From: a virus
IMG/VR virus record: IMGVR_UViG_3300025168_000063
Coordinates: 1-64,000 of that record
Reading direction: 5' to 3' (one strand)
DNA: 64,000 nucleotides
The notes beneath the pieces are model-generated. The model saw nothing but the letters and a program-made list of their open reading frames with translations. It did no database searches and was not told the DNA's origin. This document shows positions 1-64,000 of this stretch, piece after piece (within the stretch, counting starts at the first letter, position 1; every line of letters begins with the position of its first letter). A program made the translations under genes and the position numbers.

Positions 1-284
1 CAATAGGGGTACTGGGGAGGTGGGCTATCCAAGAGGGTCAAAGGGTACAGCGTAGCCTAGACACTCCAAGCCCAAAGCCCCCTAGTAAATGTCCCAAATG
101 TACCTGTGGTTCAGACTTGAGTGTCTGAGAGTACTGAAGAATACTGGAATTTGAGTAGACTTGGCATCTGGAATGGTGGGCCAGTGTCTCATATATAACA
201 TGTAACATACATACGCCTTCCTAGCGAGCCCTGCAAATTTTTTGCGGGGTTTTTTCGTATACACCCATCCCCTTGCCCCCCGGA

Positions 285-297
285 TTGTTCATAACTT
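285..297. promoter_or_regulatory. TTGTTCATAACTT box (DnaA-box-like), copy 1
   Basis: Same 13-mer at 381, 584 and 4098; one mismatch at 3514; inverted at 2173, 6397 and 8084. Confidence 0.6.
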
Positions 298-380
298 TCG
301 GGTGGAATGCTAGCTAGTCTGGTGAAAAAGGGGTACCTTTATGGGGGGGGGACTATATATAACACCCCCGGCACGTAGAA

Positions 381-464
381 TTGTTCATAACTTTTGGAAA
401 TAATCGTGGAAATAGTTGCTAGTCTGGTATATTTTCCTGATCTTTATACTGTAAGATATAAAGA
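381..464 (+). promoter_or_regulatory. Composite early promoter (box + TTG-N20-GATCTTTA + degenerate palindrome)
   Basis: Box 381-393, TTG 416, GATCTTTA 439, inverted repeat tctttata...tataaaga 441-464. Confidence 0.7.
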
Positions 465-472
465 TAAACACT

Positions 473-583
473 ATGAGAGAGTTAATTAAGGCAGATCCAG
501 CCGAGTTTTTCGGGTCAATAGCAGTATTATTCATGATATTTGGTGCGTATTACGTGGCAATTCACATAGGATGCCCCTGCTAA
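473..583 (+). CDS. Small single-TM protein (36 aa, ends GCPC)
   Basis: Hand-translated MRELIKADPAEFFGSIAVLFMIFGAYYVAIHIGCPC, directly after a promoter. Confidence 0.6.
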   Translation: MRELIKADPAEFFGSIAVLFMIFGAYYVAIHIGCPC

Positions 584-649
584 TTGTTCATAACTTTAAA
601 AAATAAATGGTAAATACGTTGCATATTCCAATAAAAAGGCGTATATTTA
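584..649 (+). promoter_or_regulatory. Early promoter with upstream box
   Basis: Box 584-596, TTG 619, TATATTTA 642 (20-nt spacer). Confidence 0.75.
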
Positions 650-673
650 GATATAAATAAACAAACACACACT

Positions 674-1819
674 ATGAGACAAATTGTAAAGATTGAATTG
701 GACGGTACCAAGATGGTAGCTGTCGGCCTAGACGGCCAAGAAGTAAGTGGTATCCTATATGGAACCAGAAAACGTGCTCTAGAGAACCAGAAGGTACTAG
801 AGAATGTGAACGGTAAATGGAAAGCTATTGACTCTGCGGAGTGGTATGCTGCAGTTAAAGAGTATAATACTCCTGTGGTACCAGATGGTATTCCAGCAGA
901 GCATGCAGAGGTTATGAACATGATACACTCGTCATACAGCTTAAAGCCTAAATCGCTCATGATGAATGAGCTGAAGTGGAAGTATTTAATCAGGTCTGCA
1001 GTACGTGGTAAGAACATCATGATGGCCGGTCCTGCGGGATGCGGTAAGACTATGGCTGCAAAGGCTCTTGTTAACTCATTGGATAGACCGGAGTTTTATT
1101 TCAATCTAGGAGCTACTCAGGATCCTAGAGCTACCTTAATAGGTAATGTTACATTCGATAAAGAGAAGGGGACTGCCTTTTCTGAATCACTCTTCGTAAA
1201 AGCCATACAAACTCCGAACGCTATCATACTAATGGATGAGTTATCAAGAGCGCATCCTGACGCTTGGAACATTCTAATGACTGTTCTGGATGAGGGTCAG
1301 AGATATTTAAGACTGGATGAAGCAGAAGACCAAGCTACTATCAGGGTAGCAGACGGTGTTACATTCATTGCTACGGCTAATATAGGTAATGAGTATACTG
1401 CAACCAGAGTAATGGATAAAGCATTACTAGATAGATTTACGATCATTGAGATGGATACTTTGACAGCTACTCAGGAATGTGATCTATTGACTATGTTATT
1501 CCCTCTAGTACCAGTTAAGGACTTGGAAGGGATCGGTGAGATAGCAGCTTTATCACGTCAAGAAGCATCAAATGAAGTACCTAGAATAGACGCTGGTATA
1601 TCCACTAGAACGTCTGTAGAGGTAGCTTCTCTTATGTTTGATGGATTCACACTGTCAGAAGCGTCTGAAATAACGATATACCCACAGTATAATAACGATG
1701 GGGGAGTGGACTCAGAGAGAACATTCATGAAACAACTAGTTCAGAAGTACTGTGATGACGGTACAGATGAGGACTTATTTAATACAGAGGAGGTAGAGCA
1801 GAGCTCAACCGAGTCGTAA
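674..1819 (+). CDS. MoxR/CbbQ/NirQ-family AAA+ ATPase
   Basis: Walker A GPAGCGKT, Walker B ILMDE, sensor ATAN, arginine finger ALLDRF. Confidence 0.9.
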   Translation: MRQIVKIELDGTKMVAVGLDGQEVSGILYGTRKRALENQKVLENVNGKWKAIDSAEWYAAVKEYNTPVVPDGIPAEHAEVMNMIHSSYSLKPKSLMMNELKWKYLIRSAVRGKNIMMAGPAGCGKTMAAKALVNSLDRPEFYFNLGATQDPRATLIGNVTFDKEKGTAFSESLFVKAIQTPNAIILMDELSRAHPDAWNILMTVLDEGQRYLRLDEAEDQATIRVADGVTFIATANIGNEYTATRVMDKALLDRFTIIEMDTLTATQECDLLTMLFPLVPVKDLEGIGEIAALSRQEASNEVPRIDAGISTRTSVEVASLMFDGFTLSEASEITIYPQYNNDGGVDSERTFMKQLVQKYCDDGTDEDLFNTEEVEQSSTES

Positions 1820-1841
1820 GACATACATAGTAGTGTGTGTA

Positions 1842-1916
1842 GAGAGGTAATCACACATGTCAATAATCCATTGTAGAAGATCTACGTGAGGATGAGGCAT
1901 GTGTGATCGCCGTCTC
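1842..1916 (+). other. Long imperfect intergenic stem-loop
   Basis: gagaggtaatcacacatgtc pairs with ggcatgtgtgatcgccgtctc; inner atcc/ggat and gtaga/tctac stems. Confidence 0.6.
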
Positions 1917-1936
1917 AATTGTAAAGGAGAAAACGA

Positions 1937-2161
1937 ATGGAAGAAGTTATAAACATATTGGGTAGCCCAAGTCCGTGGCTCATGTGGGTGAATCTAGCAG
2001 TGATCAGTGTGCTTTGCTGGGTCATAGAGAGGCTAGCCAGCAAGATAAAGCGTATGGAGAAGAACATAAGTCATATGGACCGGGGTATAGCAAGGCAGTC
2101 ACAAGCCATCACTCAGATAGTGAGGAAGGTGTACGGAACAGAAGGTCAGGTGGTCAACTAG
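1937..2161 (+). CDS. Small membrane protein with coiled coil
   Basis: AAGGAG SD; TM segment WLMWVNLAVISVLCWVI. Confidence 0.7.
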   Translation: MEEVINILGSPSPWLMWVNLAVISVLCWVIERLASKIKRMEKNISHMDRGIARQSQAITQIVRKVYGTEGQVVN

Positions 2162-2595
2162 GAAGTTATGAAAAGTTATGAACATTTCAGGGCACTAGGG
2201 AAATATTTTTTTTATAATAGCCACACACAGCGGTGTTTATATCGACCTCAATTTTTTTACTATAAGGATCGTAGACATAGCATCCGTACCACGGACCAAG
2301 TATACGAAGTCCCACAATCAACGCTGGCTAGCCGGCATTTTAAATGAAAGCATACATACTTATATACAATGAATAAAAGAACATAAACACATTCTGACCC
2401 CCAAACAAAGGAACCCTGATCTGGTTCCAGAGTTACCCCAACAACGTCATAACTAGATATAAGTCCAATATAAACTTGGCTCGTATTACGTCGTGCGGTT
2501 ATCAGGGAAAGAATTAAACAAGCTGCTGGAAAGGTTAGCCCGCAGTAGGTTATATTAATTATTAACACTAACCATTAACACAGAGGAAAGAAACA

Positions 2596-3003
2596 ATGAA
2601 AAATCTTTTAATGACTATCGCTCTAGCAGTAATTACAATTGCAGCTTCAGCACAGACAAAAGGTGATTGGTACGTAGGAACAGGCGACGTTGCAAACGTA
2701 GCATGGACTGAATGGTCTTTGGCTCCAACAGTAGGATACGGTGTAACCGATAATCTTATGATTGGAATGTCAGCGGCACAAGCAGATTCTACAGCTGATC
2801 TAGATTTGGACTTCCACGCAAGATACTTTTGGAAAGGATACTTTGCTTATGTTGCTACAGACGGTTTATCTACGGATAACATGTCTTTAGGACTAGGTAA
2901 GATGTTCACGATTCATAAAGGTGTATTTGTAGATCCTAAAGTTGTATATGATGTAACAGCTAAGACTACAAACTTGACGTTGGGATTCGGATTAAAGTTT
3001 TAA
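2596..3003 (+). CDS. Outer-membrane beta-barrel protein
   Basis: Signal peptide ending ASA-Q, amphipathic beta strands, C-terminal LTLGFGLKF with terminal Phe. Confidence 0.8.
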   Translation: MKNLLMTIALAVITIAASAQTKGDWYVGTGDVANVAWTEWSLAPTVGYGVTDNLMIGMSAAQADSTADLDLDFHARYFWKGYFAYVATDGLSTDNMSLGLGKMFTIHKGVFVDPKVVYDVTAKTTNLTLGFGLKF

Positions 3004-3066
3004 GTTAACGTAACTCGGTGCGCTAGTATTTAGTGTATCAATTTAAAAACAATGGAGATTTATATT

Positions 3067-3291
3067 ATGGATAACGTAATTAAATACATCACAGGATTCT
3101 TTGCAGGATTAGCTACAGTTTTATTAGCAGTTCTTCCAGTAACAATCTTATGGACAGTTCTAACGGGCGGTTCAGTATTCGGAATGGATGTGATTGCAAA
3201 CCTTACAGGTCTAGTAAATGGATTTGGTTCAGGTGGATTTACAGGATTAGTTGTATTACTAATCATCATGTCATTCTTTGTTAAGAAGTAA
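3067..3291 (+). CDS. Small Gly-rich membrane protein
   Basis: Hydrophobic 74 aa; GGAG before ATG 3067 (track starts at 3052). Confidence 0.75.
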   Translation: MDNVIKYITGFFAGLATVLLAVLPVTILWTVLTGGSVFGMDVIANLTGLVNGFGSGGFTGLVVLLIIMSFFVKK

Positions 3292-3325
3292 TTCTTAGTT
3301 AAATGACCATCACGTGATAAAAGAA

Positions 3326-3351
3326 GCCCCTCCTTATAGGAGGGGTTTTTT
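3326..3351 (+). terminator. Intrinsic terminator
   Basis: gcccctcct-tat-aggaggggt followed by a T run. Confidence 0.9.
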
Positions 3352-3414
3352 ATTCTTAATAATTTGTTAATGTTTAGTTAATATGTCTTCTGGAGTTGGA
3401 TTGTATTTATTAAC

Positions 3415-3489
3415 ATGACAGATAAAATAGACATCTCCCCACTTGTATACGTTGTTCTGATGGTAACAGTATTCGCTTTGGCACTCTAA
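3415..3489 (+). CDS. 24-aa hydrophobic peptide
   Basis: MTDKIDISPLVYVVLMVTVFALAL; TATTTAT motif at 3404-3410. Confidence 0.45.
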   Translation: MTDKIDISPLVYVVLMVTVFALAL

Positions 3490-3513
3490 GCGGCCCGCGC
3501 TACCGATCCTTTC

Positions 3514-3617
3514 CTGTTCATAACTTTCCCAAACTCCACGAAAAATAATCCACCAAACTGTTGCATATTCGGATAAAAAGGGGGATCTTTATCTTGTAAA
3601 GATAAAGAGATTAATAA
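3514..3617 (+). promoter_or_regulatory. Composite early promoter
   Basis: Box 3514, TTG 3561, GATCTTTA 3584, perfect inverted repeat 3586-3608. Confidence 0.85.
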
Positions 3618-3632
3618 ATAATAAAAATAGAT

Positions 3633-4097
3633 ATGACAAAGAACAAAGAAATTAAGTACGGAATCGAAATTACAAAACCACATTCAACTGCAATGTACGA
3701 TCACAATGATCTAGTTGCAGAAAGCATGAAGCGTAACATCACGAGTGCCTGGGCTGATGAAATGATCAAGTTCAGTAAGACGGATGAATGGCCTTCAGCT
3801 GCAGCTCGTGATTCTAAAATGAATGATATACAGAGTAGCATATGTGCTACTGGTTTCGGTGATGGATTTACTATCGACGAAGTTCATACAGACTTTATGT
3901 CTAACTTGAGTGATATGGCTAACTGGCAATTGCATGAAGAGTATAGCTACTTACAATTCAAAGGACATGTTCCTAGAACTCACTTCATGATGATAGGATT
4001 CAATACGCAAGAGTGGCCTGCAGGAACACCTGTCAATTATGATTACACTAATGCGAATGAGTTATCTCCTTTTGCACCGAGTGTGCAAGTAAAGTAA
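3633..4097 (+). CDS. Hypothetical early protein
   Basis: 154-aa ORF after the promoter, A-rich leader. Confidence 0.75.
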   Translation: MTKNKEIKYGIEITKPHSTAMYDHNDLVAESMKRNITSAWADEMIKFSKTDEWPSAAARDSKMNDIQSSICATGFGDGFTIDEVHTDFMSNLSDMANWQLHEEYSYLQFKGHVPRTHFMMIGFNTQEWPAGTPVNYDYTNANELSPFAPSVQVK

Positions 4098-4191
4098 TTG
4101 TTCATAACTTTTATGAAATTAATTGCATGAATAGTTGCATAATTGAAATAAAAGGGGGATCTTTATCTTGTAAAGATAAAGAGATTAATAA
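4098..4191 (+). promoter_or_regulatory. Composite early promoter
   Basis: Box 4098, TTG 4135, GATCTTTA 4158, inverted repeat 4160-4182. Confidence 0.85.
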
Positions 4192-4201
4192 ATAATAAAA
4201 T

Positions 4202-4375
4202 ATGAAAACATTAACAATTACAAAATCCCAATTCAATAGATATGAAGGGTGTAGATTAAGTGGAGCGACTAATATGTTTGACTTAACTAATGTTAGATTG
4301 CTAACTGGTTTGGATAAGAAACAAATCATTACAATCATGGAAAACTACGATAAATTAAGTAATCAATATAAATAA
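4202..4375 (+). CDS. Small protein, DUF5049-like (SGxTNMFD)
   Basis: Hand-translated 57 aa MKTLTITKSQFNRYEGCRLSGATNMFD... Confidence 0.7.
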   Translation: MKTLTITKSQFNRYEGCRLSGATNMFDLTNVRLLTGLDKKQIITIMENYDKLSNQYK

Positions 4376-4381
4376 TTAAAT

Positions 4382-4639
4382 ATGACAAATGAATTGCCGA
4401 AAGGCTATGAGGTAGTAGAAGTTTCAGATGGGAACGGAGGCTACGAGTATCAAGTACAAAAGATTGATAATGAAGATTGGTGTCACTACTCAGGGATGCC
4501 ATCACCGAAAGCGTATGTAGCTGATCAGGACTTCTCATTGTTTAACGATAGTAGTTACAATGATGTGTTCAATACAGTAAACGAATTTTGGGCTGATGAA
4601 GATGCTCAAGATTCTAAATGGGGTAAATATAAAATATAA
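4382..4639 (+). CDS. Hypothetical acidic protein
   Basis: ORF in a tightly packed operon. Confidence 0.7.
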   Translation: MTNELPKGYEVVEVSDGNGGYEYQVQKIDNEDWCHYSGMPSPKAYVADQDFSLFNDSSYNDVFNTVNEFWADEDAQDSKWGKYKI

Positions 4640-4643
4640 AGAT

Positions 4644-4892
4644 ATGAATAAGAGTGAAATGATAAACTTGCTGTATAGTATGAAGACAGACTTACAGTTC
4701 TTGAAGAGAGATCTACAATTTCGTAGAGATGGTAACAATGTGGAGCATGTACTTGAGAAGTACGAAGATGATGATTACAAGTTTGCTTATCAATCGGGTG
4801 CATTTCAAGCTATGGCTCAGATGGATAATGATGCATTCGATCAAGCAGTCAAAACCATAAATAGTATTCAATTAAAGATGGAGCAAGTATAA
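4644..4892 (+). CDS. Hypothetical protein
   Basis: Likely start MNKSE just after the previous stop (track starts at 4596). Confidence 0.65.
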   Translation: MNKSEMINLLYSMKTDLQFLKRDLQFRRDGNNVEHVLEKYEDDDYKFAYQSGAFQAMAQMDNDAFDQAVKTINSIQLKMEQV

Positions 4893-5362
4893 TGAGGAAG
4901 CCTAAGCTTAAGCCTAGAGGCGGACGTACTGCATTCAATTGGTGGAGACGATTCAAGACGCATAAACCTTTATCAGCCAAGCATTCTTTGCTTGATAGAA
5001 TAGAACATGGAGACTTTGAGTATCCAGATCAATTCCAACAAGCTCAGTGGGAACTAGATTGGGCTCAGGAAGAGTGTGATGTATTTGCATCTAACTATAA
5101 AGGTAAGGATGATCCAAAAACTGATACACTTTATATAGATATTGAACGTAAAGGTAGGAAGCGTTATAACAAGTTATTTGAGAGCGCAATGAATACAGAG
5201 CAAGCTAGATTGATGTTGCTCCGTGAGTCGCTTGCTAAACACTTCTACACAAGGAATGATGTCATCGATTATATAATGGAATCATTTACAGGCAACACTA
5301 AACAGCTATTTGAATATTGCAAGAAAAATGTTGCTAGTCTGGAAAAAAAGTCGTATAGTTAA
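4892..5362 (+). CDS. Hypothetical protein
   Basis: 156 aa, TAATG overlap with the upstream ORF. Confidence 0.75.
   Translation: MRKPKLKPRGGRTAFNWWRRFKTHKPLSAKHSLLDRIEHGDFEYPDQFQQAQWELDWAQEECDVFASNYKGKDDPKTDTLYIDIERKGRKRYNKLFESAMNTEQARLMLLRESLAKHFYTRNDVIDYIMESFTGNTKQLFEYCKKNVASLEKKSYS
5331..5361 (+). promoter_or_regulatory. Early promoter
   Basis: TTG-N20-TATAGTTA. Confidence 0.6.
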
Positions 5363-5378
5363 ATATAAAAGAATAAAT

Positions 5379-6440
5379 ATGAAAGATGTTAGATTAGGAT
5401 ATGCGTGCATTAATATGACGCTAAGGAGCCGACCTAAGAAGTTAGGTGGTAAAGTATTAACTGGACGTACATGTCGTATGTCTTCTTGGAAGCCTACTTG
5501 GGATCTTCAGAAGATATCTGATCTGGCATTAGCTAATGCTACTGATCTTATGCATATACTTCAATGGAATCGTGAGCACGGTATAGATATGTTCCGTTTA
5601 GGATCTGAGCTGTTTCCATGGCATGACCATTATGAGTTATCAGAGCTACCTGGATACTCAGTCATATCATCTAAACTAATGGAGGTTGGTAATTATGCTA
5701 GAGAAAATAATATTCGCCTAACTACTCATCCAGGTCCGTTTCATGTATTAGGATCTCCTACTCAAGCTGTGATTGATAAATCTATTATAGGACTAGAGCG
5801 ACATTCTGAAACCTTCGATCTGATGGGTTACGATCCGTCATTCGATAATAAGATCAATATACATATTGGAGGTGCCTACGGTGGTCAATACGAAGCTACT
5901 GCAGAGAGATGGATAGGAGCTTGGAATAGATTATCTGATAACTGTAAGAAGCGTGTTGTGATAGAGAATGATGATAAGAGATCTCTATGGACCGTACAGA
6001 TGTTATATGATTACTTTCATAAGGAGATCGGTATTCCTATTACATTTGACTACCACCACCACTCATTACATCCAGGAGAATTATCTGAGGAGGAAGCTCT
6101 TAAACTAGCAGCTACTACTTGGCCTGATGATGTTCGTCAATGTACTCACTACTCCGAATCTAGGCGTAGGGAAAAGCATAATACTTTAATAGAGTTGTGT
6201 GATAGAACTCCTGGTATGGACTTTGATAACTTGGAGGATTGGCCTACATTTGCAGGACTCAAGAAAGAGTGGAGTAAGACTAAAGAGCAAGCTCATTCAG
6301 ATTATATTATAGATCCCATTAACACATACGGATTACCTATAGATATTGTTGTAGAAGCTAAAGCTAAGGAATTATGTATCCTTCAATACAAGAAAGAAGT
6401 TATGAACAATCGGAAAATAATCCATGAAAAAGTTGCATAA
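5379..6440 (+). CDS. uvsE: UV damage endonuclease (UvsE/UVDE)
   Basis: RLGYACIN, RLTTHPGPF, INIHIGG, IENDD, FDYHHH, HYSE, AHSDY, VEAKAKE motifs. Confidence 0.92.
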   Translation: MKDVRLGYACINMTLRSRPKKLGGKVLTGRTCRMSSWKPTWDLQKISDLALANATDLMHILQWNREHGIDMFRLGSELFPWHDHYELSELPGYSVISSKLMEVGNYARENNIRLTTHPGPFHVLGSPTQAVIDKSIIGLERHSETFDLMGYDPSFDNKINIHIGGAYGGQYEATAERWIGAWNRLSDNCKKRVVIENDDKRSLWTVQMLYDYFHKEIGIPITFDYHHHSLHPGELSEEEALKLAATTWPDDVRQCTHYSESRRREKHNTLIELCDRTPGMDFDNLEDWPTFAGLKKEWSKTKEQAHSDYIIDPINTYGLPIDIVVEAKAKELCILQYKKEVMNNRKIIHEKVA

Positions 6441-6489
6441 TCGAAAAAAAAGGGGGATCTTTATCTTGTAAAGATAAAGAGATTAATAA
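6397..6489 (+). promoter_or_regulatory. Composite early promoter, box inverted
   Basis: AAGTTATGAACAA 6397, TTG 6433, GATCTTTA 6456, inverted repeat 6458-6480. Confidence 0.85.
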
Positions 6490-6506
6490 TTAATAAAAAA
6501 TAAAAA

Positions 6507-6752
6507 ATGGAAAATTTACACACACTATCGGTAGCAGAATTAAATGAGTTAAAGAAACAAGTTGTTCAGATGATTGATCTGAAAGGTGGAATAGACATTC
6601 TTCTTTCTGAAGGAGCTACATGTACAGTAGATCATAACAAGACTAGAGGATCTATAGGTATCATCAAGAAGATCAACAAAACAAAATGTAAGATTGATTT
6701 TGGTGCGAAAGGTATAATGAATGTACCAAAGAATATGATTGACTTAGTATAA
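6507..6752 (+). CDS. Small protein, possible SH3-like C-terminus
   Basis: GIIKKINKTKCKIDF...MNVPKNMI. Confidence 0.65.
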   Translation: MENLHTLSVAELNELKKQVVQMIDLKGGIDILLSEGATCTVDHNKTRGSIGIIKKINKTKCKIDFGAKGIMNVPKNMIDLV

Positions 6753-7108
6753 TGAATATGAATAAAACAAACAACGATATTTGGATCCCGGAATTAGATG
6801 GATGGGTTAGTACAGATGAATATATAGAATCAGTAACACAAACAATTCAAAGTGAAGCGCCTGCAATACATTCTAATAAATATCAGATGAAGTTTGCGGG
6901 TTGTTCAGATCAAGATGGTAATCGTTGGAGAGAGCCATATATTAAAGTAGATGGTAAACTAACTGCAGAGATTATAACAGACATACTCAATGATGTTGGT
7001 ATTGATGCGTCGATCAATTGTTATGAGGATGATGATGGTTGGCCAGGACAGACTAGAAAATTGTGGTCTGTGAGGTTAGGAGTAAAAGTAAAAACAATAA
7101 ATAATTAA
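6752..7108 (+). CDS. Hypothetical protein
   Basis: Coupled ORF. Confidence 0.7.
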   Translation: MNMNKTNNDIWIPELDGWVSTDEYIESVTQTIQSEAPAIHSNKYQMKFAGCSDQDGNRWREPYIKVDGKLTAEIITDILNDVGIDASINCYEDDDGWPGQTRKLWSVRLGVKVKTINN

Positions 7109-7110
7109 AT

Positions 7111-7452
7111 ATGATAAAAACAGAAAAAAACAATTCAGTAAACCAAATGGTAAGTGTCCTTAAACAATTCGGACCAATGACAGAAAACGAAATTACTCAA
7201 ACAGCATTTAGTTATGATAGGAATAATTCCTATGGTGAATCAAATAAAAAGTATGCTGATATGCTTCGTAGAGGCTTAAAGAAGGGAATTATTGATAGAG
7301 TAGAAGTTCCAGATAATGCAGTAAATCTAACTAGAATAAATACTAAACCAACTAGAGCTAAGTTTATTTACTTTGCCACTAAACCCGTTGAGATAGAATG
7401 CTCATTGGAACAAGATATGGCATGGGCTAACGAATCTGAAAATATACAATAG
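7111..7452 (+). CDS. Hypothetical protein, possible winged helix
   Basis: GPMTENEI...LRRGLKKGIIDR...YFA pattern. Confidence 0.6.
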   Translation: MIKTEKNNSVNQMVSVLKQFGPMTENEITQTAFSYDRNNSYGESNKKYADMLRRGLKKGIIDRVEVPDNAVNLTRINTKPTRAKFIYFATKPVEIECSLEQDMAWANESENIQ

Positions 7453-7640
7453 TGGAAAGGTGGACACATACATATAGTGAGATGGGATCACGTGACAAGA
7501 AGACTGGTAAGTTGAAGTACTACGATGTAGTTAGAACTTCTAACAATGGCTTCAGTTGCGAATGCCCAGCTGCTATGTTTAGAAGATTTCAAGAATGCAA
7601 ACACGTAAAGAGATTAAAGGAAAAACTCGCAATAAACTAA
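7452..7640 (+). CDS. SWIM zinc-finger protein
   Basis: CECPAAMFRRFQECKH (CxC...CxH). Confidence 0.75.
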   Translation: MERWTHTYSEMGSRDKKTGKLKYYDVVRTSNNGFSCECPAAMFRRFQECKHVKRLKEKLAIN

Positions 7641-8086
7641 GAAAGAAACACGTTCGGTTTGAGCATTATATAGATATGTTCAAGCCTAACAGTGGTGCTA
7701 CTCGTCAACAGATGTGGTGGCCTATTCTAAAGCACAAGCTCATTCCTTATGAGTGTGGTGAGTGTGGTATAGGTACTGAATATAATAACAAGTTAATGAT
7801 TCTCCAAATGGATCATATCGATGGCAATCCAGAAAACCACCACCTAGACAATCTACGATTGTTATGTCCTAACTGTCACACACAGACCGATACCTATTGC
7901 ATTCGTGATGGGTTCCAAACTAGAACTAGAGAGTGGGATCCTAAACATTTAGAAGAAGCCTTCCTAGCCAATTGGAGCTTTGGAGGTGTCGCTAGATATC
8001 TTGAAAGAAAGCATGATATTAAGAGTGTAAATAAAAAATATCTTATGATAGAACAGATGAGGTATGGATTAAAGTTTGGAAAATAG
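7595..8086 (+). CDS. HNH endonuclease
   Basis: CGECG...DHIDGNPENHHLDNLRLLCPNCH. Confidence 0.88.
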   Translation: MQTRKEIKGKTRNKLRKKHVRFEHYIDMFKPNSGATRQQMWWPILKHKLIPYECGECGIGTEYNNKLMILQMDHIDGNPENHHLDNLRLLCPNCHTQTDTYCIRDGFQTRTREWDPKHLEEAFLANWSFGGVARYLERKHDIKSVNKKYLMIEQMRYGLKFGK

Positions 8087-8177
8087 TTATGAACAATTGG
8101 AAAAATAATTGGTTAAACTGTTGCATATATGAGATAAAGTCCGTATCTTTATCTTGTAAAGATAAAGAGATTAATAA
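8084..8177 (+). promoter_or_regulatory. Composite early promoter, box inverted
   Basis: AGTTATGAACAA 8085, TTG 8121, TATCTTTA 8144, inverted repeat 8146-8168. Confidence 0.85.
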
Positions 8178-8193
8178 CGAATAAAAAATAACA

Positions 8194-9519
8194 ATGGATA
8201 ATTTTAATAAGTTGCAAGAGTTTGTAGATGAGTTGAATGCTACGAATAGTAAGAATGATAAGATCGAGATAATAAAGTCTCATAAGAATGATGAGTTTAT
8301 TACTAAGGTGTTGCACTACACATACAATCCGTATTTCAAGTATAATATAACGAGCTCTAACTGTAAGAAGAATTCAGATATTTGTGATATGAATTTTATG
8401 AATGAAAGTATATTTGATTTACTAGATGACCTCAAAGATAGAACATATACTGGTCATGATGCTATTGCAATGGTGAATGGTTTCATAATATCACATCAAG
8501 AGCATGAGCAATTGATCTGGAACATCTTAGATAAGAATCTTAAAACTAGAACCGACTCTAGCATCAATAAAGCAATACCAGGATTAGTTCCTGAGTTCAA
8601 AGTTGCACTAGCACAACCTTATGATAAGCAAGCTAAGAAAGTTGATTTTGAAACGCAAAGTTGGTTTGCATCTAGAAAGTTAGATGGTGTAAGATGTTTA
8701 GCTATAGTAGATGCCAATTACAATGTATCTCTATTCTCAAGACAGGGCAATCAATTCGAGACATTAGAAAAAGTAGAGCATGATATAAAAGCTCTATGTC
8801 AACATAACAACACTCCTAGTGTAGTATTTGATGGAGAGATCTGTCTAATGGATGAGAATGGTGTTGAAGACTTTCAAGGTATAATGAAACAGATCAAGAA
8901 GAAAGATTATCAAATGGACAATCCAATGTTCAAGATATTCGATTGTATTAGACTGAATGATTTTCACTCTCAATCGGGAGTAGAAGATTTATCATCTAGA
9001 ATAGAGTTGTGTGTACATTTATGTAACGAATACAATACGTGGGGATTGAATCACGTTACTGTTTTAGAACAATGGCCAGTAACTACAGATGCACACTTTC
9101 AGACATTATGTACGTTGGCTTCTAAGGAAGGTTGGGAAGGTCTTATGATTAGAGAGGATGTTCCTTATGAAGGCAAGAGAACAAATAGCTTATTAAAGGT
9201 TAAGAAGTTTCACGATGAGGAGTATACAGTTAACAATCTAATAATGGAAACGCATAGACTTATCGATAAAGTTACAGGATTGGAGACTGAAAGAGAAATG
9301 CTTGCTGCTGTAGAGATAGAGCACAAGGGTAATGTAGTAAAGGTGGGATCGGGATGGTCTCAAGAACAAAGAATACAATACAATGAAAATCCTAAAGACT
9401 TATTAGGTAAAACAATAACAGTACAATACTTTGAGGAAACTACTAATAAGGATGGAGAACATTCTTTAAGATTTCCAACTGTAAAGTTTGTATATGATAA
9501 CGAAGGAAGAACAGTGTAA
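8194..9519 (+). CDS. ATP-dependent DNA ligase
   Basis: KLDGVR, FDGE, IFD, EGLM, LLKVK, VGSG, SLRFP motifs. Confidence 0.95.
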   Translation: MDNFNKLQEFVDELNATNSKNDKIEIIKSHKNDEFITKVLHYTYNPYFKYNITSSNCKKNSDICDMNFMNESIFDLLDDLKDRTYTGHDAIAMVNGFIISHQEHEQLIWNILDKNLKTRTDSSINKAIPGLVPEFKVALAQPYDKQAKKVDFETQSWFASRKLDGVRCLAIVDANYNVSLFSRQGNQFETLEKVEHDIKALCQHNNTPSVVFDGEICLMDENGVEDFQGIMKQIKKKDYQMDNPMFKIFDCIRLNDFHSQSGVEDLSSRIELCVHLCNEYNTWGLNHVTVLEQWPVTTDAHFQTLCTLASKEGWEGLMIREDVPYEGKRTNSLLKVKKFHDEEYTVNNLIMETHRLIDKVTGLETEREMLAAVEIEHKGNVVKVGSGWSQEQRIQYNENPKDLLGKTITVQYFEETTNKDGEHSLRFPTVKFVYDNEGRTV

Positions 9520-9650
9520 TGATAGAATTTCTAAAACACGCCACAGGGCTATGTGGAGAGCCACACCCAAGTTTATTAACATTATTATATGGTACACCAG
9601 TACTAGGATATATAATGTATAAAGTAAAAAATAAATTCAAAAGAAAATAA
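9519..9650 (+). CDS. Small protein (43 aa, HxxGxCGEPHP)
   Basis: Hand-translated; coupled to the ligase stop. Confidence 0.6.
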   Translation: MIEFLKHATGLCGEPHPSLLTLLYGTPVLGYIMYKVKNKFKRK

Positions 9651-9651
9651 C

Positions 9652-9807
9652 ATGATAGACACGATAGCAGTAATATTTGGAATGACATTTGTAGGAGTAA
9701 TACTTATATGTTTGGTATGGACCATACTAGGCTACATCACAGAAGCATATGCTCCGAATAACAAACTAGAAGAAAATATTAGAAAATTTGATAAGAAGTC
9801 AAGATGA
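9652..9807 (+). CDS. Small single-TM protein (51 aa)
   Basis: Hand-translated MIDTIAVIFGMTFVGVILICLVW... Confidence 0.6.
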   Translation: MIDTIAVIFGMTFVGVILICLVWTILGYITEAYAPNNKLEENIRKFDKKSR

Positions 9808-9968
9808 TTAAAGCAATAAGAATACTAGAAGTTCCACTACTACTATTGACGATAGCGTTTGGCTGTATGCAAGAGGATGCTATTACCACTGCAGTATTCC
9901 TTATAGTCATATCAATAATCAGATTAATAGTAAACGTAATAACTGATAGCTCAATATATAAAAGATAA
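9804..9968 (+). CDS. Small two-TM protein (54 aa)
   Basis: Hand-translated MIKAIRILEVPLLLLTIAFG...; ATGA overlap. Confidence 0.6.
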   Translation: MIKAIRILEVPLLLLTIAFGCMQEDAITTAVFLIVISIIRLIVNVITDSSIYKR

Positions 9969-9994
9969 AATTTTGAAATTAAATGCACTAACTG

Positions 9995-10025
9995 TTGACT
10001 TTCTGGAAAATATTTAGTATATTAA
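9995..10025 (+). promoter_or_regulatory. Early promoter
   Basis: TTG-N20-TATATTAA. Confidence 0.65.
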
Positions 10026-10073
10026 AGATAACTAAAGTATATCACTTTAGTAGTAATAATAAAAACAAACAAC

Positions 10074-10427
10074 ATGGCTTATAAACAACCGATAGATTAT
10101 TCAGCTAAACAATTAAAATTTAAAAAGCTTCAAAAGAAGGTAAGAAGAATTAGTCCTAAGGCAACATCCCATTCGAATACAAATGGTACGTATACTGTAT
10201 TAGATAAAAATAATAGATCAGTAATCCGTGAAGAACATCTAATGCCTCCAGCTAGTACTGTATTTCAAGCTTGGGAGCAAGCTGCAGTCTGTGTACATGC
10301 AGATAAGGTTATATCTGGTAACGGTAAGGCATTCAAAGCAAACAAAAAGGCAAGGGAACTATCTGCAGCAATGGAGAATTTCTTTGGCGACGAAAACGTC
10401 TATGAGGACGATATATTTAATAATTAA
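10074..10427 (+). CDS. Hypothetical protein
   Basis: ORF after the promoter. Confidence 0.7.
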   Translation: MAYKQPIDYSAKQLKFKKLQKKVRRISPKATSHSNTNGTYTVLDKNNRSVIREEHLMPPASTVFQAWEQAAVCVHADKVISGNGKAFKANKKARELSAAMENFFGDENVYEDDIFNN

Positions 10428-10469
10428 TTTTTAACTAAGACCGGCTTGCAGCCCAACTGCTAAATTAAA

Positions 10470-10802
10470 ATGAAAAAATTTGATAAATTTTCAAGAAGTA
10501 AACCGACTATCCACAATCAGAATAAACCATTCAATAAAAAGAAGTATGGACCTACATGGGATCATATTAGATATGAGTTGAAGACTGGAGAGGTTGTTGT
10601 TCCGGATGGAGCCAATCAAGCTTTAATGGCAACTCTGTACTTAGGTAAGTGTGGACATATCGACTTAACGTATACAGAGTTATCTAGAATCATAGAGACT
10701 TGTCAAGATGCGCAGCATGCATCTCGTATTAGTCAGCGGTTAGGAGGAGTGGAAACTCCCATGGCTACAAACAAAGGTCTGAGCACAAGGAGAATGAACT
10801 AA
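10470..10802 (+). CDS. Hypothetical protein
   Basis: ORF track, operon context. Confidence 0.7.
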   Translation: MKKFDKFSRSKPTIHNQNKPFNKKKYGPTWDHIRYELKTGEVVVPDGANQALMATLYLGKCGHIDLTYTELSRIIETCQDAQHASRISQRLGGVETPMATNKGLSTRRMN

Positions 10803-11047
10803 TGGAAACAGTATTAACAATTGTAGTGGGTGCGCTAATAGGCGCAGCTGCTACATATTTATTAACGAAAAGATCAGCATCTGATATTAAAGGATTGCTA
10901 TACGATCAACAATTGGTAAATAAATTTTTAAAAGAGTATTTGAATAAATCAAATAAACCTAATAATGGCAAAAGGAAATTTTATAAAAACAAGCGTTCAC
11001 AAAAAACTGGAACAGCTGGGCACAAGTCTAATCAACCAAGCAAATAG
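10802..11047 (+). CDS. Small basic protein with N-terminal TM
   Basis: VLTIVVGALIGAAATYLL followed by a Lys-rich tail. Confidence 0.65.
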   Translation: METVLTIVVGALIGAAATYLLTKRSASDIKGLLYDQQLVNKFLKEYLNKSNKPNNGKRKFYKNKRSQKTGTAGHKSNQPSK

Positions 11048-11390
11048 TAGCAAAGCTTTGGAGGATATAGGTAACACGAAAGATGTGACATCATTGCGAA
11101 ATGCAATAAACAATATATTCGATGAAGCGGGAGCAGGAGAGTATAACGCTACACGTCTCAATGATGTTTTATCTAAAGGAAAAAATTTACTATCCTTGAT
11201 TAGAAGCAATCATTACTCGGTTAAAGATTCTACCAACTTCGATATAGAAGCTATAGAGCAGGACCTTGGTGATGCTCAAGATATTATTTTCAGAATTGAA
11301 AGCATTAAGATGGTAAGTGTAGATCAGTTGAAGGAAATGAATGCATTGCATAGCAAGCATGTTAAAATACAAAAACTTGTAAAAGAATAA
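10965..11390 (+). CDS. Hypothetical helical protein
   Basis: ORF track; overlaps the upstream ORF, start uncertain. Confidence 0.6.
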   Translation: MAKGNFIKTSVHKKLEQLGTSLINQANSSKALEDIGNTKDVTSLRNAINNIFDEAGAGEYNATRLNDVLSKGKNLLSLIRSNHYSVKDSTNFDIEAIEQDLGDAQDIIFRIESIKMVSVDQLKEMNALHSKHVKIQKLVKE

Positions 11391-11392
11391 AC

Positions 11393-12064
11393 ATGACAAA
11401 TTATAATATGAGATATACAGCTAACCGTGATAGAGTATCAGCGTTAGAGTATTTAAAGCAACTTATACAAAAAAATCCAAATGCTAGAATATTAGACATA
11501 GGTGGAAATCACAATACGTGGGCAAGTCAATATGCAACCCATTATGTAGATTTATTTGAAGTAGCTGGAGCGAAGACATTTATAGGTAATATGAATATGT
11601 ATCACGTATGGCAGGATGTTTATAAAGATGTTGAAGAGAATGGAAAATTTGACTTTTGTGTATGTACACATACGTTAGAGGATGTTTGTAATCCTCAGAT
11701 GCCATTATACTTTATGCCAATCATTGCGCATGAAGGATATATAGCTACTCCATCTAAGTATGCAGAGTTGACAACTAACATATATGCATTCAAAGGATCA
11801 CTCCACCATAGATGGATATTCAACAACCAAGACGGTCAATGTGTAATATATCCAAAAGTCAGTTACATCGAACGTGAACAAAAGTTTGATAGAATCTGCT
11901 ACCCTACTTGGGATGCAATGCTAGCTGATAAGGTTGAGGAGTTGCAGTTCTTTTGGAAAGAATCCATAGATTATAGATTTATGAACAATGACTATATGGG
12001 CCCATCTGATGCAGCTGTGTTTAGATATTATGATGGATTGTTAAACGATGAAGTTAAGATTTGA
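11393..12064 (+). CDS. Class I SAM-dependent methyltransferase-like protein
   Basis: RILDIGG motif I; KFDFCVCTHTLED. Confidence 0.7.
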   Translation: MTNYNMRYTANRDRVSALEYLKQLIQKNPNARILDIGGNHNTWASQYATHYVDLFEVAGAKTFIGNMNMYHVWQDVYKDVEENGKFDFCVCTHTLEDVCNPQMPLYFMPIIAHEGYIATPSKYAELTTNIYAFKGSLHHRWIFNNQDGQCVIYPKVSYIEREQKFDRICYPTWDAMLADKVEELQFFWKESIDYRFMNNDYMGPSDAAVFRYYDGLLNDEVKI

Positions 12065-12428
12065 TATTTATATGCAGACAATGAATAGTAACTACGATAT
12101 AAACGATCCGGATAACAATGATTTAATAGTACATGAATCAATGGATAACGTGTATAGTATAATAACAAAGCAGGATACATATCATACCATCTCAGAGCGT
12201 AAAGGTAGAGTATTAATGTTATTCAATCCCTTTGATAAACGTCCTGATGTGGATGAGCTTATTGACACGCTTATTGAATACTATGCATTACCAGACATTG
12301 AGATGTATGAGAGATGTGCTGAGCTTGTAAAGCTAAAGCAATCAGATAAGAAGTTTTCTGTTGAAGACATATTTGAATCTGATATAGAGTTTGATCCTGA
12401 CTGGGATATTGAAGATAATGACCGCTAG
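12048..12428 (+). CDS. Hypothetical protein with UVR-like helix
   Basis: EMYERCAELVKLK; acidic tail. Confidence 0.6.
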   Translation: MKLRFDIYMQTMNSNYDINDPDNNDLIVHESMDNVYSIITKQDTYHTISERKGRVLMLFNPFDKRPDVDELIDTLIEYYALPDIEMYERCAELVKLKQSDKKFSVEDIFESDIEFDPDWDIEDNDR

Positions 12429-12656
12429 TACTTTTATTAGCTGCTCTTTTGGACGAGGGTTCGAAACCCTCCACCTCCACTAAACAATTTACATTATGGG
12501 GGTGACTGGCTTTGACAGGGAGATAAGGATAAGAGGAAGGTCAACGCGTAACTGGCGAACAAGTTGAAATGGCGATGGCGGCTTAGGCACCCTGACCCCC
12601 CGGCCTAAAAGGGTATGGTCGTCAAATAACCTGGTTGGGTGGAGGTACTAATAAAA
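12424..12656 (+). ncRNA. ssrA: Circularly permuted (two-piece) tmRNA, tag GEQVEMAMAA*
   Basis: T-arm GAGGG-TTCGAAA-CCCTC and 3' acceptor strand CACCTCC-A (12455-12479) lie before the 5' strand GGGGGTG-ACTGGCTTTGAC (12498); G3.U pair; tag ORF 12554-12586. Outer boundaries approximate. Confidence 0.9.
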
Positions 12657-12661
12657 AAGGA

Positions 12662-13117
12662 ATGATAGACATGGCAGCTAAAAAGTGGACAATAGAGGAT
12701 GTACTCGATCCCGATTCTGACTTCTGGATATTTGAAGAAGAAGAAATTTGGGATTGGTTAGACCGTATACCAAATGAGCGCCAAGACCAAGCATTTAAAA
12801 ATATAGAAGAATGGATCGCAGATGGAGATATCAAACTAGAAGAACCATTTGATACGAAACCGCTCAAGGATCAATTTGAATCCAACCTCAACAACTTGCA
12901 GGACACTAAACGTCTGCAGAGTATGATTCAATCTGATATGATTAATGTTACTATGGTAAATAATATGGTTGCACTATCAGCTAAGAATCTACCAAAGCTC
13001 AAAGAGATGAAGGATCTAATGGAGAGCCACGGAAACAAATTTGTCGAGTACAGATTTAGATTAAATAAAAATGAAGAAAAGGTACATACGTACATATTTA
13101 TTATTGAAGGCAACTAA
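12662..13117 (+). CDS. Hypothetical protein
   Basis: ORF track; ATG at 12662 or 12671 preferred over TTG 12635. Confidence 0.7.
   Translation: MIDMAAKKWTIEDVLDPDSDFWIFEEEEIWDWLDRIPNERQDQAFKNIEEWIADGDIKLEEPFDTKPLKDQFESNLNNLQDTKRLQSMIQSDMINVTMVNNMVALSAKNLPKLKEMKDLMESHGNKFVEYRFRLNKNEEKVHTYIFIIEGN
13095..13101 (+). promoter_or_regulatory. Putative late promoter TATTTAT
   Basis: Same motif precedes several structural operons. Confidence 0.55.
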
Positions 13118-13164
13118 TACAGTAGGTTGGGTGTCTTAACATAAAATCATTTAAGGAGATTAAT

Positions 13165-13596
13165 ATGACAACATTCTTTCAAGAAAGGTTCTATCCAACG
13201 GACCTATTATTCAGAAATTTTTTCGACGGAGAAGCTTCATTTAGAGGCTTACAAGATAACAAACCAAGCTATCCAGTAGATATATATCTACAAGAGGATA
13301 ATTTATGTTTTGATATTGCATGCGTCGGGTTGGAAAAAAGTGATATAGATGTCACAGTAGAAGGCAGTACATTATTGATTGCCTATACAAAACCAAGTGT
13401 AGAATCAAACCCATCAGATGTTAAAGCACCGGACTATATCCATAAAGGTATAGCTCGAAGAAGCTTTGATATGGGATGGAAAGTAAGTCCGAAGTTCGAT
13501 CTTACAAATATAAACGCAACAATGGCTAACGGATTATTGAAAGTGGTAGTACCAGTTTCAGAGGAAAGTAAGCCAAAATTAGTTACAATTAAGTAA
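13165..13596 (+). CDS. hsp20: Small heat-shock protein (Hsp20/alpha-crystallin)
   Basis: YPVDI, YIHKGIARRSF, ATMANGLLKVVVP. Confidence 0.93.
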   Translation: MTTFFQERFYPTDLLFRNFFDGEASFRGLQDNKPSYPVDIYLQEDNLCFDIACVGLEKSDIDVTVEGSTLLIAYTKPSVESNPSDVKAPDYIHKGIARRSFDMGWKVSPKFDLTNINATMANGLLKVVVPVSEESKPKLVTIK

Positions 13597-13627
13597 AATA
13601 TGATACCCAACCTACTGGAGTTATATG

Positions 13628-13658
13628 GAATAGAGTAGCAATGCTCTATTCTTTTTTT
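13628..13658 (+). terminator. Intrinsic terminator
   Basis: gaatagagta-gcaa-tgctctattc followed by T7. Confidence 0.85.
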
Positions 13659-13710
13659 ACAAACACACATATGTATAATATATGAATATAAGTTATAAAA
13701 GAGAAAAACT

Positions 13711-13890
13711 ATGAAGTATAAACAAGAAGTACAAGAAAAACTGAATCAAGCAGATCAATTATTATTCACTATTCTAGAAGGCATGCGCGATAAAAAAATT
13801 ACTGTTGAACTAGCCGTTGATAAAATGAGACAAGCAAGGCAATTGGTAAAGGAATGTGAAGCTAGGGTTCAAATAAATTACGATAGCTAA
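13711..13890 (+). CDS. Small helical protein (59 aa)
   Basis: Hand-translated MKYKQEVQEKLNQADQLL... Confidence 0.65.
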   Translation: MKYKQEVQEKLNQADQLLFTILEGMRDKKITVELAVDKMRQARQLVKECEARVQINYDS

Positions 13891-13892
13891 TA

Positions 13893-15023
13893 ATGAAAAA
13901 AAGACTTTTTCCATTTACAATAGGACTAGCTGCATTGGCCGTCTCTGGCTCTGCTGCATTCTATTCTGTATTTGGTTTAAGTAAATTGTTCGCAGGAGCT
14001 AGCCTACAAGTAATTATAATGGCTGGTTCATTAGAATTTGCTAAACTGGTTACTGCATCCCTACTATATCAGTACTGGGACTCTATCAATAAATTTTTAA
14101 GAACATACCTATCAATAGCTGTATTTATTTTAATGGTAATTACCTCCGGCGGTATATACGGATTCTTATCTGGTGCATATCAAGAGACAGCAACCAAATC
14201 AGAATTTCTAGATAAGTCATTAGCTGTATTGGAAATCAAACAAACCAGATTTGAAGAAAGTAAGTCTGATGCTAAGATAGAAAAGACACAGTTAACTAAA
14301 TCAATATCAGATTTAAGAATTGCACTTTCTAATCCAGCTCAGGTACAATATATAGATAAAGAATCAGGACAGCTAATTACAACAACATCTAGTTCTTCCA
14401 GAAGAGCATTGCAATCTGAATTAAATAAAACGATAGAAGATAGAAATAACCTTAATCTAAAGTTAGAGGTAATACAAGATTCTATTATGTCGTTAGATAC
14501 TCGATTGTTAGATTTAGCTATTTCAAATGAAGATGAGAGAGAGCTGGGCCCATTAAAATACCTAGCAGAAACAACGGGTAAGGATATGGGACAAGTTGTT
14601 AATTGGTTTTTACTATTGATAGTATTTGTTTTTGATCCATTAGCAATTGCAATGGTGGTCGCAGCTAATTTTGCTTTTGCACAAATCAAACCTAAAGAAG
14701 AAATAAAAATGTCAGTACCTGATGGAATGGAATTTAATAAACCATATCCCATACCACTACCGCCTTCACCACCACTAGAAGAATTTGATAACATTCCAGA
14801 GGAGACAAAGAATAAAGAAGATCAGTTAATGTTAGAAGCAGAAAAGCGAATGAACATAATAGGACAAAATGGAAATGATGGACTCCATTATGAGGAACAA
14901 GAAAATAATTTATATGGTGATAAGGCAACAGATAATGCTAGACGACAAGCTGGATGGTATCAATTTCCCAACGGACATTGGAGAGATTCAGAAGGAGACG
15001 AGCATCCGCCATTAGGTTTATAG
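13893..15023 (+). CDS. Multi-TM coiled-coil membrane protein
   Basis: Three N-terminal TMs, a coiled coil, then ELGPLKY...LIVFVFDPLAI TM. Confidence 0.8.
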   Translation: MKKRLFPFTIGLAALAVSGSAAFYSVFGLSKLFAGASLQVIIMAGSLEFAKLVTASLLYQYWDSINKFLRTYLSIAVFILMVITSGGIYGFLSGAYQETATKSEFLDKSLAVLEIKQTRFEESKSDAKIEKTQLTKSISDLRIALSNPAQVQYIDKESGQLITTTSSSSRRALQSELNKTIEDRNNLNLKLEVIQDSIMSLDTRLLDLAISNEDERELGPLKYLAETTGKDMGQVVNWFLLLIVFVFDPLAIAMVVAANFAFAQIKPKEEIKMSVPDGMEFNKPYPIPLPPSPPLEEFDNIPEETKNKEDQLMLEAEKRMNIIGQNGNDGLHYEEQENNLYGDKATDNARRQAGWYQFPNGHWRDSEGDEHPPLGL

Positions 15024-15031
15024 AAAAAAAG

Positions 15032-15062
15032 TTGGTTGTTTGAAAAAAATTATGTATATTTA
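15032..15062 (+). promoter_or_regulatory. Early promoter
   Basis: TTG-N20-TATATTTA. Confidence 0.65.
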
Positions 15063-15075
15063 ATTAAAGTTACAG

Positions 15076-15549
15076 ATGAAGAAAACAGAAGACATAGAAT
15101 ACGACGTACAACACGTAGATGGTGTTAGACACATGGAGTGTAGAGATTGTGGACAATATGTTCCAACAGCAGAAGGAACATCAGCTACCACATGTCACGA
15201 GTGCGTCAGAGAAAATTATGAGAAGGAGTTTCCTTTTACTCCAACAAAAAGTTATAAAGGATCTGGGAAGCCAAGAGGGTGGGCTTTCATGAAGGAATTC
15301 GTTGATAAAGATGGTAACGTATTTCATAAAGGTAAAGAGCAACCAAAACTAAAAGGAACGCTTAAACCAACACCACCGAAGCCGAAGTCGGCAAAACCAA
15401 AACTCTCAAAGATACAAAAAGCTAACCTCAAGCGTCAAGCTATGATCACATATCATAAGCTAAAGAAGTCTCTAAACAAAGCTAAAACAAAAAAGGCTGC
15501 AAGAGAAATTCAGAGGGAAATCAGAAAGCTGGAAAAAATAATCAAGTAA
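15076..15549 (+). CDS. Zinc-ribbon protein with basic C-terminus
   Basis: CRDC...CHEC; GWAFMKEFVDKDGNVF; Lys-rich tail. Confidence 0.75.
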   Translation: MKKTEDIEYDVQHVDGVRHMECRDCGQYVPTAEGTSATTCHECVRENYEKEFPFTPTKSYKGSGKPRGWAFMKEFVDKDGNVFHKGKEQPKLKGTLKPTPPKPKSAKPKLSKIQKANLKRQAMITYHKLKKSLNKAKTKKAAREIQREIRKLEKIIK

Positions 15550-15553
15550 ATCG

Positions 15554-15584
15554 TTGCGTAATCCAAATAAATGTTGTATATTTA
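15554..15584 (+). promoter_or_regulatory. Early promoter
   Basis: TTG-N20-TATATTTA. Confidence 0.7.
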
Positions 15585-15609
15585 AGTATAAATATAAAAG
15601 CGGATAACT

Positions 15610-16155
15610 ATGACTAAAAAAAGAATATATATTGATATGGACGGCGTCTTAGCTAACTTTCAAAAAGAAGCTGATAAGATTCCAGAGGTAGGACACCCAG
15701 ACGAAGTATTAGATTTCTCAACATTTGAAGTGATGCCAGGTGCCACGGAAGCGGTGGAAGCATTATGGGAGGCAGGTTATGATTTATTCATTGCAACTAC
15801 TCCACCATGGGACAATCCAGATTCTTGGGGACAGAAGAGAAACTGGATAGCAGAACACTTTCCATCTCTCAAAAGAAAAATGTTCTTAACACACCGTAAG
15901 GATTTATTGATAGGAGATATTCTAATTGATGATACAACTCGTAGAGGTCAAACAGAATTCCAAGGTGAATTTATACACTTTGCAACTGACAAATTTCCAA
16001 CTTGGAAAGAGGTCGTGAATCATTTAACTGAGGATACTCAGATTTCATTATTTGATGATCCACAATACATATATGAAAGAAACCCAGACACTAACGTTAT
16101 TAGAAAAAGAATAGCTGGTGACTATAGCAATGAGGTTGAGATAACAAATGGATAA
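15610..16155 (+). CDS. 5'(3')-deoxyribonucleotidase (HAD, NT5C-like)
   Basis: IYIDMDGVL, K..W..EHF, GDILIDD. Confidence 0.88.
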   Translation: MTKKRIYIDMDGVLANFQKEADKIPEVGHPDEVLDFSTFEVMPGATEAVEALWEAGYDLFIATTPPWDNPDSWGQKRNWIAEHFPSLKRKMFLTHRKDLLIGDILIDDTTRRGQTEFQGEFIHFATDKFPTWKEVVNHLTEDTQISLFDDPQYIYERNPDTNVIRKRIAGDYSNEVEITNG

Positions 16156-16357
16156 GATTGAATACACTAGAGGCACATATTCTAAGGAAGCTCAGAAAGT
16201 AGTTTTAGAAGTTAGAGAAGATTTAGATATACACGAATTCAAAACAATGTGCAGAAGATTAGCTGCATCGTTAGGATATAACTCGGAAAGTATTAATGAA
16301 GCTTTTGGAGATATAACACCTAAAGCAGATGCTATTAAAAAAATATTAAAAGGATAA
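16148..16357 (+). CDS. Hypothetical protein
   Basis: Coupled ORF. Confidence 0.7.
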   Translation: MDKIEYTRGTYSKEAQKVVLEVREDLDIHEFKTMCRRLAASLGYNSESINEAFGDITPKADAIKKILKG

Positions 16358-16360
16358 TAT

Positions 16361-16966
16361 ATGTCAATATATGAAGACAAGGTGGCCCCAATTAAACCGG
16401 TAGAAGATAATCAACCAAACGCTAAAGATATATTCAATGAGATAACATATCAGTTTGATATAACCGATAGTGTTGTATATTTAGTTGGAGAGATAGACGG
16501 ATTTACGTTATTAGATATGATGACACGTATTCGAACAATCCTAAAAAATAGAGCAGATGAAGATGCGCAACCAATTAATATGATTATAAATTCGGAAGGG
16601 GGATGTGTATATGAAATGTTAGCAATAGTTGATTATATGAATTCACTACCAGTACCTGTAAACACAATCTGTAGAGGTAAAGCCTTTTCAGCAGCTGCAT
16701 TAATATTAGCTAGTGGGACTGGTACAAGATACGCTAGCAAGCACTCATCGATAATGTTCCATCAATCATCAGCATGGTTACAAGGAAAACAGTCAGATAT
16801 AAAAGCTAGCATTCATCATGTATCTGAAATAGATAAAACGTCTAATGTATTATTGAGTGATAAGACTACACTATCTGCAGAAGAATGGGAGCAAGCTCAA
16901 CGGACTGACTATTGGTTATCATCTCAACAAGCACTCGATATAAAAGTTATTGACCAAATAATATAA
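16361..16966 (+). CDS. clpP: ClpP protease subunit
   Basis: INSEGG, catalytic Ser in AFSAA, His in MFHQ, Asp in RTDYW. Confidence 0.9.
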   Translation: MSIYEDKVAPIKPVEDNQPNAKDIFNEITYQFDITDSVVYLVGEIDGFTLLDMMTRIRTILKNRADEDAQPINMIINSEGGCVYEMLAIVDYMNSLPVPVNTICRGKAFSAAALILASGTGTRYASKHSSIMFHQSSAWLQGKQSDIKASIHHVSEIDKTSNVLLSDKTTLSAEEWEQAQRTDYWLSSQQALDIKVIDQII

Positions 16967-16968
16967 TT

Positions 16969-17541
16969 ATGAAAAAGGAAAAAATTTATACCTACGACCA
17001 AGTGGCAGGAGTATTGATGACGATAAGCGTTGCAATGCTATTTCTAGCATGGACGTGGAGTATGGAAAATCAAATAGAAAGGCTAGAGCATAAACTGGAA
17101 CATACTACGGATAGTTTAAATACTGCAATTGATAGTTTAATACATGAGATAGATACGCTAACATGGGAAACTCAAATATGGGATTTCAATCTATCTCAGA
17201 ATACAACTCATTTATTATCAGCTATCATCTATGTCGAAAGTAGCAATAATGACTCCGCGTATGCAGCTAGTGAAGATGCAGTCGGTTGTTTACAAATTAG
17301 AAAATGCATGGTTAAAGATGTTAATAGAATATTAAAAAGACAAAAATCAGACTCAAGATTTACATACGATGATAGATGGTCAAGAAGTAAGTCAATTAAA
17401 ATGTTTGATATTTACTGTAAGCATTACGGACTAACTACAGCAGAAGAAATAGCAAGATGTTGGAATGGAGGACCAAGAGGAATGGATAATAATATGACAG
17501 TAGGTTATTGGAAAAAAGTAAAATCAAAAATAGATAGTTAA
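16969..17541 (+). CDS. Membrane-anchored lysozyme-like protein (i-type/transglycosylase fold)
   Basis: N-terminal TM and coiled coil; VES, GCLQI, ARCWNGGP. Confidence 0.75.
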   Translation: MKKEKIYTYDQVAGVLMTISVAMLFLAWTWSMENQIERLEHKLEHTTDSLNTAIDSLIHEIDTLTWETQIWDFNLSQNTTHLLSAIIYVESSNNDSAYAASEDAVGCLQIRKCMVKDVNRILKRQKSDSRFTYDDRWSRSKSIKMFDIYCKHYGLTTAEEIARCWNGGPRGMDNNMTVGYWKKVKSKIDS

Positions 17542-17543
17542 AT

Positions 17544-18293
17544 ATGACAGCAGAACAAATAGCAGAAAATTGGGAACGTTTACTTCAATGTATTGATACA
17601 GAAATAAGCGGAGACCGTAAAAAGAAACTAACAGAATTCTATACTCACTATGAGGATAGAATAAGTATGATGCCGGCATCCAGCTTCGAGCATTTTCATA
17701 ATTGCTTTCCAGGAGGATATGTAGATCACATTCTACGAGTAGTGGAATGTGCTGTAGAGTTATATGAAGTGTGGAATCGTATGGGAGCAAACTCTGAAGA
17801 TTATACTCGAGAAGAGTTAGTATTCGCAGCAATCAATCACGACCTAGGAAAGATAGGAACTGAAGAAGGACCACAGTACTTGCCTAATCCAAGTGAGTGG
17901 CACAGAAAGAATCAAGGAAAGATTTATACAAACAATCCAGAGATACCTTTCATGATGGTACCAGATAGAACATTATTCTTATTACAAGAATGGAGCATCC
18001 CAGTATCGTATAACGAGTATGTAGGTATCAAGACACATGATGGGGTATATGACGATTCAAACAAACCTTACTTCAAGGCAAGTGGGAAGGATTCTAAATT
18101 ACAATCACACATGCCAATACTTTTACATCATGCGGACCACATGGCCTCTCGTATAGAGTATGAGAAGTGGGTGGCACAAAACGGTTCCAAACCCGCTACC
18201 CCAACTCGCGCTACAAAATCCCGCGCGCTCTCCACTGACACCTCCGAATCTGCCAAGGATGCATTCAAGAGTTTGTTTGGAGAAGATTCGTGA
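17544..18293 (+). CDS. HD-domain phosphohydrolase
   Basis: GGYVDH, HDLGK, THDG, HHAD. Confidence 0.88.
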   Translation: MTAEQIAENWERLLQCIDTEISGDRKKKLTEFYTHYEDRISMMPASSFEHFHNCFPGGYVDHILRVVECAVELYEVWNRMGANSEDYTREELVFAAINHDLGKIGTEEGPQYLPNPSEWHRKNQGKIYTNNPEIPFMMVPDRTLFLLQEWSIPVSYNEYVGIKTHDGVYDDSNKPYFKASGKDSKLQSHMPILLHHADHMASRIEYEKWVAQNGSKPATPTRATKSRALSTDTSESAKDAFKSLFGEDS

Positions 18294-18592
18294 TCACTGC
18301 AATAATAATATTATCTGTATTACTCGTAGCAAGTTGTTTTATTATATATAACTTACTACATAAGGTGGAACGACATGAAGATTTCTCAAGCCAATTGTCT
18401 AAATGGGTAGATGGTTTAAATCAAATAGCATCCAACATAGTTAAAAAAATAGATATAATTGATGAGAAAGGAATCTTCAAATCAGATGATTATGTCGGTG
18501 ACATGTATAAACAAATAAATCAACTAGTAAAAGAATTAGACACTATAATAATTAAAGATGGAACAAAAGATGGAAATGACACAAACGCTTAG
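18290..18592 (+). CDS. TM plus coiled-coil protein
   Basis: Hydrophobic N-terminus; GTGA overlap. Confidence 0.7.
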   Translation: MITAIIILSVLLVASCFIIYNLLHKVERHEDFSSQLSKWVDGLNQIASNIVKKIDIIDEKGIFKSDDYVGDMYKQINQLVKELDTIIIKDGTKDGNDTNA

Positions 18593-19415
18593 CCCAGTAC
18601 AACAATTTTATATTGACTACGCAAATAAAGTTCAAAAGGAAGAAGAACATAAGGCATGGCTGGCATCGCTGACTCCTAAAGAACGTAAGGAGCTGAAAAA
18701 GAAACGTGGTCGCCCTAGAACTAAGAAATATTACTTCGATCAAAATGTTGAAGATGCAATTATTGCATACACAGCTGAAGAACACCAACACCTCCGTGAT
18801 AAGGTATATAAAGATCATATATATAAAGCATTTGATAAACTTGCTGAAAATATAATACACACATTCAAGTTTTATTACATGGATGGAAATCATAGTGATG
18901 TTAAGCATGAAGTAGTTGCATTCCTAATAGAGAAGATGCCTAAGTTTACTAAAGGCAAAGGAAAGGCCTTTTCATATTTTTCAATAGTAGCTAAGAACTA
19001 CCTCATCATAAACAATAATAAGCAGTATGCAAGAATGAAGAAGAAGGCAGCTGTTATTACAATCGATACGGATAGAAATGTCGCAAATGAGATCTTCAGA
19101 GAAGATCGTATAGTAGAGATAAAAGATTTCTTCGATGAGTTTATTGAATATTGGGAAGTATATCTATTTAAGAAATTTTCGAAAACGAGAGATAGGCAGA
19201 TAGCAGATGCTCTTCTTGAGTTATTTAGAATACGAGAAAATATAGAGAATTTTAATAAGAAAGCATTGTATATAATGATACGTGAAATGACTGGTGTTAA
19301 AACTCTATACATAACTAAAGTAGTAAATACAATCAAACGAAGTTATCAAGTCATGTATCCGTTATATAAAAAATATGGATCAATATCTAAGATACCATCA
19401 GAACACCTCAGATAA
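18558..19415 (+). CDS. Phage late-transcription sigma factor (T4 gp55-like)
   Basis: Sigma region-2-like LAENIIH...KF.K.KGKAFSYFSIVAKNYL; located just before the structural module. Confidence 0.7.
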   Translation: MEQKMEMTQTLSPVQQFYIDYANKVQKEEEHKAWLASLTPKERKELKKKRGRPRTKKYYFDQNVEDAIIAYTAEEHQHLRDKVYKDHIYKAFDKLAENIIHTFKFYYMDGNHSDVKHEVVAFLIEKMPKFTKGKGKAFSYFSIVAKNYLIINNNKQYARMKKKAAVITIDTDRNVANEIFREDRIVEIKDFFDEFIEYWEVYLFKKFSKTRDRQIADALLELFRIRENIENFNKKALYIMIREMTGVKTLYITKVVNTIKRSYQVMYPLYKKYGSISKIPSEHLR

Positions 19416-19429
19416 TCTAACTAGCTCCA

Positions 19430-19436
19430 TATTTAT
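19430..19436 (+). promoter_or_regulatory. Putative late promoter TATTTAT
   Basis: Intergenic; motif recurs at 22830, 35486, 40238 and 44771. Confidence 0.65.
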
Positions 19437-19460
19437 TATCAGGAATTAGGAGTTTACAAT

Positions 19461-19841
19461 ATGAATTTTGAAGATCAGGAATTATTTAAAGGTAAGTCGT
19501 TCTCATCCTTATTAAAGGATATATACACTACCACTAAAAATAAAGAAAAACAAATCAATATACTAATTAGTGAATTAAAACCACTAGTTAAGAATATTGG
19601 TGATGCTACTATTATAGTACCTCTAATCAAAGAGTACTTGGAAGTTGGTGTTAAGAATGATGAGCATCTAGTCAAGATGGCAGCGGTAGTTCAGCGAGCA
19701 ATGACTCGTGTAGAAGCTTCCGGAGGAGATTTGATATTGTCTGATGATGAAAAGCAGCAACTATTAGATACGATGAACGACATGGAAGATCCGGTTCAAC
19801 AAAGCAAACTTGATGTCGTAAAGTCGAAAGTGAGTAAATAA
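19461..19841 (+). CDS. Hypothetical helical protein
   Basis: AGGAG SD; 126 aa. Confidence 0.8.
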   Translation: MNFEDQELFKGKSFSSLLKDIYTTTKNKEKQINILISELKPLVKNIGDATIIVPLIKEYLEVGVKNDEHLVKMAAVVQRAMTRVEASGGDLILSDDEKQQLLDTMNDMEDPVQQSKLDVVKSKVSK

Positions 19842-19842
19842 C

Positions 19843-21135
19843 ATGACGGGCTATTATGGACAATTTGAAAGTAATGATAATGCTACTACAAGTGGAATTC
19901 ACTCTATACCACCTGCAGAAGGACCTGACTCAGTAATGCAATTAGCTTTAGTAGTTAAGGTAGTAACAACTCCAACAAAAACCCATTCAGCAGGAACGAT
20001 ACAATTCAGACCATTACAAGATGGTAGTGTAATTGATGCACCCAATAAACACCTACAATACGCAAGACCTGTAAATCAATTATTTGTTACTGTCCCAGTT
20101 ATAGGTGAATATGTTTATATAATCAATGGTCCGCACGGTACGAGCAATAGACCTGACCAGTTAGGAAAGGATGTGTGTCGACATTTCTATATGACTCCAA
20201 TTTCTATTCGAGGAGATATAAATCATAATGTAAGTAGTGATAATTGGAATGTACTACTATCACATTCCCCAATGGAAGGTGACGCTGAAAACTATGAATC
20301 TAATTCAGACACACCACCACCCGATACTGATGAAGATATAAGAAAAAGTCTCGGTAACGATTTCCATCGTAATTCAACGTACGAAGAAGGAGTTGAATCT
20401 ACATTGGTAATGTCTCCTACAATATTTGAAGGTGATGTATTGTTAAATGGAAGATTTGGTCAATCCATTAGAATGTCTACAACTATATCAGAAGGTGCAA
20501 GTGAAACATGGAGAGGAACAGCTAATCTAGAATTAGATCCACCATACTTAAAACCAATAACTATTATTAGAAATGGCTTACCAGAGGGAACTGAAGATAG
20601 GTATGTAGATAATCTAGAAACGGACCCATCAGCAATTTATTTAACAAATGGCCAATTCATACCAGAACTGAAAAATCTAACACCGTTTGGTAATTCTAGA
20701 GGTATGGATATAGGCGAATTATTTGAACATGGTAACCTAGGTGCAGGTGTCAATCAATGTATAATCAGAGCGGATCGAATTATGTCTATAGCACGTAGAG
20801 AAATATACGCTTGGAGTGAGCTCGGTATATCATTAGCAACAAGAGGTACAGTTTCGATAGATGCAGGACCACTATGCATTATTGATGGCTCTCAAATTAA
20901 TCTAGGTACAGGAGCTGGAAGTAACACCGATGATAGAGATCTTACTTATGCGGTAAGAGGAGAACAACTGCAAAGAGTGCTATTGGAAATAATAAATGCA
21001 TTCTCAACAACAACCGTAGTAGCAGGTGGTGTCACTGGTAATCTGATCCCACTACCATCACTAAGCCAGATGTATTCAGATATAGTAGATGGACAAGAAA
21101 CGGGATTATTTAGCAAAAAAGTTTTCTTAGAGTAG
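19843..21135 (+). CDS. Baseplate hub/spike protein (gp5/gpV-like)
   Basis: OB-fold-like VPVIGEYVYI; EGDVLLNGRFGQSIR; beta-rich C-terminus; upstream of gp25-like gene. Confidence 0.65.
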   Translation: MTGYYGQFESNDNATTSGIHSIPPAEGPDSVMQLALVVKVVTTPTKTHSAGTIQFRPLQDGSVIDAPNKHLQYARPVNQLFVTVPVIGEYVYIINGPHGTSNRPDQLGKDVCRHFYMTPISIRGDINHNVSSDNWNVLLSHSPMEGDAENYESNSDTPPPDTDEDIRKSLGNDFHRNSTYEEGVESTLVMSPTIFEGDVLLNGRFGQSIRMSTTISEGASETWRGTANLELDPPYLKPITIIRNGLPEGTEDRYVDNLETDPSAIYLTNGQFIPELKNLTPFGNSRGMDIGELFEHGNLGAGVNQCIIRADRIMSIARREIYAWSELGISLATRGTVSIDAGPLCIIDGSQINLGTGAGSNTDDRDLTYAVRGEQLQRVLLEIINAFSTTTVVAGGVTGNLIPLPSLSQMYSDIVDGQETGLFSKKVFLE

Positions 21136-21138
21136 ACA

Positions 21139-22812
21139 ATGGCACTATCCTATAGAGAAGGCGGACTTCCCCAATTCAGACCACCACCGTGTATGGCCAC
21201 TCCACCTATCCCACCCGTAATGAATCCAATGGTTAAGTTAGAACAACTAACAATCAAGCTTGCGATCAAGAAGGCTCAGATATTAGCTGGTCTTGAACAA
21301 AAGAAGCAAGAGGTCATTGCGAAAGCAAAATTAGAAATACAAAATGCAATTAAGAATGCATTGGGAATTCTTAAGAATCCACTCGAAGAACCAATCAAGA
21401 TCAAAAAAGAACAACTGAAGCGTGCAAAAGCAAAGTTGGATAAAATTATAGCTAAAAAAGAAGAGCTGGAAAGAAAGATTCAAAAATTAGTCGATCTGTA
21501 TGAGAAGTATAAAAATCTAGACGAAGTTCTATATGCAGAAGCAATGAAACTTATACAAGAGCAAATCGCAAAATATAAAATTAAGATAGAAGAAGAGCTA
21601 GCAGAGCTGAAGGCAAAAGCAAAAGAAAGAATAGATGCTGAGAAGAAACGATTAATGGCCAAGCTAGAGATTGAAGAAAAGAAAAGAAAGATTGATGAGT
21701 ATAAGAAGAAGATAGATAATGTAAAGAAAGAATATAAAAAGATTCAGGAAACAGTTCAAGAGATTAAAGAGATAGCAGAAAAGATACAGTATATAATAGA
21801 GCACGCAGACGAAGAAGCTATGAAATTTGTAATAGAAAAGTCAAAGCCAATCTTGGAGGAAAAGAAAAAAAAGTTGGAAGCAAAGCTTGAACCTCATAAG
21901 AAACGTCTTGATGAAAAGATGAAAAAGATAAAAGCTAAGATAGCTGAAATAACAGCTGGAATACCAAATATTCCAGGTGCACTTAGATATCAAATGTTTA
22001 GCATGGGAGTCACTCTGTATTGGACAGGAGCAATAATAAATCCGGGTCCAGGAGCTCCTAATGGAATTATAGTATTAAATCCAGGTTCTCCAATTATGAC
22101 ATTCAATCCAACATTTGATCTTAAAACTCAAGGAACCGATCCTGCAGAACCTATTAGACAATTAATTCCAATGTTGAAAGGACATCTAGCAACGGTAAGT
22201 GGATTGTATCTATTGCCAACTGGAACACCACCATTTACACCTCTGCCTTGGGTGGGTTACGGATCTACCATTGAGTGGGAATCGACATTTGTACAGCCAG
22301 TAGCTATGGGATTAAAAAATGGAGTAGATAGTTTAGGAAATTTATTAGCTGACAACTATGATAGAGCTATAAAGACAGGATTTCCAAATGCTCCTGCGAT
22401 ACCAATTCCTTTCACATCAGGAGTAGCTCAAAAAATAAAATCTATGACTATGATAGCTGATCTTGATGGAATAAAGGATATGTTAATGGCAATGGCGTAT
22501 GAAATTCCGATAGTACCAATAAAGCGTGAGATGGATAAACTTATTAAGAAAAAGAAGGAGCTTGAGGAGCGGATCGTCAAGCCTATACTAATAGAAAAGG
22601 AAAAAATAGAAGCAGAAATAGCTAAATTAAAAAAATACCAAATAAAGGTAGAAGAATATATGGAGTGCATGAAGGAATATGCGTTATGGGCCCAAGAACA
22701 GCAAGCTGCTGTAGCATACTACTCCGACCCATCAAATGTATTAGCGGGAGCTATAGATGGAGTAGGTAATCTTGCCAATGAAGCAGGAGACTTAGGCAGT
22801 ATCCCAAGCTAG
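21139..22812 (+). CDS. Coiled-coil protein in the baseplate cluster
   Basis: About 250-aa K/E coiled coil, Pro/Gly-rich globular part, second coiled coil. Confidence 0.75.
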   Translation: MALSYREGGLPQFRPPPCMATPPIPPVMNPMVKLEQLTIKLAIKKAQILAGLEQKKQEVIAKAKLEIQNAIKNALGILKNPLEEPIKIKKEQLKRAKAKLDKIIAKKEELERKIQKLVDLYEKYKNLDEVLYAEAMKLIQEQIAKYKIKIEEELAELKAKAKERIDAEKKRLMAKLEIEEKKRKIDEYKKKIDNVKKEYKKIQETVQEIKEIAEKIQYIIEHADEEAMKFVIEKSKPILEEKKKKLEAKLEPHKKRLDEKMKKIKAKIAEITAGIPNIPGALRYQMFSMGVTLYWTGAIINPGPGAPNGIIVLNPGSPIMTFNPTFDLKTQGTDPAEPIRQLIPMLKGHLATVSGLYLLPTGTPPFTPLPWVGYGSTIEWESTFVQPVAMGLKNGVDSLGNLLADNYDRAIKTGFPNAPAIPIPFTSGVAQKIKSMTMIADLDGIKDMLMAMAYEIPIVPIKREMDKLIKKKKELEERIVKPILIEKEKIEAEIAKLKKYQIKVEEYMECMKEYALWAQEQQAAVAYYSDPSNVLAGAIDGVGNLANEAGDLGSIPS

Positions 22813-22829
22813 AAACTTAATGTAACATA

Positions 22830-22836
22830 TATTTAT
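22830..22836 (+). promoter_or_regulatory. Putative late promoter TATTTAT
   Basis: Intergenic, followed by AGGAG. Confidence 0.65.
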
Positions 22837-22852
22837 ATCCAGGAGATACTAA

Positions 22853-23365
22853 ATGAAAAAATCAGAATTAATTCAAACAATTAAGGAAGCATTGATTCCA
22901 GAAATTGAAAAAATCGTAACGAAACGTGTAAACATCGCAACTGCGCAGATTATCAGAGAGAATAGAAAATCTGCAAAGCCCGCGATTCAAAAAACTGAAA
23001 CATCTTTGTCAAGTTTAATGAGTGAAAAGTCTGAACCTAATTCTTATGAAGTACGGGGAGAAAAAAGTTATACTAAGCAAACATTCGTTAAAGGTAATGA
23101 TGTGTTGAATGATATGCTGAATGAAACAGCTCAACAAGCTCAAGAGTATAAAACGATGGGAGGTGGTGAGTATACATCAGATATGGCTAAAAACTTCAGA
23201 GCAGCAAATCCAATGGATGCTTTCGGAGGTGGTAAGCCAACAGCTGATCAAATGATCCCAGACGATCGTAGAGGTAGAGATATACCAGATGCATTGGCTA
23301 CTGCATTAACAAAAGATTATTCATCATTGGTGAAATCAGATTCATTCAATAAAAGAAAAAAATAA
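22853..23365 (+). CDS. Hypothetical late protein
   Basis: MKKSELIQTIKE...LNDMLNETA...ALTKDYS; SD present. Confidence 0.8.
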   Translation: MKKSELIQTIKEALIPEIEKIVTKRVNIATAQIIRENRKSAKPAIQKTETSLSSLMSEKSEPNSYEVRGEKSYTKQTFVKGNDVLNDMLNETAQQAQEYKTMGGGEYTSDMAKNFRAANPMDAFGGGKPTADQMIPDDRRGRDIPDALATALTKDYSSLVKSDSFNKRKK

Positions 23366-23376
23366 GAGTACGGTAG

Positions 23377-23973
23377 ATGCCAAATTACTTGGATCCATTA
23401 ACAGCAGCAGAACTGCAAGCTAATCAAGAGCAGGCAGGACTAGCTAATTATGCAGCAGGATTTATTCCTAAGTTCATAGCTCCTATTGATATGGACCCAA
23501 ATATATCCATAGGATTTACGTTACCATTTGGTACGACTCAGACTGGACCTAGCTTTAATGCAAGCTTCACAACAATAGAAGCGGTACGACATAATTTAGC
23601 AAATCTACTACTAACTACAAGAGGTGAGCGGTTATCAAATCCAAGCTTTGGTTCAAATCTAAAATTTATATTATTCGAACCAAATGACGATAATGTTATA
23701 GCACTAATACGAGCAGCAGTAAATGAGGCAGTTAAAGAGCACATGTCGTATATAGATATATTGGATATAGATGTAGATAGATATGATAACGGAACATCAC
23801 TATCTGCAACTTTAAATGTAACAATAACATTCTCCATAAACGATGGTGCGGATCAAGCGGCTATAGGAATACCTCTAGTGCTAGCAGACTTCGATGGAGG
23901 AATGGGAGGAACGTCTCAACAGAATATGGACTTAGCGGCGAATAGTCTTTCGTCAGCAGGAGGAGGATACTAA
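23377..23973 (+). CDS. Baseplate wedge subunit (gp25/GPW-like)
   Basis: NLLLTTRGERLSNPSFGSNLKFILFEP. Confidence 0.9.
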   Translation: MPNYLDPLTAAELQANQEQAGLANYAAGFIPKFIAPIDMDPNISIGFTLPFGTTQTGPSFNASFTTIEAVRHNLANLLLTTRGERLSNPSFGSNLKFILFEPNDDNVIALIRAAVNEAVKEHMSYIDILDIDVDRYDNGTSLSATLNVTITFSINDGADQAAIGIPLVLADFDGGMGGTSQQNMDLAANSLSSAGGGY

Positions 23974-25850
23974 TGCCAACAGAAAATGTAAAACGTGAAA
24001 TAAGATATTTAAGCAAAGACTTTGCTGGGTTTCGTGATGCACTAGTGCAACACGCCAAGACTTATTTTCCATCTACCTACAACGACTTTAGTGATGCATC
24101 ATTAGGTATGATGCTAATAGAAATGTCAGCTTACGTTGGCGACGTTCTATCATACTACATGGACGACCAGATTAAAGAAACAATGCTATCACACGCAACA
24201 CAACGAGATAATGTAGTTGCAATGGCACAAGCTCTGGGATATAGACCCAAACCATCAGTACCAGCCATAGCTAAATTAAAACTATACCAATTGATTCCGG
24301 CTAAAGATTCTAATGATGAACCAGACTTCAGATACGCTTTAAATATAAAAGAAGGCATGACGGTTAAATCATCCGCTGGAAAGACTGAATTTAGAACCAA
24401 CGACTCAGTTGACTTTGCAGCATCTAGTTCTCAAAATCCAACTGAAATATCTGTATACTCATCTGATGATGCTACAAATAAACCAACATATTATTTGGTA
24501 AAGAAAGATGTGTTCGCAACATCGGGAAAAGTAAAGAGTCATTCTGTTACCGTTGGAAATCCATCACAATTCTTTAAAATTAAACTACCTGACAATAATA
24601 TCATTCGAATAATAAAAGTCGTAGATTCAAACGGAAACACGTGGTCGGAAGTTCCATATCTAGCCCAAGATGTAAAGTTTGAAGATATAAGAAATGACGC
24701 TGCTAATGATAGTCGTCTATCACAATATAGTGATGAGTCTCCATATCTACTTAAACTAAAACGGATACCAAAACGATTTACAACCAAGATAACATCTAAA
24801 AATCTAATGGAGCTGCAATTCGGATCGGGTATATCAACACAAGCTGATGAAGAATTAATACCAAATCCAGATAATATTGGTATTCAAACTAAGGATGGTA
24901 GACAATCATTAGATGCGGGATTCGATCCAAGCAACTTTATGTATACTAAAGCATATGGAGAAGCGCCAGCCAACGTCAGCTTAACAGTAACTTATATGAT
25001 AGGTGATGGATTACAATCCAATGTATCTGCTGGCACACTGACAAAGATTCAAACAATATCATATACGGAAAATGCTGTAGCACAGCAAGATCTGTCATCT
25101 GCAGTATTGGCTTCGGCAAGGAACTCGGTAGCAGCCACGAATGAAGACCCAGCTCAAGGAGGTCGTTCATTTGAAACTACAGAAGAAATTAGACAAAATG
25201 CTATGGCAGCATATGGATCTCAAATGAGAGCTGTAACACGAGAAGATTATATTGGGAGATTGTATTCAATGCCATCACAATATGGTAGTGTAGCCAAAGC
25301 ATACATAGTACAAGATTTTCAATTGAATGCATATACTAACGAAGAAGAATCAAATCCTCTAGCATTATGTCTCTACACTTTGAGCTATAACAAAAGCAAG
25401 AAACTAACCACTACTGGTGAAGCAACTAAGGAAAATATTAAAACATATTTGTCTCAGTATAGACTAATGACTGATGCAATAAATATAAAAAATGGCCATG
25501 TTATTAATATTGGAATTAACTTTGAAGTAATAGTAATCCCAAGCTTCAATAGCAACGAAGTTTTATTAAAGTGTATAAACGGGTTAAAGGGAAAATTCTC
25601 AACTGATAGAATGCAGTTTAACGAACCAATATTAATAAGTGAGATATACTCACAACTATCATCAGTGGAAGGTGTACAATCGGTTACCAATGTTGCACTT
25701 GTAAATAAAGTAGGAGGAGATTATTCTTCAAACGCATATGATATCGAAGGTGCAACTATAAACAAAGTACTCTACCCAGCTGTCGATCCATCAATATTTG
25801 AAATCAAATATCCAGATGTAGATATCGTGGGAAGACTAGCAACCTATTAG
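23973..25850 (+). CDS. Baseplate wedge protein (gp6/baseplate J-like)
   Basis: KDF...YNDFS...AQALGY; GGRSFETTEEIR; RAVTREDY. Confidence 0.9.
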   Translation: MPTENVKREIRYLSKDFAGFRDALVQHAKTYFPSTYNDFSDASLGMMLIEMSAYVGDVLSYYMDDQIKETMLSHATQRDNVVAMAQALGYRPKPSVPAIAKLKLYQLIPAKDSNDEPDFRYALNIKEGMTVKSSAGKTEFRTNDSVDFAASSSQNPTEISVYSSDDATNKPTYYLVKKDVFATSGKVKSHSVTVGNPSQFFKIKLPDNNIIRIIKVVDSNGNTWSEVPYLAQDVKFEDIRNDAANDSRLSQYSDESPYLLKLKRIPKRFTTKITSKNLMELQFGSGISTQADEELIPNPDNIGIQTKDGRQSLDAGFDPSNFMYTKAYGEAPANVSLTVTYMIGDGLQSNVSAGTLTKIQTISYTENAVAQQDLSSAVLASARNSVAATNEDPAQGGRSFETTEEIRQNAMAAYGSQMRAVTREDYIGRLYSMPSQYGSVAKAYIVQDFQLNAYTNEEESNPLALCLYTLSYNKSKKLTTTGEATKENIKTYLSQYRLMTDAINIKNGHVINIGINFEVIVIPSFNSNEVLLKCINGLKGKFSTDRMQFNEPILISEIYSQLSSVEGVQSVTNVALVNKVGGDYSSNAYDIEGATINKVLYPAVDPSIFEIKYPDVDIVGRLATY

Positions 25851-25860
25851 GAGACTGTAA

Positions 25861-27033
25861 ATGATATATTTTTATTATCCAACAAAGGATACAACCATAT
25901 ATGAAGAGGATACTAGTAAGAATACTGGTAAGGATGAGATAATCGAGCTTACTAAGATAACATCTGGTTCGACAAGGCGAGAAGATAATTTAGCTGTATA
26001 TGGTAATACATTCAACACTAGAATCTTATTACAATTTGATTATGCAAATTTGTCTGCATCTATTGTTGGTGGAACAATACCAACATTTAGCACTTCGTCT
26101 ACAACCAACTCAGCTGCCTTTATGAAGCTTCACGTATCAAGAGAAGAAGCAATCACAGACTCAGAAACTATTGAAATGCAACCACTGAGTATGAGTTCTG
26201 ATTTGAATTGGACTGAAGGAAAGGGTAGAGATAAAAGTATAAACGAATCCGGACTTGCGATCGCAGAAGGGGGAGCGTCGTGGACTCACTCTCGACTAGA
26301 ATCAAATACGGTTTGGGATACAACGCGATATAGTCCAGCTGTAAACGCTAAAAACAATTGGGCAACAAATTCAGGTGGTGGTACGTGGCATAGAAATGAT
26401 GCATATTCAGGCTCGCAAGATTTGACAACCACATCTGGTGATATATCCATAGACATAACAAATGGAATAGGACATCATTTAGATGGGACTCTAGCTAACA
26501 AAGGATGGGTAGTAAAAAGAACAGATGCTAATGAAACTAATAATAGCCGTTATGGATCGCATAAATATTTTTCAATAGATACTCATACAATATATGCTCC
26601 TAAATTAGAAATAAAGTGGGATGATTCAACAATTGAAGGAACTGGATCATCTACAACTCTATCAGCTGATGACATATTAGTATATCCAAAGAATAATAAA
26701 GGAGAATACAAAAAAGATTCGAGAGAGCGAATTAGAGTTTCAAGCAGAGAAAAATATCCAACGAAGACTTACGCAACATCGTCAGACTATTCCACTACAA
26801 ATTATCTACCAGCAACTTCGTATTGGGGAATTAAAGATTTACAAACAGAAGAACATGTTATAGATTTTGATACTAACTATACAAAGCTGAGTTGTGATGC
26901 AAACGGGAATTACTTTGACTTCTGGATGGATGGATTACAACCCGAAAGATATTATAAATTTATATTCAGAGTAGACCGTGGAACTAGAAAGCAGTTCTTT
27001 GATGAAGATTTTGCATTTAAGATAGTGAGATAG
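25861..27033 (+). CDS. Virion protein, DNRLRE-like domain
   Basis: KDTTIYE, RILLQFD, IDIT...NKGWVVK, PKLEIKW. Confidence 0.7.
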   Translation: MIYFYYPTKDTTIYEEDTSKNTGKDEIIELTKITSGSTRREDNLAVYGNTFNTRILLQFDYANLSASIVGGTIPTFSTSSTTNSAAFMKLHVSREEAITDSETIEMQPLSMSSDLNWTEGKGRDKSINESGLAIAEGGASWTHSRLESNTVWDTTRYSPAVNAKNNWATNSGGGTWHRNDAYSGSQDLTTTSGDISIDITNGIGHHLDGTLANKGWVVKRTDANETNNSRYGSHKYFSIDTHTIYAPKLEIKWDDSTIEGTGSSTTLSADDILVYPKNNKGEYKKDSRERIRVSSREKYPTKTYATSSDYSTTNYLPATSYWGIKDLQTEEHVIDFDTNYTKLSCDANGNYFDFWMDGLQPERYYKFIFRVDRGTRKQFFDEDFAFKIVR

Positions 27034-27037
27034 GAAT

Positions 27038-27859
27038 ATGGTAAAAGTAGCAGGCGGATATAGTGTTGGTGATGATATAAAAATGGACAACAAACAATCC
27101 ATGAAATCATACGTTAACTTCAGCAGGCTTGGAGAAGATATGCTTTCTGAATCGGATTATACTCCAGAAGAAGATTATGTATACAAACCAGTATCTGAAA
27201 CAGATCCTTGGTTCACTAAGGATTACATTACTGTACACCATACATCCGGAGGAGAATTTTTCATACAACGAAAGGATGGTACAGAACCAAACAATATGGC
27301 ACAAACATATGCCGGACCATATTTTGTATGGAAACGGGATCCAGAATATAGCTCAGGGCGACGAACTAACTATGGTATTGAAGGAGAGGCTGTAATAGGT
27401 AAATCATATTATGGGAAGCATGGATATGGTAAGCCAAAAAATCAAGGACTACGATCTAATAGGATATTAGAGGGACTCACAACTATACTAAGACAGCCAT
27501 TAGGTGGCGAGTCTTTCTTCGTTAGTGATGCTCCAGATCCAGAACCGTCTCCACAGCCAAAGAATAGATATGAGATTGAAGAGGCTAGAAAAAAGGGCAT
27601 CCATTTAGACAAAGTAGCCCAAAAGTCAGTCAACCTACCATCAGCTATAAAGATAAATAATATTAGTGAGCATAAATACATACACACTACGGATTTGATA
27701 TCACTATCTCCTGGAATAGAAATCCTAAAACAGCCAAATACAAATATAAATGCTCTTGCTCCATCGAACAAGAAGTTTGGTATGAAAGGAAGAGCTCCAA
27801 TAATAACAGATCAACCAAATACAAAAATAGACTTTAACAATAGACCGATAGGTGGATAG
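27038..27859 (+). CDS. Hypothetical protein in the structural cluster
   Basis: 273-aa ORF in operon. Confidence 0.7.
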   Translation: MVKVAGGYSVGDDIKMDNKQSMKSYVNFSRLGEDMLSESDYTPEEDYVYKPVSETDPWFTKDYITVHHTSGGEFFIQRKDGTEPNNMAQTYAGPYFVWKRDPEYSSGRRTNYGIEGEAVIGKSYYGKHGYGKPKNQGLRSNRILEGLTTILRQPLGGESFFVSDAPDPEPSPQPKNRYEIEEARKKGIHLDKVAQKSVNLPSAIKINNISEHKYIHTTDLISLSPGIEILKQPNTNINALAPSNKKFGMKGRAPIITDQPNTKIDFNNRPIGG

Positions 27860-27861
27860 TC

Positions 27862-30800
27862 ATGGCGAATACAGACAATAATACAGCTGCAATAATAGAT
27901 CAGTCTAATAGAAGAATATTGGCGGGATATCCGTTTACTATAGATTGTGGTGTCTTAGGTGAAGATAATGTAAACACTACTGGTGGAGAAGTAATTGTAA
28001 CATGGTATAAGGATGGAACATCACTGGCAACAGGATTATCATATACGGTGACTAAGCCAACAGAAGAAGATAGTGGTAATTATTATTTTGTCGCAACAAA
28101 TAACTTTGGATCTACAACCAGTGAATCAGTAACTATAGAAATAATCACTCCAGGAGAAGACCAATTCAAAGTTAATATGGTACAGAATGCATATGGAGAA
28201 AATGGGATTGCAAATTGGACTCCACAAATAGGAAGCTTCAGAATTAAAAAATTCTGGGCCACTTCTGGAGATAAAAGTTGGGCAGGAGCTAATTCTAGAT
28301 TCCCAAACCCAGCATTGATTGATCCTAAATATGCATTACGAGATGGATTGGTATTCTTTACTCCCAATCATATAGAGTATCTAGTTGTAACGGGTACGGG
28401 GGAGAATAAAATCAGGACAATGGTTGAAGCCAACGACGGTCTAGGTTTTACCTCAACATTTCAAGATATTTATATAACAGATCCAGACACTGTTGATATT
28501 ATTGATAGAAAAGTTGAAGGAGTATTTGATGTAGAGGCCAAGTGTTTTGGATATCTAGGTCAAGCAAGAGCTATGGAGGTATATCCTAAAAGTTCTAAAT
28601 ACAATAGTGGTTTTATAACTAAAACTGGAAATGGAGCAGATGATAGACCTGACTATGTAGAAACTATACGTGAGTGTAGAGATGAAGCTAAATTACGATA
28701 TGAATTTTATGATGCTAATGATGAGATGATGAAGGAATTCGAGATGGACAGCTTTAGACCAACTGCAGTAAAAGCTGCATTTGCTATAGGGTACAGATCA
28801 ATTTCAATTCCTCCTGGAACAAGAAGAGTTAGAATCCATATGTTATTTCGAAGAGATGATAGAGAGCATGAGTGGTTGAGCGAAAAGCAAACATTTGCAA
28901 AATCATTTTATTGTGGAATACATGCAGTAAACTTTAGAATATTTATCAACAAGGATGGCTTAAAATTTCCATCAGTAAAATTCAACCCAGATGATATCAT
29001 AGACTCTAATTTAGACGACTTACTCGAACAGCAAATAATGGATGCTCAAGTAGAGCGAGCTAAATGTTCTAACTTGATTGAGACTTTAGGAAATGTAGAG
29101 CTTAGAAATCATATTACTAGCGATTATAAACACCCAACCCAAGATGGGGTCTTGCAAGGAGGTATTGAACAGCTCACAAGGTGGGCAATGCACGAGCAAA
29201 TTAGATACAAACTCACCAACGGGCATACTACCTCCCCATTACCAGGAAAACAAGGAAGTTTATTTCCTATATATGATATAAATAATATTGAAGCAGGCCC
29301 TAGAAGAATCGAACACGGTGATCGTCATTTTGCTTCACGAGCGTGGGATGTAGACAAAAAGACTAGTGGCCATTATGTTCCTCAAGCTGTGACTGCTAAT
29401 CTACATATTAGTAAAAGACTGTCAGCTATCAGCCAAGGACAAGCAAGAGACAGTCATTTATTTCTACAAAAGATGAACTTTATATATAATAATGAAAAAT
29501 TAATAAATCTTATTATTGAAGCCTTTACTGACAGCTACACTTCACTAATGGGACCAGACGGTCTTTCTTGGTGGGAAGCATTTTGGGCAGAATATGGTGT
29601 AAGAGGAGAATTTGGATACAATGCAACACATAAAAAAAATTGGATAGCAGCTGTTGTCGGAGGTAAACCAGAAGATCAAGATTCTGGTACAGTGTCCGAT
29701 AGAATTAAAATTGCTTACGCATTAGCTGGCAATAGAAAAACTAATTCCTATCCATACAACCTCGGCGCTTTATTCTTCAGACCTGGAAAAGGTTTTGGAG
29801 GATCTGATATGATGGATGATGTTTTAACTAATTTATATGGTGGTTTTGAATCTTACTATACTGTAAATTTAGGATTTTTCTGGCACTCTGTAACTCATCA
29901 CTACTGGCAGTCAACGACGGAGGTTGAATTCTCCAAATATTATAATAAAGGATCAAATTATTCAATCCTCAATACTAGCACTTATAATAAGGAACGTTGG
30001 TTAAGTGATGAATATCTCGATGAGTTTAAAGAGAGATTAAATGATGTTGGTGAAGATAGAGTCTACGATGATTCTATTAAAATGACCGTAAAGGAAATAT
30101 ACGAAAGTATATATGATGGCGATAAATCATCAGCAATATTTCAAGATTGCGTGCAGGCGTATGTACCACCAAGTTCCTTCAGCACAAACCACTGGTTCAA
30201 ACCAAACCCAGACGATCCGGATACGTGGTACGATCTTCAAGAGAACTCTGATAAGAAGGAAGTTTATATAGCAAGACTAGAAGATTTATCAGAAACAAAA
30301 AGAGGAGAATTTACATACTCTCCGTATGATAGAGGTGGTTATACAATTGGATATCACTATCCGTGTGAGATAATCGATCAAAATCCTGTAGCATATTCCA
30401 CATGGGATAACAATCTTATTCTTACCGAATCACAGCCAATGATTGCAAAAATTATTTGGCCAGGAATGGGTAGTAGTCTTTGGTTTAAATACCGAGATCT
30501 AATGTATAATATAAACGAATATACCATAATGGATTATAGTCTGGATGATATGGTAGGTAAAATAACTGAATCAAAATGGAAAATGTTAGAAAACTTCTTT
30601 ATAACAACAAGATCTCCTATCGTATTTAATGAAAAAATTTCAATGAAATCTGCTCCATACAATGGAAGCCCTACGGGGAATTTTGATTTTAAGGACTCTG
30701 ATCGAAACAATACATGGCATGGATATTATTCTCAACATAAGTATTTGGATGATAATATGATATTTGACACTCCTGGCAAGTCCTATAATGGGGAAAGCTT

Positions 30801-31227
30801 CATAACAAAGAGCACCACTCTCGGTACTGGTAATAAGGACAGATGGATAGACCATAAGCAACTAACCGTTCCTGAATTTTACAAGAAAAGTGTATTATCA
30901 GGAGACTTAAATAATATGCCGCAAGATGCACCTTTCAGATATCAAGGAGCTAACCCAACTAAATGTTTAACAAACTACTCAGCTGATGATGGAGTAACGA
31001 GTCTTGTATTAAATAAAGGAGCTAACCTAGGACCATCATCTGCTTCAAGACTTGCAAGACTCGATAAGATGTTAAGAACATATGCAATGGCCTTTGCACG
31101 AAGATATTACTTATCCAAACGAATAAGTTTTCTGAATGCTGAACTACAAGAAGCATTGGATTGGGTTGACACACAAGGTGATGAATATGGATACGATCAA
31201 ACAAATACGGCCGTCGAAGACGACTAG
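27862..31227 (+). CDS. Large virion protein with N-terminal Ig-like domain
   Basis: VTWYKDG...EDSGNYYFVATNNFGSTTS. Confidence 0.75.
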   Translation: MANTDNNTAAIIDQSNRRILAGYPFTIDCGVLGEDNVNTTGGEVIVTWYKDGTSLATGLSYTVTKPTEEDSGNYYFVATNNFGSTTSESVTIEIITPGEDQFKVNMVQNAYGENGIANWTPQIGSFRIKKFWATSGDKSWAGANSRFPNPALIDPKYALRDGLVFFTPNHIEYLVVTGTGENKIRTMVEANDGLGFTSTFQDIYITDPDTVDIIDRKVEGVFDVEAKCFGYLGQARAMEVYPKSSKYNSGFITKTGNGADDRPDYVETIRECRDEAKLRYEFYDANDEMMKEFEMDSFRPTAVKAAFAIGYRSISIPPGTRRVRIHMLFRRDDREHEWLSEKQTFAKSFYCGIHAVNFRIFINKDGLKFPSVKFNPDDIIDSNLDDLLEQQIMDAQVERAKCSNLIETLGNVELRNHITSDYKHPTQDGVLQGGIEQLTRWAMHEQIRYKLTNGHTTSPLPGKQGSLFPIYDINNIEAGPRRIEHGDRHFASRAWDVDKKTSGHYVPQAVTANLHISKRLSAISQGQARDSHLFLQKMNFIYNNEKLINLIIEAFTDSYTSLMGPDGLSWWEAFWAEYGVRGEFGYNATHKKNWIAAVVGGKPEDQDSGTVSDRIKIAYALAGNRKTNSYPYNLGALFFRPGKGFGGSDMMDDVLTNLYGGFESYYTVNLGFFWHSVTHHYWQSTTEVEFSKYYNKGSNYSILNTSTYNKERWLSDEYLDEFKERLNDVGEDRVYDDSIKMTVKEIYESIYDGDKSSAIFQDCVQAYVPPSSFSTNHWFKPNPDDPDTWYDLQENSDKKEVYIARLEDLSETKRGEFTYSPYDRGGYTIGYHYPCEIIDQNPVAYSTWDNNLILTESQPMIAKIIWPGMGSSLWFKYRDLMYNINEYTIMDYSLDDMVGKITESKWKMLENFFITTRSPIVFNEKISMKSAPYNGSPTGNFDFKDSDRNNTWHGYYSQHKYLDDNMIFDTPGKSYNGESFITKSTTLGTGNKDRWIDHKQLTVPEFYKKSVLSGDLNNMPQDAPFRYQGANPTKCLTNYSADDGVTSLVLNKGANLGPSSASRLARLDKMLRTYAMAFARRYYLSKRISFLNAELQEALDWVDTQGDEYGYDQTNTAVEDD

Positions 31228-31238
31228 TGAGGATATAA

Positions 31239-34200
31239 ATGAGTAAATTTGGAACAGAAGACATATTAAACATTGGAACTGGAAGAATAGTTTCTGATGG
31301 TGCTCTATATAAGGCAGCACAGCCTATTGGAGCGCGGCTGTCCGTTATTGTATATAACGCTCAAGGTGAATTTATACAAAGCCAAACCTTCAATCCATCA
31401 ACCGACGCTCCACGTGGTAATCCTAATTTTGTAGAATACTACTCAATGTACAAAAGTCTGAAGATAGATGATATACCAAATACTTCAGGTCTGCAAATAA
31501 ACATGCAAGGTGTATTGACAGCTATGGGATTACCTCAAGGCGTATATCACATCGTTACTAATTTGGTTACTATACTAGATCCAGCTGCTATCATAAAAGA
31601 TATTTCAACCGATAGAACTGAAATACGGTTCGATGGAATTCCATCATCTGGAGATAACAATACTACTTTTGGACTCAACGAATTACCAGAACATTTGGGT
31701 AATCATAAGCTAGAACTAGGTATGGGTAGATTCGTTGGTATGATCAACTGGACAACGGAAGCTGGAAATATTATTACAAAACTAGACTCCGCTCTCCCAG
31801 CTGATATATTCACTGGCGGTGCCTATGGATTGTATATAAATATAACTGATCCATCAAAGACTATAATCGAATGGGAAATAGAAGGTGAGGATATTACATA
31901 TCAATATCTACATCCCAACTTTGACATAAAAATAAGATCCGGAACTCCAGCAGCAACAGAATTCAAAACATCTGAAGATATTCTTGGAACGATCAAAGAA
32001 ACAAAAGATAAGCTGATAAATAAACACCTCAGTCAAAGCTATGGTGAAACGGAAGTAAACATAAACTACCAAGACCCTACAGAGTTTATTCATTTTTCAT
32101 CATATGAAGAGCGATTATTAAACTTTAAATACAAGCTTCAGCAAATAGAAAAATATTCAACGGAAATCTCTGCGTCTGATACAATAACTGGAGCTATAGC
32201 TTCTTCGGATGTGGTTGTGATAGATAGATCTGCAATTGTCGATAAGCAATCAAATATAATATCATCATTTGACAAATTTGAACAGTATATGTATAATGAA
32301 TCATCCTCAGACATCTCAGGATCGTATGGAGAATTCTGGTCGAATGCTTGGCCAAAGAGTACCACTATACCACCTCATAAAATACAAGCTACAACATCCT
32401 CAGAGGCTACAACTTGGTTGACAGGAGCACTTACATCAGCTTCATATTATGATAGGATGAATCAAGATATGCTATCAAAAGCATTGCCTCAGTATATTCT
32501 AGAAGATCCAAACAATTCTACCATGTTTACACTAGTCGATATGATAGGACAGCATTATGATGTAGTATGGACATACATAAAAGGTATCACAGATACTAAC
32601 ATCAGAGATGAGGATCTTAATACTGGTATAGCAAAAAATCTATTATGGAATGTAGGAACATCTTTAGGTATGAATTTACCAAATGGAAACTCTGCTGAAG
32701 ACCTTTGGAAATGGTCGTTGGGGACTGATGCATCTGGAAGTTTTGCATCATCCGGTACCGGATTTGAATCCGGATCTCTACCACAACTGACCTCAGAAGA
32801 TGTGACTAAATCTATATGGAGCAGATTGATAAATAATCTTCCATACTTCTTAAAAACAAAAGGTACTAAGAGAGGAGTAAAAGCTGTACTAGCTTGTTAT
32901 GGTGTACCGGATACTGTAATAGATATAAAAGAATATGGAGGACCAAAAGGCTTACAAGATAATGAGCGTCAATTTCTTCAAGAGGAACGAGCAACGTATG
33001 CACTTCAAATAGATAGAGGTGAAAAGCTACAATTGAAAACGGCAAAGCATGGTACGAGTGGACAAACGCCAAGAGCATTCGAATTCAGATTCAAAACAAA
33101 TCAAAAAGACGATCAAGTTTTATTAGAGCGAAGCAAGCATACTGGAGGAAATGGAGGAAACTGGTTTATTAATATGCACCACAGCTCATCTATATCTCAA
33201 ACAATTACACCTAACTACTCATCTACAAACATACCACTAATTGCACAGACTCCAAAAACTGGAAAGGGTGAGTGGGGAAGATTAACATTTTTCCTCTCTG
33301 CATCAAATATATCAGATCCAGCAGCTAGCATGATCTCTGCATCTACTGATTATCTTCCTTTATATAATGGAGATTGGTGGAATGTAGTATTGCAAACGGA
33401 AGTAACTGCATCAACGGATGCAACATCAGACAATACAAATGATGGTCAAAAATGGCAGTTGATATGTAAGAGTGCAAAAGACCATTCAAATGGAAAAATC
33501 ACCCACTCAAGTACTACCACATTAAACAATCACACAGGATCGTACTCAGCTAGTTTTAATTACGCTTGGAGATATATACACAATTCAGATGAGAGTCTTT
33601 GGAGCTTTGGTGGAGAAAAACAAACTTCTGTAGCTACTAGATACGATGCAACTGGAATCACGGGTCTTACAGAAACCGTAAAACAGTTTAGTGGATCTAT
33701 GCAAGAAATTAGAATATGGGGAGATGATGGTACAAACTCAGATTACTTATCTGACAATGTTATAGAAACGCACACACTATCACCTAGATCGTATGTTGGA
33801 AACAACTTCTCATCTTCATATGATAATCTATGGGCAAGATTCCCATTAGGCTCTGAGTGGCAGAAATATAATCTATCTGGATCAGCCTTAATATCATCTA
33901 GCCACCCTAACCAACTAGTGGACTGGACTGGAGGTACATCCCCAATAGGAAGTACCAAGCTACATTTAACAGCAAGCTCATTTACGGACGGTACTACTGG
34001 GAGCAATGGTACACATTTTGAACCTTCATATGAAACATATTATACAACTATCCCATCATATCCTTCAAATGGTATATCATCGACTAAAGTTCGACTAGAA
34101 GACTCCATGTTGTTAAAACCGTTAAGTGCATTCGATAAAGCTGAGCTCAGTGAATTCGACAGACATCCAAAGGATACCAATACGGTAGGTGTACATATAT

Positions 34201-35444
34201 CACTACAACATCAAATCAATAGAGATATAGCATATCAATTTGGTGATATGAGAGTAGATGATTATATAGGAGACCCAGCACATTTATCATTAGACAATTA
34301 TCCAGATTTAGAAGAACTTAAAAACTTCTACTTTAAAAAATTAAATAACAAGCCTGATATGGCGGACTTCAATAGAATATTAACATACTATGATGTTAGT
34401 ATGTTTGAGATGATAAAGCGAATGATGCCGGCACGAGCAAATGCATATGTTGGATTATTAATAGAACCACATATTTTAGAAAGAAGTAAAATACAAAAAC
34501 TGCCAGTCCTAGAACAAAATCAACCTTTTTACTCAACTAAAGTTGATGTACGCACAGACATATTTCCATTATCTATGTCATCAACATTTGTATCAGAACA
34601 TTCAGCAAGTCTATTAACTACAGGAGGTGAAAATTGGTTCAGGTTTAACGCTGCAGCAGCAAACTCATCCTCACACGGTCAATTAGATGATACAATTATA
34701 TTATCTAACAGTGCATCATATAATGGATCGAGGTACCAATGGACACAACATTATAGAAACAAAAATGCAGATGGAACATTTACCGTTGGATCGTATATAC
34801 ATACGAGTAATCCATTCAACACAGTTGTAACGGGATCTTCACTATCTCAAATTTGGAAAACGAGATTATTCAAATACAGCTCATCATTTTCAGCGTCATG
34901 GGATTCTGATAGAGGAATAATGGCAGGTACGTTAGGGTATGGATTAAATTCGACAAATGCAGATAGTTGGAATTCATCTCTTCAATCAGTCGAAAACGGA
35001 AAGTTTGACCGTCAGCGAGGTAAGGCGCATATATATCCATTGATAGGAGACGTTCCATTAACAGCAGCTGAACGACAGGATACTAGATTCTCTGGATTTG
35101 ATAATGCAAGGTATAACGGCTCTAAGCTTGTAGCAGGAGGATATAATGAAGACACGCCAAGCACACCAGATGGATCTCCAGTAATTTCACTGTTTGATAC
35201 AAATCCAAACCAATTAATAGTTACCTCTCCAAGCGTTTATGGTGGCTCGTTACTTGTTCCTGGAATATCTAAATGGAACACGAAATCGAAATATGGAACT
35301 CAAGGGTGGGATAAATTTGGAAATCCAGTAATGCTGATAAGTAAAGATGGGCCACAAGTAACAACTCAAAAAGCTAATTCTGGAGTCAAGGTGACAACTG
35401 GAGGAAACACACAGCAAGCTTCACAAGGTAATGCTTATAAGTAA
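31239..35444 (+). CDS. Baseplate wedge protein (gp7/P2 gpI-like) with LamG-like insert
   Basis: LPQYI...MIGQHYD; LPYFLKTKGTKRG; FSGSMQEIRIW. Confidence 0.7.
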   Translation: MSKFGTEDILNIGTGRIVSDGALYKAAQPIGARLSVIVYNAQGEFIQSQTFNPSTDAPRGNPNFVEYYSMYKSLKIDDIPNTSGLQINMQGVLTAMGLPQGVYHIVTNLVTILDPAAIIKDISTDRTEIRFDGIPSSGDNNTTFGLNELPEHLGNHKLELGMGRFVGMINWTTEAGNIITKLDSALPADIFTGGAYGLYINITDPSKTIIEWEIEGEDITYQYLHPNFDIKIRSGTPAATEFKTSEDILGTIKETKDKLINKHLSQSYGETEVNINYQDPTEFIHFSSYEERLLNFKYKLQQIEKYSTEISASDTITGAIASSDVVVIDRSAIVDKQSNIISSFDKFEQYMYNESSSDISGSYGEFWSNAWPKSTTIPPHKIQATTSSEATTWLTGALTSASYYDRMNQDMLSKALPQYILEDPNNSTMFTLVDMIGQHYDVVWTYIKGITDTNIRDEDLNTGIAKNLLWNVGTSLGMNLPNGNSAEDLWKWSLGTDASGSFASSGTGFESGSLPQLTSEDVTKSIWSRLINNLPYFLKTKGTKRGVKAVLACYGVPDTVIDIKEYGGPKGLQDNERQFLQEERATYALQIDRGEKLQLKTAKHGTSGQTPRAFEFRFKTNQKDDQVLLERSKHTGGNGGNWFINMHHSSSISQTITPNYSSTNIPLIAQTPKTGKGEWGRLTFFLSASNISDPAASMISASTDYLPLYNGDWWNVVLQTEVTASTDATSDNTNDGQKWQLICKSAKDHSNGKITHSSTTTLNNHTGSYSASFNYAWRYIHNSDESLWSFGGEKQTSVATRYDATGITGLTETVKQFSGSMQEIRIWGDDGTNSDYLSDNVIETHTLSPRSYVGNNFSSSYDNLWARFPLGSEWQKYNLSGSALISSSHPNQLVDWTGGTSPIGSTKLHLTASSFTDGTTGSNGTHFEPSYETYYTTIPSYPSNGISSTKVRLEDSMLLKPLSAFDKAELSEFDRHPKDTNTVGVHISLQHQINRDIAYQFGDMRVDDYIGDPAHLSLDNYPDLEELKNFYFKKLNNKPDMADFNRILTYYDVSMFEMIKRMMPARANAYVGLLIEPHILERSKIQKLPVLEQNQPFYSTKVDVRTDIFPLSMSSTFVSEHSASLLTTGGENWFRFNAAAANSSSHGQLDDTIILSNSASYNGSRYQWTQHYRNKNADGTFTVGSYIHTSNPFNTVVTGSSLSQIWKTRLFKYSSSFSASWDSDRGIMAGTLGYGLNSTNADSWNSSLQSVENGKFDRQRGKAHIYPLIGDVPLTAAERQDTRFSGFDNARYNGSKLVAGGYNEDTPSTPDGSPVISLFDTNPNQLIVTSPSVYGGSLLVPGISKWNTKSKYGTQGWDKFGNPVMLISKDGPQVTTQKANSGVKVTTGGNTQQASQGNAYK

Positions 35445-35485
35445 TAACATAGTAGTGTATATATAAGTTTTTTGGTATAGCGACA

Positions 35486-35492
35486 TATTTAT
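35486..35492 (+). promoter_or_regulatory. Putative late promoter TATTTAT
   Basis: Intergenic, followed by AAGGAG. Confidence 0.65.
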
Positions 35493-35520
35493 ATTAGAGA
35501 AACAAAAGGAGAAATAATCC

Positions 35521-36153
35521 ATGGGATATTTAGACAACACAACAGTAACAGTAGATGCAATTCTTACAAAGAAAGGAAGAGAATTACTCGCACAAGGCGG
35601 TAATGCATTTAATATTACAAAATTTGCTTTATCAGATGATGAGGTAGATTATAATCTGTACATGCCAGCGCATACAGAAGGTACAGCAAAATATGGTGAA
35701 GCTATTGAAGCAATGCCAGTAGTAGAAGCGGTACCAGATCAGAATTATGTATTAAGACATAAATTAATTACATTACCTAAGGGTAATTTAAAACTTCCAA
35801 AGGTAGGTGTTGGAGGAGCTGAAACATTCAACTTAAGCAATATAAATACAACATCACCTATGATTACACCAGTAGTAACAAATTTCCAAAGTATAGACAT
35901 GTCTCAAGGATTTACGTTTGTAATTGGAGACACTGACGTCATTCAACCAATAAACTGGACAGCAGTCTCAGGAGTCCCAATTGGATCAGGAAATACAAGA
36001 GTTGCGAAAGCTATACAATTCCAAGCAATGCCACAGACGGTAGAAGCAAAATCAACTACAGTAACAATTACTGGTAGAGCTACGGGTGGACACTTGACAT
36101 TAACGTTTAATGTAGCTAAGGATGTTGTTAATAACGATACTTTCGCATCATAA
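35521..36153 (+). CDS. Virion structural protein
   Basis: MGYLDN...DAILTKKGRELLA...ITKFALSDDEVDY. Confidence 0.75.
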   Translation: MGYLDNTTVTVDAILTKKGRELLAQGGNAFNITKFALSDDEVDYNLYMPAHTEGTAKYGEAIEAMPVVEAVPDQNYVLRHKLITLPKGNLKLPKVGVGGAETFNLSNINTTSPMITPVVTNFQSIDMSQGFTFVIGDTDVIQPINWTAVSGVPIGSGNTRVAKAIQFQAMPQTVEAKSTTVTITGRATGGHLTLTFNVAKDVVNNDTFAS

Positions 36154-36165
36154 GGAGAATAAACC

Positions 36166-37185
36166 ATGGCATACACATATACAAATTTTGACGTATCTGA
36201 TGATATAGTATCAGAAGTCTCAGAGATTCAAACTGCACCTATATGGTCAGATAATACTGCAACTCTATCTGCATTCTTCACTTCTTCCGCACAGAGTGGA
36301 AGTGCAAATGTAAACTCATATCTAGATATTTTAGATGGTACAACAGCTACAGCAACATCACAGTTTTCTATAACATATGGACATTACGCGGGAAGCGGCT
36401 CAGCCGATTATGACAATACATCTAAACCTGGCGTATCACCAACAAGAGCTATTTATGGCCAATACGCGAATATGCTTTTAGCTGATGGAACTGATAAATT
36501 TACTGTAGGTGGATCTGAGATAGATGATATCCTTGTTATCAATGTTAATAGAGCAAGATTCAAAGAACAACTAGATCCAGGAAACTGGCAATTGAATTTG
36601 GACGGAAATGGAAAGCAATTTAGTGATGTATTACATCTAGTAGATTCTAGCGATTCAGCTACATCTACAATAAATGAAGCAGGTCGAGTATATGATATAG
36701 TATCAGGATCTATTACAAATGGTCCTTTCTCTACAGCAGCATCGCATTCATTTGGAAAAGTATTTGTAGATCAAGGCGTGTTAGTCTTAGATCCTACTAA
36801 ACTTGCAAATGCGACGACTTATGTAAGAACAGTAGGGTCAAATGCATTTGGAGATAATGTTGCGTCATTCTTAAACACAATCACAGGTTCAGCGGTAGGC
36901 GCGACTCCGAAGTTTACAGCAAGAAACAAAGAAGAAGTAAAATCTACACATTATTTTGTTAGAGTAAAAAATCAAGCATATAATTACTCAGATAATCCAA
37001 CATTCGTAACTGGTTCTGATGCAACTTTAAGATACGCAGACTTTAAGAATAATCCAAATACATACATAACAACTGTTGGAATGTATGATGATAATGACAA
37101 TTGTCTTGCAATTGCAAAATTAAGCAAACCATTGCTAAAATCATTCAGTCGCGAAGCGTTAATTAAAGTTAAACTTGAATACTAA
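36166..37185 (+). CDS. Virion/baseplate protein with tail-collar-like C-terminus
   Basis: YITTVGMYDD...LAIAKLSKPLLK. Confidence 0.7.
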   Translation: MAYTYTNFDVSDDIVSEVSEIQTAPIWSDNTATLSAFFTSSAQSGSANVNSYLDILDGTTATATSQFSITYGHYAGSGSADYDNTSKPGVSPTRAIYGQYANMLLADGTDKFTVGGSEIDDILVINVNRARFKEQLDPGNWQLNLDGNGKQFSDVLHLVDSSDSATSTINEAGRVYDIVSGSITNGPFSTAASHSFGKVFVDQGVLVLDPTKLANATTYVRTVGSNAFGDNVASFLNTITGSAVGATPKFTARNKEEVKSTHYFVRVKNQAYNYSDNPTFVTGSDATLRYADFKNNPNTYITTVGMYDDNDNCLAIAKLSKPLLKSFSREALIKVKLEY

Positions 37186-37216
37186 ACAATATTCAGGAAC
37201 ATTGGAATGATAAAAC

Positions 37217-39121
37217 ATGGGTCTAATAGTAAAGTCTTTACAGATAGGCGAGAAATCTCGTACTAAATTCAAGATACATAAGGGGTATGATGTAACACGT
37301 GCAAACTCCTCAAGTCTTGGAATAGAGACATACCTAGCAGAATACCAAACGGGATCTCTGGTTTCTTGGAACACCTCATCATCAGATCCAACTACAAAAG
37401 ACGGATACTATCGAAATCAAATACACCATTCTATAAACACTTTATTCTACAGAAATTACACAAACCACCCAGGAGAAACAGCAAGTCCAGGAGGAGCCTT
37501 TCCTCAAAATCAAAAACGTATATTAGATCGAAAGGCTACTGTAATATCAGTCCCTCAGAAAAGATTTGGTGAGCGAGTACATCCAGGTACGTTTAAGATA
37601 GTAGGTAAGAATTCTGTAACTATTAATGATGATAAAAATGGAAACTTAATTGATCCGGATATAGCTACTACCTATATGATACCAAGTGCATCTGAATTGA
37701 TGAGACTATCATTTAATGAGTGTCATGAATTTAGTGGATTGATGGATGGCTCAGAACCAAGCTACAGAAGAGAATATCAATTAAATTTTTCTGGATCAAA
37801 GCATCATTATGTGACTGACTTCCAATTGGATGATACTAGTTTAGTAAGAAATAAAATATATGCATATAATATGCGATTCGAAGAACGGGATGGAACTTTT
37901 GGAACACATGCAGTATTTAATGGACTTGGAGGATCTAATTCTCCAATCAATGGAGTTAATCCTGGTCGAGGAGGTCATGGAAATATAATAGTATCAGATA
38001 GACATCAAATGTGGGATCGATTCAAGTTTGATAAAGACGATGATTTCGCTGTAGCATTCTGGACAAAAATACCAACATCACAATCTGTAACTCAAAGCTA
38101 TGAAGGATATGAGTCAACATCAGACAATTTAGAATATGCAACCACAACATACGATCATGATACAAACGTTCTAATCGCTAGAAAAGGTATGGGAAAATGG
38201 AGGAAAAGTCCATTTATAATAGAAACCTATAATCAAAGAAGAGGTGATGTAGACACTGATGACTCAGGCGATGTAGGTAAACTAGTATTAAGAAGAGGTA
38301 GTCACGCTCAATGTCTACATGATGGTTCTCCACAACTAACCTCATCAGCTCAACTTAATGATGGTGAATGGCACCACGTTGTATATCAACATCAAACTGG
38401 TAGTAATGAGTTTTGGGTAGATGGAATTAAACAGACCTCAGCAAGCGATGGAGCTCTAAAATGTACTACAAACACTCCTATTTGTATAGGAGGAGCTCTC
38501 CAAGGATATGTAACTGCATCGGCTAAACGTGTGTATGAAGGAACTTCTCCCGAACTAGCATCTAGAGGTGCCTCCTTCACTGATATAATTAAATGGCATT
38601 ATTCAGATCAGGGTGGATACTCACACAGCTCGCCTAAAAACGTAGTACAACCACTTTCAGGTTCAATGGATGAAGTTAGGATATTTAATAAAGCTCTATC
38701 CCATAAAGAAATAGCTTTTCTAAGTGCGAGTAATAATACAAATCAAGTAGGTAATATATTTTATAATCATGGATTTGGATGTATTACCCATCCTCACTCA
38801 AAATATCAAGACGTAATGAACGATCTGAATGCAACCATCAATCTCAATGGCTCTACGCAATTGACCGAATTAGAATATGTACTAAATGTCAAGGCTCATG
38901 AGTTTGACGGATCAGAAAATATAACCCTACGAAAAGGAGAACTTCCAGATAATATAGAAATGAAAGATTTTGCAACAAGCTCAGCATTTTCACCATATAT
39001 ATCAACTTTAGGATTATACAATGATAGCTTAGAATTGTTAGGAATTGCAAAGCTAGCTCAGCCACTAAAAAAACCTACTGATTATGATCTTACTTTTATT
39101 CTAAGACTGGATACACTGTAA
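37217..39121 (+). CDS. LamG-containing virion protein, C-terminus paralogous to the previous gene
   Basis: VAFW, DGEWHHV, FWVDG, GSMDEVRIFNKALS; YISTLGLYND...GIAKLAQPLKK. Confidence 0.8.
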   Translation: MGLIVKSLQIGEKSRTKFKIHKGYDVTRANSSSLGIETYLAEYQTGSLVSWNTSSSDPTTKDGYYRNQIHHSINTLFYRNYTNHPGETASPGGAFPQNQKRILDRKATVISVPQKRFGERVHPGTFKIVGKNSVTINDDKNGNLIDPDIATTYMIPSASELMRLSFNECHEFSGLMDGSEPSYRREYQLNFSGSKHHYVTDFQLDDTSLVRNKIYAYNMRFEERDGTFGTHAVFNGLGGSNSPINGVNPGRGGHGNIIVSDRHQMWDRFKFDKDDDFAVAFWTKIPTSQSVTQSYEGYESTSDNLEYATTTYDHDTNVLIARKGMGKWRKSPFIIETYNQRRGDVDTDDSGDVGKLVLRRGSHAQCLHDGSPQLTSSAQLNDGEWHHVVYQHQTGSNEFWVDGIKQTSASDGALKCTTNTPICIGGALQGYVTASAKRVYEGTSPELASRGASFTDIIKWHYSDQGGYSHSSPKNVVQPLSGSMDEVRIFNKALSHKEIAFLSASNNTNQVGNIFYNHGFGCITHPHSKYQDVMNDLNATINLNGSTQLTELEYVLNVKAHEFDGSENITLRKGELPDNIEMKDFATSSAFSPYISTLGLYNDSLELLGIAKLAQPLKKPTDYDLTFILRLDTL

Positions 39122-40251
39122 TGGCTTCTATTGAATCAGCAGGCGAAATTCAATACTGGTTCGAACTAATAATACAAGCGGACCAAGGATCAGAAGAACA
39201 ACAATACCTCATCAAGAAAATACCAAATCACTTAATGCGTCAAATTTCTGACCTTTTGAAAAACTATTATAGCAATATCACAAATAAGAATCATCGAGAT
39301 GAGGAGATTAAGAAAAACTATAAGGATGATGAAGTGTTTGGTACGGAGGCAATCAAAGATCGACCCCTAAGACCTGGTGCAACAAAACTCAACTCAGCCG
39401 AGCAAATCACTCCATTCATCAGAGGCCGGGATATGGAAGAACACCAACAACTGATGCGGGGAATGTCTTCATTGGGTCAAACTGTTCTTAATTCTTATAA
39501 ACGTGACACTGGCTCAGCTAATCAAACTGATATACTACCACATCTATTTAAACAGCAAAAGTGGTATAAAGGTATAGAGAGTAACATAGATAAAACAATA
39601 GCCGTAGCTGTTGAGGGATCCCTCAACACAAAACAAGTACACCTATTAACGCGTCTGAGACATAGAGCATCAGGCTCTTTATTTAGAGAGATGGCTAACA
39701 CTACATTTGAAGAAGAACTTCAAGTAATGGATAAAACTAAGGATCCTGGTGAAGTTATGGAAAAGACAATGACCAATGCAAATCCATTCAGAGGAAAATT
39801 TACATTCCATACCAGTTATGGACCTCCTCCCACAGCAAGTCTTTCTCAATCGACGGTATCATACACAGCTATAAAAGACTTAGGCGTACCTGAATACGGT
39901 CCTGAATTTACTCTTTATAATACTACAACTGGATCTTTAAGTAGTGGATCTTTCTTAAATGCAGACAGCGCAGGATCTCCATATATTTTTAATGGACAGG
40001 AACTTGATGCATCATCTGTAATCCCTACAACAGCATCTGTATTAGAAACCCTTAGATTTAAAGCTACTTCTAAAGTTGCATATACTGCAAAATGGGAACA
40101 GGATATAACTGTTATTTCCCAAACTGCAACAACGGTAGAGGTATTGTATAGAAATAAAGAATACACACCAGCTCTATTTAATTCAAATATGAATACACTG
40201 TTTCCCACACAGAAGACTGTTTTGAGAAACGGAACTATATTTATTACATAG
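39121..40251 (+). CDS. Hypothetical protein
   Basis: 376 aa, coupled to upstream stop. Confidence 0.7.
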   Translation: MASIESAGEIQYWFELIIQADQGSEEQQYLIKKIPNHLMRQISDLLKNYYSNITNKNHRDEEIKKNYKDDEVFGTEAIKDRPLRPGATKLNSAEQITPFIRGRDMEEHQQLMRGMSSLGQTVLNSYKRDTGSANQTDILPHLFKQQKWYKGIESNIDKTIAVAVEGSLNTKQVHLLTRLRHRASGSLFREMANTTFEEELQVMDKTKDPGEVMEKTMTNANPFRGKFTFHTSYGPPPTASLSQSTVSYTAIKDLGVPEYGPEFTLYNTTTGSLSSGSFLNADSAGSPYIFNGQELDASSVIPTTASVLETLRFKATSKVAYTAKWEQDITVISQTATTVEVLYRNKEYTPALFNSNMNTLFPTQKTVLRNGTIFIT

Positions 40252-40252
40252 A

Positions 40253-40645
40253 ATGGCAAGACGTATTAAAAAAATAAATGGTTATAGATCTGGATTTGAG
40301 AACACACTTGGATCCCAGCTAAAAGAATCCAAAACTAAATTCACGTATGAAACTACTGTAATACCGTATACAAAACCAGAAACGGAGCATACATATACAG
40401 TTGACTTTACATTACCTAATGGCATATTAATTGAAGCTAAAGGAAGATGGGTAACGGAGGATCGTAAAAAACATATGCTAATCAGAGCACAACATCCAGA
40501 GCTAGACATCAGGTTTGTATTCATGAATTCAAATGGTAAGATACGTAAGGGAAGCAAAACGACATATGCAGATTTCTGCGATAAGCATGGAATATTATGG
40601 TCGAATAAAGTAATCCCAAGTCAGTGGTTAAAATCCAAGAAATAA
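40253..40645 (+). CDS. Holliday junction resolvase, T7 endonuclease I-like
   Basis: YRSGFE, YTVDF, IEAKGR, DRKKH, DIRFVF. Confidence 0.92.
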   Translation: MARRIKKINGYRSGFENTLGSQLKESKTKFTYETTVIPYTKPETEHTYTVDFTLPNGILIEAKGRWVTEDRKKHMLIRAQHPELDIRFVFMNSNGKIRKGSKTTYADFCDKHGILWSNKVIPSQWLKSKK

Positions 40646-40646
40646 G

Positions 40647-40677
40647 TTGCAAATATAAAATAAATTCCTTATATTAA
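40647..40677 (+). promoter_or_regulatory. Early-type promoter for primase and Mre11-Rad50
   Basis: TTG-N20-TATATTAA, ending 5 nt before the ATG. Confidence 0.65.
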
Positions 40678-40682
40678 GCCTA

Positions 40683-41600
40683 ATGAATATTAAAACTATT
40701 TTACAAGGTGTAATAGGGCAAGCTAGAACTATGTCTAACAACGAGCTAGCATTCAATTGTCCTTTCTGCCATCACCACAAAAAAAAGCTTCAAGTAAATA
40801 CTGAAAGTCAAAAATGGCAATGTTGGGTATGTGGAGCTAAAGGTAGAAGTATATATGCATTAATCAAAAAGTTGGGAGTTGAAGATCGTATACTTAAAGT
40901 GGTAGAGAATTTAGTTGGAAAACCAAAACGATCGGTTATTGAGAAGGCATATGATGTACTATCACTTCCATCAGACTTTACATCTTTTATGAATGGCAAT
41001 CCAAAAGATCCAGATTTTATAAATGCATTTCATTATTTAACTATGCAACGTAAAATAACTAAATATGATATATTAAAATATAATATAGGATATTGCGATA
41101 AAGGATTGTATGCAGGAATGATTATAATTCCATCGTATGATGAGAACGGACAATTAAACTTCTTCACCGGTAGAACATACTACTCAGATAAATCTTTCAA
41201 ACATAAGAATCCAAAAGTGTCAAAAGATATAATTGGATTTGATTTGTTTATCAATTGGAACGAACCGATAATAATTGTTGAGGGTGCATTTGATGCTATT
41301 GCAATTAAAAGAAATGCAATCCCTTTGTTTGGAAAGAAAATGATGAACACGTTAAAAACTAAAATAATTAACTCAGGAGTTTCACAAATAACTATTGCAT
41401 TAGATACCGATGCAGTTTTAGACGCATTAGAAATGTGTGAATATTTAATGTCAAATGGAGTTGAGGTAAGATTATTAGAAATGAAGGATAAAGATCCAAG
41501 TGAATTAGGATTCGCCACAGTCACCCAGTATATCAATACATCAGTGCCACTGACAGCGAGTTTACTAATGCAGAAAAAGATAATAGGGAGTTTTGCTTAA
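40683..41600 (+). CDS. dnaG: DNA primase (Zn finger + TOPRIM)
   Basis: CPFC...CWVC; IVEGAFDA; LDTD; KDPSE. Confidence 0.9.
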   Translation: MNIKTILQGVIGQARTMSNNELAFNCPFCHHHKKKLQVNTESQKWQCWVCGAKGRSIYALIKKLGVEDRILKVVENLVGKPKRSVIEKAYDVLSLPSDFTSFMNGNPKDPDFINAFHYLTMQRKITKYDILKYNIGYCDKGLYAGMIIIPSYDENGQLNFFTGRTYYSDKSFKHKNPKVSKDIIGFDLFINWNEPIIIVEGAFDAIAIKRNAIPLFGKKMMNTLKTKIINSGVSQITIALDTDAVLDALEMCEYLMSNGVEVRLLEMKDKDPSELGFATVTQYINTSVPLTASLLMQKKIIGSFA

Positions 41601-44600
41601 ATGAAAAAAATAGAAATAGGATTTGATAAAATAACGAAAGTAGCTCATATAGCTGACATTCATATTAGAAACGTAAAACGCCATAAAGAATATAAACGCG
41701 TATTTGCAAAATTATATAAAGATCTGAAATCTACTCTTCCTAAAGAAGGTGGGCTAATATATCTAGCAGGAGACATCGTTCACGCAAAAACGGAAATGAG
41801 TCCAGAACTTATTTCAATGACTGGTGAACTATTTACTAAATTGAGTAAAATAGCTCCAACAATTCTTATAGCGGGTAATCATGATTGCAATCTGAATAAC
41901 AAACATAGATTGGATGCACTAACACCAATTGTAGATTCTCTCCAATTAGAAAACTTCCACTACCTATATGGTACTGACATATACGAAATAGCAGATTGTC
42001 GATTTGTAGTAGAATCAGTATTTGATGCGCCAGAGAATTACATCAAAGCTGACCAGGTTCCAAATGGTAAAACAAAGATAGCATTATATCACGGACCGGT
42101 AACGAGTGCACGTACTGATGTAGGATATGAGCTACAAGGAGATCTAGATGTAGTCGACTTCAAGGGATTTGACTATGTAATGCTTGGAGATATTCACAAA
42201 CACCAGTATCTAGATAAGAAAAAGAGAATAGCATACGCCAGCTCATTAGTATGTCAAAACTTTGGAGAGCATCCAACCAATCACGGTTATATCTTGTGGG
42301 ACTTAGAAACTAAAAAAAGCGAATTCAGACAGATAAAAAATGATAATGCGTATTATACGTTAATGATCAATGGAGGAGTAGCTGAGAATTATGAAGGTAT
42401 GCCAAAGCAACCAAGATTAAGAATAAAAGCGGCTAACTCATCACAAGCTGATATTAAAAAAGTACTGGCCACATTAAAGAAAGATCGTAAAATTTCAGAC
42501 GTCACTGTAATACGAACAGATTCATTACGAGATCAGAAATCGAACGATAGAGACTCTCGACATAACACAATTGGCAATGTTAGAGATATAAATTATCAAA
42601 ACTCTTTAATTCAAGAATATTTAGATAGAAACTTTACTGTAGATGATGACACTGTAAAACATATACGTAAGATAAACAAAGATCTAAATTCTCAACTATC
42701 TCAATTAGAAGTTACGCGAGATATAGATTGGCAAATTAAAAAATTCGAATTCTCAAACATGTTCAGTTATGGTAAAGACAATGCGATAGACTTTAGTGAC
42801 TTCAAAGGAACTTATGGTATATTTGCAGCCAATGCATCAGGCAAGTCAGCTTTGTTAGATTCGTTATGCTATTGTTTGTTTGATAGATGCAGTCGTGCAT
42901 CCGATGCAAAGGGAGTAATGAATAATACAAAAAACGATTTCTACTGTAAAGCAGAATTAGAAATCTCAGGACAGACGTTTGTAATTGAACGTAAAGCTAG
43001 AAGAACTACTAAAGGATATTTGAAAGGTAGAATAAGCGTAACTACAAATTTTTGGACGTATGATGAAAATGATCAAGAAATTTCATTGAACGGAGAACAA
43101 CGTAGAGATACAAATAAAGCTATCCAAAGCTATTTAGGTAAATATGAAGATTTTATCCTAACCTCTATATCAGTGCAAAACAATAACACTGGATTTATCG
43201 ACTTATCTCAATCTCAACGTAAAGATCTATTAGCGCAATTTTTAGATGTTACCGTATTTGAAGAGTTGTACGATTTAGCTATACAAGATATTAAAGAAGT
43301 TCAGATTCTACTTAAAGATTTTAAAAAGCAAGACTATGATGAACAGCTATCACAAGCTGTAAAAAGTTATGATGAGAATACAAAGCTATTCAAAGAATTG
43401 ACTCGAACGAAAAATGCACTACTAAAAAAACAATCGAGTTTGGAAAGTAAAATTAGAAAAGAAACTCAAAAGTATAAGCAGATTCCAAACATTACCAATG
43501 TTGATGTACTAGAACAGAAACGTGACTCGCTCAAATTAGAAATATCTATAATTGAAAGTAGATTAAAAAATGATGAGAAAGAAGCAGTCGCAAATAATAA
43601 ACTGATAGAAGATACTTCAGATATTCTGAGTAATATTAATGACGATACTGTACGTGGAGATTATGAGTTGTGGCAAAAAACGAAAGCTGACAATTCTGAC
43701 AAATCACATGAGTTGGAAAAAATGAAAATAGATGTAAGGCATAAACTTGAAAAGTTAAGACATCTAGAGAAACATGAGTACGATCCAAATTGCACATTTT
43801 GTATGGATAATCCATTTGTAATAGATGCACGCAATACTCAGCAAGAATTGGAAAGCGATAAAGTAGCAGTTCGTCAAATACTAACTGAAATATCTGATCA
43901 GACAAATCTTATAGAAACTCTTAGTAAAGCAGAACAGCAATATGTATTCTTACATTCACAGCAAACTATACTAAAGACAGCTAACCAAGAAAAAACTACT
44001 GGTAGAGTTCTTTATTATGAAGCTAAGGAAAATCTAAGAACTAAATCATCTTTACTACAAGAGGTAAGCTCAAAGATATCTGAATATCATACAGCTAAAA
44101 AAGATATTATATACAACGAAAAAGTTGCAGAGCGGATAACGGTAGCAGAAGATGATAAGAAACATATATCCAATATGATATCAATACATTCAGACGATCT
44201 AATGGATATCCACAGTGCTGTACGTGTTGCAGAATCTACAAAGCAAACTATCACTGAAAAAATGCAACAAGCTGATGACATGGAAGAAAAATATAAGGCA
44301 TATGAATACTATCTAGATGCTATACAAAGAGATGGTGTACCATATGAATTAATCTCAAAAGTTATACCGTTAATAGAAGATGAGGTAAATAATATTTTAG
44401 GTCAAATAGTTGACTTTAATATATTATTCCACGTTGATGGTAAAAATATCAATACGCACATCGTGTATGATGATAAATCGTGGCCATTAGAATTAACATC
44501 TGGTATGGAAAAGTTTATATCATCTTTAGCAATCCGATCCGCTCTTGTAAGTGTATCAAATCTACCAAAACCAAACTTCTTAGCAATAGATGAAGGATTG

Positions 44601-44768
44601 GGTAATTTAGATTCGGAAAATCTCAACTCCATGTTTATGTTATTTGATTATCTTAAATCTCAGTTCAATTTTCTACTAATCATATCACATTTAGAAGCGG
44701 TTAGAGATGTAGTAGACAATCTTATCGATATCCAGAAGGTAAACAACTACAGTAAAATCCACTACTAG
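41601..44768 (+). CDS. Fused Mre11/SbcD nuclease and Rad50/SbcC ATPase (gp47-gp46)
   Basis: DIH, GD, GNHD, GDIH; Walker A NASGKS; zinc hook CTFC; signature SGMEK; Walker B LAIDE; H-loop ISH. Confidence 0.92.
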   Translation: MKKIEIGFDKITKVAHIADIHIRNVKRHKEYKRVFAKLYKDLKSTLPKEGGLIYLAGDIVHAKTEMSPELISMTGELFTKLSKIAPTILIAGNHDCNLNNKHRLDALTPIVDSLQLENFHYLYGTDIYEIADCRFVVESVFDAPENYIKADQVPNGKTKIALYHGPVTSARTDVGYELQGDLDVVDFKGFDYVMLGDIHKHQYLDKKKRIAYASSLVCQNFGEHPTNHGYILWDLETKKSEFRQIKNDNAYYTLMINGGVAENYEGMPKQPRLRIKAANSSQADIKKVLATLKKDRKISDVTVIRTDSLRDQKSNDRDSRHNTIGNVRDINYQNSLIQEYLDRNFTVDDDTVKHIRKINKDLNSQLSQLEVTRDIDWQIKKFEFSNMFSYGKDNAIDFSDFKGTYGIFAANASGKSALLDSLCYCLFDRCSRASDAKGVMNNTKNDFYCKAELEISGQTFVIERKARRTTKGYLKGRISVTTNFWTYDENDQEISLNGEQRRDTNKAIQSYLGKYEDFILTSISVQNNNTGFIDLSQSQRKDLLAQFLDVTVFEELYDLAIQDIKEVQILLKDFKKQDYDEQLSQAVKSYDENTKLFKELTRTKNALLKKQSSLESKIRKETQKYKQIPNITNVDVLEQKRDSLKLEISIIESRLKNDEKEAVANNKLIEDTSDILSNINDDTVRGDYELWQKTKADNSDKSHELEKMKIDVRHKLEKLRHLEKHEYDPNCTFCMDNPFVIDARNTQQELESDKVAVRQILTEISDQTNLIETLSKAEQQYVFLHSQQTILKTANQEKTTGRVLYYEAKENLRTKSSLLQEVSSKISEYHTAKKDIIYNEKVAERITVAEDDKKHISNMISIHSDDLMDIHSAVRVAESTKQTITEKMQQADDMEEKYKAYEYYLDAIQRDGVPYELISKVIPLIEDEVNNILGQIVDFNILFHVDGKNINTHIVYDDKSWPLELTSGMEKFISSLAIRSALVSVSNLPKPNFLAIDEGLGNLDSENLNSMFMLFDYLKSQFNFLLIISHLEAVRDVVDNLIDIQKVNNYSKIHY

Positions 44769-44770
44769 CA

Positions 44771-44777
44771 TATTTAT
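44771..44777 (+). promoter_or_regulatory. Putative late promoter TATTTAT
   Basis: Intergenic, at the start of the fibre operon. Confidence 0.65.
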
Positions 44778-44810
44778 TAATAGAATATCTAACGTAGCTG
44801 GAGATTATGA

Positions 44811-47800
44811 ATGGCATACACTTACGAGTGGCGAAGAAGGGCTTTATACCTTGGTTATCAAGAAGACGATCGGTATCCGTGTTATTTAACGGATAGCTTA
44901 ACTCCGTATTCACCATATTTCAATATAACCGGTTTGAAAGAAACTCTAACTGGTGGGAAAAATCTATTTAAGATTAATCCAACTGAAAACACGCTCCAAA
45001 TTGGATCTGAGGTATATGTAGAAGTAGCTGATGCATTTGGTAATACAATATATACTGAAAACACTGGATTAAGAAACGATCAGAATATACAAGAGCATCT
45101 AATCACAAGTTGGGTATATGACGATTATCCATCAACACAAATCACATTAACAATTTTAGCTACTGCAATAGTTGATATGGAAGGTAATCCTATAACGGGA
45201 AATTTTCCCGATGGAGTACCATTTTGGAATGGAAAAAGATCTATAAATCCAAATAAAGAATTGGTACGACCAAATGTTAGATGGCAAAAACAACTCTTGG
45301 TTGATCCAAAAGCGGGTAATACCGATAAGATAGTATTTTCACATCTACCTAAAGTAAGAGTAGCTGAAAAGATAAGAACGTATTTATCTCAATCGTATAC
45401 ATCAGCAAGAATATCATCATCAGTTCAATCTGCCTCTTTCAGTCATCCAGGAGGGATGATGCCAGCCAATCCAACTGCGGCAGAAATGAAGTCGGGAATA
45501 GTATCATTACCGAGACTTAATTCTATTACTCCATTCTTTTCATCATCGATGGTAGGAGCTACTATTAAATTTAAAGCAGATTTAATCCAGTCTACAAATC
45601 CATCGATCAATGTAAATGATTTACAGTCTGGTGAAACACTTAATTACACCACTACGATACACTCTGTAGTAAATTCAACTCAAGCACGGTTAACCGATCC
45701 ATATGAAGTAATAACGGTACAAACTGTAAATGCAAACCAAAGTAAGGGTGGAGGAAATCCAGTATACCAATCAGTAGTAACATCTAATATGGTAGAATCA
45801 TTTAATTTGAGTGCAATGGAAATAACGCATTCTAATCCACCAACACTCACACCCACAGAAAATTCAGAATCATATGCATTAGTCGATTTCAAGAATTTGT
45901 CACCAGTAGCAGGAGATGTTCATAAAATAGTAACAAAGGTACGGACCAATGGGACGGTAGGAAGTACTTATCAAACAATTGGTGAGCAGATATTAGAACC
46001 AACTGAATTAATGATAGACACTGGAAGCTTCACTATGAGAACTACGTGGGGAATTCAGGAGGAACATGATACTCCAGCAAAGTATTGGCAAGTTGCTGCA
46101 GCTAATGGAGCTGCCGTTCCTTCACCTCAAAAAGACGATTCTCAATTAGCTAATGCACTCGCATTAGCTTTTACTGGCACGTTAAACGGTAGTAAATATG
46201 TAATATTAACCCCTAAAGATTTTATCGAATTTGAGAAGGGAACTGTATATCGACTATCATATAAATCAATCCTAAAAAGAACACCAGACTCATCAATTAC
46301 ATCTGGCTACGATCCGTTGAGTGTCAAAGTGTTCTTATCAGGGTCGGGATTCGTAGCAACCACTAATGACCCCGACCCTGAGCTAGGATTATATATTGGA
46401 AACATGGAGTCAAGTGCTTCATTTGTAGCAGAATTTGAATCCGAATATCACTTCCAAGCAACTCGTAATGGAATGGGTAAACCAGTATTCAAAATAGAAG
46501 CAGCCCACGAAGCACATTTTAGTGATATAAGTCTGACGGCAGATACGGATAGTGGATTTACACCAGAACAATTCACAATAATATCGCATATTCCTACAAC
46601 GCATAATGATGATTTACTAGATTTTAAGTTTGAATTGTATAATTCGGAAGGTGTAAAGTCCGAAGTAGACTTACATCATAACGCAGTCGATTTCACTGGA
46701 GGAAATACATACATTAGCAATGCACTACTCACGGGTACAATGGATATCGGCCCAGACGTAGCATCTTCCGGATTTGTGGTAGGTGGTAATGCTTCTGCAT
46801 ATATAAGAACAGTCAATCCAGTATATCCTGGATTCCACTCATCTTCAGCTGGATCAGGTTCGGGAATATTATTATGGTCAGGATCTCTAGGTAATACAAT
46901 ATACGAGGGCTCGGGAGATGATTATAAAGGTATCGGAATGGAAATGATATTAGATAGCAGTAGCTATTTTAGATTCCGAACAGATCCATCAGAATTAGAT
47001 ATAAGAGCTCAGAAATTTTTTGTAGGAGATGATGCAACTCAATTTATCTCAGGAGCATTGGGGAATATAGAAATATCATCTTCAGGTTTCCATCTGGATA
47101 GTGAAGGTAATGTAATAATGCAAGGCCAAATCACAGCAGAAGCGGGTGGTACAATTGGAGGATGGGCGATAGGCGATACTTTCCTAAGTTCTAGTAATAT
47201 TATACTGAGCTCATCTGGAACAATGCAAACAGCTGATTTTGAATCATCTTTACTAGGAGCGGGTGTCGGAAAAGGATGGAAGATAGATAGTAGTGGAGAA
47301 GCTGAATTTGAAAATGCGAAGATTCGAGGAACTCTACGAACAGCAGTATTTGAAAAAGATACTATATCCGCAGTAGGTGGAGCAGTAATTATTGCCAATG
47401 CAACAGTAACTACTGGTAGTGATGTTTTATCTGGTAGTATGAATGGTAATGTACATGGAGTCCCATCTGCTTCTTTCCAAGTTGATACAGTTGGAGGATG
47501 GTCAGTAGGAGAATACGCAATTGTAAAATCAGTTGAAACAGCTGGATTCACAAATGAGCTAATGAAAGTATTTAGTAGCTCAATCAATCCAACTCCAACA
47601 TTACACATGTCACGTAGTTTGAATGGAAACACTATACCAACAATGTCAGCCGCTCAAGTCATAGTATCATATGCAAAAGAAGATCAAGGATTCATATTTA
47701 TGAATGCAACATCTGGATCTGATACACCATTTATTGATATAATGGAAAGAACTGGAAGTGGACATCTTGATATAGAAACTAAAGTAAGATTGGGTGATTT

Positions 47801-48290
47801 GTCTGGATTGAATGCATCTAAAGTAGGATCAAATCCAGGCCATGGACTATATGGAGAAAATGTATTTCTGACTGGTAAATTAGAAGCATCGGTGTTATCA
47901 GGTCAGGTAATAGAAATTGACAATAGCAATTTCACTCAATATTTATCATCATCTAATGGTGGAGGTGGATCTTCAATCGGATACTCACTAGTCTTGGACG
48001 GATCAGCGGGAGGAAGTCAAGCACTCAATGTAATAATAACAGATACTAATTCAGTCGACCCACTAGTCATCAAAGGAATACTAGCACCAGATGTTACTAA
48101 CGCAACAAACGTTGATGTAAATATAGAAATAGGCGAAGAGGTAACAGCAGCGATATCAATAGACCCAGATTCGGGAGGAGTCGCAGGAGCTACTATGAAA
48201 GTAAATGCAAGTAAATTTTGGAGTGCAATTCAATCAAATGCAATCCAAGCTAATGTAGCACACGTTGCCGCGAGCGCACTGGGAGTATAA
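44811..48290 (+). CDS. Tail/fibre structural protein
   Basis: S/G/T-rich; IGGW, EFENAKIRG and KVRLGDLSGL modules shared with the 52700 protein. Confidence 0.75.
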   Translation: MAYTYEWRRRALYLGYQEDDRYPCYLTDSLTPYSPYFNITGLKETLTGGKNLFKINPTENTLQIGSEVYVEVADAFGNTIYTENTGLRNDQNIQEHLITSWVYDDYPSTQITLTILATAIVDMEGNPITGNFPDGVPFWNGKRSINPNKELVRPNVRWQKQLLVDPKAGNTDKIVFSHLPKVRVAEKIRTYLSQSYTSARISSSVQSASFSHPGGMMPANPTAAEMKSGIVSLPRLNSITPFFSSSMVGATIKFKADLIQSTNPSINVNDLQSGETLNYTTTIHSVVNSTQARLTDPYEVITVQTVNANQSKGGGNPVYQSVVTSNMVESFNLSAMEITHSNPPTLTPTENSESYALVDFKNLSPVAGDVHKIVTKVRTNGTVGSTYQTIGEQILEPTELMIDTGSFTMRTTWGIQEEHDTPAKYWQVAAANGAAVPSPQKDDSQLANALALAFTGTLNGSKYVILTPKDFIEFEKGTVYRLSYKSILKRTPDSSITSGYDPLSVKVFLSGSGFVATTNDPDPELGLYIGNMESSASFVAEFESEYHFQATRNGMGKPVFKIEAAHEAHFSDISLTADTDSGFTPEQFTIISHIPTTHNDDLLDFKFELYNSEGVKSEVDLHHNAVDFTGGNTYISNALLTGTMDIGPDVASSGFVVGGNASAYIRTVNPVYPGFHSSSAGSGSGILLWSGSLGNTIYEGSGDDYKGIGMEMILDSSSYFRFRTDPSELDIRAQKFFVGDDATQFISGALGNIEISSSGFHLDSEGNVIMQGQITAEAGGTIGGWAIGDTFLSSSNIILSSSGTMQTADFESSLLGAGVGKGWKIDSSGEAEFENAKIRGTLRTAVFEKDTISAVGGAVIIANATVTTGSDVLSGSMNGNVHGVPSASFQVDTVGGWSVGEYAIVKSVETAGFTNELMKVFSSSINPTPTLHMSRSLNGNTIPTMSAAQVIVSYAKEDQGFIFMNATSGSDTPFIDIMERTGSGHLDIETKVRLGDLSGLNASKVGSNPGHGLYGENVFLTGKLEASVLSGQVIEIDNSNFTQYLSSSNGGGGSSIGYSLVLDGSAGGSQALNVIITDTNSVDPLVIKGILAPDVTNATNVDVNIEIGEEVTAAISIDPDSGGVAGATMKVNASKFWSAIQSNAIQANVAHVAASALGV

Positions 48291-48291
48291 C

Positions 48292-51200
48292 ATGGCAATA
48301 ATAAAATTAGGCTCAGGACATAAATATAAATTTACTTCATCGGGAAGTAATTTACAATTCAAGGAAGGAACGGATAATCCATTAGGATTAACGATTGCAT
48401 CTGGAGGATTACAATCTCATGGTAATCTGGAAATCATATCAGGTTCCGCAATATTCGATGGACCTTTATCAGCTTCAAACGCAGTTAGATTTACTGGACT
48501 GGGAGGAACATATCCTTCTACAGGAAATGTGAAAACCGTATACGTTCAAGCAGATGGAACAGTGCAGTTGGGAGTAATAGGTTCTGGTACAGTAGATAGT
48601 TCATCTGGAAATATATTTACATCAGACGGTAATCTAGTATCATCTAGAGAAATAGGATTAGGAGATTCAAATGTATCATTTATGCCAGGTGCATTTAATA
48701 CTGGAACTGCAACATTATTTATAGGTGGTAATGCTACATATGAAAATAGGATAGGTATTAACACAGCTACACCAAAAGAAGCATTAGAAGTAGCAGGAAC
48801 AATATCAGCAAGTGTAGACATCTATGCAGGTGGAGATATCTTCTGTGAAGGAATTATAACAGCTGATGAGTTCCATACGAGTGTTGTTTCAACATCTGTA
48901 CAATATTCAATTGGTAACACAGAGTTTGGCGATGAATCCTCTGACCATCATAAATTTACTGGTAGTGTAGAAATATCTGGTAATTTAACTGTCACAGATG
49001 ATGATAGTTATTTCTATGGCATGGTATCAATGAGTACATTATCATCCAGTCTAGGAATTGCAACTCAGGGAGGAATTCATGGAACAAGTACTCTAAGAGC
49101 AGACGGTAATGTAGACTTTAACGGTGATCTAGATGTAGATGGGACAACTAATTTAGATGTTGTAGATGTAGATGGTACATTAACCGTTGGTGAAGATGAT
49201 ACCGGACACAATGTTAAATTTTATGGTGCAAGTGCAAACGCATATATGGAGTGGGATGCAAGTGAGGATGGTTTAGTAATTAAACATAGCCCAGATGAAG
49301 TCGGATTGGGAGTATACACAACTTCATCAGCTATACCTTCAACACCACAATTCAAAGTAGGTAGAGACACAAACCAGTATGTGGGTATTAAAACATCTGA
49401 TAGAGATGCATGGATCGTTCATAGACAAGATGAAGATGATCCAGACAATGCATTAGTACAAGTAAGAACTCGTTTCCAGATATGGGATAGGAATAGTTCA
49501 TCTGGAAGTCATAGGTGGACATTCGAAAGTGCAGATGCATCAGGAGAAAATGTAGCTTCAGCTAGAATGTTAATTTCTTCCTCAGGTAACGTTGGTATAG
49601 GAACAACATCGCCAACAAAAACATTAGATGTAGTAGGTGATATATCCAGCACTACAACTGGTTCATTTGCTTATATAAGTGCTTCAGGCGATCTTGAAGT
49701 AAAAGGAAATGTATCAGCTTCAGGTACTATATCAGCAAGTGGATTACATGTAGTCGATAGAATTGACTTTGACGATAATCCAACAGTTTCAGATGCTGGT
49801 ATATACTGGAGCAATGCTTCAGACACAAAAGCCTATGTAAGAAGATTAGCTACAAACGACCAAATAGAAATAGGTTCAGATAACACAGTAGTGTTTACAG
49901 AAACAGATGGTGATACCACAAGGGCTACATTTACCCTAAATACAGGACAATTTGATTTCATTGGAAGTATATCAGCATCCAGTCATATAAGTTCAAGTGG
50001 AACTGGATCATTCACTGGTGGTGGTATATTTGAAGGTAACGTTGGTATAGGAACAACTAATCCACATCGCGCATTAGTAGTATCACAATCTGCTTTAATT
50101 GGTGGTACATCAATGAGTATAGCTAATTCATTTGGTGAATCAGGTAAAGCATTATTTTTTGATCATAGAACTGGAGCTACTACAGTACCCACCGCAAAAA
50201 TTGTAGGATGGGGTAGAAACAGTACAAGTCACCTACCATATCTTTCATTTGAAGTAAACAACACAACAGCTGCAGGAGCTTCTTCCTTAACACAGGAACG
50301 TATGAGAATATTAGCAGATGGTAACGTTGGTATAGGAACAACAGCACCAGAAGCTACGTTAGAGGTTCAAAGAGCAGCTTCTACATATGCAATAAACTTG
50401 GCCGATACATCCACTAGAGCAGGCCTGTTAGTAAAAAATTCATCACATGATAATTTCACATCTTTCACAAGAGGTGCAAGCGGCCTTCAGCAAATTCAAG
50501 GTGTCAATGACGTAGGAGATACTTCATACCCCCTATCACTGAATCCATTTGGTGGTAAGGTTTCTATAGGAGGTGCAGCTGCAACCCCATCCGAATCGTT
50601 AGATTTAATCGGTGGGTTAGCAATGGGAGAAACACTATCAACACGTAGAGTTTTATATCTAGGTGCTGAAACGGAAACAAGAGGACCATTCAATCCAATA
50701 GTAGGAGCTATTCAAAAATCAGGAAAATGTTTATTTTTAGATAAGGAATTCTCAGATGGTACAAATAGTGTCGTTATCTACAATAACGCAGGTGCTGGAT
50801 ATGTATCACATTCTTGGCAACCTTGGTCTCAACAATTAGCAGATGACTTCTATGGATTCTCACCAAACGGTTCTTCATTAACGGGTAGTGTAGCACCAAA
50901 TGGTTCTGGAAATGTTATCCAAATTACTTATGATGGAGGAGAAGCTACTCCAGGAGATGGTGGATTCTATCAAACATATACTGGAGAGGGTAAAACGGTT
51001 GTCCAAGTATTCCAAGCACTCATACCAGAAGGAAGATACTTAAATGCTCATGAAAATAGCCAAGGACGTGATAAAGACACTTACTGGTTAACTAACACTG
51101 CAGGAACTGGTAAATGGGAATGGTATGCTAGAGTCAACCACGTTGGTTCTTACAATTCCAATGGAAATACCTTTGGCTCTGCAGGACATGTAGCTCTTAA

Positions 51201-52698
51201 CGAATCTGATGTAGCAACCAAATGGTATTTAGCATCTTGTACTGCATATGATATGACTGACCAAACCGAAGATGTATTTAGAAAGGTTGGTATTGGAACA
51301 ACCAATCCACAATCACTTGTAACGATAGAAGGAAGTAATGGTATAGTTGTAGCTGGCACCGCTGAAGCAACCTATAAGGGATATTTACAGATCAATAGTA
51401 ACGAAGGTACAGCTACTCAAAAGGGAGGTATTGAATTCAAGGCAGCAGATAGTGGGAATGGCTATGGATTTAGAATATCTAATCCAGATCTAGGTAATGG
51501 TGAAACTCCACTATATTTCCAAAGAAGGTCAAATAACGCAGCATGGACAGACGCTATGACTATCCTTGGTACTAACGGCAACGTCGGTATAGGAACAACA
51601 ACACCAGGTGCAAAATTACATGTAGATGGTATCATATCAACAAGCAATGATATAATAATAGAATCAGGCGATCCAACATTACACTTCAAAGACACAGACG
51701 GAGCATATCAAGGACATGTTGGTGTAGCAAACACTCTGATGGAATTGAGAACGGATCAAAACGATGTTGATATTGAAATCAGAACAAATCAATTTGATAA
51801 CGCAATTTATATAGACGATTCAACTCAAAAAATTGGTATAGGAACATCAACACCAGATTCCACATTAACAGTCCAAGGTGATATTTCTGCAAGTGGAGTA
51901 GTGTTTGCAGCTAGATTCGAATCATCGGGTTCTGACACTGAAATTCAGATGGTGGATGACGTACTCGTAACTGGTAATCACACAGTAACCGGATCTCTAT
52001 CAGCTCTCAGAGTAACATCAAGTTTAGATGGTATGCATGTAAGTGGAACACTTAGTATAATAAATAAAGATGGACCAACCGCATATATAAAAACAAAAGT
52101 TGGTTCATTTGACGAGTATCATTTAAGAAACGATCAAGATGCATTTCAAATATACAACGCAACTGATGATAGGAAAGAGTTAGTAGCAGATGGAGCGGGT
52201 GGTATTGGTATTGGAGTTGCAACCCCACATGCAAATGGATTTGCATTACAAGTATCTGGTGCAATTGGAGTTTTAGGTGACAACGAACATGCGATAGGAA
52301 CCAAAGCAGCAAGATTAAGTGATGTATTCGCAGTACAAACAACAGTAGGTGCAATCTTTGAGACTGGACTTACAACTGAAGGTATAGGCAAGTTAAAAAC
52401 AGGTTCGGTAGTAGTTTGGAAAAATGGTAAACTGATCGAATCATATAAGGAAGATGATCATATGGTGATGGGTGTAGTTAAGCAAGGAAAAGATGAACCA
52501 ATCATATTAGGAGCAGAGCCAATTCTAGTAACTGGAGATGTTATGGAGGGAGACTTTCTGATAACATCAGACGTAGCAGGACATGCAAAAGCTCAGTCAG
52601 ACGAATATTTATTAAGAACGGGAACAGTAATAGCACAAGCATTGGAATCAGCGGAAGGTGAATCCAATTTAATCAAAGGTATGATCAGAAAACTATAA
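48292..52698 (+). CDS. Tail fibre with GNVGIGT repeats and C-terminal peptidase-G2-like chaperone
   Basis: Repeated GNVGIGTT.P; C-terminal GDFLITSDVAGHA...VIAQALE; start MAIIK after GGGAG. Confidence 0.8.
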   Translation: MAIIKLGSGHKYKFTSSGSNLQFKEGTDNPLGLTIASGGLQSHGNLEIISGSAIFDGPLSASNAVRFTGLGGTYPSTGNVKTVYVQADGTVQLGVIGSGTVDSSSGNIFTSDGNLVSSREIGLGDSNVSFMPGAFNTGTATLFIGGNATYENRIGINTATPKEALEVAGTISASVDIYAGGDIFCEGIITADEFHTSVVSTSVQYSIGNTEFGDESSDHHKFTGSVEISGNLTVTDDDSYFYGMVSMSTLSSSLGIATQGGIHGTSTLRADGNVDFNGDLDVDGTTNLDVVDVDGTLTVGEDDTGHNVKFYGASANAYMEWDASEDGLVIKHSPDEVGLGVYTTSSAIPSTPQFKVGRDTNQYVGIKTSDRDAWIVHRQDEDDPDNALVQVRTRFQIWDRNSSSGSHRWTFESADASGENVASARMLISSSGNVGIGTTSPTKTLDVVGDISSTTTGSFAYISASGDLEVKGNVSASGTISASGLHVVDRIDFDDNPTVSDAGIYWSNASDTKAYVRRLATNDQIEIGSDNTVVFTETDGDTTRATFTLNTGQFDFIGSISASSHISSSGTGSFTGGGIFEGNVGIGTTNPHRALVVSQSALIGGTSMSIANSFGESGKALFFDHRTGATTVPTAKIVGWGRNSTSHLPYLSFEVNNTTAAGASSLTQERMRILADGNVGIGTTAPEATLEVQRAASTYAINLADTSTRAGLLVKNSSHDNFTSFTRGASGLQQIQGVNDVGDTSYPLSLNPFGGKVSIGGAAATPSESLDLIGGLAMGETLSTRRVLYLGAETETRGPFNPIVGAIQKSGKCLFLDKEFSDGTNSVVIYNNAGAGYVSHSWQPWSQQLADDFYGFSPNGSSLTGSVAPNGSGNVIQITYDGGEATPGDGGFYQTYTGEGKTVVQVFQALIPEGRYLNAHENSQGRDKDTYWLTNTAGTGKWEWYARVNHVGSYNSNGNTFGSAGHVALNESDVATKWYLASCTAYDMTDQTEDVFRKVGIGTTNPQSLVTIEGSNGIVVAGTAEATYKGYLQINSNEGTATQKGGIEFKAADSGNGYGFRISNPDLGNGETPLYFQRRSNNAAWTDAMTILGTNGNVGIGTTTPGAKLHVDGIISTSNDIIIESGDPTLHFKDTDGAYQGHVGVANTLMELRTDQNDVDIEIRTNQFDNAIYIDDSTQKIGIGTSTPDSTLTVQGDISASGVVFAARFESSGSDTEIQMVDDVLVTGNHTVTGSLSALRVTSSLDGMHVSGTLSIINKDGPTAYIKTKVGSFDEYHLRNDQDAFQIYNATDDRKELVADGAGGIGIGVATPHANGFALQVSGAIGVLGDNEHAIGTKAARLSDVFAVQTTVGAIFETGLTTEGIGKLKTGSVVVWKNGKLIESYKEDDHMVMGVVKQGKDEPIILGAEPILVTGDVMEGDFLITSDVAGHAKAQSDEYLLRTGTVIAQALESAEGESNLIKGMIRKL

Positions 52699-52699
52699 C

Positions 52700-55600
52700 A
52701 TGGCAGATATTTTTATATATGATGGACATATAAGTTCGAGTGATGGAATCAAACTACAAGTTTCCGAGTCCAACGCACTTTTCATATCCCATTCAGAAGG
52801 ACTAGGATTTGATTTAGGTGGCTATGGCCCAAAGGTTGGAATTGGTACAATAACGCCTAGTGTTCCTTTAGACGTTGAAGGAGGAATTCTTGGAGCCCAC
52901 ATTGCTAGATTTACCAGAGTACAAGGATTAGGAGGTACCAACGCTCAAGTAGCAATAAATGCAAACTCAAGCGATCCTCAAATACAGTTTGCCCGCGGAA
53001 CGGGTGCTTATGCTATAGGCTTGAATGATGGTGATAATTCTTTTCAAATAATTGATGGAACTACAATATCTGGTGGTACTGCAAGATTTACAATAAACTC
53101 ATCGGGTAATGTTGGTATAGGAACAACCAATCCTCAATCATTGCTAACCGTGAGTGGATCAGATGGAGGAAATTTCACAACTTTCTTAAGATTTGGAAAA
53201 GATAATTATACTGCTGGTTCAGGACCTGCCATGTTCTTTAAGACAAGTCCCAACACAACTTTGGATCGATATGGTGTAAAACTAGGAGCGATAAGAAAAG
53301 GTAGTGGAACTGCTGAATTTGTAATAGAACAAGAATTGGATAATGGTTCTGGTGGTGCAGGCGGATTAAGTGAAACGCTCAGAATTACTAGTTTTGGAAA
53401 TGTTGGTATAGGAACATCTACAGCAACTGCAAAGTTAGAAGTAATTGGAGACATAAGTGGATCTGGAGCTGCATCTTTTGAAACAAATCTAAAAGTAGAT
53501 GGAAAAGTAGCAATAGCAGCTCCCAACAACACCTCAACTGCAGATTTAATTATTGGTGATGGAACCACCAATGTAAATGTAACTCTGTTTGGAAATGAAG
53601 ATTCCGCAACGCAAGCATCCTTATGGTTTGGAGACGTTGCTTCAGCAGCATCGCCTCACTACGGTGGATCGGGTTTTGTATATGATGGAAACGATAATCA
53701 TCTTACAATCCGAAAAGGTGGTTCTACAAATAATTTATTTACAATAGACGCAGATAATGGAAACGTTGGTATAGGAAAAGTATCAGGTGATCCTACTGCT
53801 AAATTAGAAGTAGTTGGAGATATGATAGTAGGAGGTATTGAAACAGGAAATATAATAAGTTCTCCTCAATACTTCAGTGGATTTGCAGGTTCAGGATTTA
53901 GAATACAATCAGGTTCAACTGGTGTGAAAGCGGAATTTGATAATCTATCAGTTCGTGGATCATTTCAAGTATATGAATTAGTTGCAAATCAAGTAAGAGC
54001 AACAAACGGATCTTTATGGATATCTAATGCAGGAAAAATAATATCATCATCTCAATTAGATGGATTTGGAGGAGCATCTTGGCCGGTATCTTTTTCAATG
54101 TTTTTTGAAACTGGAAGTGATACATTAGATCATGGATTTGTGAGAGGAGACGTGATCCGATCTCAAAAATTTGACGGTTCAAACGTTTTTCAATCAAACA
54201 TGATAGTTTGTTCTAGAAGTGATAGTGGATCGATAATAGCAGCCTTGGAAGATCAATCAACACCACCATCCGCAAGCATGGATTTTGTGAGAATTGGTCA
54301 TACATTCGATGAAGATAGAGATGCAGCAATATACTTGACAGCTGAAGATACAAATGCACCATATATAGATGTTATAGACGGAGTAGATAGTCATACTGCA
54401 TTTGCTCAATCAGATAAAATAAAAGTTAGATTAGGAAATCTAGCAGGAATAACAGATGTTAATGTAGGAGGAGCTTTAAGTGGATATGGATTGTATTCAG
54501 AAAATGTTTATTTAACTGGAACGATAAAAGCGGTAGCAGGAGAGATTGGAGGTTTTGGACTTAACGCAACTTCTATCTCAAGTTCAAATGATAATTTAAT
54601 TTTAAGATCCACAGGACAAATAACAGCATCCGATTTCTTATTTGATGGATCGGGAACAATAGACGGAGATGTAACAATTGGCAGCAACGTTACTATAGCA
54701 GGGCAACTGTCAGTAGGAGCACTTCCAAATCTTCCATCGGATGAAAGTTTGGTAGGATATTGGAATTTTGACCAAGGAACAGGAAGCCTTATCAGAGATC
54801 AAGTCGGTAGTCTTGATTCAAATGGAAACCGATATGATATCCCAACTGTCGATCCTGATGGAACTCCTGATAGTTTAGGTGCATTTACATCTGAGTCAAT
54901 AAGTGGGATTGCATGGAAACGCGACTCCGCTGGTAGTGCTCAATACGCTATCAATGTTACATCATCTTTCTCATCATCATTTGGAAATGCATGCTCCGGA
55001 TCTATATCCTTTTGGTTAAATACTGACTTATCTACTAATGGTGATGACCAGAGTAAGATATTTGGTGAAAACGGTGAAAACGCAGGATTTAACAAAGAAG
55101 ATTTCTTCTTCATTGATCAACAACCAGGAGGCCAAATCAGAATGTTAGCTTATTCTGGTAGTGGTGGTACTGGAGGTTTTGGAACCGGAAATGAATACGT
55201 AAGTGCACAGGGCGCTGGAACTTCACTTACTATTCTGCAGGATCTTGGTACTAATGCAGGTTCTGGAGGAGGAAGAGGAATCTCATCTAGTTTAGCTGCA
55301 GCTAATAGTGGAAGTAAAGGTTGGGCACATTGGGTAATTAATTGGGGATCTGGTTCTAACTTTGTTGGGAACTCTGACCATGCATTTAGAATTTATATAA
55401 ATGGGGAGAAAGTGTCTCATAGGATTATGACTGGTTCAGATGCACGAATAAACTTCCGTCCATACAACCAAAGGCTGGCATGGATAGGCCAAAAAAATGA
55501 TGACGCAACCATAGACGAAATCCGGATATATAATAGTGTTCTAACACCCAATGAAGTTAGAGCGTTATACCTATCTCCAGCTGGAATGAATACGGGAACA

Positions 55601-58600
55601 ACTGTAACCGGTGATCAAATACAAACTGGCCAGATTAGATCTAACAATTGGAATAATGATACTGATGGATCAATGATTGATCTTACAAACGGTAGAATGC
55701 ATTTAGGTGGATTGGAAGCAAACGCAAAATTACACTTTGATGGAACAAATTTATCAGTAGCAGGAACAGTATCAGCATCCGCTGGTAATATAGGTGGTTG
55801 GAAAATTGAATCAGATAAATTTGTAGATGGTTCAGATACAATTCGTTTAGAACCAAATGGAACTTACGTGATATCATCGTCTGAATTCCAAGTGGATCAA
55901 GCAGGATCAATAACAGCAAGTTCTGCAAACTTCTCGGGTAATGTAACATCATCACAAGCATTGATTGGTGGGTGGACAGTTGATTCAGGATCCATATCAT
56001 CTAACAATGCAAAACTAGATGCGGCAGGAAAATTATCACTGAGCTCTTCTAAATTTACTGGCACTGGAATACAACTGGAAAACAACTCAGGAGCTCCAAG
56101 AGCATATATTGGTGATGGAAATTTAACTGGTAGTTTTATACAATACGATGAAACAAACGGAGTAAGATTAGGACCAGCAGTTACTTTAGCATTTGGTAGT
56201 ACAATGCTGCCAGGCGAAAATATATTGAATGATTTTTCCAATCTATCAATAACAGATCCATGGGTAGCATCAGCAACACCAAATTATTATCCAATTGGTG
56301 AAGCAACAGATAATGAAGTATCAACATCAGTCGGACCACATGGACTCAATGAAAAAGTTTGGGTAGCATCACCAGATTCAGATACAGATGGTGGTGGATG
56401 GATGTCAGATTGGTTTGAAGTAGATCACTCACAAACATATCAATTTTCTGTGTATGTAAAATTCCCAGCTGAATCTAGGATGACTGGTTCATGGTACATG
56501 GGAGCACGTTCTGGAGATGAGAATATATTTATAGGTGCATCTGGTTCACAAAACCCAGCTACAAATCCTGGCCAAAATTCAGCGTATCACTGGCCAAAAT
56601 ATTATTCAGTTCCAACTTTTGGCCCACACGGTCACCACTACGACCATGCCCATTACACATCTACAGGTCAAGCTTTAGCAGCAGGAGCTGCTTTAGGAGC
56701 GATGCAAGATTATCAAGCTGATAATAGTGGCATAACTAACTGGAATCCATACTTCATGCATCTTACTGGAGATGGAACAAACTCCAAAGGACACTTCACA
56801 CAATCCATTGCAGAAGGAGGTTTAGGAGGACAACAAGATCGTTGGTATTTATGTGTAGGATATATACATGGTTCTTCATCTTTATATAATAATTCTGTAG
56901 GTGATATAGGTGGTATGTATGATACTGTAACTGGAAGAAAGGTTAGAGATGGAAATGACTTCATCTGGGGTTCAGGATCCCAATGGCTTTCCGTACGAAG
57001 TTTCCACAATCATGATGCATACGGTGCAGATGACGATACACCATACACACTTTGGGCAAAACCAGCAGTTAAAAAAGTCACACAAGCAACAACAGACATA
57101 AGTTCATTTATTGATATAGGTTCAGCAATTGCAACCGGTCAATATTCTGGATCAAGTACATTCATAACAAGCACATCAATCTTCTCACCAAACATAGCTG
57201 GTACAGATGGATATATATCCAATAAACTTACAGTAGGTACTGCAGGTTCGGGTGTGACATTGGATGGTACAAATAAAAAATTATTCCTTGGAACGGGAGA
57301 TTGGAAAGGTAGTAATACTCCGTTCATAGCTAGAGATTCTGGATCCGATTTCTTAACAAACGGATCATTGACAAATGGAACAACTGGTTGGACAATAGGT
57401 GGTAGTCATTTAACTACTACAAATGCCCCCGAAGTAACAAATTTAATTACAAATGGATATGGTTATCAAGCAATTACTAATTTAGTAGTTGGACTTAGAT
57501 ACGATCTGAATTGGATCATTCCATCCTCCACAGGAACTTGGTCATTCTACGTATCAGACGATACAACATATAATACTGGAGTAAATGGAGTCACAACTGC
57601 TGATACCAGCAATACTGGTTTTAACGCAGGACAGAAATCATTCACAGCCCATCAAACAACTGCATATATTTTTGCATTTAATATAGGAGGTGCGGGTACG
57701 GTGGGAACTTGGCCACAGCTGTCTGTAACCCAAGAAGGTGTATTCAGTCTAGGTGATAAGTTTGCTTGGGATGGATCAACATTACAAATAACTGGATCTT
57801 TATCTTTAACAGCAGGAGATGCATCAGCAAGTATATCTCAACTGAACGTCGACTCAGCAAGCTTTTCAACCTTAATAGCAGATCATTCATCATCAGCTGC
57901 ATCATCAATAACTCAAAACGCAGATAGTATAACAGCAGCAGTTTCAGTGAACGATGGTCAAGCATCAAGTATATCACAACTTCAAATATCAACTGGAGCA
58001 ATAGAATTAGAAGTTAATTCACTTAATGAAGCATCTGGAGCATTATCTGGATCAGTTGTAGAATTAAACTTAACTACTGCATCAATCAATCTATCAGTTG
58101 CATCTATTCAAGGACAAGTAACTCAATCACAATTCAACAACTTGGATTGGTCGCAAGGATATTCAGGATGGAATTGGCATGGTTCTACTGGTAATTACCA
58201 AGGCCTCAATTCAGTTGGAGAAAATCTAGATGGGTGGACAACTGGATCAATGTCACACCTTAACGGTATAGCTTATACATCTGGTTCTCTTGCAGGAGCA
58301 AAAATGTTTGAAGTTGTGTCTGGATCAAATTTATCTGGTTCTAGATTTGGTAGAGCATTAGAAGCTAGGTCTTCAGAAAACGGTAATCAGACATGGGTAT
58401 ATGGCTCAGAAGCAGTACCAATAGATACTGACAGAGTTTATCAAGGACGTGTTCGAGTGAGAATGGCTCATGTTGGAGATAACGGTGAAACTTACTCAGG
58501 ATTCTACGCAGGATTTGCATGTTTGGATCAGTTTGGTAATCAGATATCAGAATCACCAGGCACACACAGATACTTTACCGTAGGAGGAAAAAATATATTA

Positions 58601-61600
58601 CCTTCAGATCCATACACATGGAATGAATACAGTGGATCTATTTCAAGAACAACAACTGAAGCAGGAGGAGCAGGATCTGAAGATTTAAGTTTGATTGGAG
58701 ACTTCATAGGAAACAATGGTAGAGCATCGGGTACACCAACTACTCATAACGTATTCAAAACTGGAACCAAATTTGTCAGACCAATGATGATTTTCAACTA
58801 CAGCAATAAAGACACTGCAATGCAAGTGGATGGATTCACAATTGAAGATGTGACTCCAACAGTACAATCTAGTGCAAGTATATCAATCACTGACACTCAA
58901 GTTCAAACAAACGTTTCAAACATATCAGGAAACTCGTCAACCATAACACAAAATGCAGATGGAATAACCTTAGCAGCTGCCACGGCAAGTGATGTGGCAA
59001 GTCTAGCAATCAATCCACAAGGTGTACAAATATCTGGATCTAATCTGGAATTTAGTGGATCCTCATTCTACTTTGGAATAGGAGCAGCTCAGTCAGGATC
59101 GGGAGCATTCATATCAGGTTCAAATGGTAATATAGAAATATCATCATCCAATTTCCACATACAAGCATCTGGTAGTGCAATCTTCAGTGGTTCAATATCA
59201 GCAAGTGATGGTGATATTGGAGGGTGGTCATTACAACCTGGAACATTCTCATCTAACAATATAACACTCGATTCAGCGAATGAAATAATAACTCTTGGTA
59301 GTGGTAATGAAATAACATTAGATGGTGATGGTAGTGGCCACGTAGCAGGTGGAAATGTAGCTTGGACATCCACTGGAGATTTAACAATAACAGATGCATC
59401 CATTGAAGTAAATAGTCTTCCAAGCTTACCATCATCTGATAAAACAGTTAGACATTATGCATTTGATGCTGGACATGGAACAACGGTCCTAGACCAAGGT
59501 GGAACTGCACAAAATGGAACATTAACCGTTTCTACTGGCACACCAAACGGACTACCGACTTGGATATCAGGTTCTGGAATATCAGGATCGGTATCTGGTA
59601 AAGCACTAAGCTTCAATGCTATTGCAGTACCTCATTCTGGTTCAGGTCAACATATTGTCATACCAACATTAGCTATTGATTCTAACGGTGCTGGAAATGC
59701 ATTTGCAATTTCATTCTGGGCCAGAAAAAGCTCTATAACAGATGATTTCTCCGTGGGCTCGTATAACTACCAAAGAATATTCAGAGGAGGTAGTAGTAAT
59801 AATTTCATTGACCTCGGTATAGCATCTGGTAAGTTTAGATGGAATCACGAAGGAACAGATAATACTGGAGGTAATCATTCTGTCTTTAATTCAAGTGTAA
59901 CAGCTGACACAGAATGGCACCACTATGTACTAGTATCCAAATATGAACTGAACGAATTATATATTGATGGAGAACTGGAAGGTACGGATGCATGGTCAGC
60001 AACTGGAAATTCAGCTCAAAACTATGGAGCAGGTTTTAGTTTCACAGGAATTGGACAAGGTGGTGATTTTGCTTCCAGTCAATATTCTCCAAATTATGGA
60101 GATGGTTGGAATGGAGCATTAGATGAAGTAAGAATTTACACTGGAAGTTTATCGCCCAACGAAATAAAAGGATTGTATCTCAACCCTGCAGGAGATAAAG
60201 GTACTAAAATTACTGGTGATCAAATAACCACTGGAAAGATAAAATCGAATAATTGGAACGATAGCAACGCAGGTTCACTGATTGATTTAGATGAAGGAAC
60301 TGTACATCTAGGAGGTTCTGGATCTAATGCAAATTTCTATTTCAATGAAGCAGGCGATCTTTCAATAACTGGATCTATCACAGCTGAATCCTCAACTATT
60401 ACTGGAAACATTTATGCAGATAATATAGTTACCAATAGTGGATCAATTGGTGGATGGACAATTTCAGCAGATAGTATTGAATCGGGAAGTTCTAATACTG
60501 CGGGTGGTGATAGTATTAGGTTATGGGGATCTCCAACTGTAGTTGGTACCAACGCATATCAATCAACTCAGACAAAACTACAAGGATTATCAATACAATG
60601 GCATGAATCTAATAATGCAGGACATATTGTATTTGGTGATGTACTGACAGATGCAAATGGAGCTCCAGAAGATCCTAACGGTACTCCAGCTTATAATGGT
60701 TGGAAAGGAATTCAAGCGCAGAAATATAACGAGGATAATCCATACTTCCAATTAGCCTTTAACACGGATGGTGCTTTTGCAACTAAAAATATAATTGCAG
60801 GGTGGGAATTCACTGAGCAAAAAATAATAAATTACAATGGTACTGAACCATTGTTAGAATTAAAAAATACAACAACAGCAGGCGACTTTATAATCTCAGC
60901 ATCCAACTTCCAAGTAGACACAGCAGGAGCATTCACAGCATCAGCTGGTCTCATTGAAGGTGATGTAAGAATGCGTGGTAAGTTAGAAGTATTAGATCCA
61001 ACTGGAGTACAAACACATACATTATATGCAAGAGGTACTGATTTTTCTAACATAAGTACTCATCCAGCTAGAGTACAAGGTGGAAACAACATCAGTGAAA
61101 CTTCATTCACGATAGGACAGAATTTGGTAATTCTGTCTGAAAGTGTTGCGGGTGTTCTAGAGAAAAGACATAAGTCAGCATATGACACCCATAACTCAAT
61201 TGCTAACGGTAATACACTGGCAGGAATCTTGATGGGTACTTCAACTTATTCTGATGTGAATGGAAATGCAACAACATTAGAAGGTACTGACGTGGTATTG
61301 ATTGTTTCTCACGATGCATCAAAGATATCAACAAATCTACATGCTGCATTAAAATCTGTAGGAGGTACAAATCCACATGCAAGAGATTCAAGCCAAAACG
61401 TTCAAGCAATACCAACTACTGCTACAAGCAGAACGCCCTACGCACTTATTGGACAACAAGGTTTAGGACATGGAAATGGTTTTGAAAAAGTTGGTAGATA
61501 TGATGAAGCAGACCATCCAAGCGGTTCAGCCGAAATAACTGCATTTTTCAAAAATGGACAAATTAGTGCAAACACTTCTACTGGAACTGAAATTGCAGGT

Positions 61601-64000: not shown

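What the first reader, a model, noticed from the sequence alone, without database searches (positions are those of the whole stretch)
12424..12656. Phage-encoded circularly permuted (two-piece), minimal tmRNA with a non-canonical tag
Seen: the acceptor piece comes first (GGAC, T-arm 12455-12471, CACCTCC-A 12472-12479, then CTA, so CCA must be added). An 18-nt AT-rich spacer follows, then the coding piece GGGGGTG-ACTGGCTTTGAC from 12498. The 7-bp acceptor stem has the G3.U alanine determinant, and AGGGAG pairs with CTCTTT. The resume context TAACT-GGC opens GEQVEMAMAA-TAG (12554-12586), only 56 nt from the 5' end, leaving little room for pseudoknot 1. TTTTATTAG (12432-12440) can pair with CTAATAAAA (12648-12656). 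Known: permuted tmRNAs are described from alphaproteobacteria and some cyanobacteria and betaproteobacteria; Bacteroidota tags typically begin GE and end YALAA in one-piece genes. Inference: an independent permutation in a phage, with a MAMAA degron that may redirect rescued proteins or evade host anti-phage RNases.
Basis: partly seen in the sequence, partly recalled or inferred. Interest (0 to 1): 0.92.

Follow-up and report, generated by a model that had tools for sequence, protein, structure and literature searches.

The report
Compact two-piece tmRNA of Bacteroidota phages
This uncultured marine phage carries a genuine back-to-front ("two-piece") gene for tmRNA, the RNA that frees stalled ribosomes; it belongs to a large, little-described family in phages of Bacteroidota that has swapped the usual first pseudoknot for a small hairpin, but phage two-piece tmRNAs as such are already known.

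Summary
ARAGORN calls a permuted tmRNA with tag GEQVEMAMAA, and Rfam tmRNA_permuted scores 62.9 bits against a cut-off of 47.

The gene is not a one-off. Homologous genes are already annotated in GenBank phages of Bacteroidota: Chryseobacterium MA9V-3, Maribacter Panino and crAss-like cr114_1.

Covariation supports:
- the acceptor stem, T arm and a three-part P2 helix;
- a pseudoknot after the tag;
- a family-specific 5-bp hairpin that holds the resume codon where pseudoknot 1 normally sits.

The tRNA-like ends, the glycine resume codon, the ...AMAA tag end and the missing CCA match one-piece Bacteroidia tmRNAs. The alpha, beta and cyano models all fail their cut-offs. An independent permutation is therefore likely, not proven.

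The tag looks like a host-type degron, so "redirecting" is unsupported. Processing, charging and tagging are untested. Phage two-piece tmRNAs are published (Buchholz 2022), and this scan has reported this same family on other DNA several times. Verdict: new variant of a known kind, moderate interest.

The parts
12420..12479 (+). Acceptor piece: the 3' strands of helix P2, the T arm, the 3' strand of the acceptor stem and discriminator A12479. The 5' end is approximate.
   Evidence: RF04321 alignment. Conservation starts at about 12419 in 22-86 relatives.
12420..12423 (+). P2c, 5' side (GACC); pairs with 12539-12542 (GGTC)
   Evidence: RNAalifold and pair counts: CG 13, UA 5, AU 3 at one pair.
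12431..12438 (+). P2b, 5' side; pairs with 12528-12535
   Evidence: 8 bp, with compensatory changes at two pairs (CG/GC/GU; AU/UA/GU).
12444..12451 (+). P2a, 5' side (CTCTTTTG, T12449 bulged); pairs with 12516-12522 (CAGGGAG)
   Evidence: 4 of 7 pairs show changes on both sides. The same CTTGTTTGGAC/GACAGCAAG helix occurs in Bacteroidia tmRNAs.
12455..12471 (+). T arm (5 bp, 7-nt loop TTCGAAA)
   Evidence: GC/AU/CG and AU/CG compensation.
12472..12478 (+). Acceptor stem 3' strand (CACCTCC); pairs with 12498-12504
   Evidence: 7 bp with G3.U in all 86 relatives. Three compensatory variants occur at pair 5.
12480..12497 (+). Intervening spacer, predicted to be excised. Only C12480 of the CCA end is encoded.
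   Evidence: Spacer is 16-23 nt in 71 of 86 relatives. Four relatives hold a tRNA gene here.
12498..12645 (+). Coding piece: acceptor 5' strand, D-loop analogue, P2 5' strands, resume hairpin, tag ORF and pseudoknot. The 3' end is uncertain, between about 12641 and 12660.
   Evidence: Conservation fades after about 12645.
12549..12566 (+). Resume hairpin: stem 12549-12553 (TAACT) pairs with 12562-12566 (AGTTG). The 8-nt loop GGCGAACA starts with the resume codon.
   Evidence: 83-86 of 86 sequences pair at each position, with compensatory changes at pairs 1, 4 and 5. The hairpin is perfect in 82 of 86 family members, against 2 of 27 Bacteroidia and 2 of 45 alpha-like permuted tmRNAs.
12554..12586 (+). 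Tag reading frame GGC...GCT TAG, encoding GEQVEMAMAA. The peptide added would be A-GEQVEMAMAA.
   Evidence: ARAGORN. Ala codons 7, 9 and 10 vary only at the third base across 77 relatives.
12600..12632 (+). H-type pseudoknot after the tag. S1: 12601-12605 with 12617-12621. S2: 12611-12614 with 12629-12632.
   Evidence: S1 covaries. S2 has 9 or more distinct complementary versions; 54 of 73 are perfect, against 0 in a reversed control.
12048..12428 (+). Upstream ORF (126 aa, no family). Its stop codon lies inside the first conserved bases of the tmRNA gene.
   Evidence: Homologues are present in 10 family loci.
13165..13596 (+). Hsp20 gene (context)
   Evidence: PF00011, 42 bits. A homologue is present in 36 of 118 family loci.
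16361..16966 (+). ClpP protease gene (context)
   Evidence: PF00574, 114 bits. A homologue is present in 18 of 118 family loci.

Best explanation
Window 12420 to about 12645 (+) is a working gene for a two-piece tmRNA. It belongs to a widespread family carried by phages of Bacteroidota.

Inferred pathway:
1. One precursor is transcribed, in this phage possibly together with the upstream ORF.
2. The host's tRNA-processing enzymes cut it. RNase P cuts 5' of G12498, and a 3' processing nuclease cuts after A12479.
3. The host CCA-adding enzyme completes the 3' end.
4. A roughly 63-nt acceptor RNA and a roughly 150-nt coding RNA stay together through 26 intermolecular base pairs (the acceptor stem plus P2a, P2b and P2c).
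5. Host alanyl-tRNA synthetase charges the RNA through the G3.U pair. Host SmpB delivers it to stalled ribosomes.
6. Translation resumes at GGC 12554 and appends A-GEQVEMAMAA, a degron of the host's own type ending in AMAA. The ribosome is released and the truncated protein goes to Clp-type proteases.

Pseudoknot 1 is absent. A 5-bp hairpin that presents the resume codon in its loop stands in its place.

The likely benefit to the phage is keeping ribosomes free and recycling amino acids while host mRNA is being destroyed, perhaps with help from the phage's own ClpP and Hsp20 nearby.

The family most likely arose by its own circular permutation of a Bacteroidota-type one-piece tmRNA.

Shown here: gene identity, secondary structure, selection on the tag, family distribution and sequence affinities. 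Inferred: processing, charging, tagging, benefit to the phage and the direction of evolution.
For: - Identity: ARAGORN permuted tmRNA; RF04321 at 62.9 bits against a cut-off of 47.
- Structure: 41 pairs are 97.4% paired across 22 relatives, against 89.5% in shuffles (0 of 500 shuffles as high) and 41-54% when slid. 13 pairs show double changes. RNAalifold found the same helices unaided. The pseudoknot's S2 stem has 9 or more complementary variants.
- Alanine identity: G3.U and the A discriminator are present in 86 of 86 sequences. The acceptor stem has three compensatory variants.
- Tag under protein-level selection: in 77 sequences, Ala codons 7, 9 and 10 and Met 8 are invariant as residues, while third bases and stop codons vary.
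- No pseudoknot 1: the distance from the 5' end to the resume codon is 54-61 nt in the family, against 93-130 nt in Bacteroidia.
- Resume hairpin: perfect in 82 of 86 family members, against 2 of 27 Bacteroidia and 2 of 45 alpha-like permuted tmRNAs.
- Family: at least 118 IMG/VR contigs. Homologues occur in Chryseobacterium phage MA9V-3, Maribacter phage Panino and crAss-like cr114_1/cr272_1.
- tRNA genes lie in the spacer in four relatives and in cr114_1, which fits excision by tRNA-processing enzymes.
- Bacteroidota affinity: the 5' motif scan gave almost only Bacteroidota genomes among the titles listed, with one-piece tmRNAs and tags of the GE..YALAA type. In an unbiased set of 27 Bacteroidia, 21 resume with Gly, 7 end in AMAA, 25 lack an encoded CCA, and the P2a sequence is the same. 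HMM scores favour Bacteroidia in 64 of 86 acceptor pieces and 74 of 86 coding 5' ends. The beta model scores 46.5 against a cut-off of 84, and alpha and cyano score lower.
- Permuted form is phage-specific in the sample: 0 of 151 Bacteroidia genomes hold a permuted tmRNA above the cut-off.
- RNA libraries: contigs from four marine metatranscriptomes cover 12411-12630. One contig, 99% identical, spans 12411-12556.
Against: - No direct evidence exists for processing at 12479/12498, CCA addition, alanylation, SmpB binding or tagging.
- The metatranscriptome data are assembled contigs. They could come from DNA. The near-identical contig bridges the spacer, so it shows at most the precursor.
- The single-sequence minimum-energy fold reproduces only the acceptor stem and T arm, not P2.
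- No SmpB gene is found in the 75.5-kb record, which is only about 45% of the genome.
- The host is not established. The nearest isolates by baseplate wedge protein are Microcystis phage Mel-JY01 (47%) and Flavobacterium phage immuto (42%), and both lack a tmRNA. The strict Bacteroidota promoter consensus is not enriched in the window (4 matches against 2.5 expected).
- The HMM preference for Bacteroidia is moderate: 31.6 against 27.7 bits, and 13.7 against 2.2 bits. I had no authenticated beta- or cyano-type sequences for comparison.
- Part of the family sample was first collected with a pattern based on the tag. This inflates the apparent uniformity of the tag.
Confidence: 0.85

Rival explanations
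1. The gene is a real two-piece tmRNA, but it was not permuted independently. It descends from an existing permuted lineage (beta-, alpha- or cyano-type, perhaps through another marine phage). It later converged on Bacteroidota features because it must work with the host's SmpB, AlaRS, ribosome and proteases.
For: - The best clade-specific Rfam model is beta_tmRNA (46.5 bits, E 4e-13).
- The D-loop region CUGG.UUUGACAGGG resembles the beta consensus.
- The T arm and acceptor region are nearly identical in many unrelated phage tmRNAs.
- Pelagibacter phage Mosig carries an alpha-type tmRNA with a GE... tag (GEDNFALAA), so a Gly resume codon is not exclusive to Bacteroidota.
- The HMM preference for Bacteroidia is only moderate.
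Against: - All three clade models fall below their cut-offs.
- The 5' motif with TTTGACA in place of TTCGAC is almost confined to Bacteroidota in a scan of all species genomes. Among 46 permuted tmRNAs (the alpha-like set plus five GenBank phages), the only one with this motif is a family homologue, Maribacter phage Panino.
- The P2a helix and its flank match Bacteroidia nearly base for base.
- CCA is not encoded, as in the hosts.
- Known members with isolated hosts all infect Bacteroidota.
Confidence: 0.2
2. The RNA is a decoy, not a tagging tmRNA. Its tRNA-like domain soaks up host SmpB or blocks host trans-translation, as proposed for the TLD-only gene of mycobacteriophage DS6A. The short reading frame would then be irrelevant.
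For: - Pseudoknot 1, normally the most conserved pseudoknot, is missing.
- The sequence just upstream of the resume codon is locked in a hairpin stem.
- A TLD-only phage form that inhibits tmRNA is on record (PMC11915505, PMC4131195).
Against: - The frame is open in 85 of 86 relatives and always ends in a stop codon. It keeps A-M-A-A, with purely synonymous variation at three Ala codons.
- Long-tag variants of 36-37 residues keep the same end.
- Replacement of PK1 by a hairpin without loss of function in E. coli has been published; I state this from my own knowledge (Tanner et al. 2006) and did not check it here.
Confidence: 0.05
3. One reading: the unusual MAMAA tag sends rescued proteins to a different, phage-chosen fate, or helps the phage escape host anti-phage RNases.
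For: - The phage encodes its own ClpP and Hsp20 within 4 kb of the tmRNA. These genes recur near the tmRNA in relatives: Hsp20 in 36 and ClpP in 18 of 118 loci.
- The middle of the tag (QVEM) differs from the host NNY pattern.
Against: - The C-terminal AMAA that proteases would read is a common host ending (7 of 27 Bacteroidia).
- Nothing in the sequence bears on RNase evasion.
- ClpP alone does not recognise tags.
Confidence: 0.1

Closest known systems
Permuted tmRNAs annotated in isolated or assembled Bacteroidota phages: Chryseobacterium phage MA9V-3 (PV245944), Maribacter phage Panino (PP540027), crAss-like cr114_1 (NC_055897) and cr272_1 (NC_055903)
   Same: - Gene order is acceptor piece first, then coding piece.
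- RF04321 hits of 40-65 bits.
- Gly resume codon.
- About 60 nt from the 5' end to the resume codon, so no pseudoknot 1.
- A hairpin presents the resume codon (read).
- cr114_1 has the same ACGGC/GTCGT pseudoknot after the tag.

   Different: - Their tags are longer and unrelated in the middle (for example GNVIDINKYVAKLEVAA and GNFYVTDYTRIAA).
- Sequence identity outside the T arm is too low for blastn to detect.
- These records are annotations only. I found no paper that describes them as a lineage.
Phage-encoded two-piece tmRNAs of marine and aquatic phages (OM43 phage Melnitz, pelagimyophages HTVC008M and Mosig, cyanophages, Caulobacter phiCbK-like phages; Buchholz et al. 2022, PMC9004378)
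   Same: A phage-borne permuted ssrA gene in large marine phages. The presumed role is ribosome rescue or tagging during infection.
   Different: - Those genes are copies of their hosts' already permuted alpha- or cyano-type tmRNAs. Mosig passes alpha_tmRNA at 67.6 bits against a cut-off of 50 and encodes CCA.
- The distance from the 5' end to the resume codon is about 80 nt.
- Here the presumed hosts have one-piece tmRNAs (0 of 151 permuted).
One-piece tmRNA of Bacteroidia (RF00023)
   Same: - 5' end of the form GGGGNTGACTGGNTTTGACA.
- P2a helix CTTGTTTGGAC/GACAGCAAG.
- Resume context TAACT|GGC GAA.
- Tags starting with G and ending in A(L/M)AA.
- CCA not encoded.

   Different: - One continuous RNA of 360-410 nt with pseudoknot 1 and further pseudoknots.
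- The resume codon lies 93-130 nt from the 5' end.
- No resume hairpin (2 of 27).
Two-piece tmRNAs of Alphaproteobacteria, a betaproteobacterial group and marine cyanobacteria (RF01849, RF01850, RF01851; Keiler 2000; Sharkady and Williams 2004)
   Same: The circularly permuted gene, the tRNA-like domain assembled from two RNAs, and the reduced number of pseudoknots.
   Different: - The window fails all three clade models (beta 46.5 against 84; alpha and cyano lower).
- Those lineages keep pseudoknot 1 (from my own knowledge).
- The RF04321 consensus built from them reads UUCGAC in the D-loop analogue and ends in an encoded CCA.
- Alpha-like phage copies resume with Ala.

Membership tests
tmRNA (functional class) | tRNA-like domain: 7-bp acceptor stem with G3.U70, a discriminator base, a T arm and no anticodon arm | tested here: met
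   Positions 12472-12478 pair with 12498-12504, with the G12500.T12476 wobble. A12479 is the discriminator and the T arm is 12455-12471. These are invariant or compensated in 86 relatives.
tmRNA (functional class) | Internal reading frame without a start codon, ending in a stop codon and encoding a degron with a hydrophobic-Ala-Ala end | tested here: met
   The frame is 12554-12586 and encodes GEQVEMAMAA*. Variation at the Ala codons is synonymous only across 77 relatives.
tmRNA (functional class) | Pseudoknot 1 between helix 2 and the resume codon | tested here: not met
   Only 11 nt lie between P2c (12542) and the resume codon (12554). The distance from the 5' end is 54-61 nt in the family, against 93-130 nt in Bacteroidia. 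A 5-bp hairpin stands in its place.
tmRNA (functional class) | Charged by AlaRS, bound by SmpB, and tags proteins on stalled ribosomes | not testable with these tools
   There are no biochemical data. No SmpB gene was found in the 75.5-kb record.
Permuted (two-piece) tmRNA, Rfam RF04321 | Score at or above the gathering cut-off, with gene order acceptor piece, spacer, coding piece | tested here: met
   62.9 bits against a cut-off of 47, full-length model match.
Permuted (two-piece) tmRNA, Rfam RF04321 | The precursor is cut into two RNAs that stay base-paired | tested here: inconclusive
   RNA-library contigs cover the gene, but one contig bridges the spacer. Contigs cannot show RNA ends. 26 intermolecular pairs are predicted.
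beta_tmRNA RF01850 | Gathering score of 84 bits | tested here: not met
   46.5 bits.
alpha_tmRNA RF01849 and cyano_tmRNA RF01851 | Gathering scores of 50 and 70 bits | tested here: not met
   No match was listed. Overlapping clan matches scoring lower than beta's 46.5 bits were suppressed, so both fall below their cut-offs. As a positive control, phage Mosig passes the alpha model at 67.6 bits.
Standard one-piece tmRNA RF00023 | Colinear 5' and 3' halves in one gene; gathering score of 47 bits | tested here: not met
   24.1 bits, covering the acceptor piece only.

The most novel reading that the evidence does not exclude
The family is a fourth, phage-born circular permutation of bacterial tmRNA. 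It arose from a one-piece Bacteroidota tmRNA inside phages whose hosts keep the one-piece form. In it, pseudoknot 1, normally the most conserved pseudoknot, has been replaced by a short hairpin that displays the resume codon. If so, it is a natural minimal tmRNA that still tags proteins, and it works alongside phage Hsp20 and ClpP as a phage-run protein quality-control set.
Probability: 0.55. Interest if true: 0.65.

Novelty: new variant of a known kind. Interest (0 to 1): 0.48.

Why it matters
tmRNA specialists count three bacterial lineages with permuted genes and treat pseudoknot 1 as the most conserved pseudoknot. A large natural family that is permuted on a Bacteroidota background, lacks pseudoknot 1 and places the resume codon in a hairpin loop would be a ready-made minimal tmRNA. 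It could be used to ask how the reading frame is set and what pseudoknot 1 is for.

It also matters for annotation and phage biology:
- Standard clade-specific models miss these genes or would type them as beta.
- The genes are abundant in marine viromes and occur in gut crAss-like phages.
- They may serve as a host marker for uncultured Bacteroidota phages.

The practical weight is limited. Phage two-piece tmRNAs are already published, members of this family are already in GenBank annotations, and nothing here is shown at the RNA or protein level.

Tried and rejected
1. blastn of the gene and megablast of 12 kb of flanks against 50,697 phage records found nothing at E 1e-5. At E 10, only T-arm-sized hits appeared, and those led to the GenBank relatives.
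2. Two IMG/VR scans were wasted on a pattern with one N too many. The 117 hits were chance matches with no tmRNA.
3. The tag-based pattern gave many chance hits and biases the view of tag variation. The acceptor-piece pattern was used to correct this.
4. Host by protein similarity:
   - The baseplate wedge protein gives Microcystis and Flavobacterium phages at 42-47% identity.
   - DNA ligase gives only distant Bacillus phages.
   - ORF 21139-22812 gives nothing.
   So there is no firm host from proteins.
5. The strict Bacteroidota promoter pattern TTTG-N17-21-TANNTTTG is not enriched. Sigma-70-like and terminator scans around the gene are at chance level.
6. The single-sequence cofold of the two pieces does not recover P2. 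I rely on covariation instead.
7. The conserved neighbour gene 13893-15023 has no Pfam, PHROG or Atlas family. The idea that it might be a CCA-adding enzyme or an SmpB substitute has no support.
8. Metatranscriptome contigs: the flanks 12300-12410 and 12640-12800 have no cover.
9. blastn-short grouping of the pieces was uninformative, because the T arm is shared by many phage tmRNAs.
Full report

Yes. ARAGORN reports one gene in the 64-kb window: a permuted tmRNA at 12387-12677 (+) with tag GEQVEMAMAA*. Rfam's tmRNA_permuted model (RF04321) matches 12420-12586 end to end at 62.9 bits. The cut-off is 47 and the E-value is 8.7e-10 for the whole window against 4227 families.

- T arm 12455-12471
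- CACCTCC 12472-12478
- discriminator A12479, followed by CTA
- an 18-nt spacer
- GGGGGTG at 12498-12504, with the third pair G.U
- resume codon GGC at 12554
- stop codon TAG at 12584-12586

The record is an IMG/VR virus contig of 75.5 kb, estimated 45% complete. Its genes are typical of a large tailed phage. They include a DNA ligase, a primase, a fused SbcD-SbcC, UvdE, a baseplate wedge protein, Hsp20 and ClpP.

**2. It is one member of a large family.**

- The T-arm/acceptor 23-mer and a tag-end pattern pulled related permuted genes from IMG/VR.
This pattern is independent of the tag.
- These contigs give 86 unique sequences.
- The 24 public runs that hold words of the stretch are labelled marine, seawater, viral or plain metagenomes. 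Most hold only a small share of the words.

With a relaxed blastn I also found annotated tmRNA genes of the same build in GenBank:
- Chryseobacterium phage MA9V-3
- Maribacter phage Panino
- crAss-like phages cr114_1 and cr272_1

Reading these sequences shows the same layout:
- acceptor piece first
- a Gly resume codon about 60 nt from the 5' end
- a hairpin around the resume codon
- in cr114_1, the same ACGGC/GTCGT pseudoknot after the tag

Table S1 of Buchholz et al. 2022 already lists crAss-like phages and Cellulophaga phage phi4:1 as "Permuted" by ARAGORN.

**3. Anatomy, by comparison.**

RNAalifold on 22 relatives found the helices without guidance. My explicit model of 41 pairs is 97.4% paired. 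Column shuffles give 89.5% (0 of 500 as high), and sliding the partners gives 41-54%. Thirteen pairs carry changes on both sides.

In window coordinates the helices are:

| Helix | 5' side | 3' side |
|---|---|---|
| Acceptor stem | 12472-12478 | 12498-12504 |
| T arm | 12455-12459 | 12467-12471 |
| P2a | 12444-12451 | 12516-12522 |
| P2b | 12431-12438 | 12528-12535 |
| P2c | 12420-12423 | 12539-12542 |
| Resume hairpin | 12549-12553 | 12562-12566 |
| Pseudoknot S1 | 12601-12605 | 12617-12621 |
| Pseudoknot S2 | 12611-12614 | 12629-12632 |

S2 occurs in at least nine complementary versions. 54 of 73 are perfect, against none in a reversed control.

Across the 86 sequences:
- The acceptor stem has three compensated forms: GGGGGTG, GGGGATG and GGGGCTG.
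- G3.U and the A discriminator are always kept.
- CCA is encoded in only 10.
- The spacer is 16-23 nt in 71 sequences, 68-70 nt in 11 and 89-91 nt in 4.
- The four long spacers each hold a tRNA gene: Glu once and Ala three times. cr114_1 holds tRNA-His in its spacer.

This fits release of the two pieces by the enzymes that mature tRNAs, which is the accepted route for permuted tmRNAs (PMC11915505).

It also overlaps P2b.

**4. No pseudoknot 1, and a hairpin instead.**

P2c ends at 12542 and the resume codon starts at 12554. The distance from the 5' end to the resume codon compares as follows:

| Group | Distance (nt) |
|---|---|
| This family, all 86 | 54-61 |
| 27 Bacteroidia tmRNAs drawn without regard to sequence | 93-130, median 96 |
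| Alpha-like permuted phage tmRNAs | median 81 |

In place of the pseudoknot, TAACT (12549-12553) pairs with AGTTG (12562-12566) around the loop GGCGAACA. Each of the five pairs is kept in 83-86 of 86 sequences, with compensatory changes at pairs 1, 4 and 5. Examples are TAACA/TGTTG, TAACC/GGTTA and TAATC/GATTA.

With one permissive search applied to all groups, a perfect 5-bp hairpin is found in:
- 82 of 86 family members
- 2 of 27 Bacteroidia
- 6 of 98 further Bacteroidota
- 2 of 45 alpha-like permuted genes

I infer that the hairpin takes over the spacing or presentation role of pseudoknot 1. That an artificial hairpin can replace PK1 in E. coli is from my own knowledge (Tanner et al. 2006) and was not checked here.

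**5. The tag.**

Among 77 relatives with 10-residue tags:
- Gly1, Val4, Ala7, Met8, Ala9 and Ala10 are invariant as residues.
- The three Ala codons vary freely at the third base: GCA 36 / GCG 40; GCT 55 / GCG 21; GCC 38 / GCT 37.
- All three stop codons are used.

Nine relatives have longer frames. Eight are complete tags of 36-37 residues, seven ending in MAA and one in AMAV; the ninth runs off the extracted stretch.

This is selection on a peptide, so the RNA is unlikely to be a mere SmpB decoy. Part of the sample came from a tag-based pattern, which exaggerates uniformity. However, the variants found only with the acceptor-based pattern (GEQVELAMAA, GKQVEYAMAA and the long tags) keep the same end.

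Of 27 unbiased Bacteroidia tmRNAs, 21 resume with Gly and 7 end in AMAA.

**6. Where did it come from?**

- The three clade-specific permuted models all fail: beta scores 46.5 bits against a cut-off of 84, and alpha and cyano score lower. Phage Mosig passes the alpha model as a control.
Among the titles listed, all but two are Bacteroidota. These loci carry one-piece tmRNAs with tags of the type GE/GN...YALAA.
- The unbiased Bacteroidia set shares several features with the family: TTTGACA in 17 of 27, against TTCGAC in 26 of the 46 permuted comparison genes; the P2a helix CTTGTTTGGAC/GACAGCAAG; the TAAC(T)|GGC resume context; and the missing CCA.
- Profile HMMs were built from Bacteroidia and from alpha-like permuted genes. 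The latter set was chosen with the family's own acceptor sequence, which biases against my reading. The HMMs favour Bacteroidia for 64 of 86 acceptor pieces and 74 of 86 coding 5' ends, by modest margins.
- None of 151 sampled Bacteroidia genomes has a permuted tmRNA above the cut-off. Published counts give 24,380 standard and 48 permuted among 29,415 Bacteroidota genomes.

Together these results make an independent permutation on a Bacteroidota background the likelier history (about 0.7). Without beta- and cyano-type sequences in a proper tree, it is not proven.

The host of this particular phage is inferred only from the RNA and from the hosts of family members. Protein similarity to isolates is weak, and the nearest isolates have no tmRNA.

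**7. Expression.**

Contigs from four marine metatranscriptomes, from four studies, lie on 12411-12630. One contig is 99% identical and spans 12411-12556, including the spacer. Very deep short contigs on 12448-12480 belong to flavobacterial one-piece tmRNAs, as their loose ends show. These are assembled contigs, and DNA carry-over cannot be excluded. They are a weak hint of transcription and say nothing about processing.

**8. How it most likely works.**

The inferred pathway is:
1. Transcription of one precursor.
2. RNase P cleavage before G12498.
3. 3' trimming after A12479 and CCA addition by host enzymes.
4. Two RNAs held together by 26 base pairs.
5. Alanylation through the G3.U pair.
6. 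Delivery by host SmpB. None is encoded in the part of the genome available.
7. Resumption at GGC, adding A-GEQVEMAMAA.
8. Degradation of the tagged protein by Clp-type proteases.

Hsp20 (13165-13596) and ClpP (16361-16966) lie close by. They recur near the tmRNA in relatives: Hsp20 in 36 and ClpP in 18 of 118 loci. This fits a protein-quality-control theme but does not show a functional link.

**9. Novelty.**

- Phage two-piece tmRNAs are published. PMC9004378 reports 53 of 133 unique phage tmRNAs as two-piece by ARAGORN.
- RF04321 itself comes from a 2025 database paper that covers 79 phage tmRNAs.
- Members of this very family are annotated in GenBank.
- In the papers I could search, I found no description of a Bacteroidota-phage permuted lineage, of its lack of pseudoknot 1, or of the resume hairpin.
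- Earlier reports of this scan reached the same reading on other genomes several times. My analysis was done independently and agrees with them. The scan has therefore found this family before.

I file it as a new variant of a known kind, of moderate interest.

Noticed in passing
L517, L549, L563, L031 (spacer between the acceptor and coding pieces); L263:742-814: Some relatives carry a complete tRNA gene inside the tmRNA spacer: tRNA-Glu(UUC) once and tRNA-Ala(UGC) three times. crAss-like cr114_1 carries tRNA-His there. A single precursor would then yield three RNAs.
   Followed up: partly
L037, L054, L545, L546, L566, L089, L101, L064 and others (spacers of 68-70 nt): Eleven relatives have a long spacer made of two copies of a roughly 22-nt motif (consensus CTATATTCAWTTAGATATAAT). 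The second copy ends directly against the 5' GGGG of the coding piece. Its function is unknown; it could be a promoter-like or protein-binding repeat.
   Followed up: no
L510, L511, L513, L527, L530, L552, L555 and others: Some family members have tags of 36-37 residues (for example GKQVNT...FAMAA) instead of 10. They keep the same first residues, the resume hairpin and the AMAA end.
   Followed up: partly
L523: In one relative the acceptor piece and spacer are followed directly by the resume region. The 5' acceptor strand and the P2 strands of the coding piece are missing. This is either a deletion (pseudogene) or a misassembly.
   Followed up: no
window 13165-13596, 13893-15023, 16361-16966, 674-1819: Hsp20, a conserved 376-aa protein with no known family, ClpP and a MoxR-type AAA ATPase lie near the tmRNA. 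Homologues of the 376-aa protein occur in 56 of 118 family loci, Hsp20 in 36 and ClpP in 18.
   Followed up: partly
window 12048-12428: The upstream 126-aa ORF ends with the TAG inside the conserved CCGCTAG at the start of the tmRNA gene. The protein gene and the RNA gene therefore overlap by about 10 nt. The relatives L026, L052 and L087 share this arrangement.
   Followed up: partly
upstream of the tmRNA in L035, L037, L051, L054, L077, L088, L105, L114, L118 and others; window 12063-12071: Many relatives have the motif GATATTTATAWWTGA directly before the acceptor piece, which may be a phage promoter. In the window, the exact 9-mer GATATTTAT lies 355 nt upstream, at the start of the overlapping ORF.
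   Followed up: no
L263:218-385 (crAss-like cr114_1): A strong RAGATH-9 RNA match (RF03146, 153.7 bits) lies about 250 nt upstream of that phage's permuted tmRNA.
   Followed up: no
L003, L005, L006, L008-L012, L014-L017: Other IMG/VR phages carry one-piece tmRNAs with exactly the same 23-nt T-arm/acceptor sequence but unrelated tags (ANATVGHFVTEGATVAA, AKEEVVFA, VDSKVAVA). They often lie next to tRNA clusters.
   Followed up: no
window 41601-44768 and 52700-62338: A single 1055-aa ORF joins SbcD-like and SbcC-like nuclease parts. A 3212-aa ORF follows the structural genes.
   Followed up: no

What the first reader, a model, noticed from the sequence alone, without database searches (positions are those of the whole stretch)
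13120..13617. hsp20 CDS enclosed by a 16-bp 5'UTR/3'UTR duplex
Seen: CAGTAGGTTGGGTGTC (13120-13135) and GATACCCAACCTACTG (13602-13617) are reverse complements except at one position, which forms G.U in RNA. That points to RNA-level pairing. Both arms lie between the TATTTAT motif (13095) and the terminator (13628), so they are inside the predicted transcript. Inference: a closed-loop mRNA serving as RNase III substrate, stabiliser, circularisation signal or long-range thermosensor, unlike local ROSE elements.
Basis: partly seen in the sequence, partly recalled or inferred. Interest (0 to 1): 0.7.

Follow-up and report, generated by a model that had tools for sequence, protein, structure and literature searches.

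The report
RNA clamp tying phage hsp20 message ends
The stretches just before and just after this marine phage's small heat-shock gene pair into a 16-bp RNA helix, and matched mutations have kept that pairing in about 60 related phage loci, so it is a real and rarely documented way of closing a bacterial-type message on itself.

Summary
13120-13135 pairs with 13602-13617 (15 Watson-Crick pairs plus one G.U) around an Hsp20 gene.

In this window alone the repeat is barely beyond chance. Comparison settles it. About 60 distinct homologous phage loci carry a 5'-flank/3'-flank duplex in the same position, usually 0-8 nt after the stop codon. They use at least 15 unrelated arm sequences, with compensatory changes within clades. 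Six hsp20 loci outside this subfamily (five cyanophages and Agrobacterium phage Atu_ph07) lack it. No other gene in the window has it.

- **RNA rather than DNA:** wobble bias and sense-versus-antisense stability favour pairing in the sense RNA.
- **Inside one transcript:** a late-type promoter motif (ATATTTAT) sits just upstream of the 5' arm, and a terminator follows the 3' arm.
- **Closest relatives:** there the clamp encloses two genes (hsp20 plus DUF2061).
- **One clade:** the stop codon itself covaries with the 5' UTR.

My best reading is a long-range 5'UTR/3'UTR clamp like that of B. subtilis hbs mRNA. It would control message stability or processing and be opened by terminating ribosomes. 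In some clades it abuts a U-run and may act as a terminator stem. The function is untested, and a thermosensor role is disfavoured.

The scan found this motif before on other DNA (e1-5788433 and several first-reader notes).

The parts
13092..13103 (+). Late-type promoter motif ACATATTTATTA, lying inside the 3' end of the upstream ORF 12662-13117
   Evidence: The same (C/T)ATATTTAT(T/A) motif, without a -33 TTG, lies 16-41 nt upstream of the structural-gene ORFs at 19461, 22853, 35521, 40253 and 44811. A TATATTTA-like box lies within 45 nt upstream of the 5' arm in 41 of 58 homologous loci, against 8.7% background. The transcription start is inferred, not mapped.
13107..13137 (+). Weak local 5' hairpin that contains most of the 5' arm. 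It is an alternative to the clamp.
   Evidence: RNAfold gives -8.5 kcal/mol. The equivalent hairpin in clade B is supported by covariation: 85.8% of cells paired against at most 53% when slid, with 5 pairs changed on both sides.
13120..13135 (+). 5' arm of the clamp (CAGTAGGTTGGGTGTC)
13152..13158 (+). Strong Shine-Dalgarno sequence TAAGGAG, outside the clamp
   Evidence: Only 10 of 51 ORFs in the window have a strong SD. The region AAAT(T/C)AT(T/C)T(A/T)AGGAGATT is nearly invariant in the loci of alignment A1.
13165..13596 (+). hsp20 coding sequence (143 aa), the loop of the clamp
   Evidence: PF00011 at 1e-10; phrog_432 at 2.9e-14
13602..13617 (+). 3' arm of the clamp (GATACCCAACCTACTG), starting 5 nt after the stop codon
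13598..13626 (+). Weak local 3' hairpin that presents the 3' arm
   Evidence: RNAfold gives -5.3 kcal/mol. This is a prediction only.
13627..13659 (+). Separate intrinsic terminator: an 11-bp hairpin plus a T-run
   Evidence: folded at -13.5 kcal/mol. The same arm-plus-terminator arrangement is conserved in L001.

Best explanation
The two arms are the halves of a long-range RNA helix, a 5'UTR/3'UTR clamp, in the hsp20 message.

Proposed sequence of events:
1. Transcription starts a few nucleotides after the late-type motif at 13092-13103 (inferred).
2. The 5' arm first folds into a weak local hairpin (predicted).
3. Once the 3' arm is made, 5 nt past the stop codon, it pairs with the 5' arm. 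The predicted energy is -27.8 kcal/mol, against -8.5 and -5.3 for the local hairpins. This closes the whole cistron into a loop just upstream of the terminator.

What is shown: this pairing is under selection across a large phage hsp20 subfamily.

What is inferred: as in B. subtilis hbs mRNA, the closed form shields the leader and the message ends from ribonucleases or sets where they cut. It thereby gives this one gene its own stability or processing regime.

Because the helix begins at or within a few nucleotides of the stop codon, each terminating ribosome must open it. This links the closed state to translation.

In lineages where a U-run directly follows the 3' arm, the same helix probably also serves as the terminator stem.
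For: 1. **Position kept, sequence free.**
- 32 of 33 distinct flank pairs from the first scan have a strong duplex, with z from -3.8 to -9.9.
- So does nearly every more distant locus from the second scan (45-58% aa identity; z -3.4 to -8.7, with L106, whose 5' flank is cut short, at -2.1). These add at least 15 unrelated arm sequences.
- The 3' arm usually starts 0-8 nt after the stop codon.
- Cognate duplexes average -30.3 kcal/mol, against -16.2 for non-cognate pairs.

2. **Compensatory change within clades.**
- RNAalifold places the clamp as the outermost helix in clade C and in clade B.
- In clade B, 98.4% of cells are paired, against at most 49% when slid. Four pairs changed on both sides, which 0 of 500 shuffles matched.
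- The path A:U to G:U to G:C is seen in clade C.

3. **Stop codon in the helix (clade B).** A TAA-to-TAG change is matched by U-to-C in the 5' UTR. An AAG-to-AAA change in the last codon is matched by C-to-U.

4. **Sense-RNA signature.**
- An alignment that treats all mismatches alike finds 15 G:T/T:G against 4 A:C/C:A.
- The sense duplex is more stable than the antisense duplex in 46 of 60 loci, p = 3e-6.
- Window and L001 differ by two C/T changes, both opposite G.

5. **The unit is the message, not the gene.** In L001-L003 the 3' arm and terminator follow an extra DUF2061 gene, again 2-3 nt after its stop codon.

6. **Inside one transcript.** The late-type motif lies upstream and the terminator downstream. 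No plus-strand terminator was found between 12000 and 13627.

7. **Folding.** The full 559-nt putative transcript folds with the clamp in both the MFE and the centroid structure, z = -7.9.

8. **Specificity.** Five cyanophage hsp20 loci and Agrobacterium phage Atu_ph07 lack the clamp, with z from +1.0 to -1.3. Only hsp20 is clamped in this window.

9. **Precedent.** The hbs mRNA has a 14-bp 5'/3' UTR interaction just upstream of its terminator, combined with a very strong SD (PMC5737220).
Against: - There is no direct RNA evidence. RNA-library contigs cover only parts of the CDS of relatives and show no ends or strand. The transcription start is not mapped.
- Covariation alone cannot separate RNA pairing from a DNA-level inverted repeat. 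The wobble bias is moderate and its events are not all independent.
- In several clades the next ORF starts 5-14 nt after the 3' arm. There the clamp is not at the 3' end of the transcript, so end protection cannot be its universal role.
- A ribosome at the stop codon would open the helix. On a heavily translated message the clamp may therefore be open much of the time.
- The effect on stability is argued only by analogy with hbs.
Confidence: 0.6

Rival explanations
1. RNase III processing stem. The duplex formed by the flanks of the cistron is cut by host RNase III, as with the stems around 16S and 23S rRNA or the T7 early mRNA sites. This would excise a monocistronic hsp20 message whose paired ends then resist exonucleases.
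For: This reading would work whether hsp20 is first, internal or last in an operon, and all three arrangements occur. With flanking pairs the helices reach about 18-21 bp, for example 16 + 5 bp with a 2-nt bulge in clade B. B. thetaiotaomicron, a Bacteroidota control genome, has RNase III. In the window and clade B a tmRNA and an ORF lie upstream on the same strand with no terminator between them.
Against: The window core is only 16 bp (19 with a mismatch), and some clades have 10-12 bp cores. That is short for efficient RNase III cleavage. Most loci have their own promoter motif just upstream of the 5' arm, so excision from a longer precursor is not generally needed. No cleavage data exist.
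Confidence: 0.2
2. Gene-sized intrinsic terminator. The clamp is the terminator hairpin itself, with the whole gene as its loop, so termination depends on a free 5' arm and on where the lead ribosome is.
For: In clades B and C, and in L055, L083, L088/L090, L112 and L123, a U-run follows the 3' arm directly. No GC-containing local hairpin is present there. Loci without such a U-run have either a separate canonical terminator (window, L001, L124) or run straight into the next ORF.
Against: This does not hold in the window itself, where GAGTTATAT follows the arm and a separate terminator stands at 13627-13652. About half of the arm families have no U-run. A helix whose halves are about 480 nt apart must form within the pause at the U-tract, which is kinetically demanding. 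No 3' ends have been mapped.
Confidence: 0.2
3. Translation-coupled switch or ribosome recycling. The clamp and the local 5' hairpin are two states toggled by ribosomes that terminate at the stop codons embedded in each helix. The closed loop places the stop codon next to the strong SD, so ribosomes re-initiate on the same message.
For: The stop codon lies in or next to the helix in nearly all loci. In clade B it covaries with the 5' UTR. The local hairpin and clamp helix 2 use the same 3' strand, and both are supported by covariation. The strong, nearly invariant SD stands out in an early-gene region where most ORFs lack one.
Against: The reading is purely structural inference. The SD is never part of either helix. 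No precedent for such recycling is known to me in bacteria.
Confidence: 0.1
4. DNA-level inverted repeat: the ends of a mobile hsp20 cassette, recombinase crossover sites of an invertible segment, or paired protein-binding sites.
For: hsp20 with its arms occurs in at least three gene contexts. Covariation of two arms is also expected for paired protein-binding sites.
Against: - The arm sequences differ completely between clades while their position is fixed. That is unlike sites recognised by a conserved protein.
- Orientation relative to the neighbouring genes is constant in all 23 loci inspected.
- The word has a single copy in the record.
- There is no target-site duplication; the flanks are TAATA and GAGTT.
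- Wobble and strand asymmetry favour RNA.
- The arms are too short, and too far apart, for gene conversion to keep them matched.
Confidence: 0.06
5. Long-range RNA thermometer: heat melts the clamp and switches hsp20 on.
For: The gene is a heat-shock gene, and bacterial sHSP genes are often controlled by RNA thermometers (general knowledge).
Against: The SD and AUG are not in the helix. The core duplex is -27.8 kcal/mol, and the predicted pair probability stays at or above 0.99 from 4 to 55 C, far above marine temperatures.
Confidence: 0.03

Closest known systems
B. subtilis hbs mRNA 5'/3'-UTR long-range interaction (Braun, Durand and Condon 2017, PMC5737220)
   Same: Both are short, probably highly expressed monocistronic messages. 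In both, a 14-16 bp duplex joins a 5'-UTR segment upstream of a very strong SD to a 3'-UTR segment just upstream of the terminator. The energies are similar: -19 kcal/mol there and -27.8 here. In hbs the pairing modulates RNase Y cleavage and message stability.
   Different: The hbs interaction was shown by mutation in a single species. Here there is no experiment, but there is covariation across about 60 phage loci. Here the 3' arm abuts or includes the stop codon, and the 5' arm sits near the 5' end and competes with a local hairpin. In some lineages the clamp abuts a U-run or encloses two genes.
S. aureus icaR and Salmonella hilD 5'/3'-UTR interactions (cited in PMC5737220, refs 41 and 42)
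   Same: Intramolecular 5'-3' UTR pairing in a bacterial mRNA that affects its decay.
   Different: In icaR the 3' UTR pairs with the SD region and blocks translation (my recollection of that work). Here the SD is left free.
Processing stems flanking 16S and 23S rRNA; phage T7 RNase III sites
   Same: Sequences on either side of a functional RNA pair and enclose it. This is a possible way to cut one unit out of a longer transcript.
   Different: Those stems are longer, and their RNase III cleavage is proven. Here the helix is 10-21 bp, encloses an mRNA, and cleavage is untested.
Genome cyclisation or panhandle helices of RNA viruses (flavivirus 5'-3' CS, influenza and bunyavirus panhandles)
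   Same: It works in a similar way: terminal complementary sequences close a translated RNA into a loop, and local hairpins compete with the long-range form.
   Different: Those are genomes of eukaryotic RNA viruses, and the helices serve replication. This is a resemblance of design only, not membership.
PeSL regulatory cassettes of T4-type phages (Arbiol et al. 2010, from memory)
   Same: Short regulatory repeats that flank single genes in plastic regions of large phages.
   Different: PeSLs are direct repeats (stem-loop plus early promoter) that act in DNA recombination. Here the flanks are inverted, clade-specific, and carry an RNA signature.

Membership tests
Bacterial mRNA 5'/3'-UTR long-range interaction (hbs type) | Complementary segments in the 5' UTR and 3' UTR of one transcript | tested here: met
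   16 bp at 13120-13135 and 13602-13617, between the promoter motif and the terminator. The clamp appears in the MFE and centroid structures of the whole transcript.
Bacterial mRNA 5'/3'-UTR long-range interaction (hbs type) | Pairing maintained by selection (covariation) | tested here: met
Bacterial mRNA 5'/3'-UTR long-range interaction (hbs type) | Breaking and restoring the pairing changes RNase cleavage or half-life | not testable with these tools
   This needs mutants in a host or phage system.
Intrinsic (Rho-independent) terminator | Stable stem followed directly by a U-tract | tested here: not met
   In the window the clamp is followed by GAGTTATAT, and the real terminator is the local hairpin at 13627-13652. 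At sequence level the feature is met in clades B and C and some others, but activity is untested.
RNase III processing stem | About two turns (around 20 bp or more) of near-continuous dsRNA that is cleaved by RNase III | tested here: inconclusive
   The window has a 16-bp core, or 19 nt at 89%. Clade B reaches 21 bp with a bulge. Cleavage cannot be tested here.
RNA thermometer (ROSE, fourU) | SD or start codon held in a helix that melts in the physiological range | tested here: not met
   The SD at 13152-13158 and the AUG are outside the helix. The clamp is predicted to stay closed from 4 to 55 C.
Transposon or MITE with terminal inverted repeats | Target-site duplication, several copies, and conserved end sequences | tested here: not met
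   There is no duplication next to the arms. The record holds a single copy. The arm sequences are unrelated between clades.
Invertible DNA segment (Hin/Gin type) | Both orientations occur, with a recombinase nearby | tested here: not met
   hsp20 is co-oriented with its neighbours in all 23 loci inspected.
Hsp20 / alpha-crystallin family (the enclosed gene) | Alpha-crystallin domain | tested here: met
   PF00011 at 1e-10, residues 43-142; phrog_432

The most novel reading that the evidence does not exclude
The clamp and the local 5' hairpin form a two-state RNA switch that ribosomes operate. Each helix contains or abuts a stop codon: that of the upstream ORF in the local hairpin, and that of hsp20 in the clamp. 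Terminating ribosomes therefore flip the leader between states. In lineages with a U-run after the 3' arm, the closed state is an intrinsic terminator whose two stem halves are separated by the whole gene. That would be a terminator read out over about 480 nt and gated by translation.
Probability: 0.2. Interest if true: 0.85.

Novelty: new variant of a known kind. Interest (0 to 1): 0.68.

Why it matters
Intramolecular 5'-3' UTR pairing is established for only a handful of bacterial messages (hbs, icaR, hilD), each in one species and by mutation. To my knowledge none is known in phages.

Here a whole subfamily of phage hsp20 genes carries such a clamp, with natural compensatory mutations standing in for the mutational test. 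The subfamily comes from uncultured marine phages whose promoters resemble the Bacteroidota type.

This gives a ready-made and diverse set of sequences for asking several questions:
- what closed-loop messages do in bacteria, whether stability, processing, termination or ribosome reuse;
- how ribosomes deal with a helix placed at the stop codon;
- why a phage singles out its small heat-shock gene for this treatment.

It also shows that gene-flanking inverted repeats in phage genomes should not be read as mobile-element scars by default.

Tried and rejected
- **DNA similarity to isolated phages.** Searches with the locus found nothing. A tblastn search with a 557-aa structural-region ORF also found nothing. 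No cultured relative is available.
- **Rfam.** The window gave only the permuted tmRNA. No known family covers the clamp.
- **Global alignment.** A MAFFT alignment of all clades (A1) misaligns the unrelated arms. Column-wise covariation across clades could not be used, so I worked per clade (A3, A4) and per locus.
- **Pair tables.** Two first attempts were out of register (the clade C part). They were redone.
- **Apparent exception.** L001-L003 seemed to lack the 3' arm. This was an artefact of looking only behind hsp20. The arm lies behind an extra gene.
- **Sequencing runs.** RNA-library contigs (X14, X20, X24) cover the tmRNA and pieces of the hsp20 CDS of relatives, with no ends, strand or joints. 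They are no evidence on transcript boundaries or circular forms.
- **Cellular genomes.** Only one hit was found, in a 425-kb contig labelled as a Pacearchaeota MAG. A host origin for the clamp could not be examined.
- **Phage enzymes.** No RNase III, RtcB or RNA ligase was found, but the record is only 45% complete.
- **U-run classification.** The script is too strict. It scores the core run only, so its counts (24 U-run, 33 none) are rough.
- **Rejected readings.** Chance, a transposon scar, an invertible segment and an equilibrium thermometer are rejected for the reasons given in the membership tests. Stop-codon readthrough was considered and dropped, but the downstream frame was not compared between clades, so it is not excluded.

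Full report
**1. The observation**

The window reads CAGTAGGTTGGGTGTC at 13120-13135 and GATACCCAACCTACTG at 13602-13617. These give 16 contiguous pairs, 15 Watson-Crick and one G.U. The repeat finder reports the pair, extended to 19 nt at 89%. The word occurs nowhere else in the 75.5-kb virus record.

The features around the arms are as follows.

| Feature | Coordinates | Source |
|---|---|---|
| Upstream ORF stop codon | 13115-13117 | |
| 5' arm | 13120-13135 | |
| Strong SD, TAAGGAG | 13152-13158 | |
| Hsp20 ORF (143 aa) | 13165-13596 | PF00011 1e-10; phrog_432 |
| 3' arm, 5 nt after the stop codon | 13602-13617 | |
| Terminator hairpin (11 bp) and T-run | 13627-13659 | |

**2. Is it more than chance?**

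Taken alone, hardly. The window has three inverted repeats with at least 13 Watson-Crick pairs within 1 kb, and first-order Markov simulations give 1.4.

As a pairing between the two flanks of one gene it stands out.
- RNAduplex gives z = -7.7 against shuffles.
- Among 150 tests of all 51 ORFs, taken in spans of one to three genes, hsp20 is the single clear outlier at z = -5.9 and -32 kcal/mol.
- The full putative transcript 13104-13662 folds with the clamp in both the MFE and the centroid structure, z = -7.9.

**3. Comparative evidence**

Two scans of IMG/VR with the protein and with a profile gave 41 and 80 loci, out of 175 confirmed.

- *Nearly every distinct locus has a flank duplex in the same place.* 32 of 33 flank pairs in the first set have one, with z from -3.8 to -9.9. 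So do the more distant ones at 45-58% identity, with z from -3.4 to -8.7. The weakest is L106 at -2.1, and its 5' flank is cut short. L116 could not be tested for the same reason.
- *The position is fixed.* The 3' arm usually begins 0-8 nt after the stop codon, at most 16. The 5' arm usually ends 20-60 nt before the ATG.
- *The sequences are unrelated between clades.* Examples are AATACAGGCAGGTT, AACGTACTAAGTGGGCG, GGTGGACTGGA, ACCTATAGGGCACCT, ATACTGGATGGGTATT, CTTTAGGGAGC, CGGTAGGCCT and GTGAAACCTTAGGG. There are at least 15 families.
- *Cognate flanks pair far better than non-cognate flanks.* The means are -30.3 and -16.2 kcal/mol.
- *The negative controls lack it.* Five cyanophage hsp20 loci and Agrobacterium phage Atu_ph07 give z from +1.0 to -1.3. 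The clamp therefore belongs to this subfamily, not to hsp20 genes in general.
- *The only hit in cellular-genome contigs is also clamped.* It lies in a 425-kb contig labelled as a Pacearchaeota MAG and has a separate terminator.

**4. Covariation within clades**

RNAalifold, run without any hint, places the clamp as the outermost helix in clade C (A3) and in clade B (A4).

In clade C:
- G:C is replaced by A:U in four sequences.
- One position runs A:U, then G:U (L037), then G:C (L012).

In clade B:
- G:C becomes A:U in L014 and L018, and C:G becomes U:A in L010.
- 98.4% of cells are paired, against at most 49% when the partner is slid.
- Four pairs changed on both sides, which none of 500 shuffles matched.

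The clade B helix continues across a 2-nt bulge into the stop codon. The 5'-UTR sequence UUAC pairs with GUAA, which is the last base of the final Lys codon plus UAA.
- The locus with a TAG stop (L015) has C in place of U in the 5' UTR.
- The two loci with AAA in place of AAG (L006, L011) have U in place of C.

A 5'-UTR base that tracks a synonymous change and a stop-codon change 430 nt away is hard to explain except by pairing.

**5. RNA or DNA?**

Covariation alone cannot tell these apart, so I looked for strand asymmetry.
- In a local DNA alignment that penalises all mismatches equally, mismatches inside the arms are G:T or T:G 15 times and A:C or C:A 4 times. By my own count of that table, roughly 12 against 4 are independent events.
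- The sense-strand duplex is more stable than the antisense duplex in 46 of 60 loci, Wilcoxon p = 3e-6, although the loci are not phylogenetically independent.
- The window and its closest relatives (L001-L003) differ in the 3' arm by two C/T changes, both opposite G.

Further points speak against a DNA-level role.
- hsp20 is co-oriented with its neighbours in all 23 loci inspected.
- There is no target-site duplication.
- The sequence has a single copy.
- The arm sequences are not conserved, which is unlike recombinase or repressor sites.

**6. The clamp belongs to the message, not to the gene**

L001-L003 (86% identity) first looked like an exception, because nothing pairs behind hsp20. In fact the 3' arm (GACATCCAACCTACTG) and the same terminator lie behind an additional 69-aa gene, DUF2061 at 1.7e-22. 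The arm starts 2-3 nt after that gene's stop codon. The loop can therefore hold one or two cistrons, while the arms stay at the start and end of the unit.

**7. Transcription signals**

The window's early region uses promoters of the form TTGCAT, 17-19 nt, then GTAT(A/C)TTTA. To my knowledge this resembles the Bacteroidota -33/-7 type.

A second motif, (C/T)ATATTTAT(T/A), has no -33 element. It lies 16-41 nt upstream of five structural-gene ORFs, several of which have an SD. hsp20 has an exact copy at 13092-13103, inside the end of the upstream ORF.

In 41 of 58 homologous loci a TATATTTA-like box lies within 45 nt upstream of the 5' arm, against 8.7% of random windows. Its end is typically 3-20 nt from the arm.

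The start site itself is inferred.

hsp20 also shares a strong SD with the structural genes, whereas most early-region ORFs have none. Only 10 of 51 ORFs have a strong SD.

**8. Local alternatives**

In the window the 5' arm can fold into a local hairpin at 13107-13137 (-8.5 kcal/mol). The 3' arm can fold into a weak one at 13598-13626 (-5.3 kcal/mol). Both are far weaker than the clamp core at -27.8 kcal/mol.

In clade B the local 5' hairpin is itself supported by covariation. It has 85.8% of cells paired, against at most 53% when slid, with five pairs changed on both sides and many G.U pairs. It uses the same 3' strand as the stop-codon helix of the clamp, so the two states exclude each other.

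In L027 both arms are hairpins with complementary loops.

This looks like a kinetic design in which local hairpins form first and the long-range helix replaces them. That step is inferred.

**9. The 3' side varies**

In clades B and C and several others, a U-run directly follows the 3' arm and there is no other hairpin. There the clamp has the geometry of a terminator stem.

In the window, L001 and L124 a separate terminator follows. In other clades the next ORF starts 5-14 nt later.

The one universal feature is therefore a helix that closes the cistron at its stop codon.

**10. Function**

*Shown:* a selected, position-fixed pairing between the flanks, most likely in the sense RNA.

*Inferred:* what the pairing does.

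- The nearest tested precedent is B. subtilis hbs mRNA. There a 14-bp 5'/3' UTR interaction just upstream of the terminator, together with an exceptionally strong SD, controls RNase Y access and message stability (PMC5737220). I take the same kind of role, protection or definition of RNase entry points, as the most likely.
- I add that terminating ribosomes must open the helix.
- RNase III processing, a gene-sized terminator in the U-run lineages, and ribosome reuse are live rivals. They are not mutually exclusive.
- A melting thermometer is disfavoured. The SD is free, and the predicted pairing persists from 4 to 55 C.
- Circularisation has no support.

**11. Direct RNA data**

Contigs from two or three RNA libraries cover the tmRNA, at high depth, and parts of the hsp20 CDS of relatives. 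Contigs show neither ends nor strand. This is at most a hint that such genes are transcribed in the sea.

**12. Relation to earlier scan notes**

The same motif was noted on other genomes by several first readers. One follow-up (e1-5788433) reached the same reading and named the same closest analogue. I reached the hbs comparison before reading that note.

As far as the short summaries of those notes show, the points new here are:
- the two-gene clamp;
- the stop-codon covariation;
- the covarying competing hairpin;
- the strand-asymmetry tests;
- the cyanophage negative controls;
- the late-promoter link.

**13. Verdict**

I class it as a new variant of a known kind, namely bacterial 5'/3' UTR long-range interactions. 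It is unusual for its depth of natural covariation, its position at the stop codon, and its occurrence in phages.

Noticed in passing
window 12420-12586 (+); also L001, L005, L006, L010, L011, L015 and L034, 0.8-1 kb upstream of hsp20: A permuted (two-piece) tmRNA gene scores 62.9 bits against Rfam RF04321 and has its own TTG...TACTTTTA promoter at 12409-12436. It keeps the order tmRNA, ORF, hsp20 in several relatives. RNA-library contigs cover it at high depth (X24, depth 550 on a 31-nt contig).
   Followed up: partly
window 3586-3608, 4160-4182, 6458-6480, 8146-8168 (diverged copy near 441-464): An identical 23-nt palindrome, TCTTTATCTTGTAAAGATAAAGA, lies over the -7 box of four early promoters (TTGCAT, 17-19 nt, TATCTTTA). 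It could be an operator or a hairpin at the transcription start.
   Followed up: no
window, whole; e.g. 19429, 22829, 35485, 40237, 44770: The phage has two promoter or leader classes. Early-region genes have TTGCAT...GTATaTTTA promoters and A-rich leaders without an SD. Structural genes have a (C/T)ATATTTAT motif without a -33 element and often a strong AGGAG. hsp20 belongs to the second class although it lies in the early region.
   Followed up: partly
L094, L097, L098, L100, L103, L106, L107, L112, L113, L115, L123 (5' UTR, about 20-40 nt before the ATG); L091, L101, L105 (GGTT...AACC form): The more distant hsp20 clades carry a second conserved leader hairpin, GCUG-AUCUUAGGA-CAGC. Its apical loop is of the UUCG, UUAG or CUAG type, and its loop sequence resembles the SD region (AUCUAAGGAGAU) of the other clades. 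Its role is unknown.
   Followed up: no
L001:3410-3619 (also L002, L003): A 69-aa DUF2061 membrane protein gene (1.7e-22) is inserted between hsp20 and the 3' arm, inside the clamp loop.
   Followed up: yes
L125-L128, L130 (cyanophages S-CRM01, S-PM2, P-TIM68, S-8S53, S-CAM4): Cyanophage hsp20 genes lie directly after regA in four of these five loci. Most share a leader hairpin around GGAUGCCUUCGGGGUCC, and they have ordinary local terminators with no 5'-3' clamp.
   Followed up: no
clade C loci, e.g. L023:3470-3500; clade B, e.g. L009:3455-3480: The gene after hsp20 starts 6-8 nt after a TATATTAG or TATATTAA box (…TTATATTAGATATATG). This suggests leaderless or nearly leaderless messages.
   Followed up: no
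L124 (JBBACR010000001.1, 425-kb contig labelled Pacearchaeota MAG): The only hit in cellular-genome contigs for this phage hsp20 subfamily, and it carries the clamp. The contig may be a misbinned large phage or a provirus.
   Followed up: no
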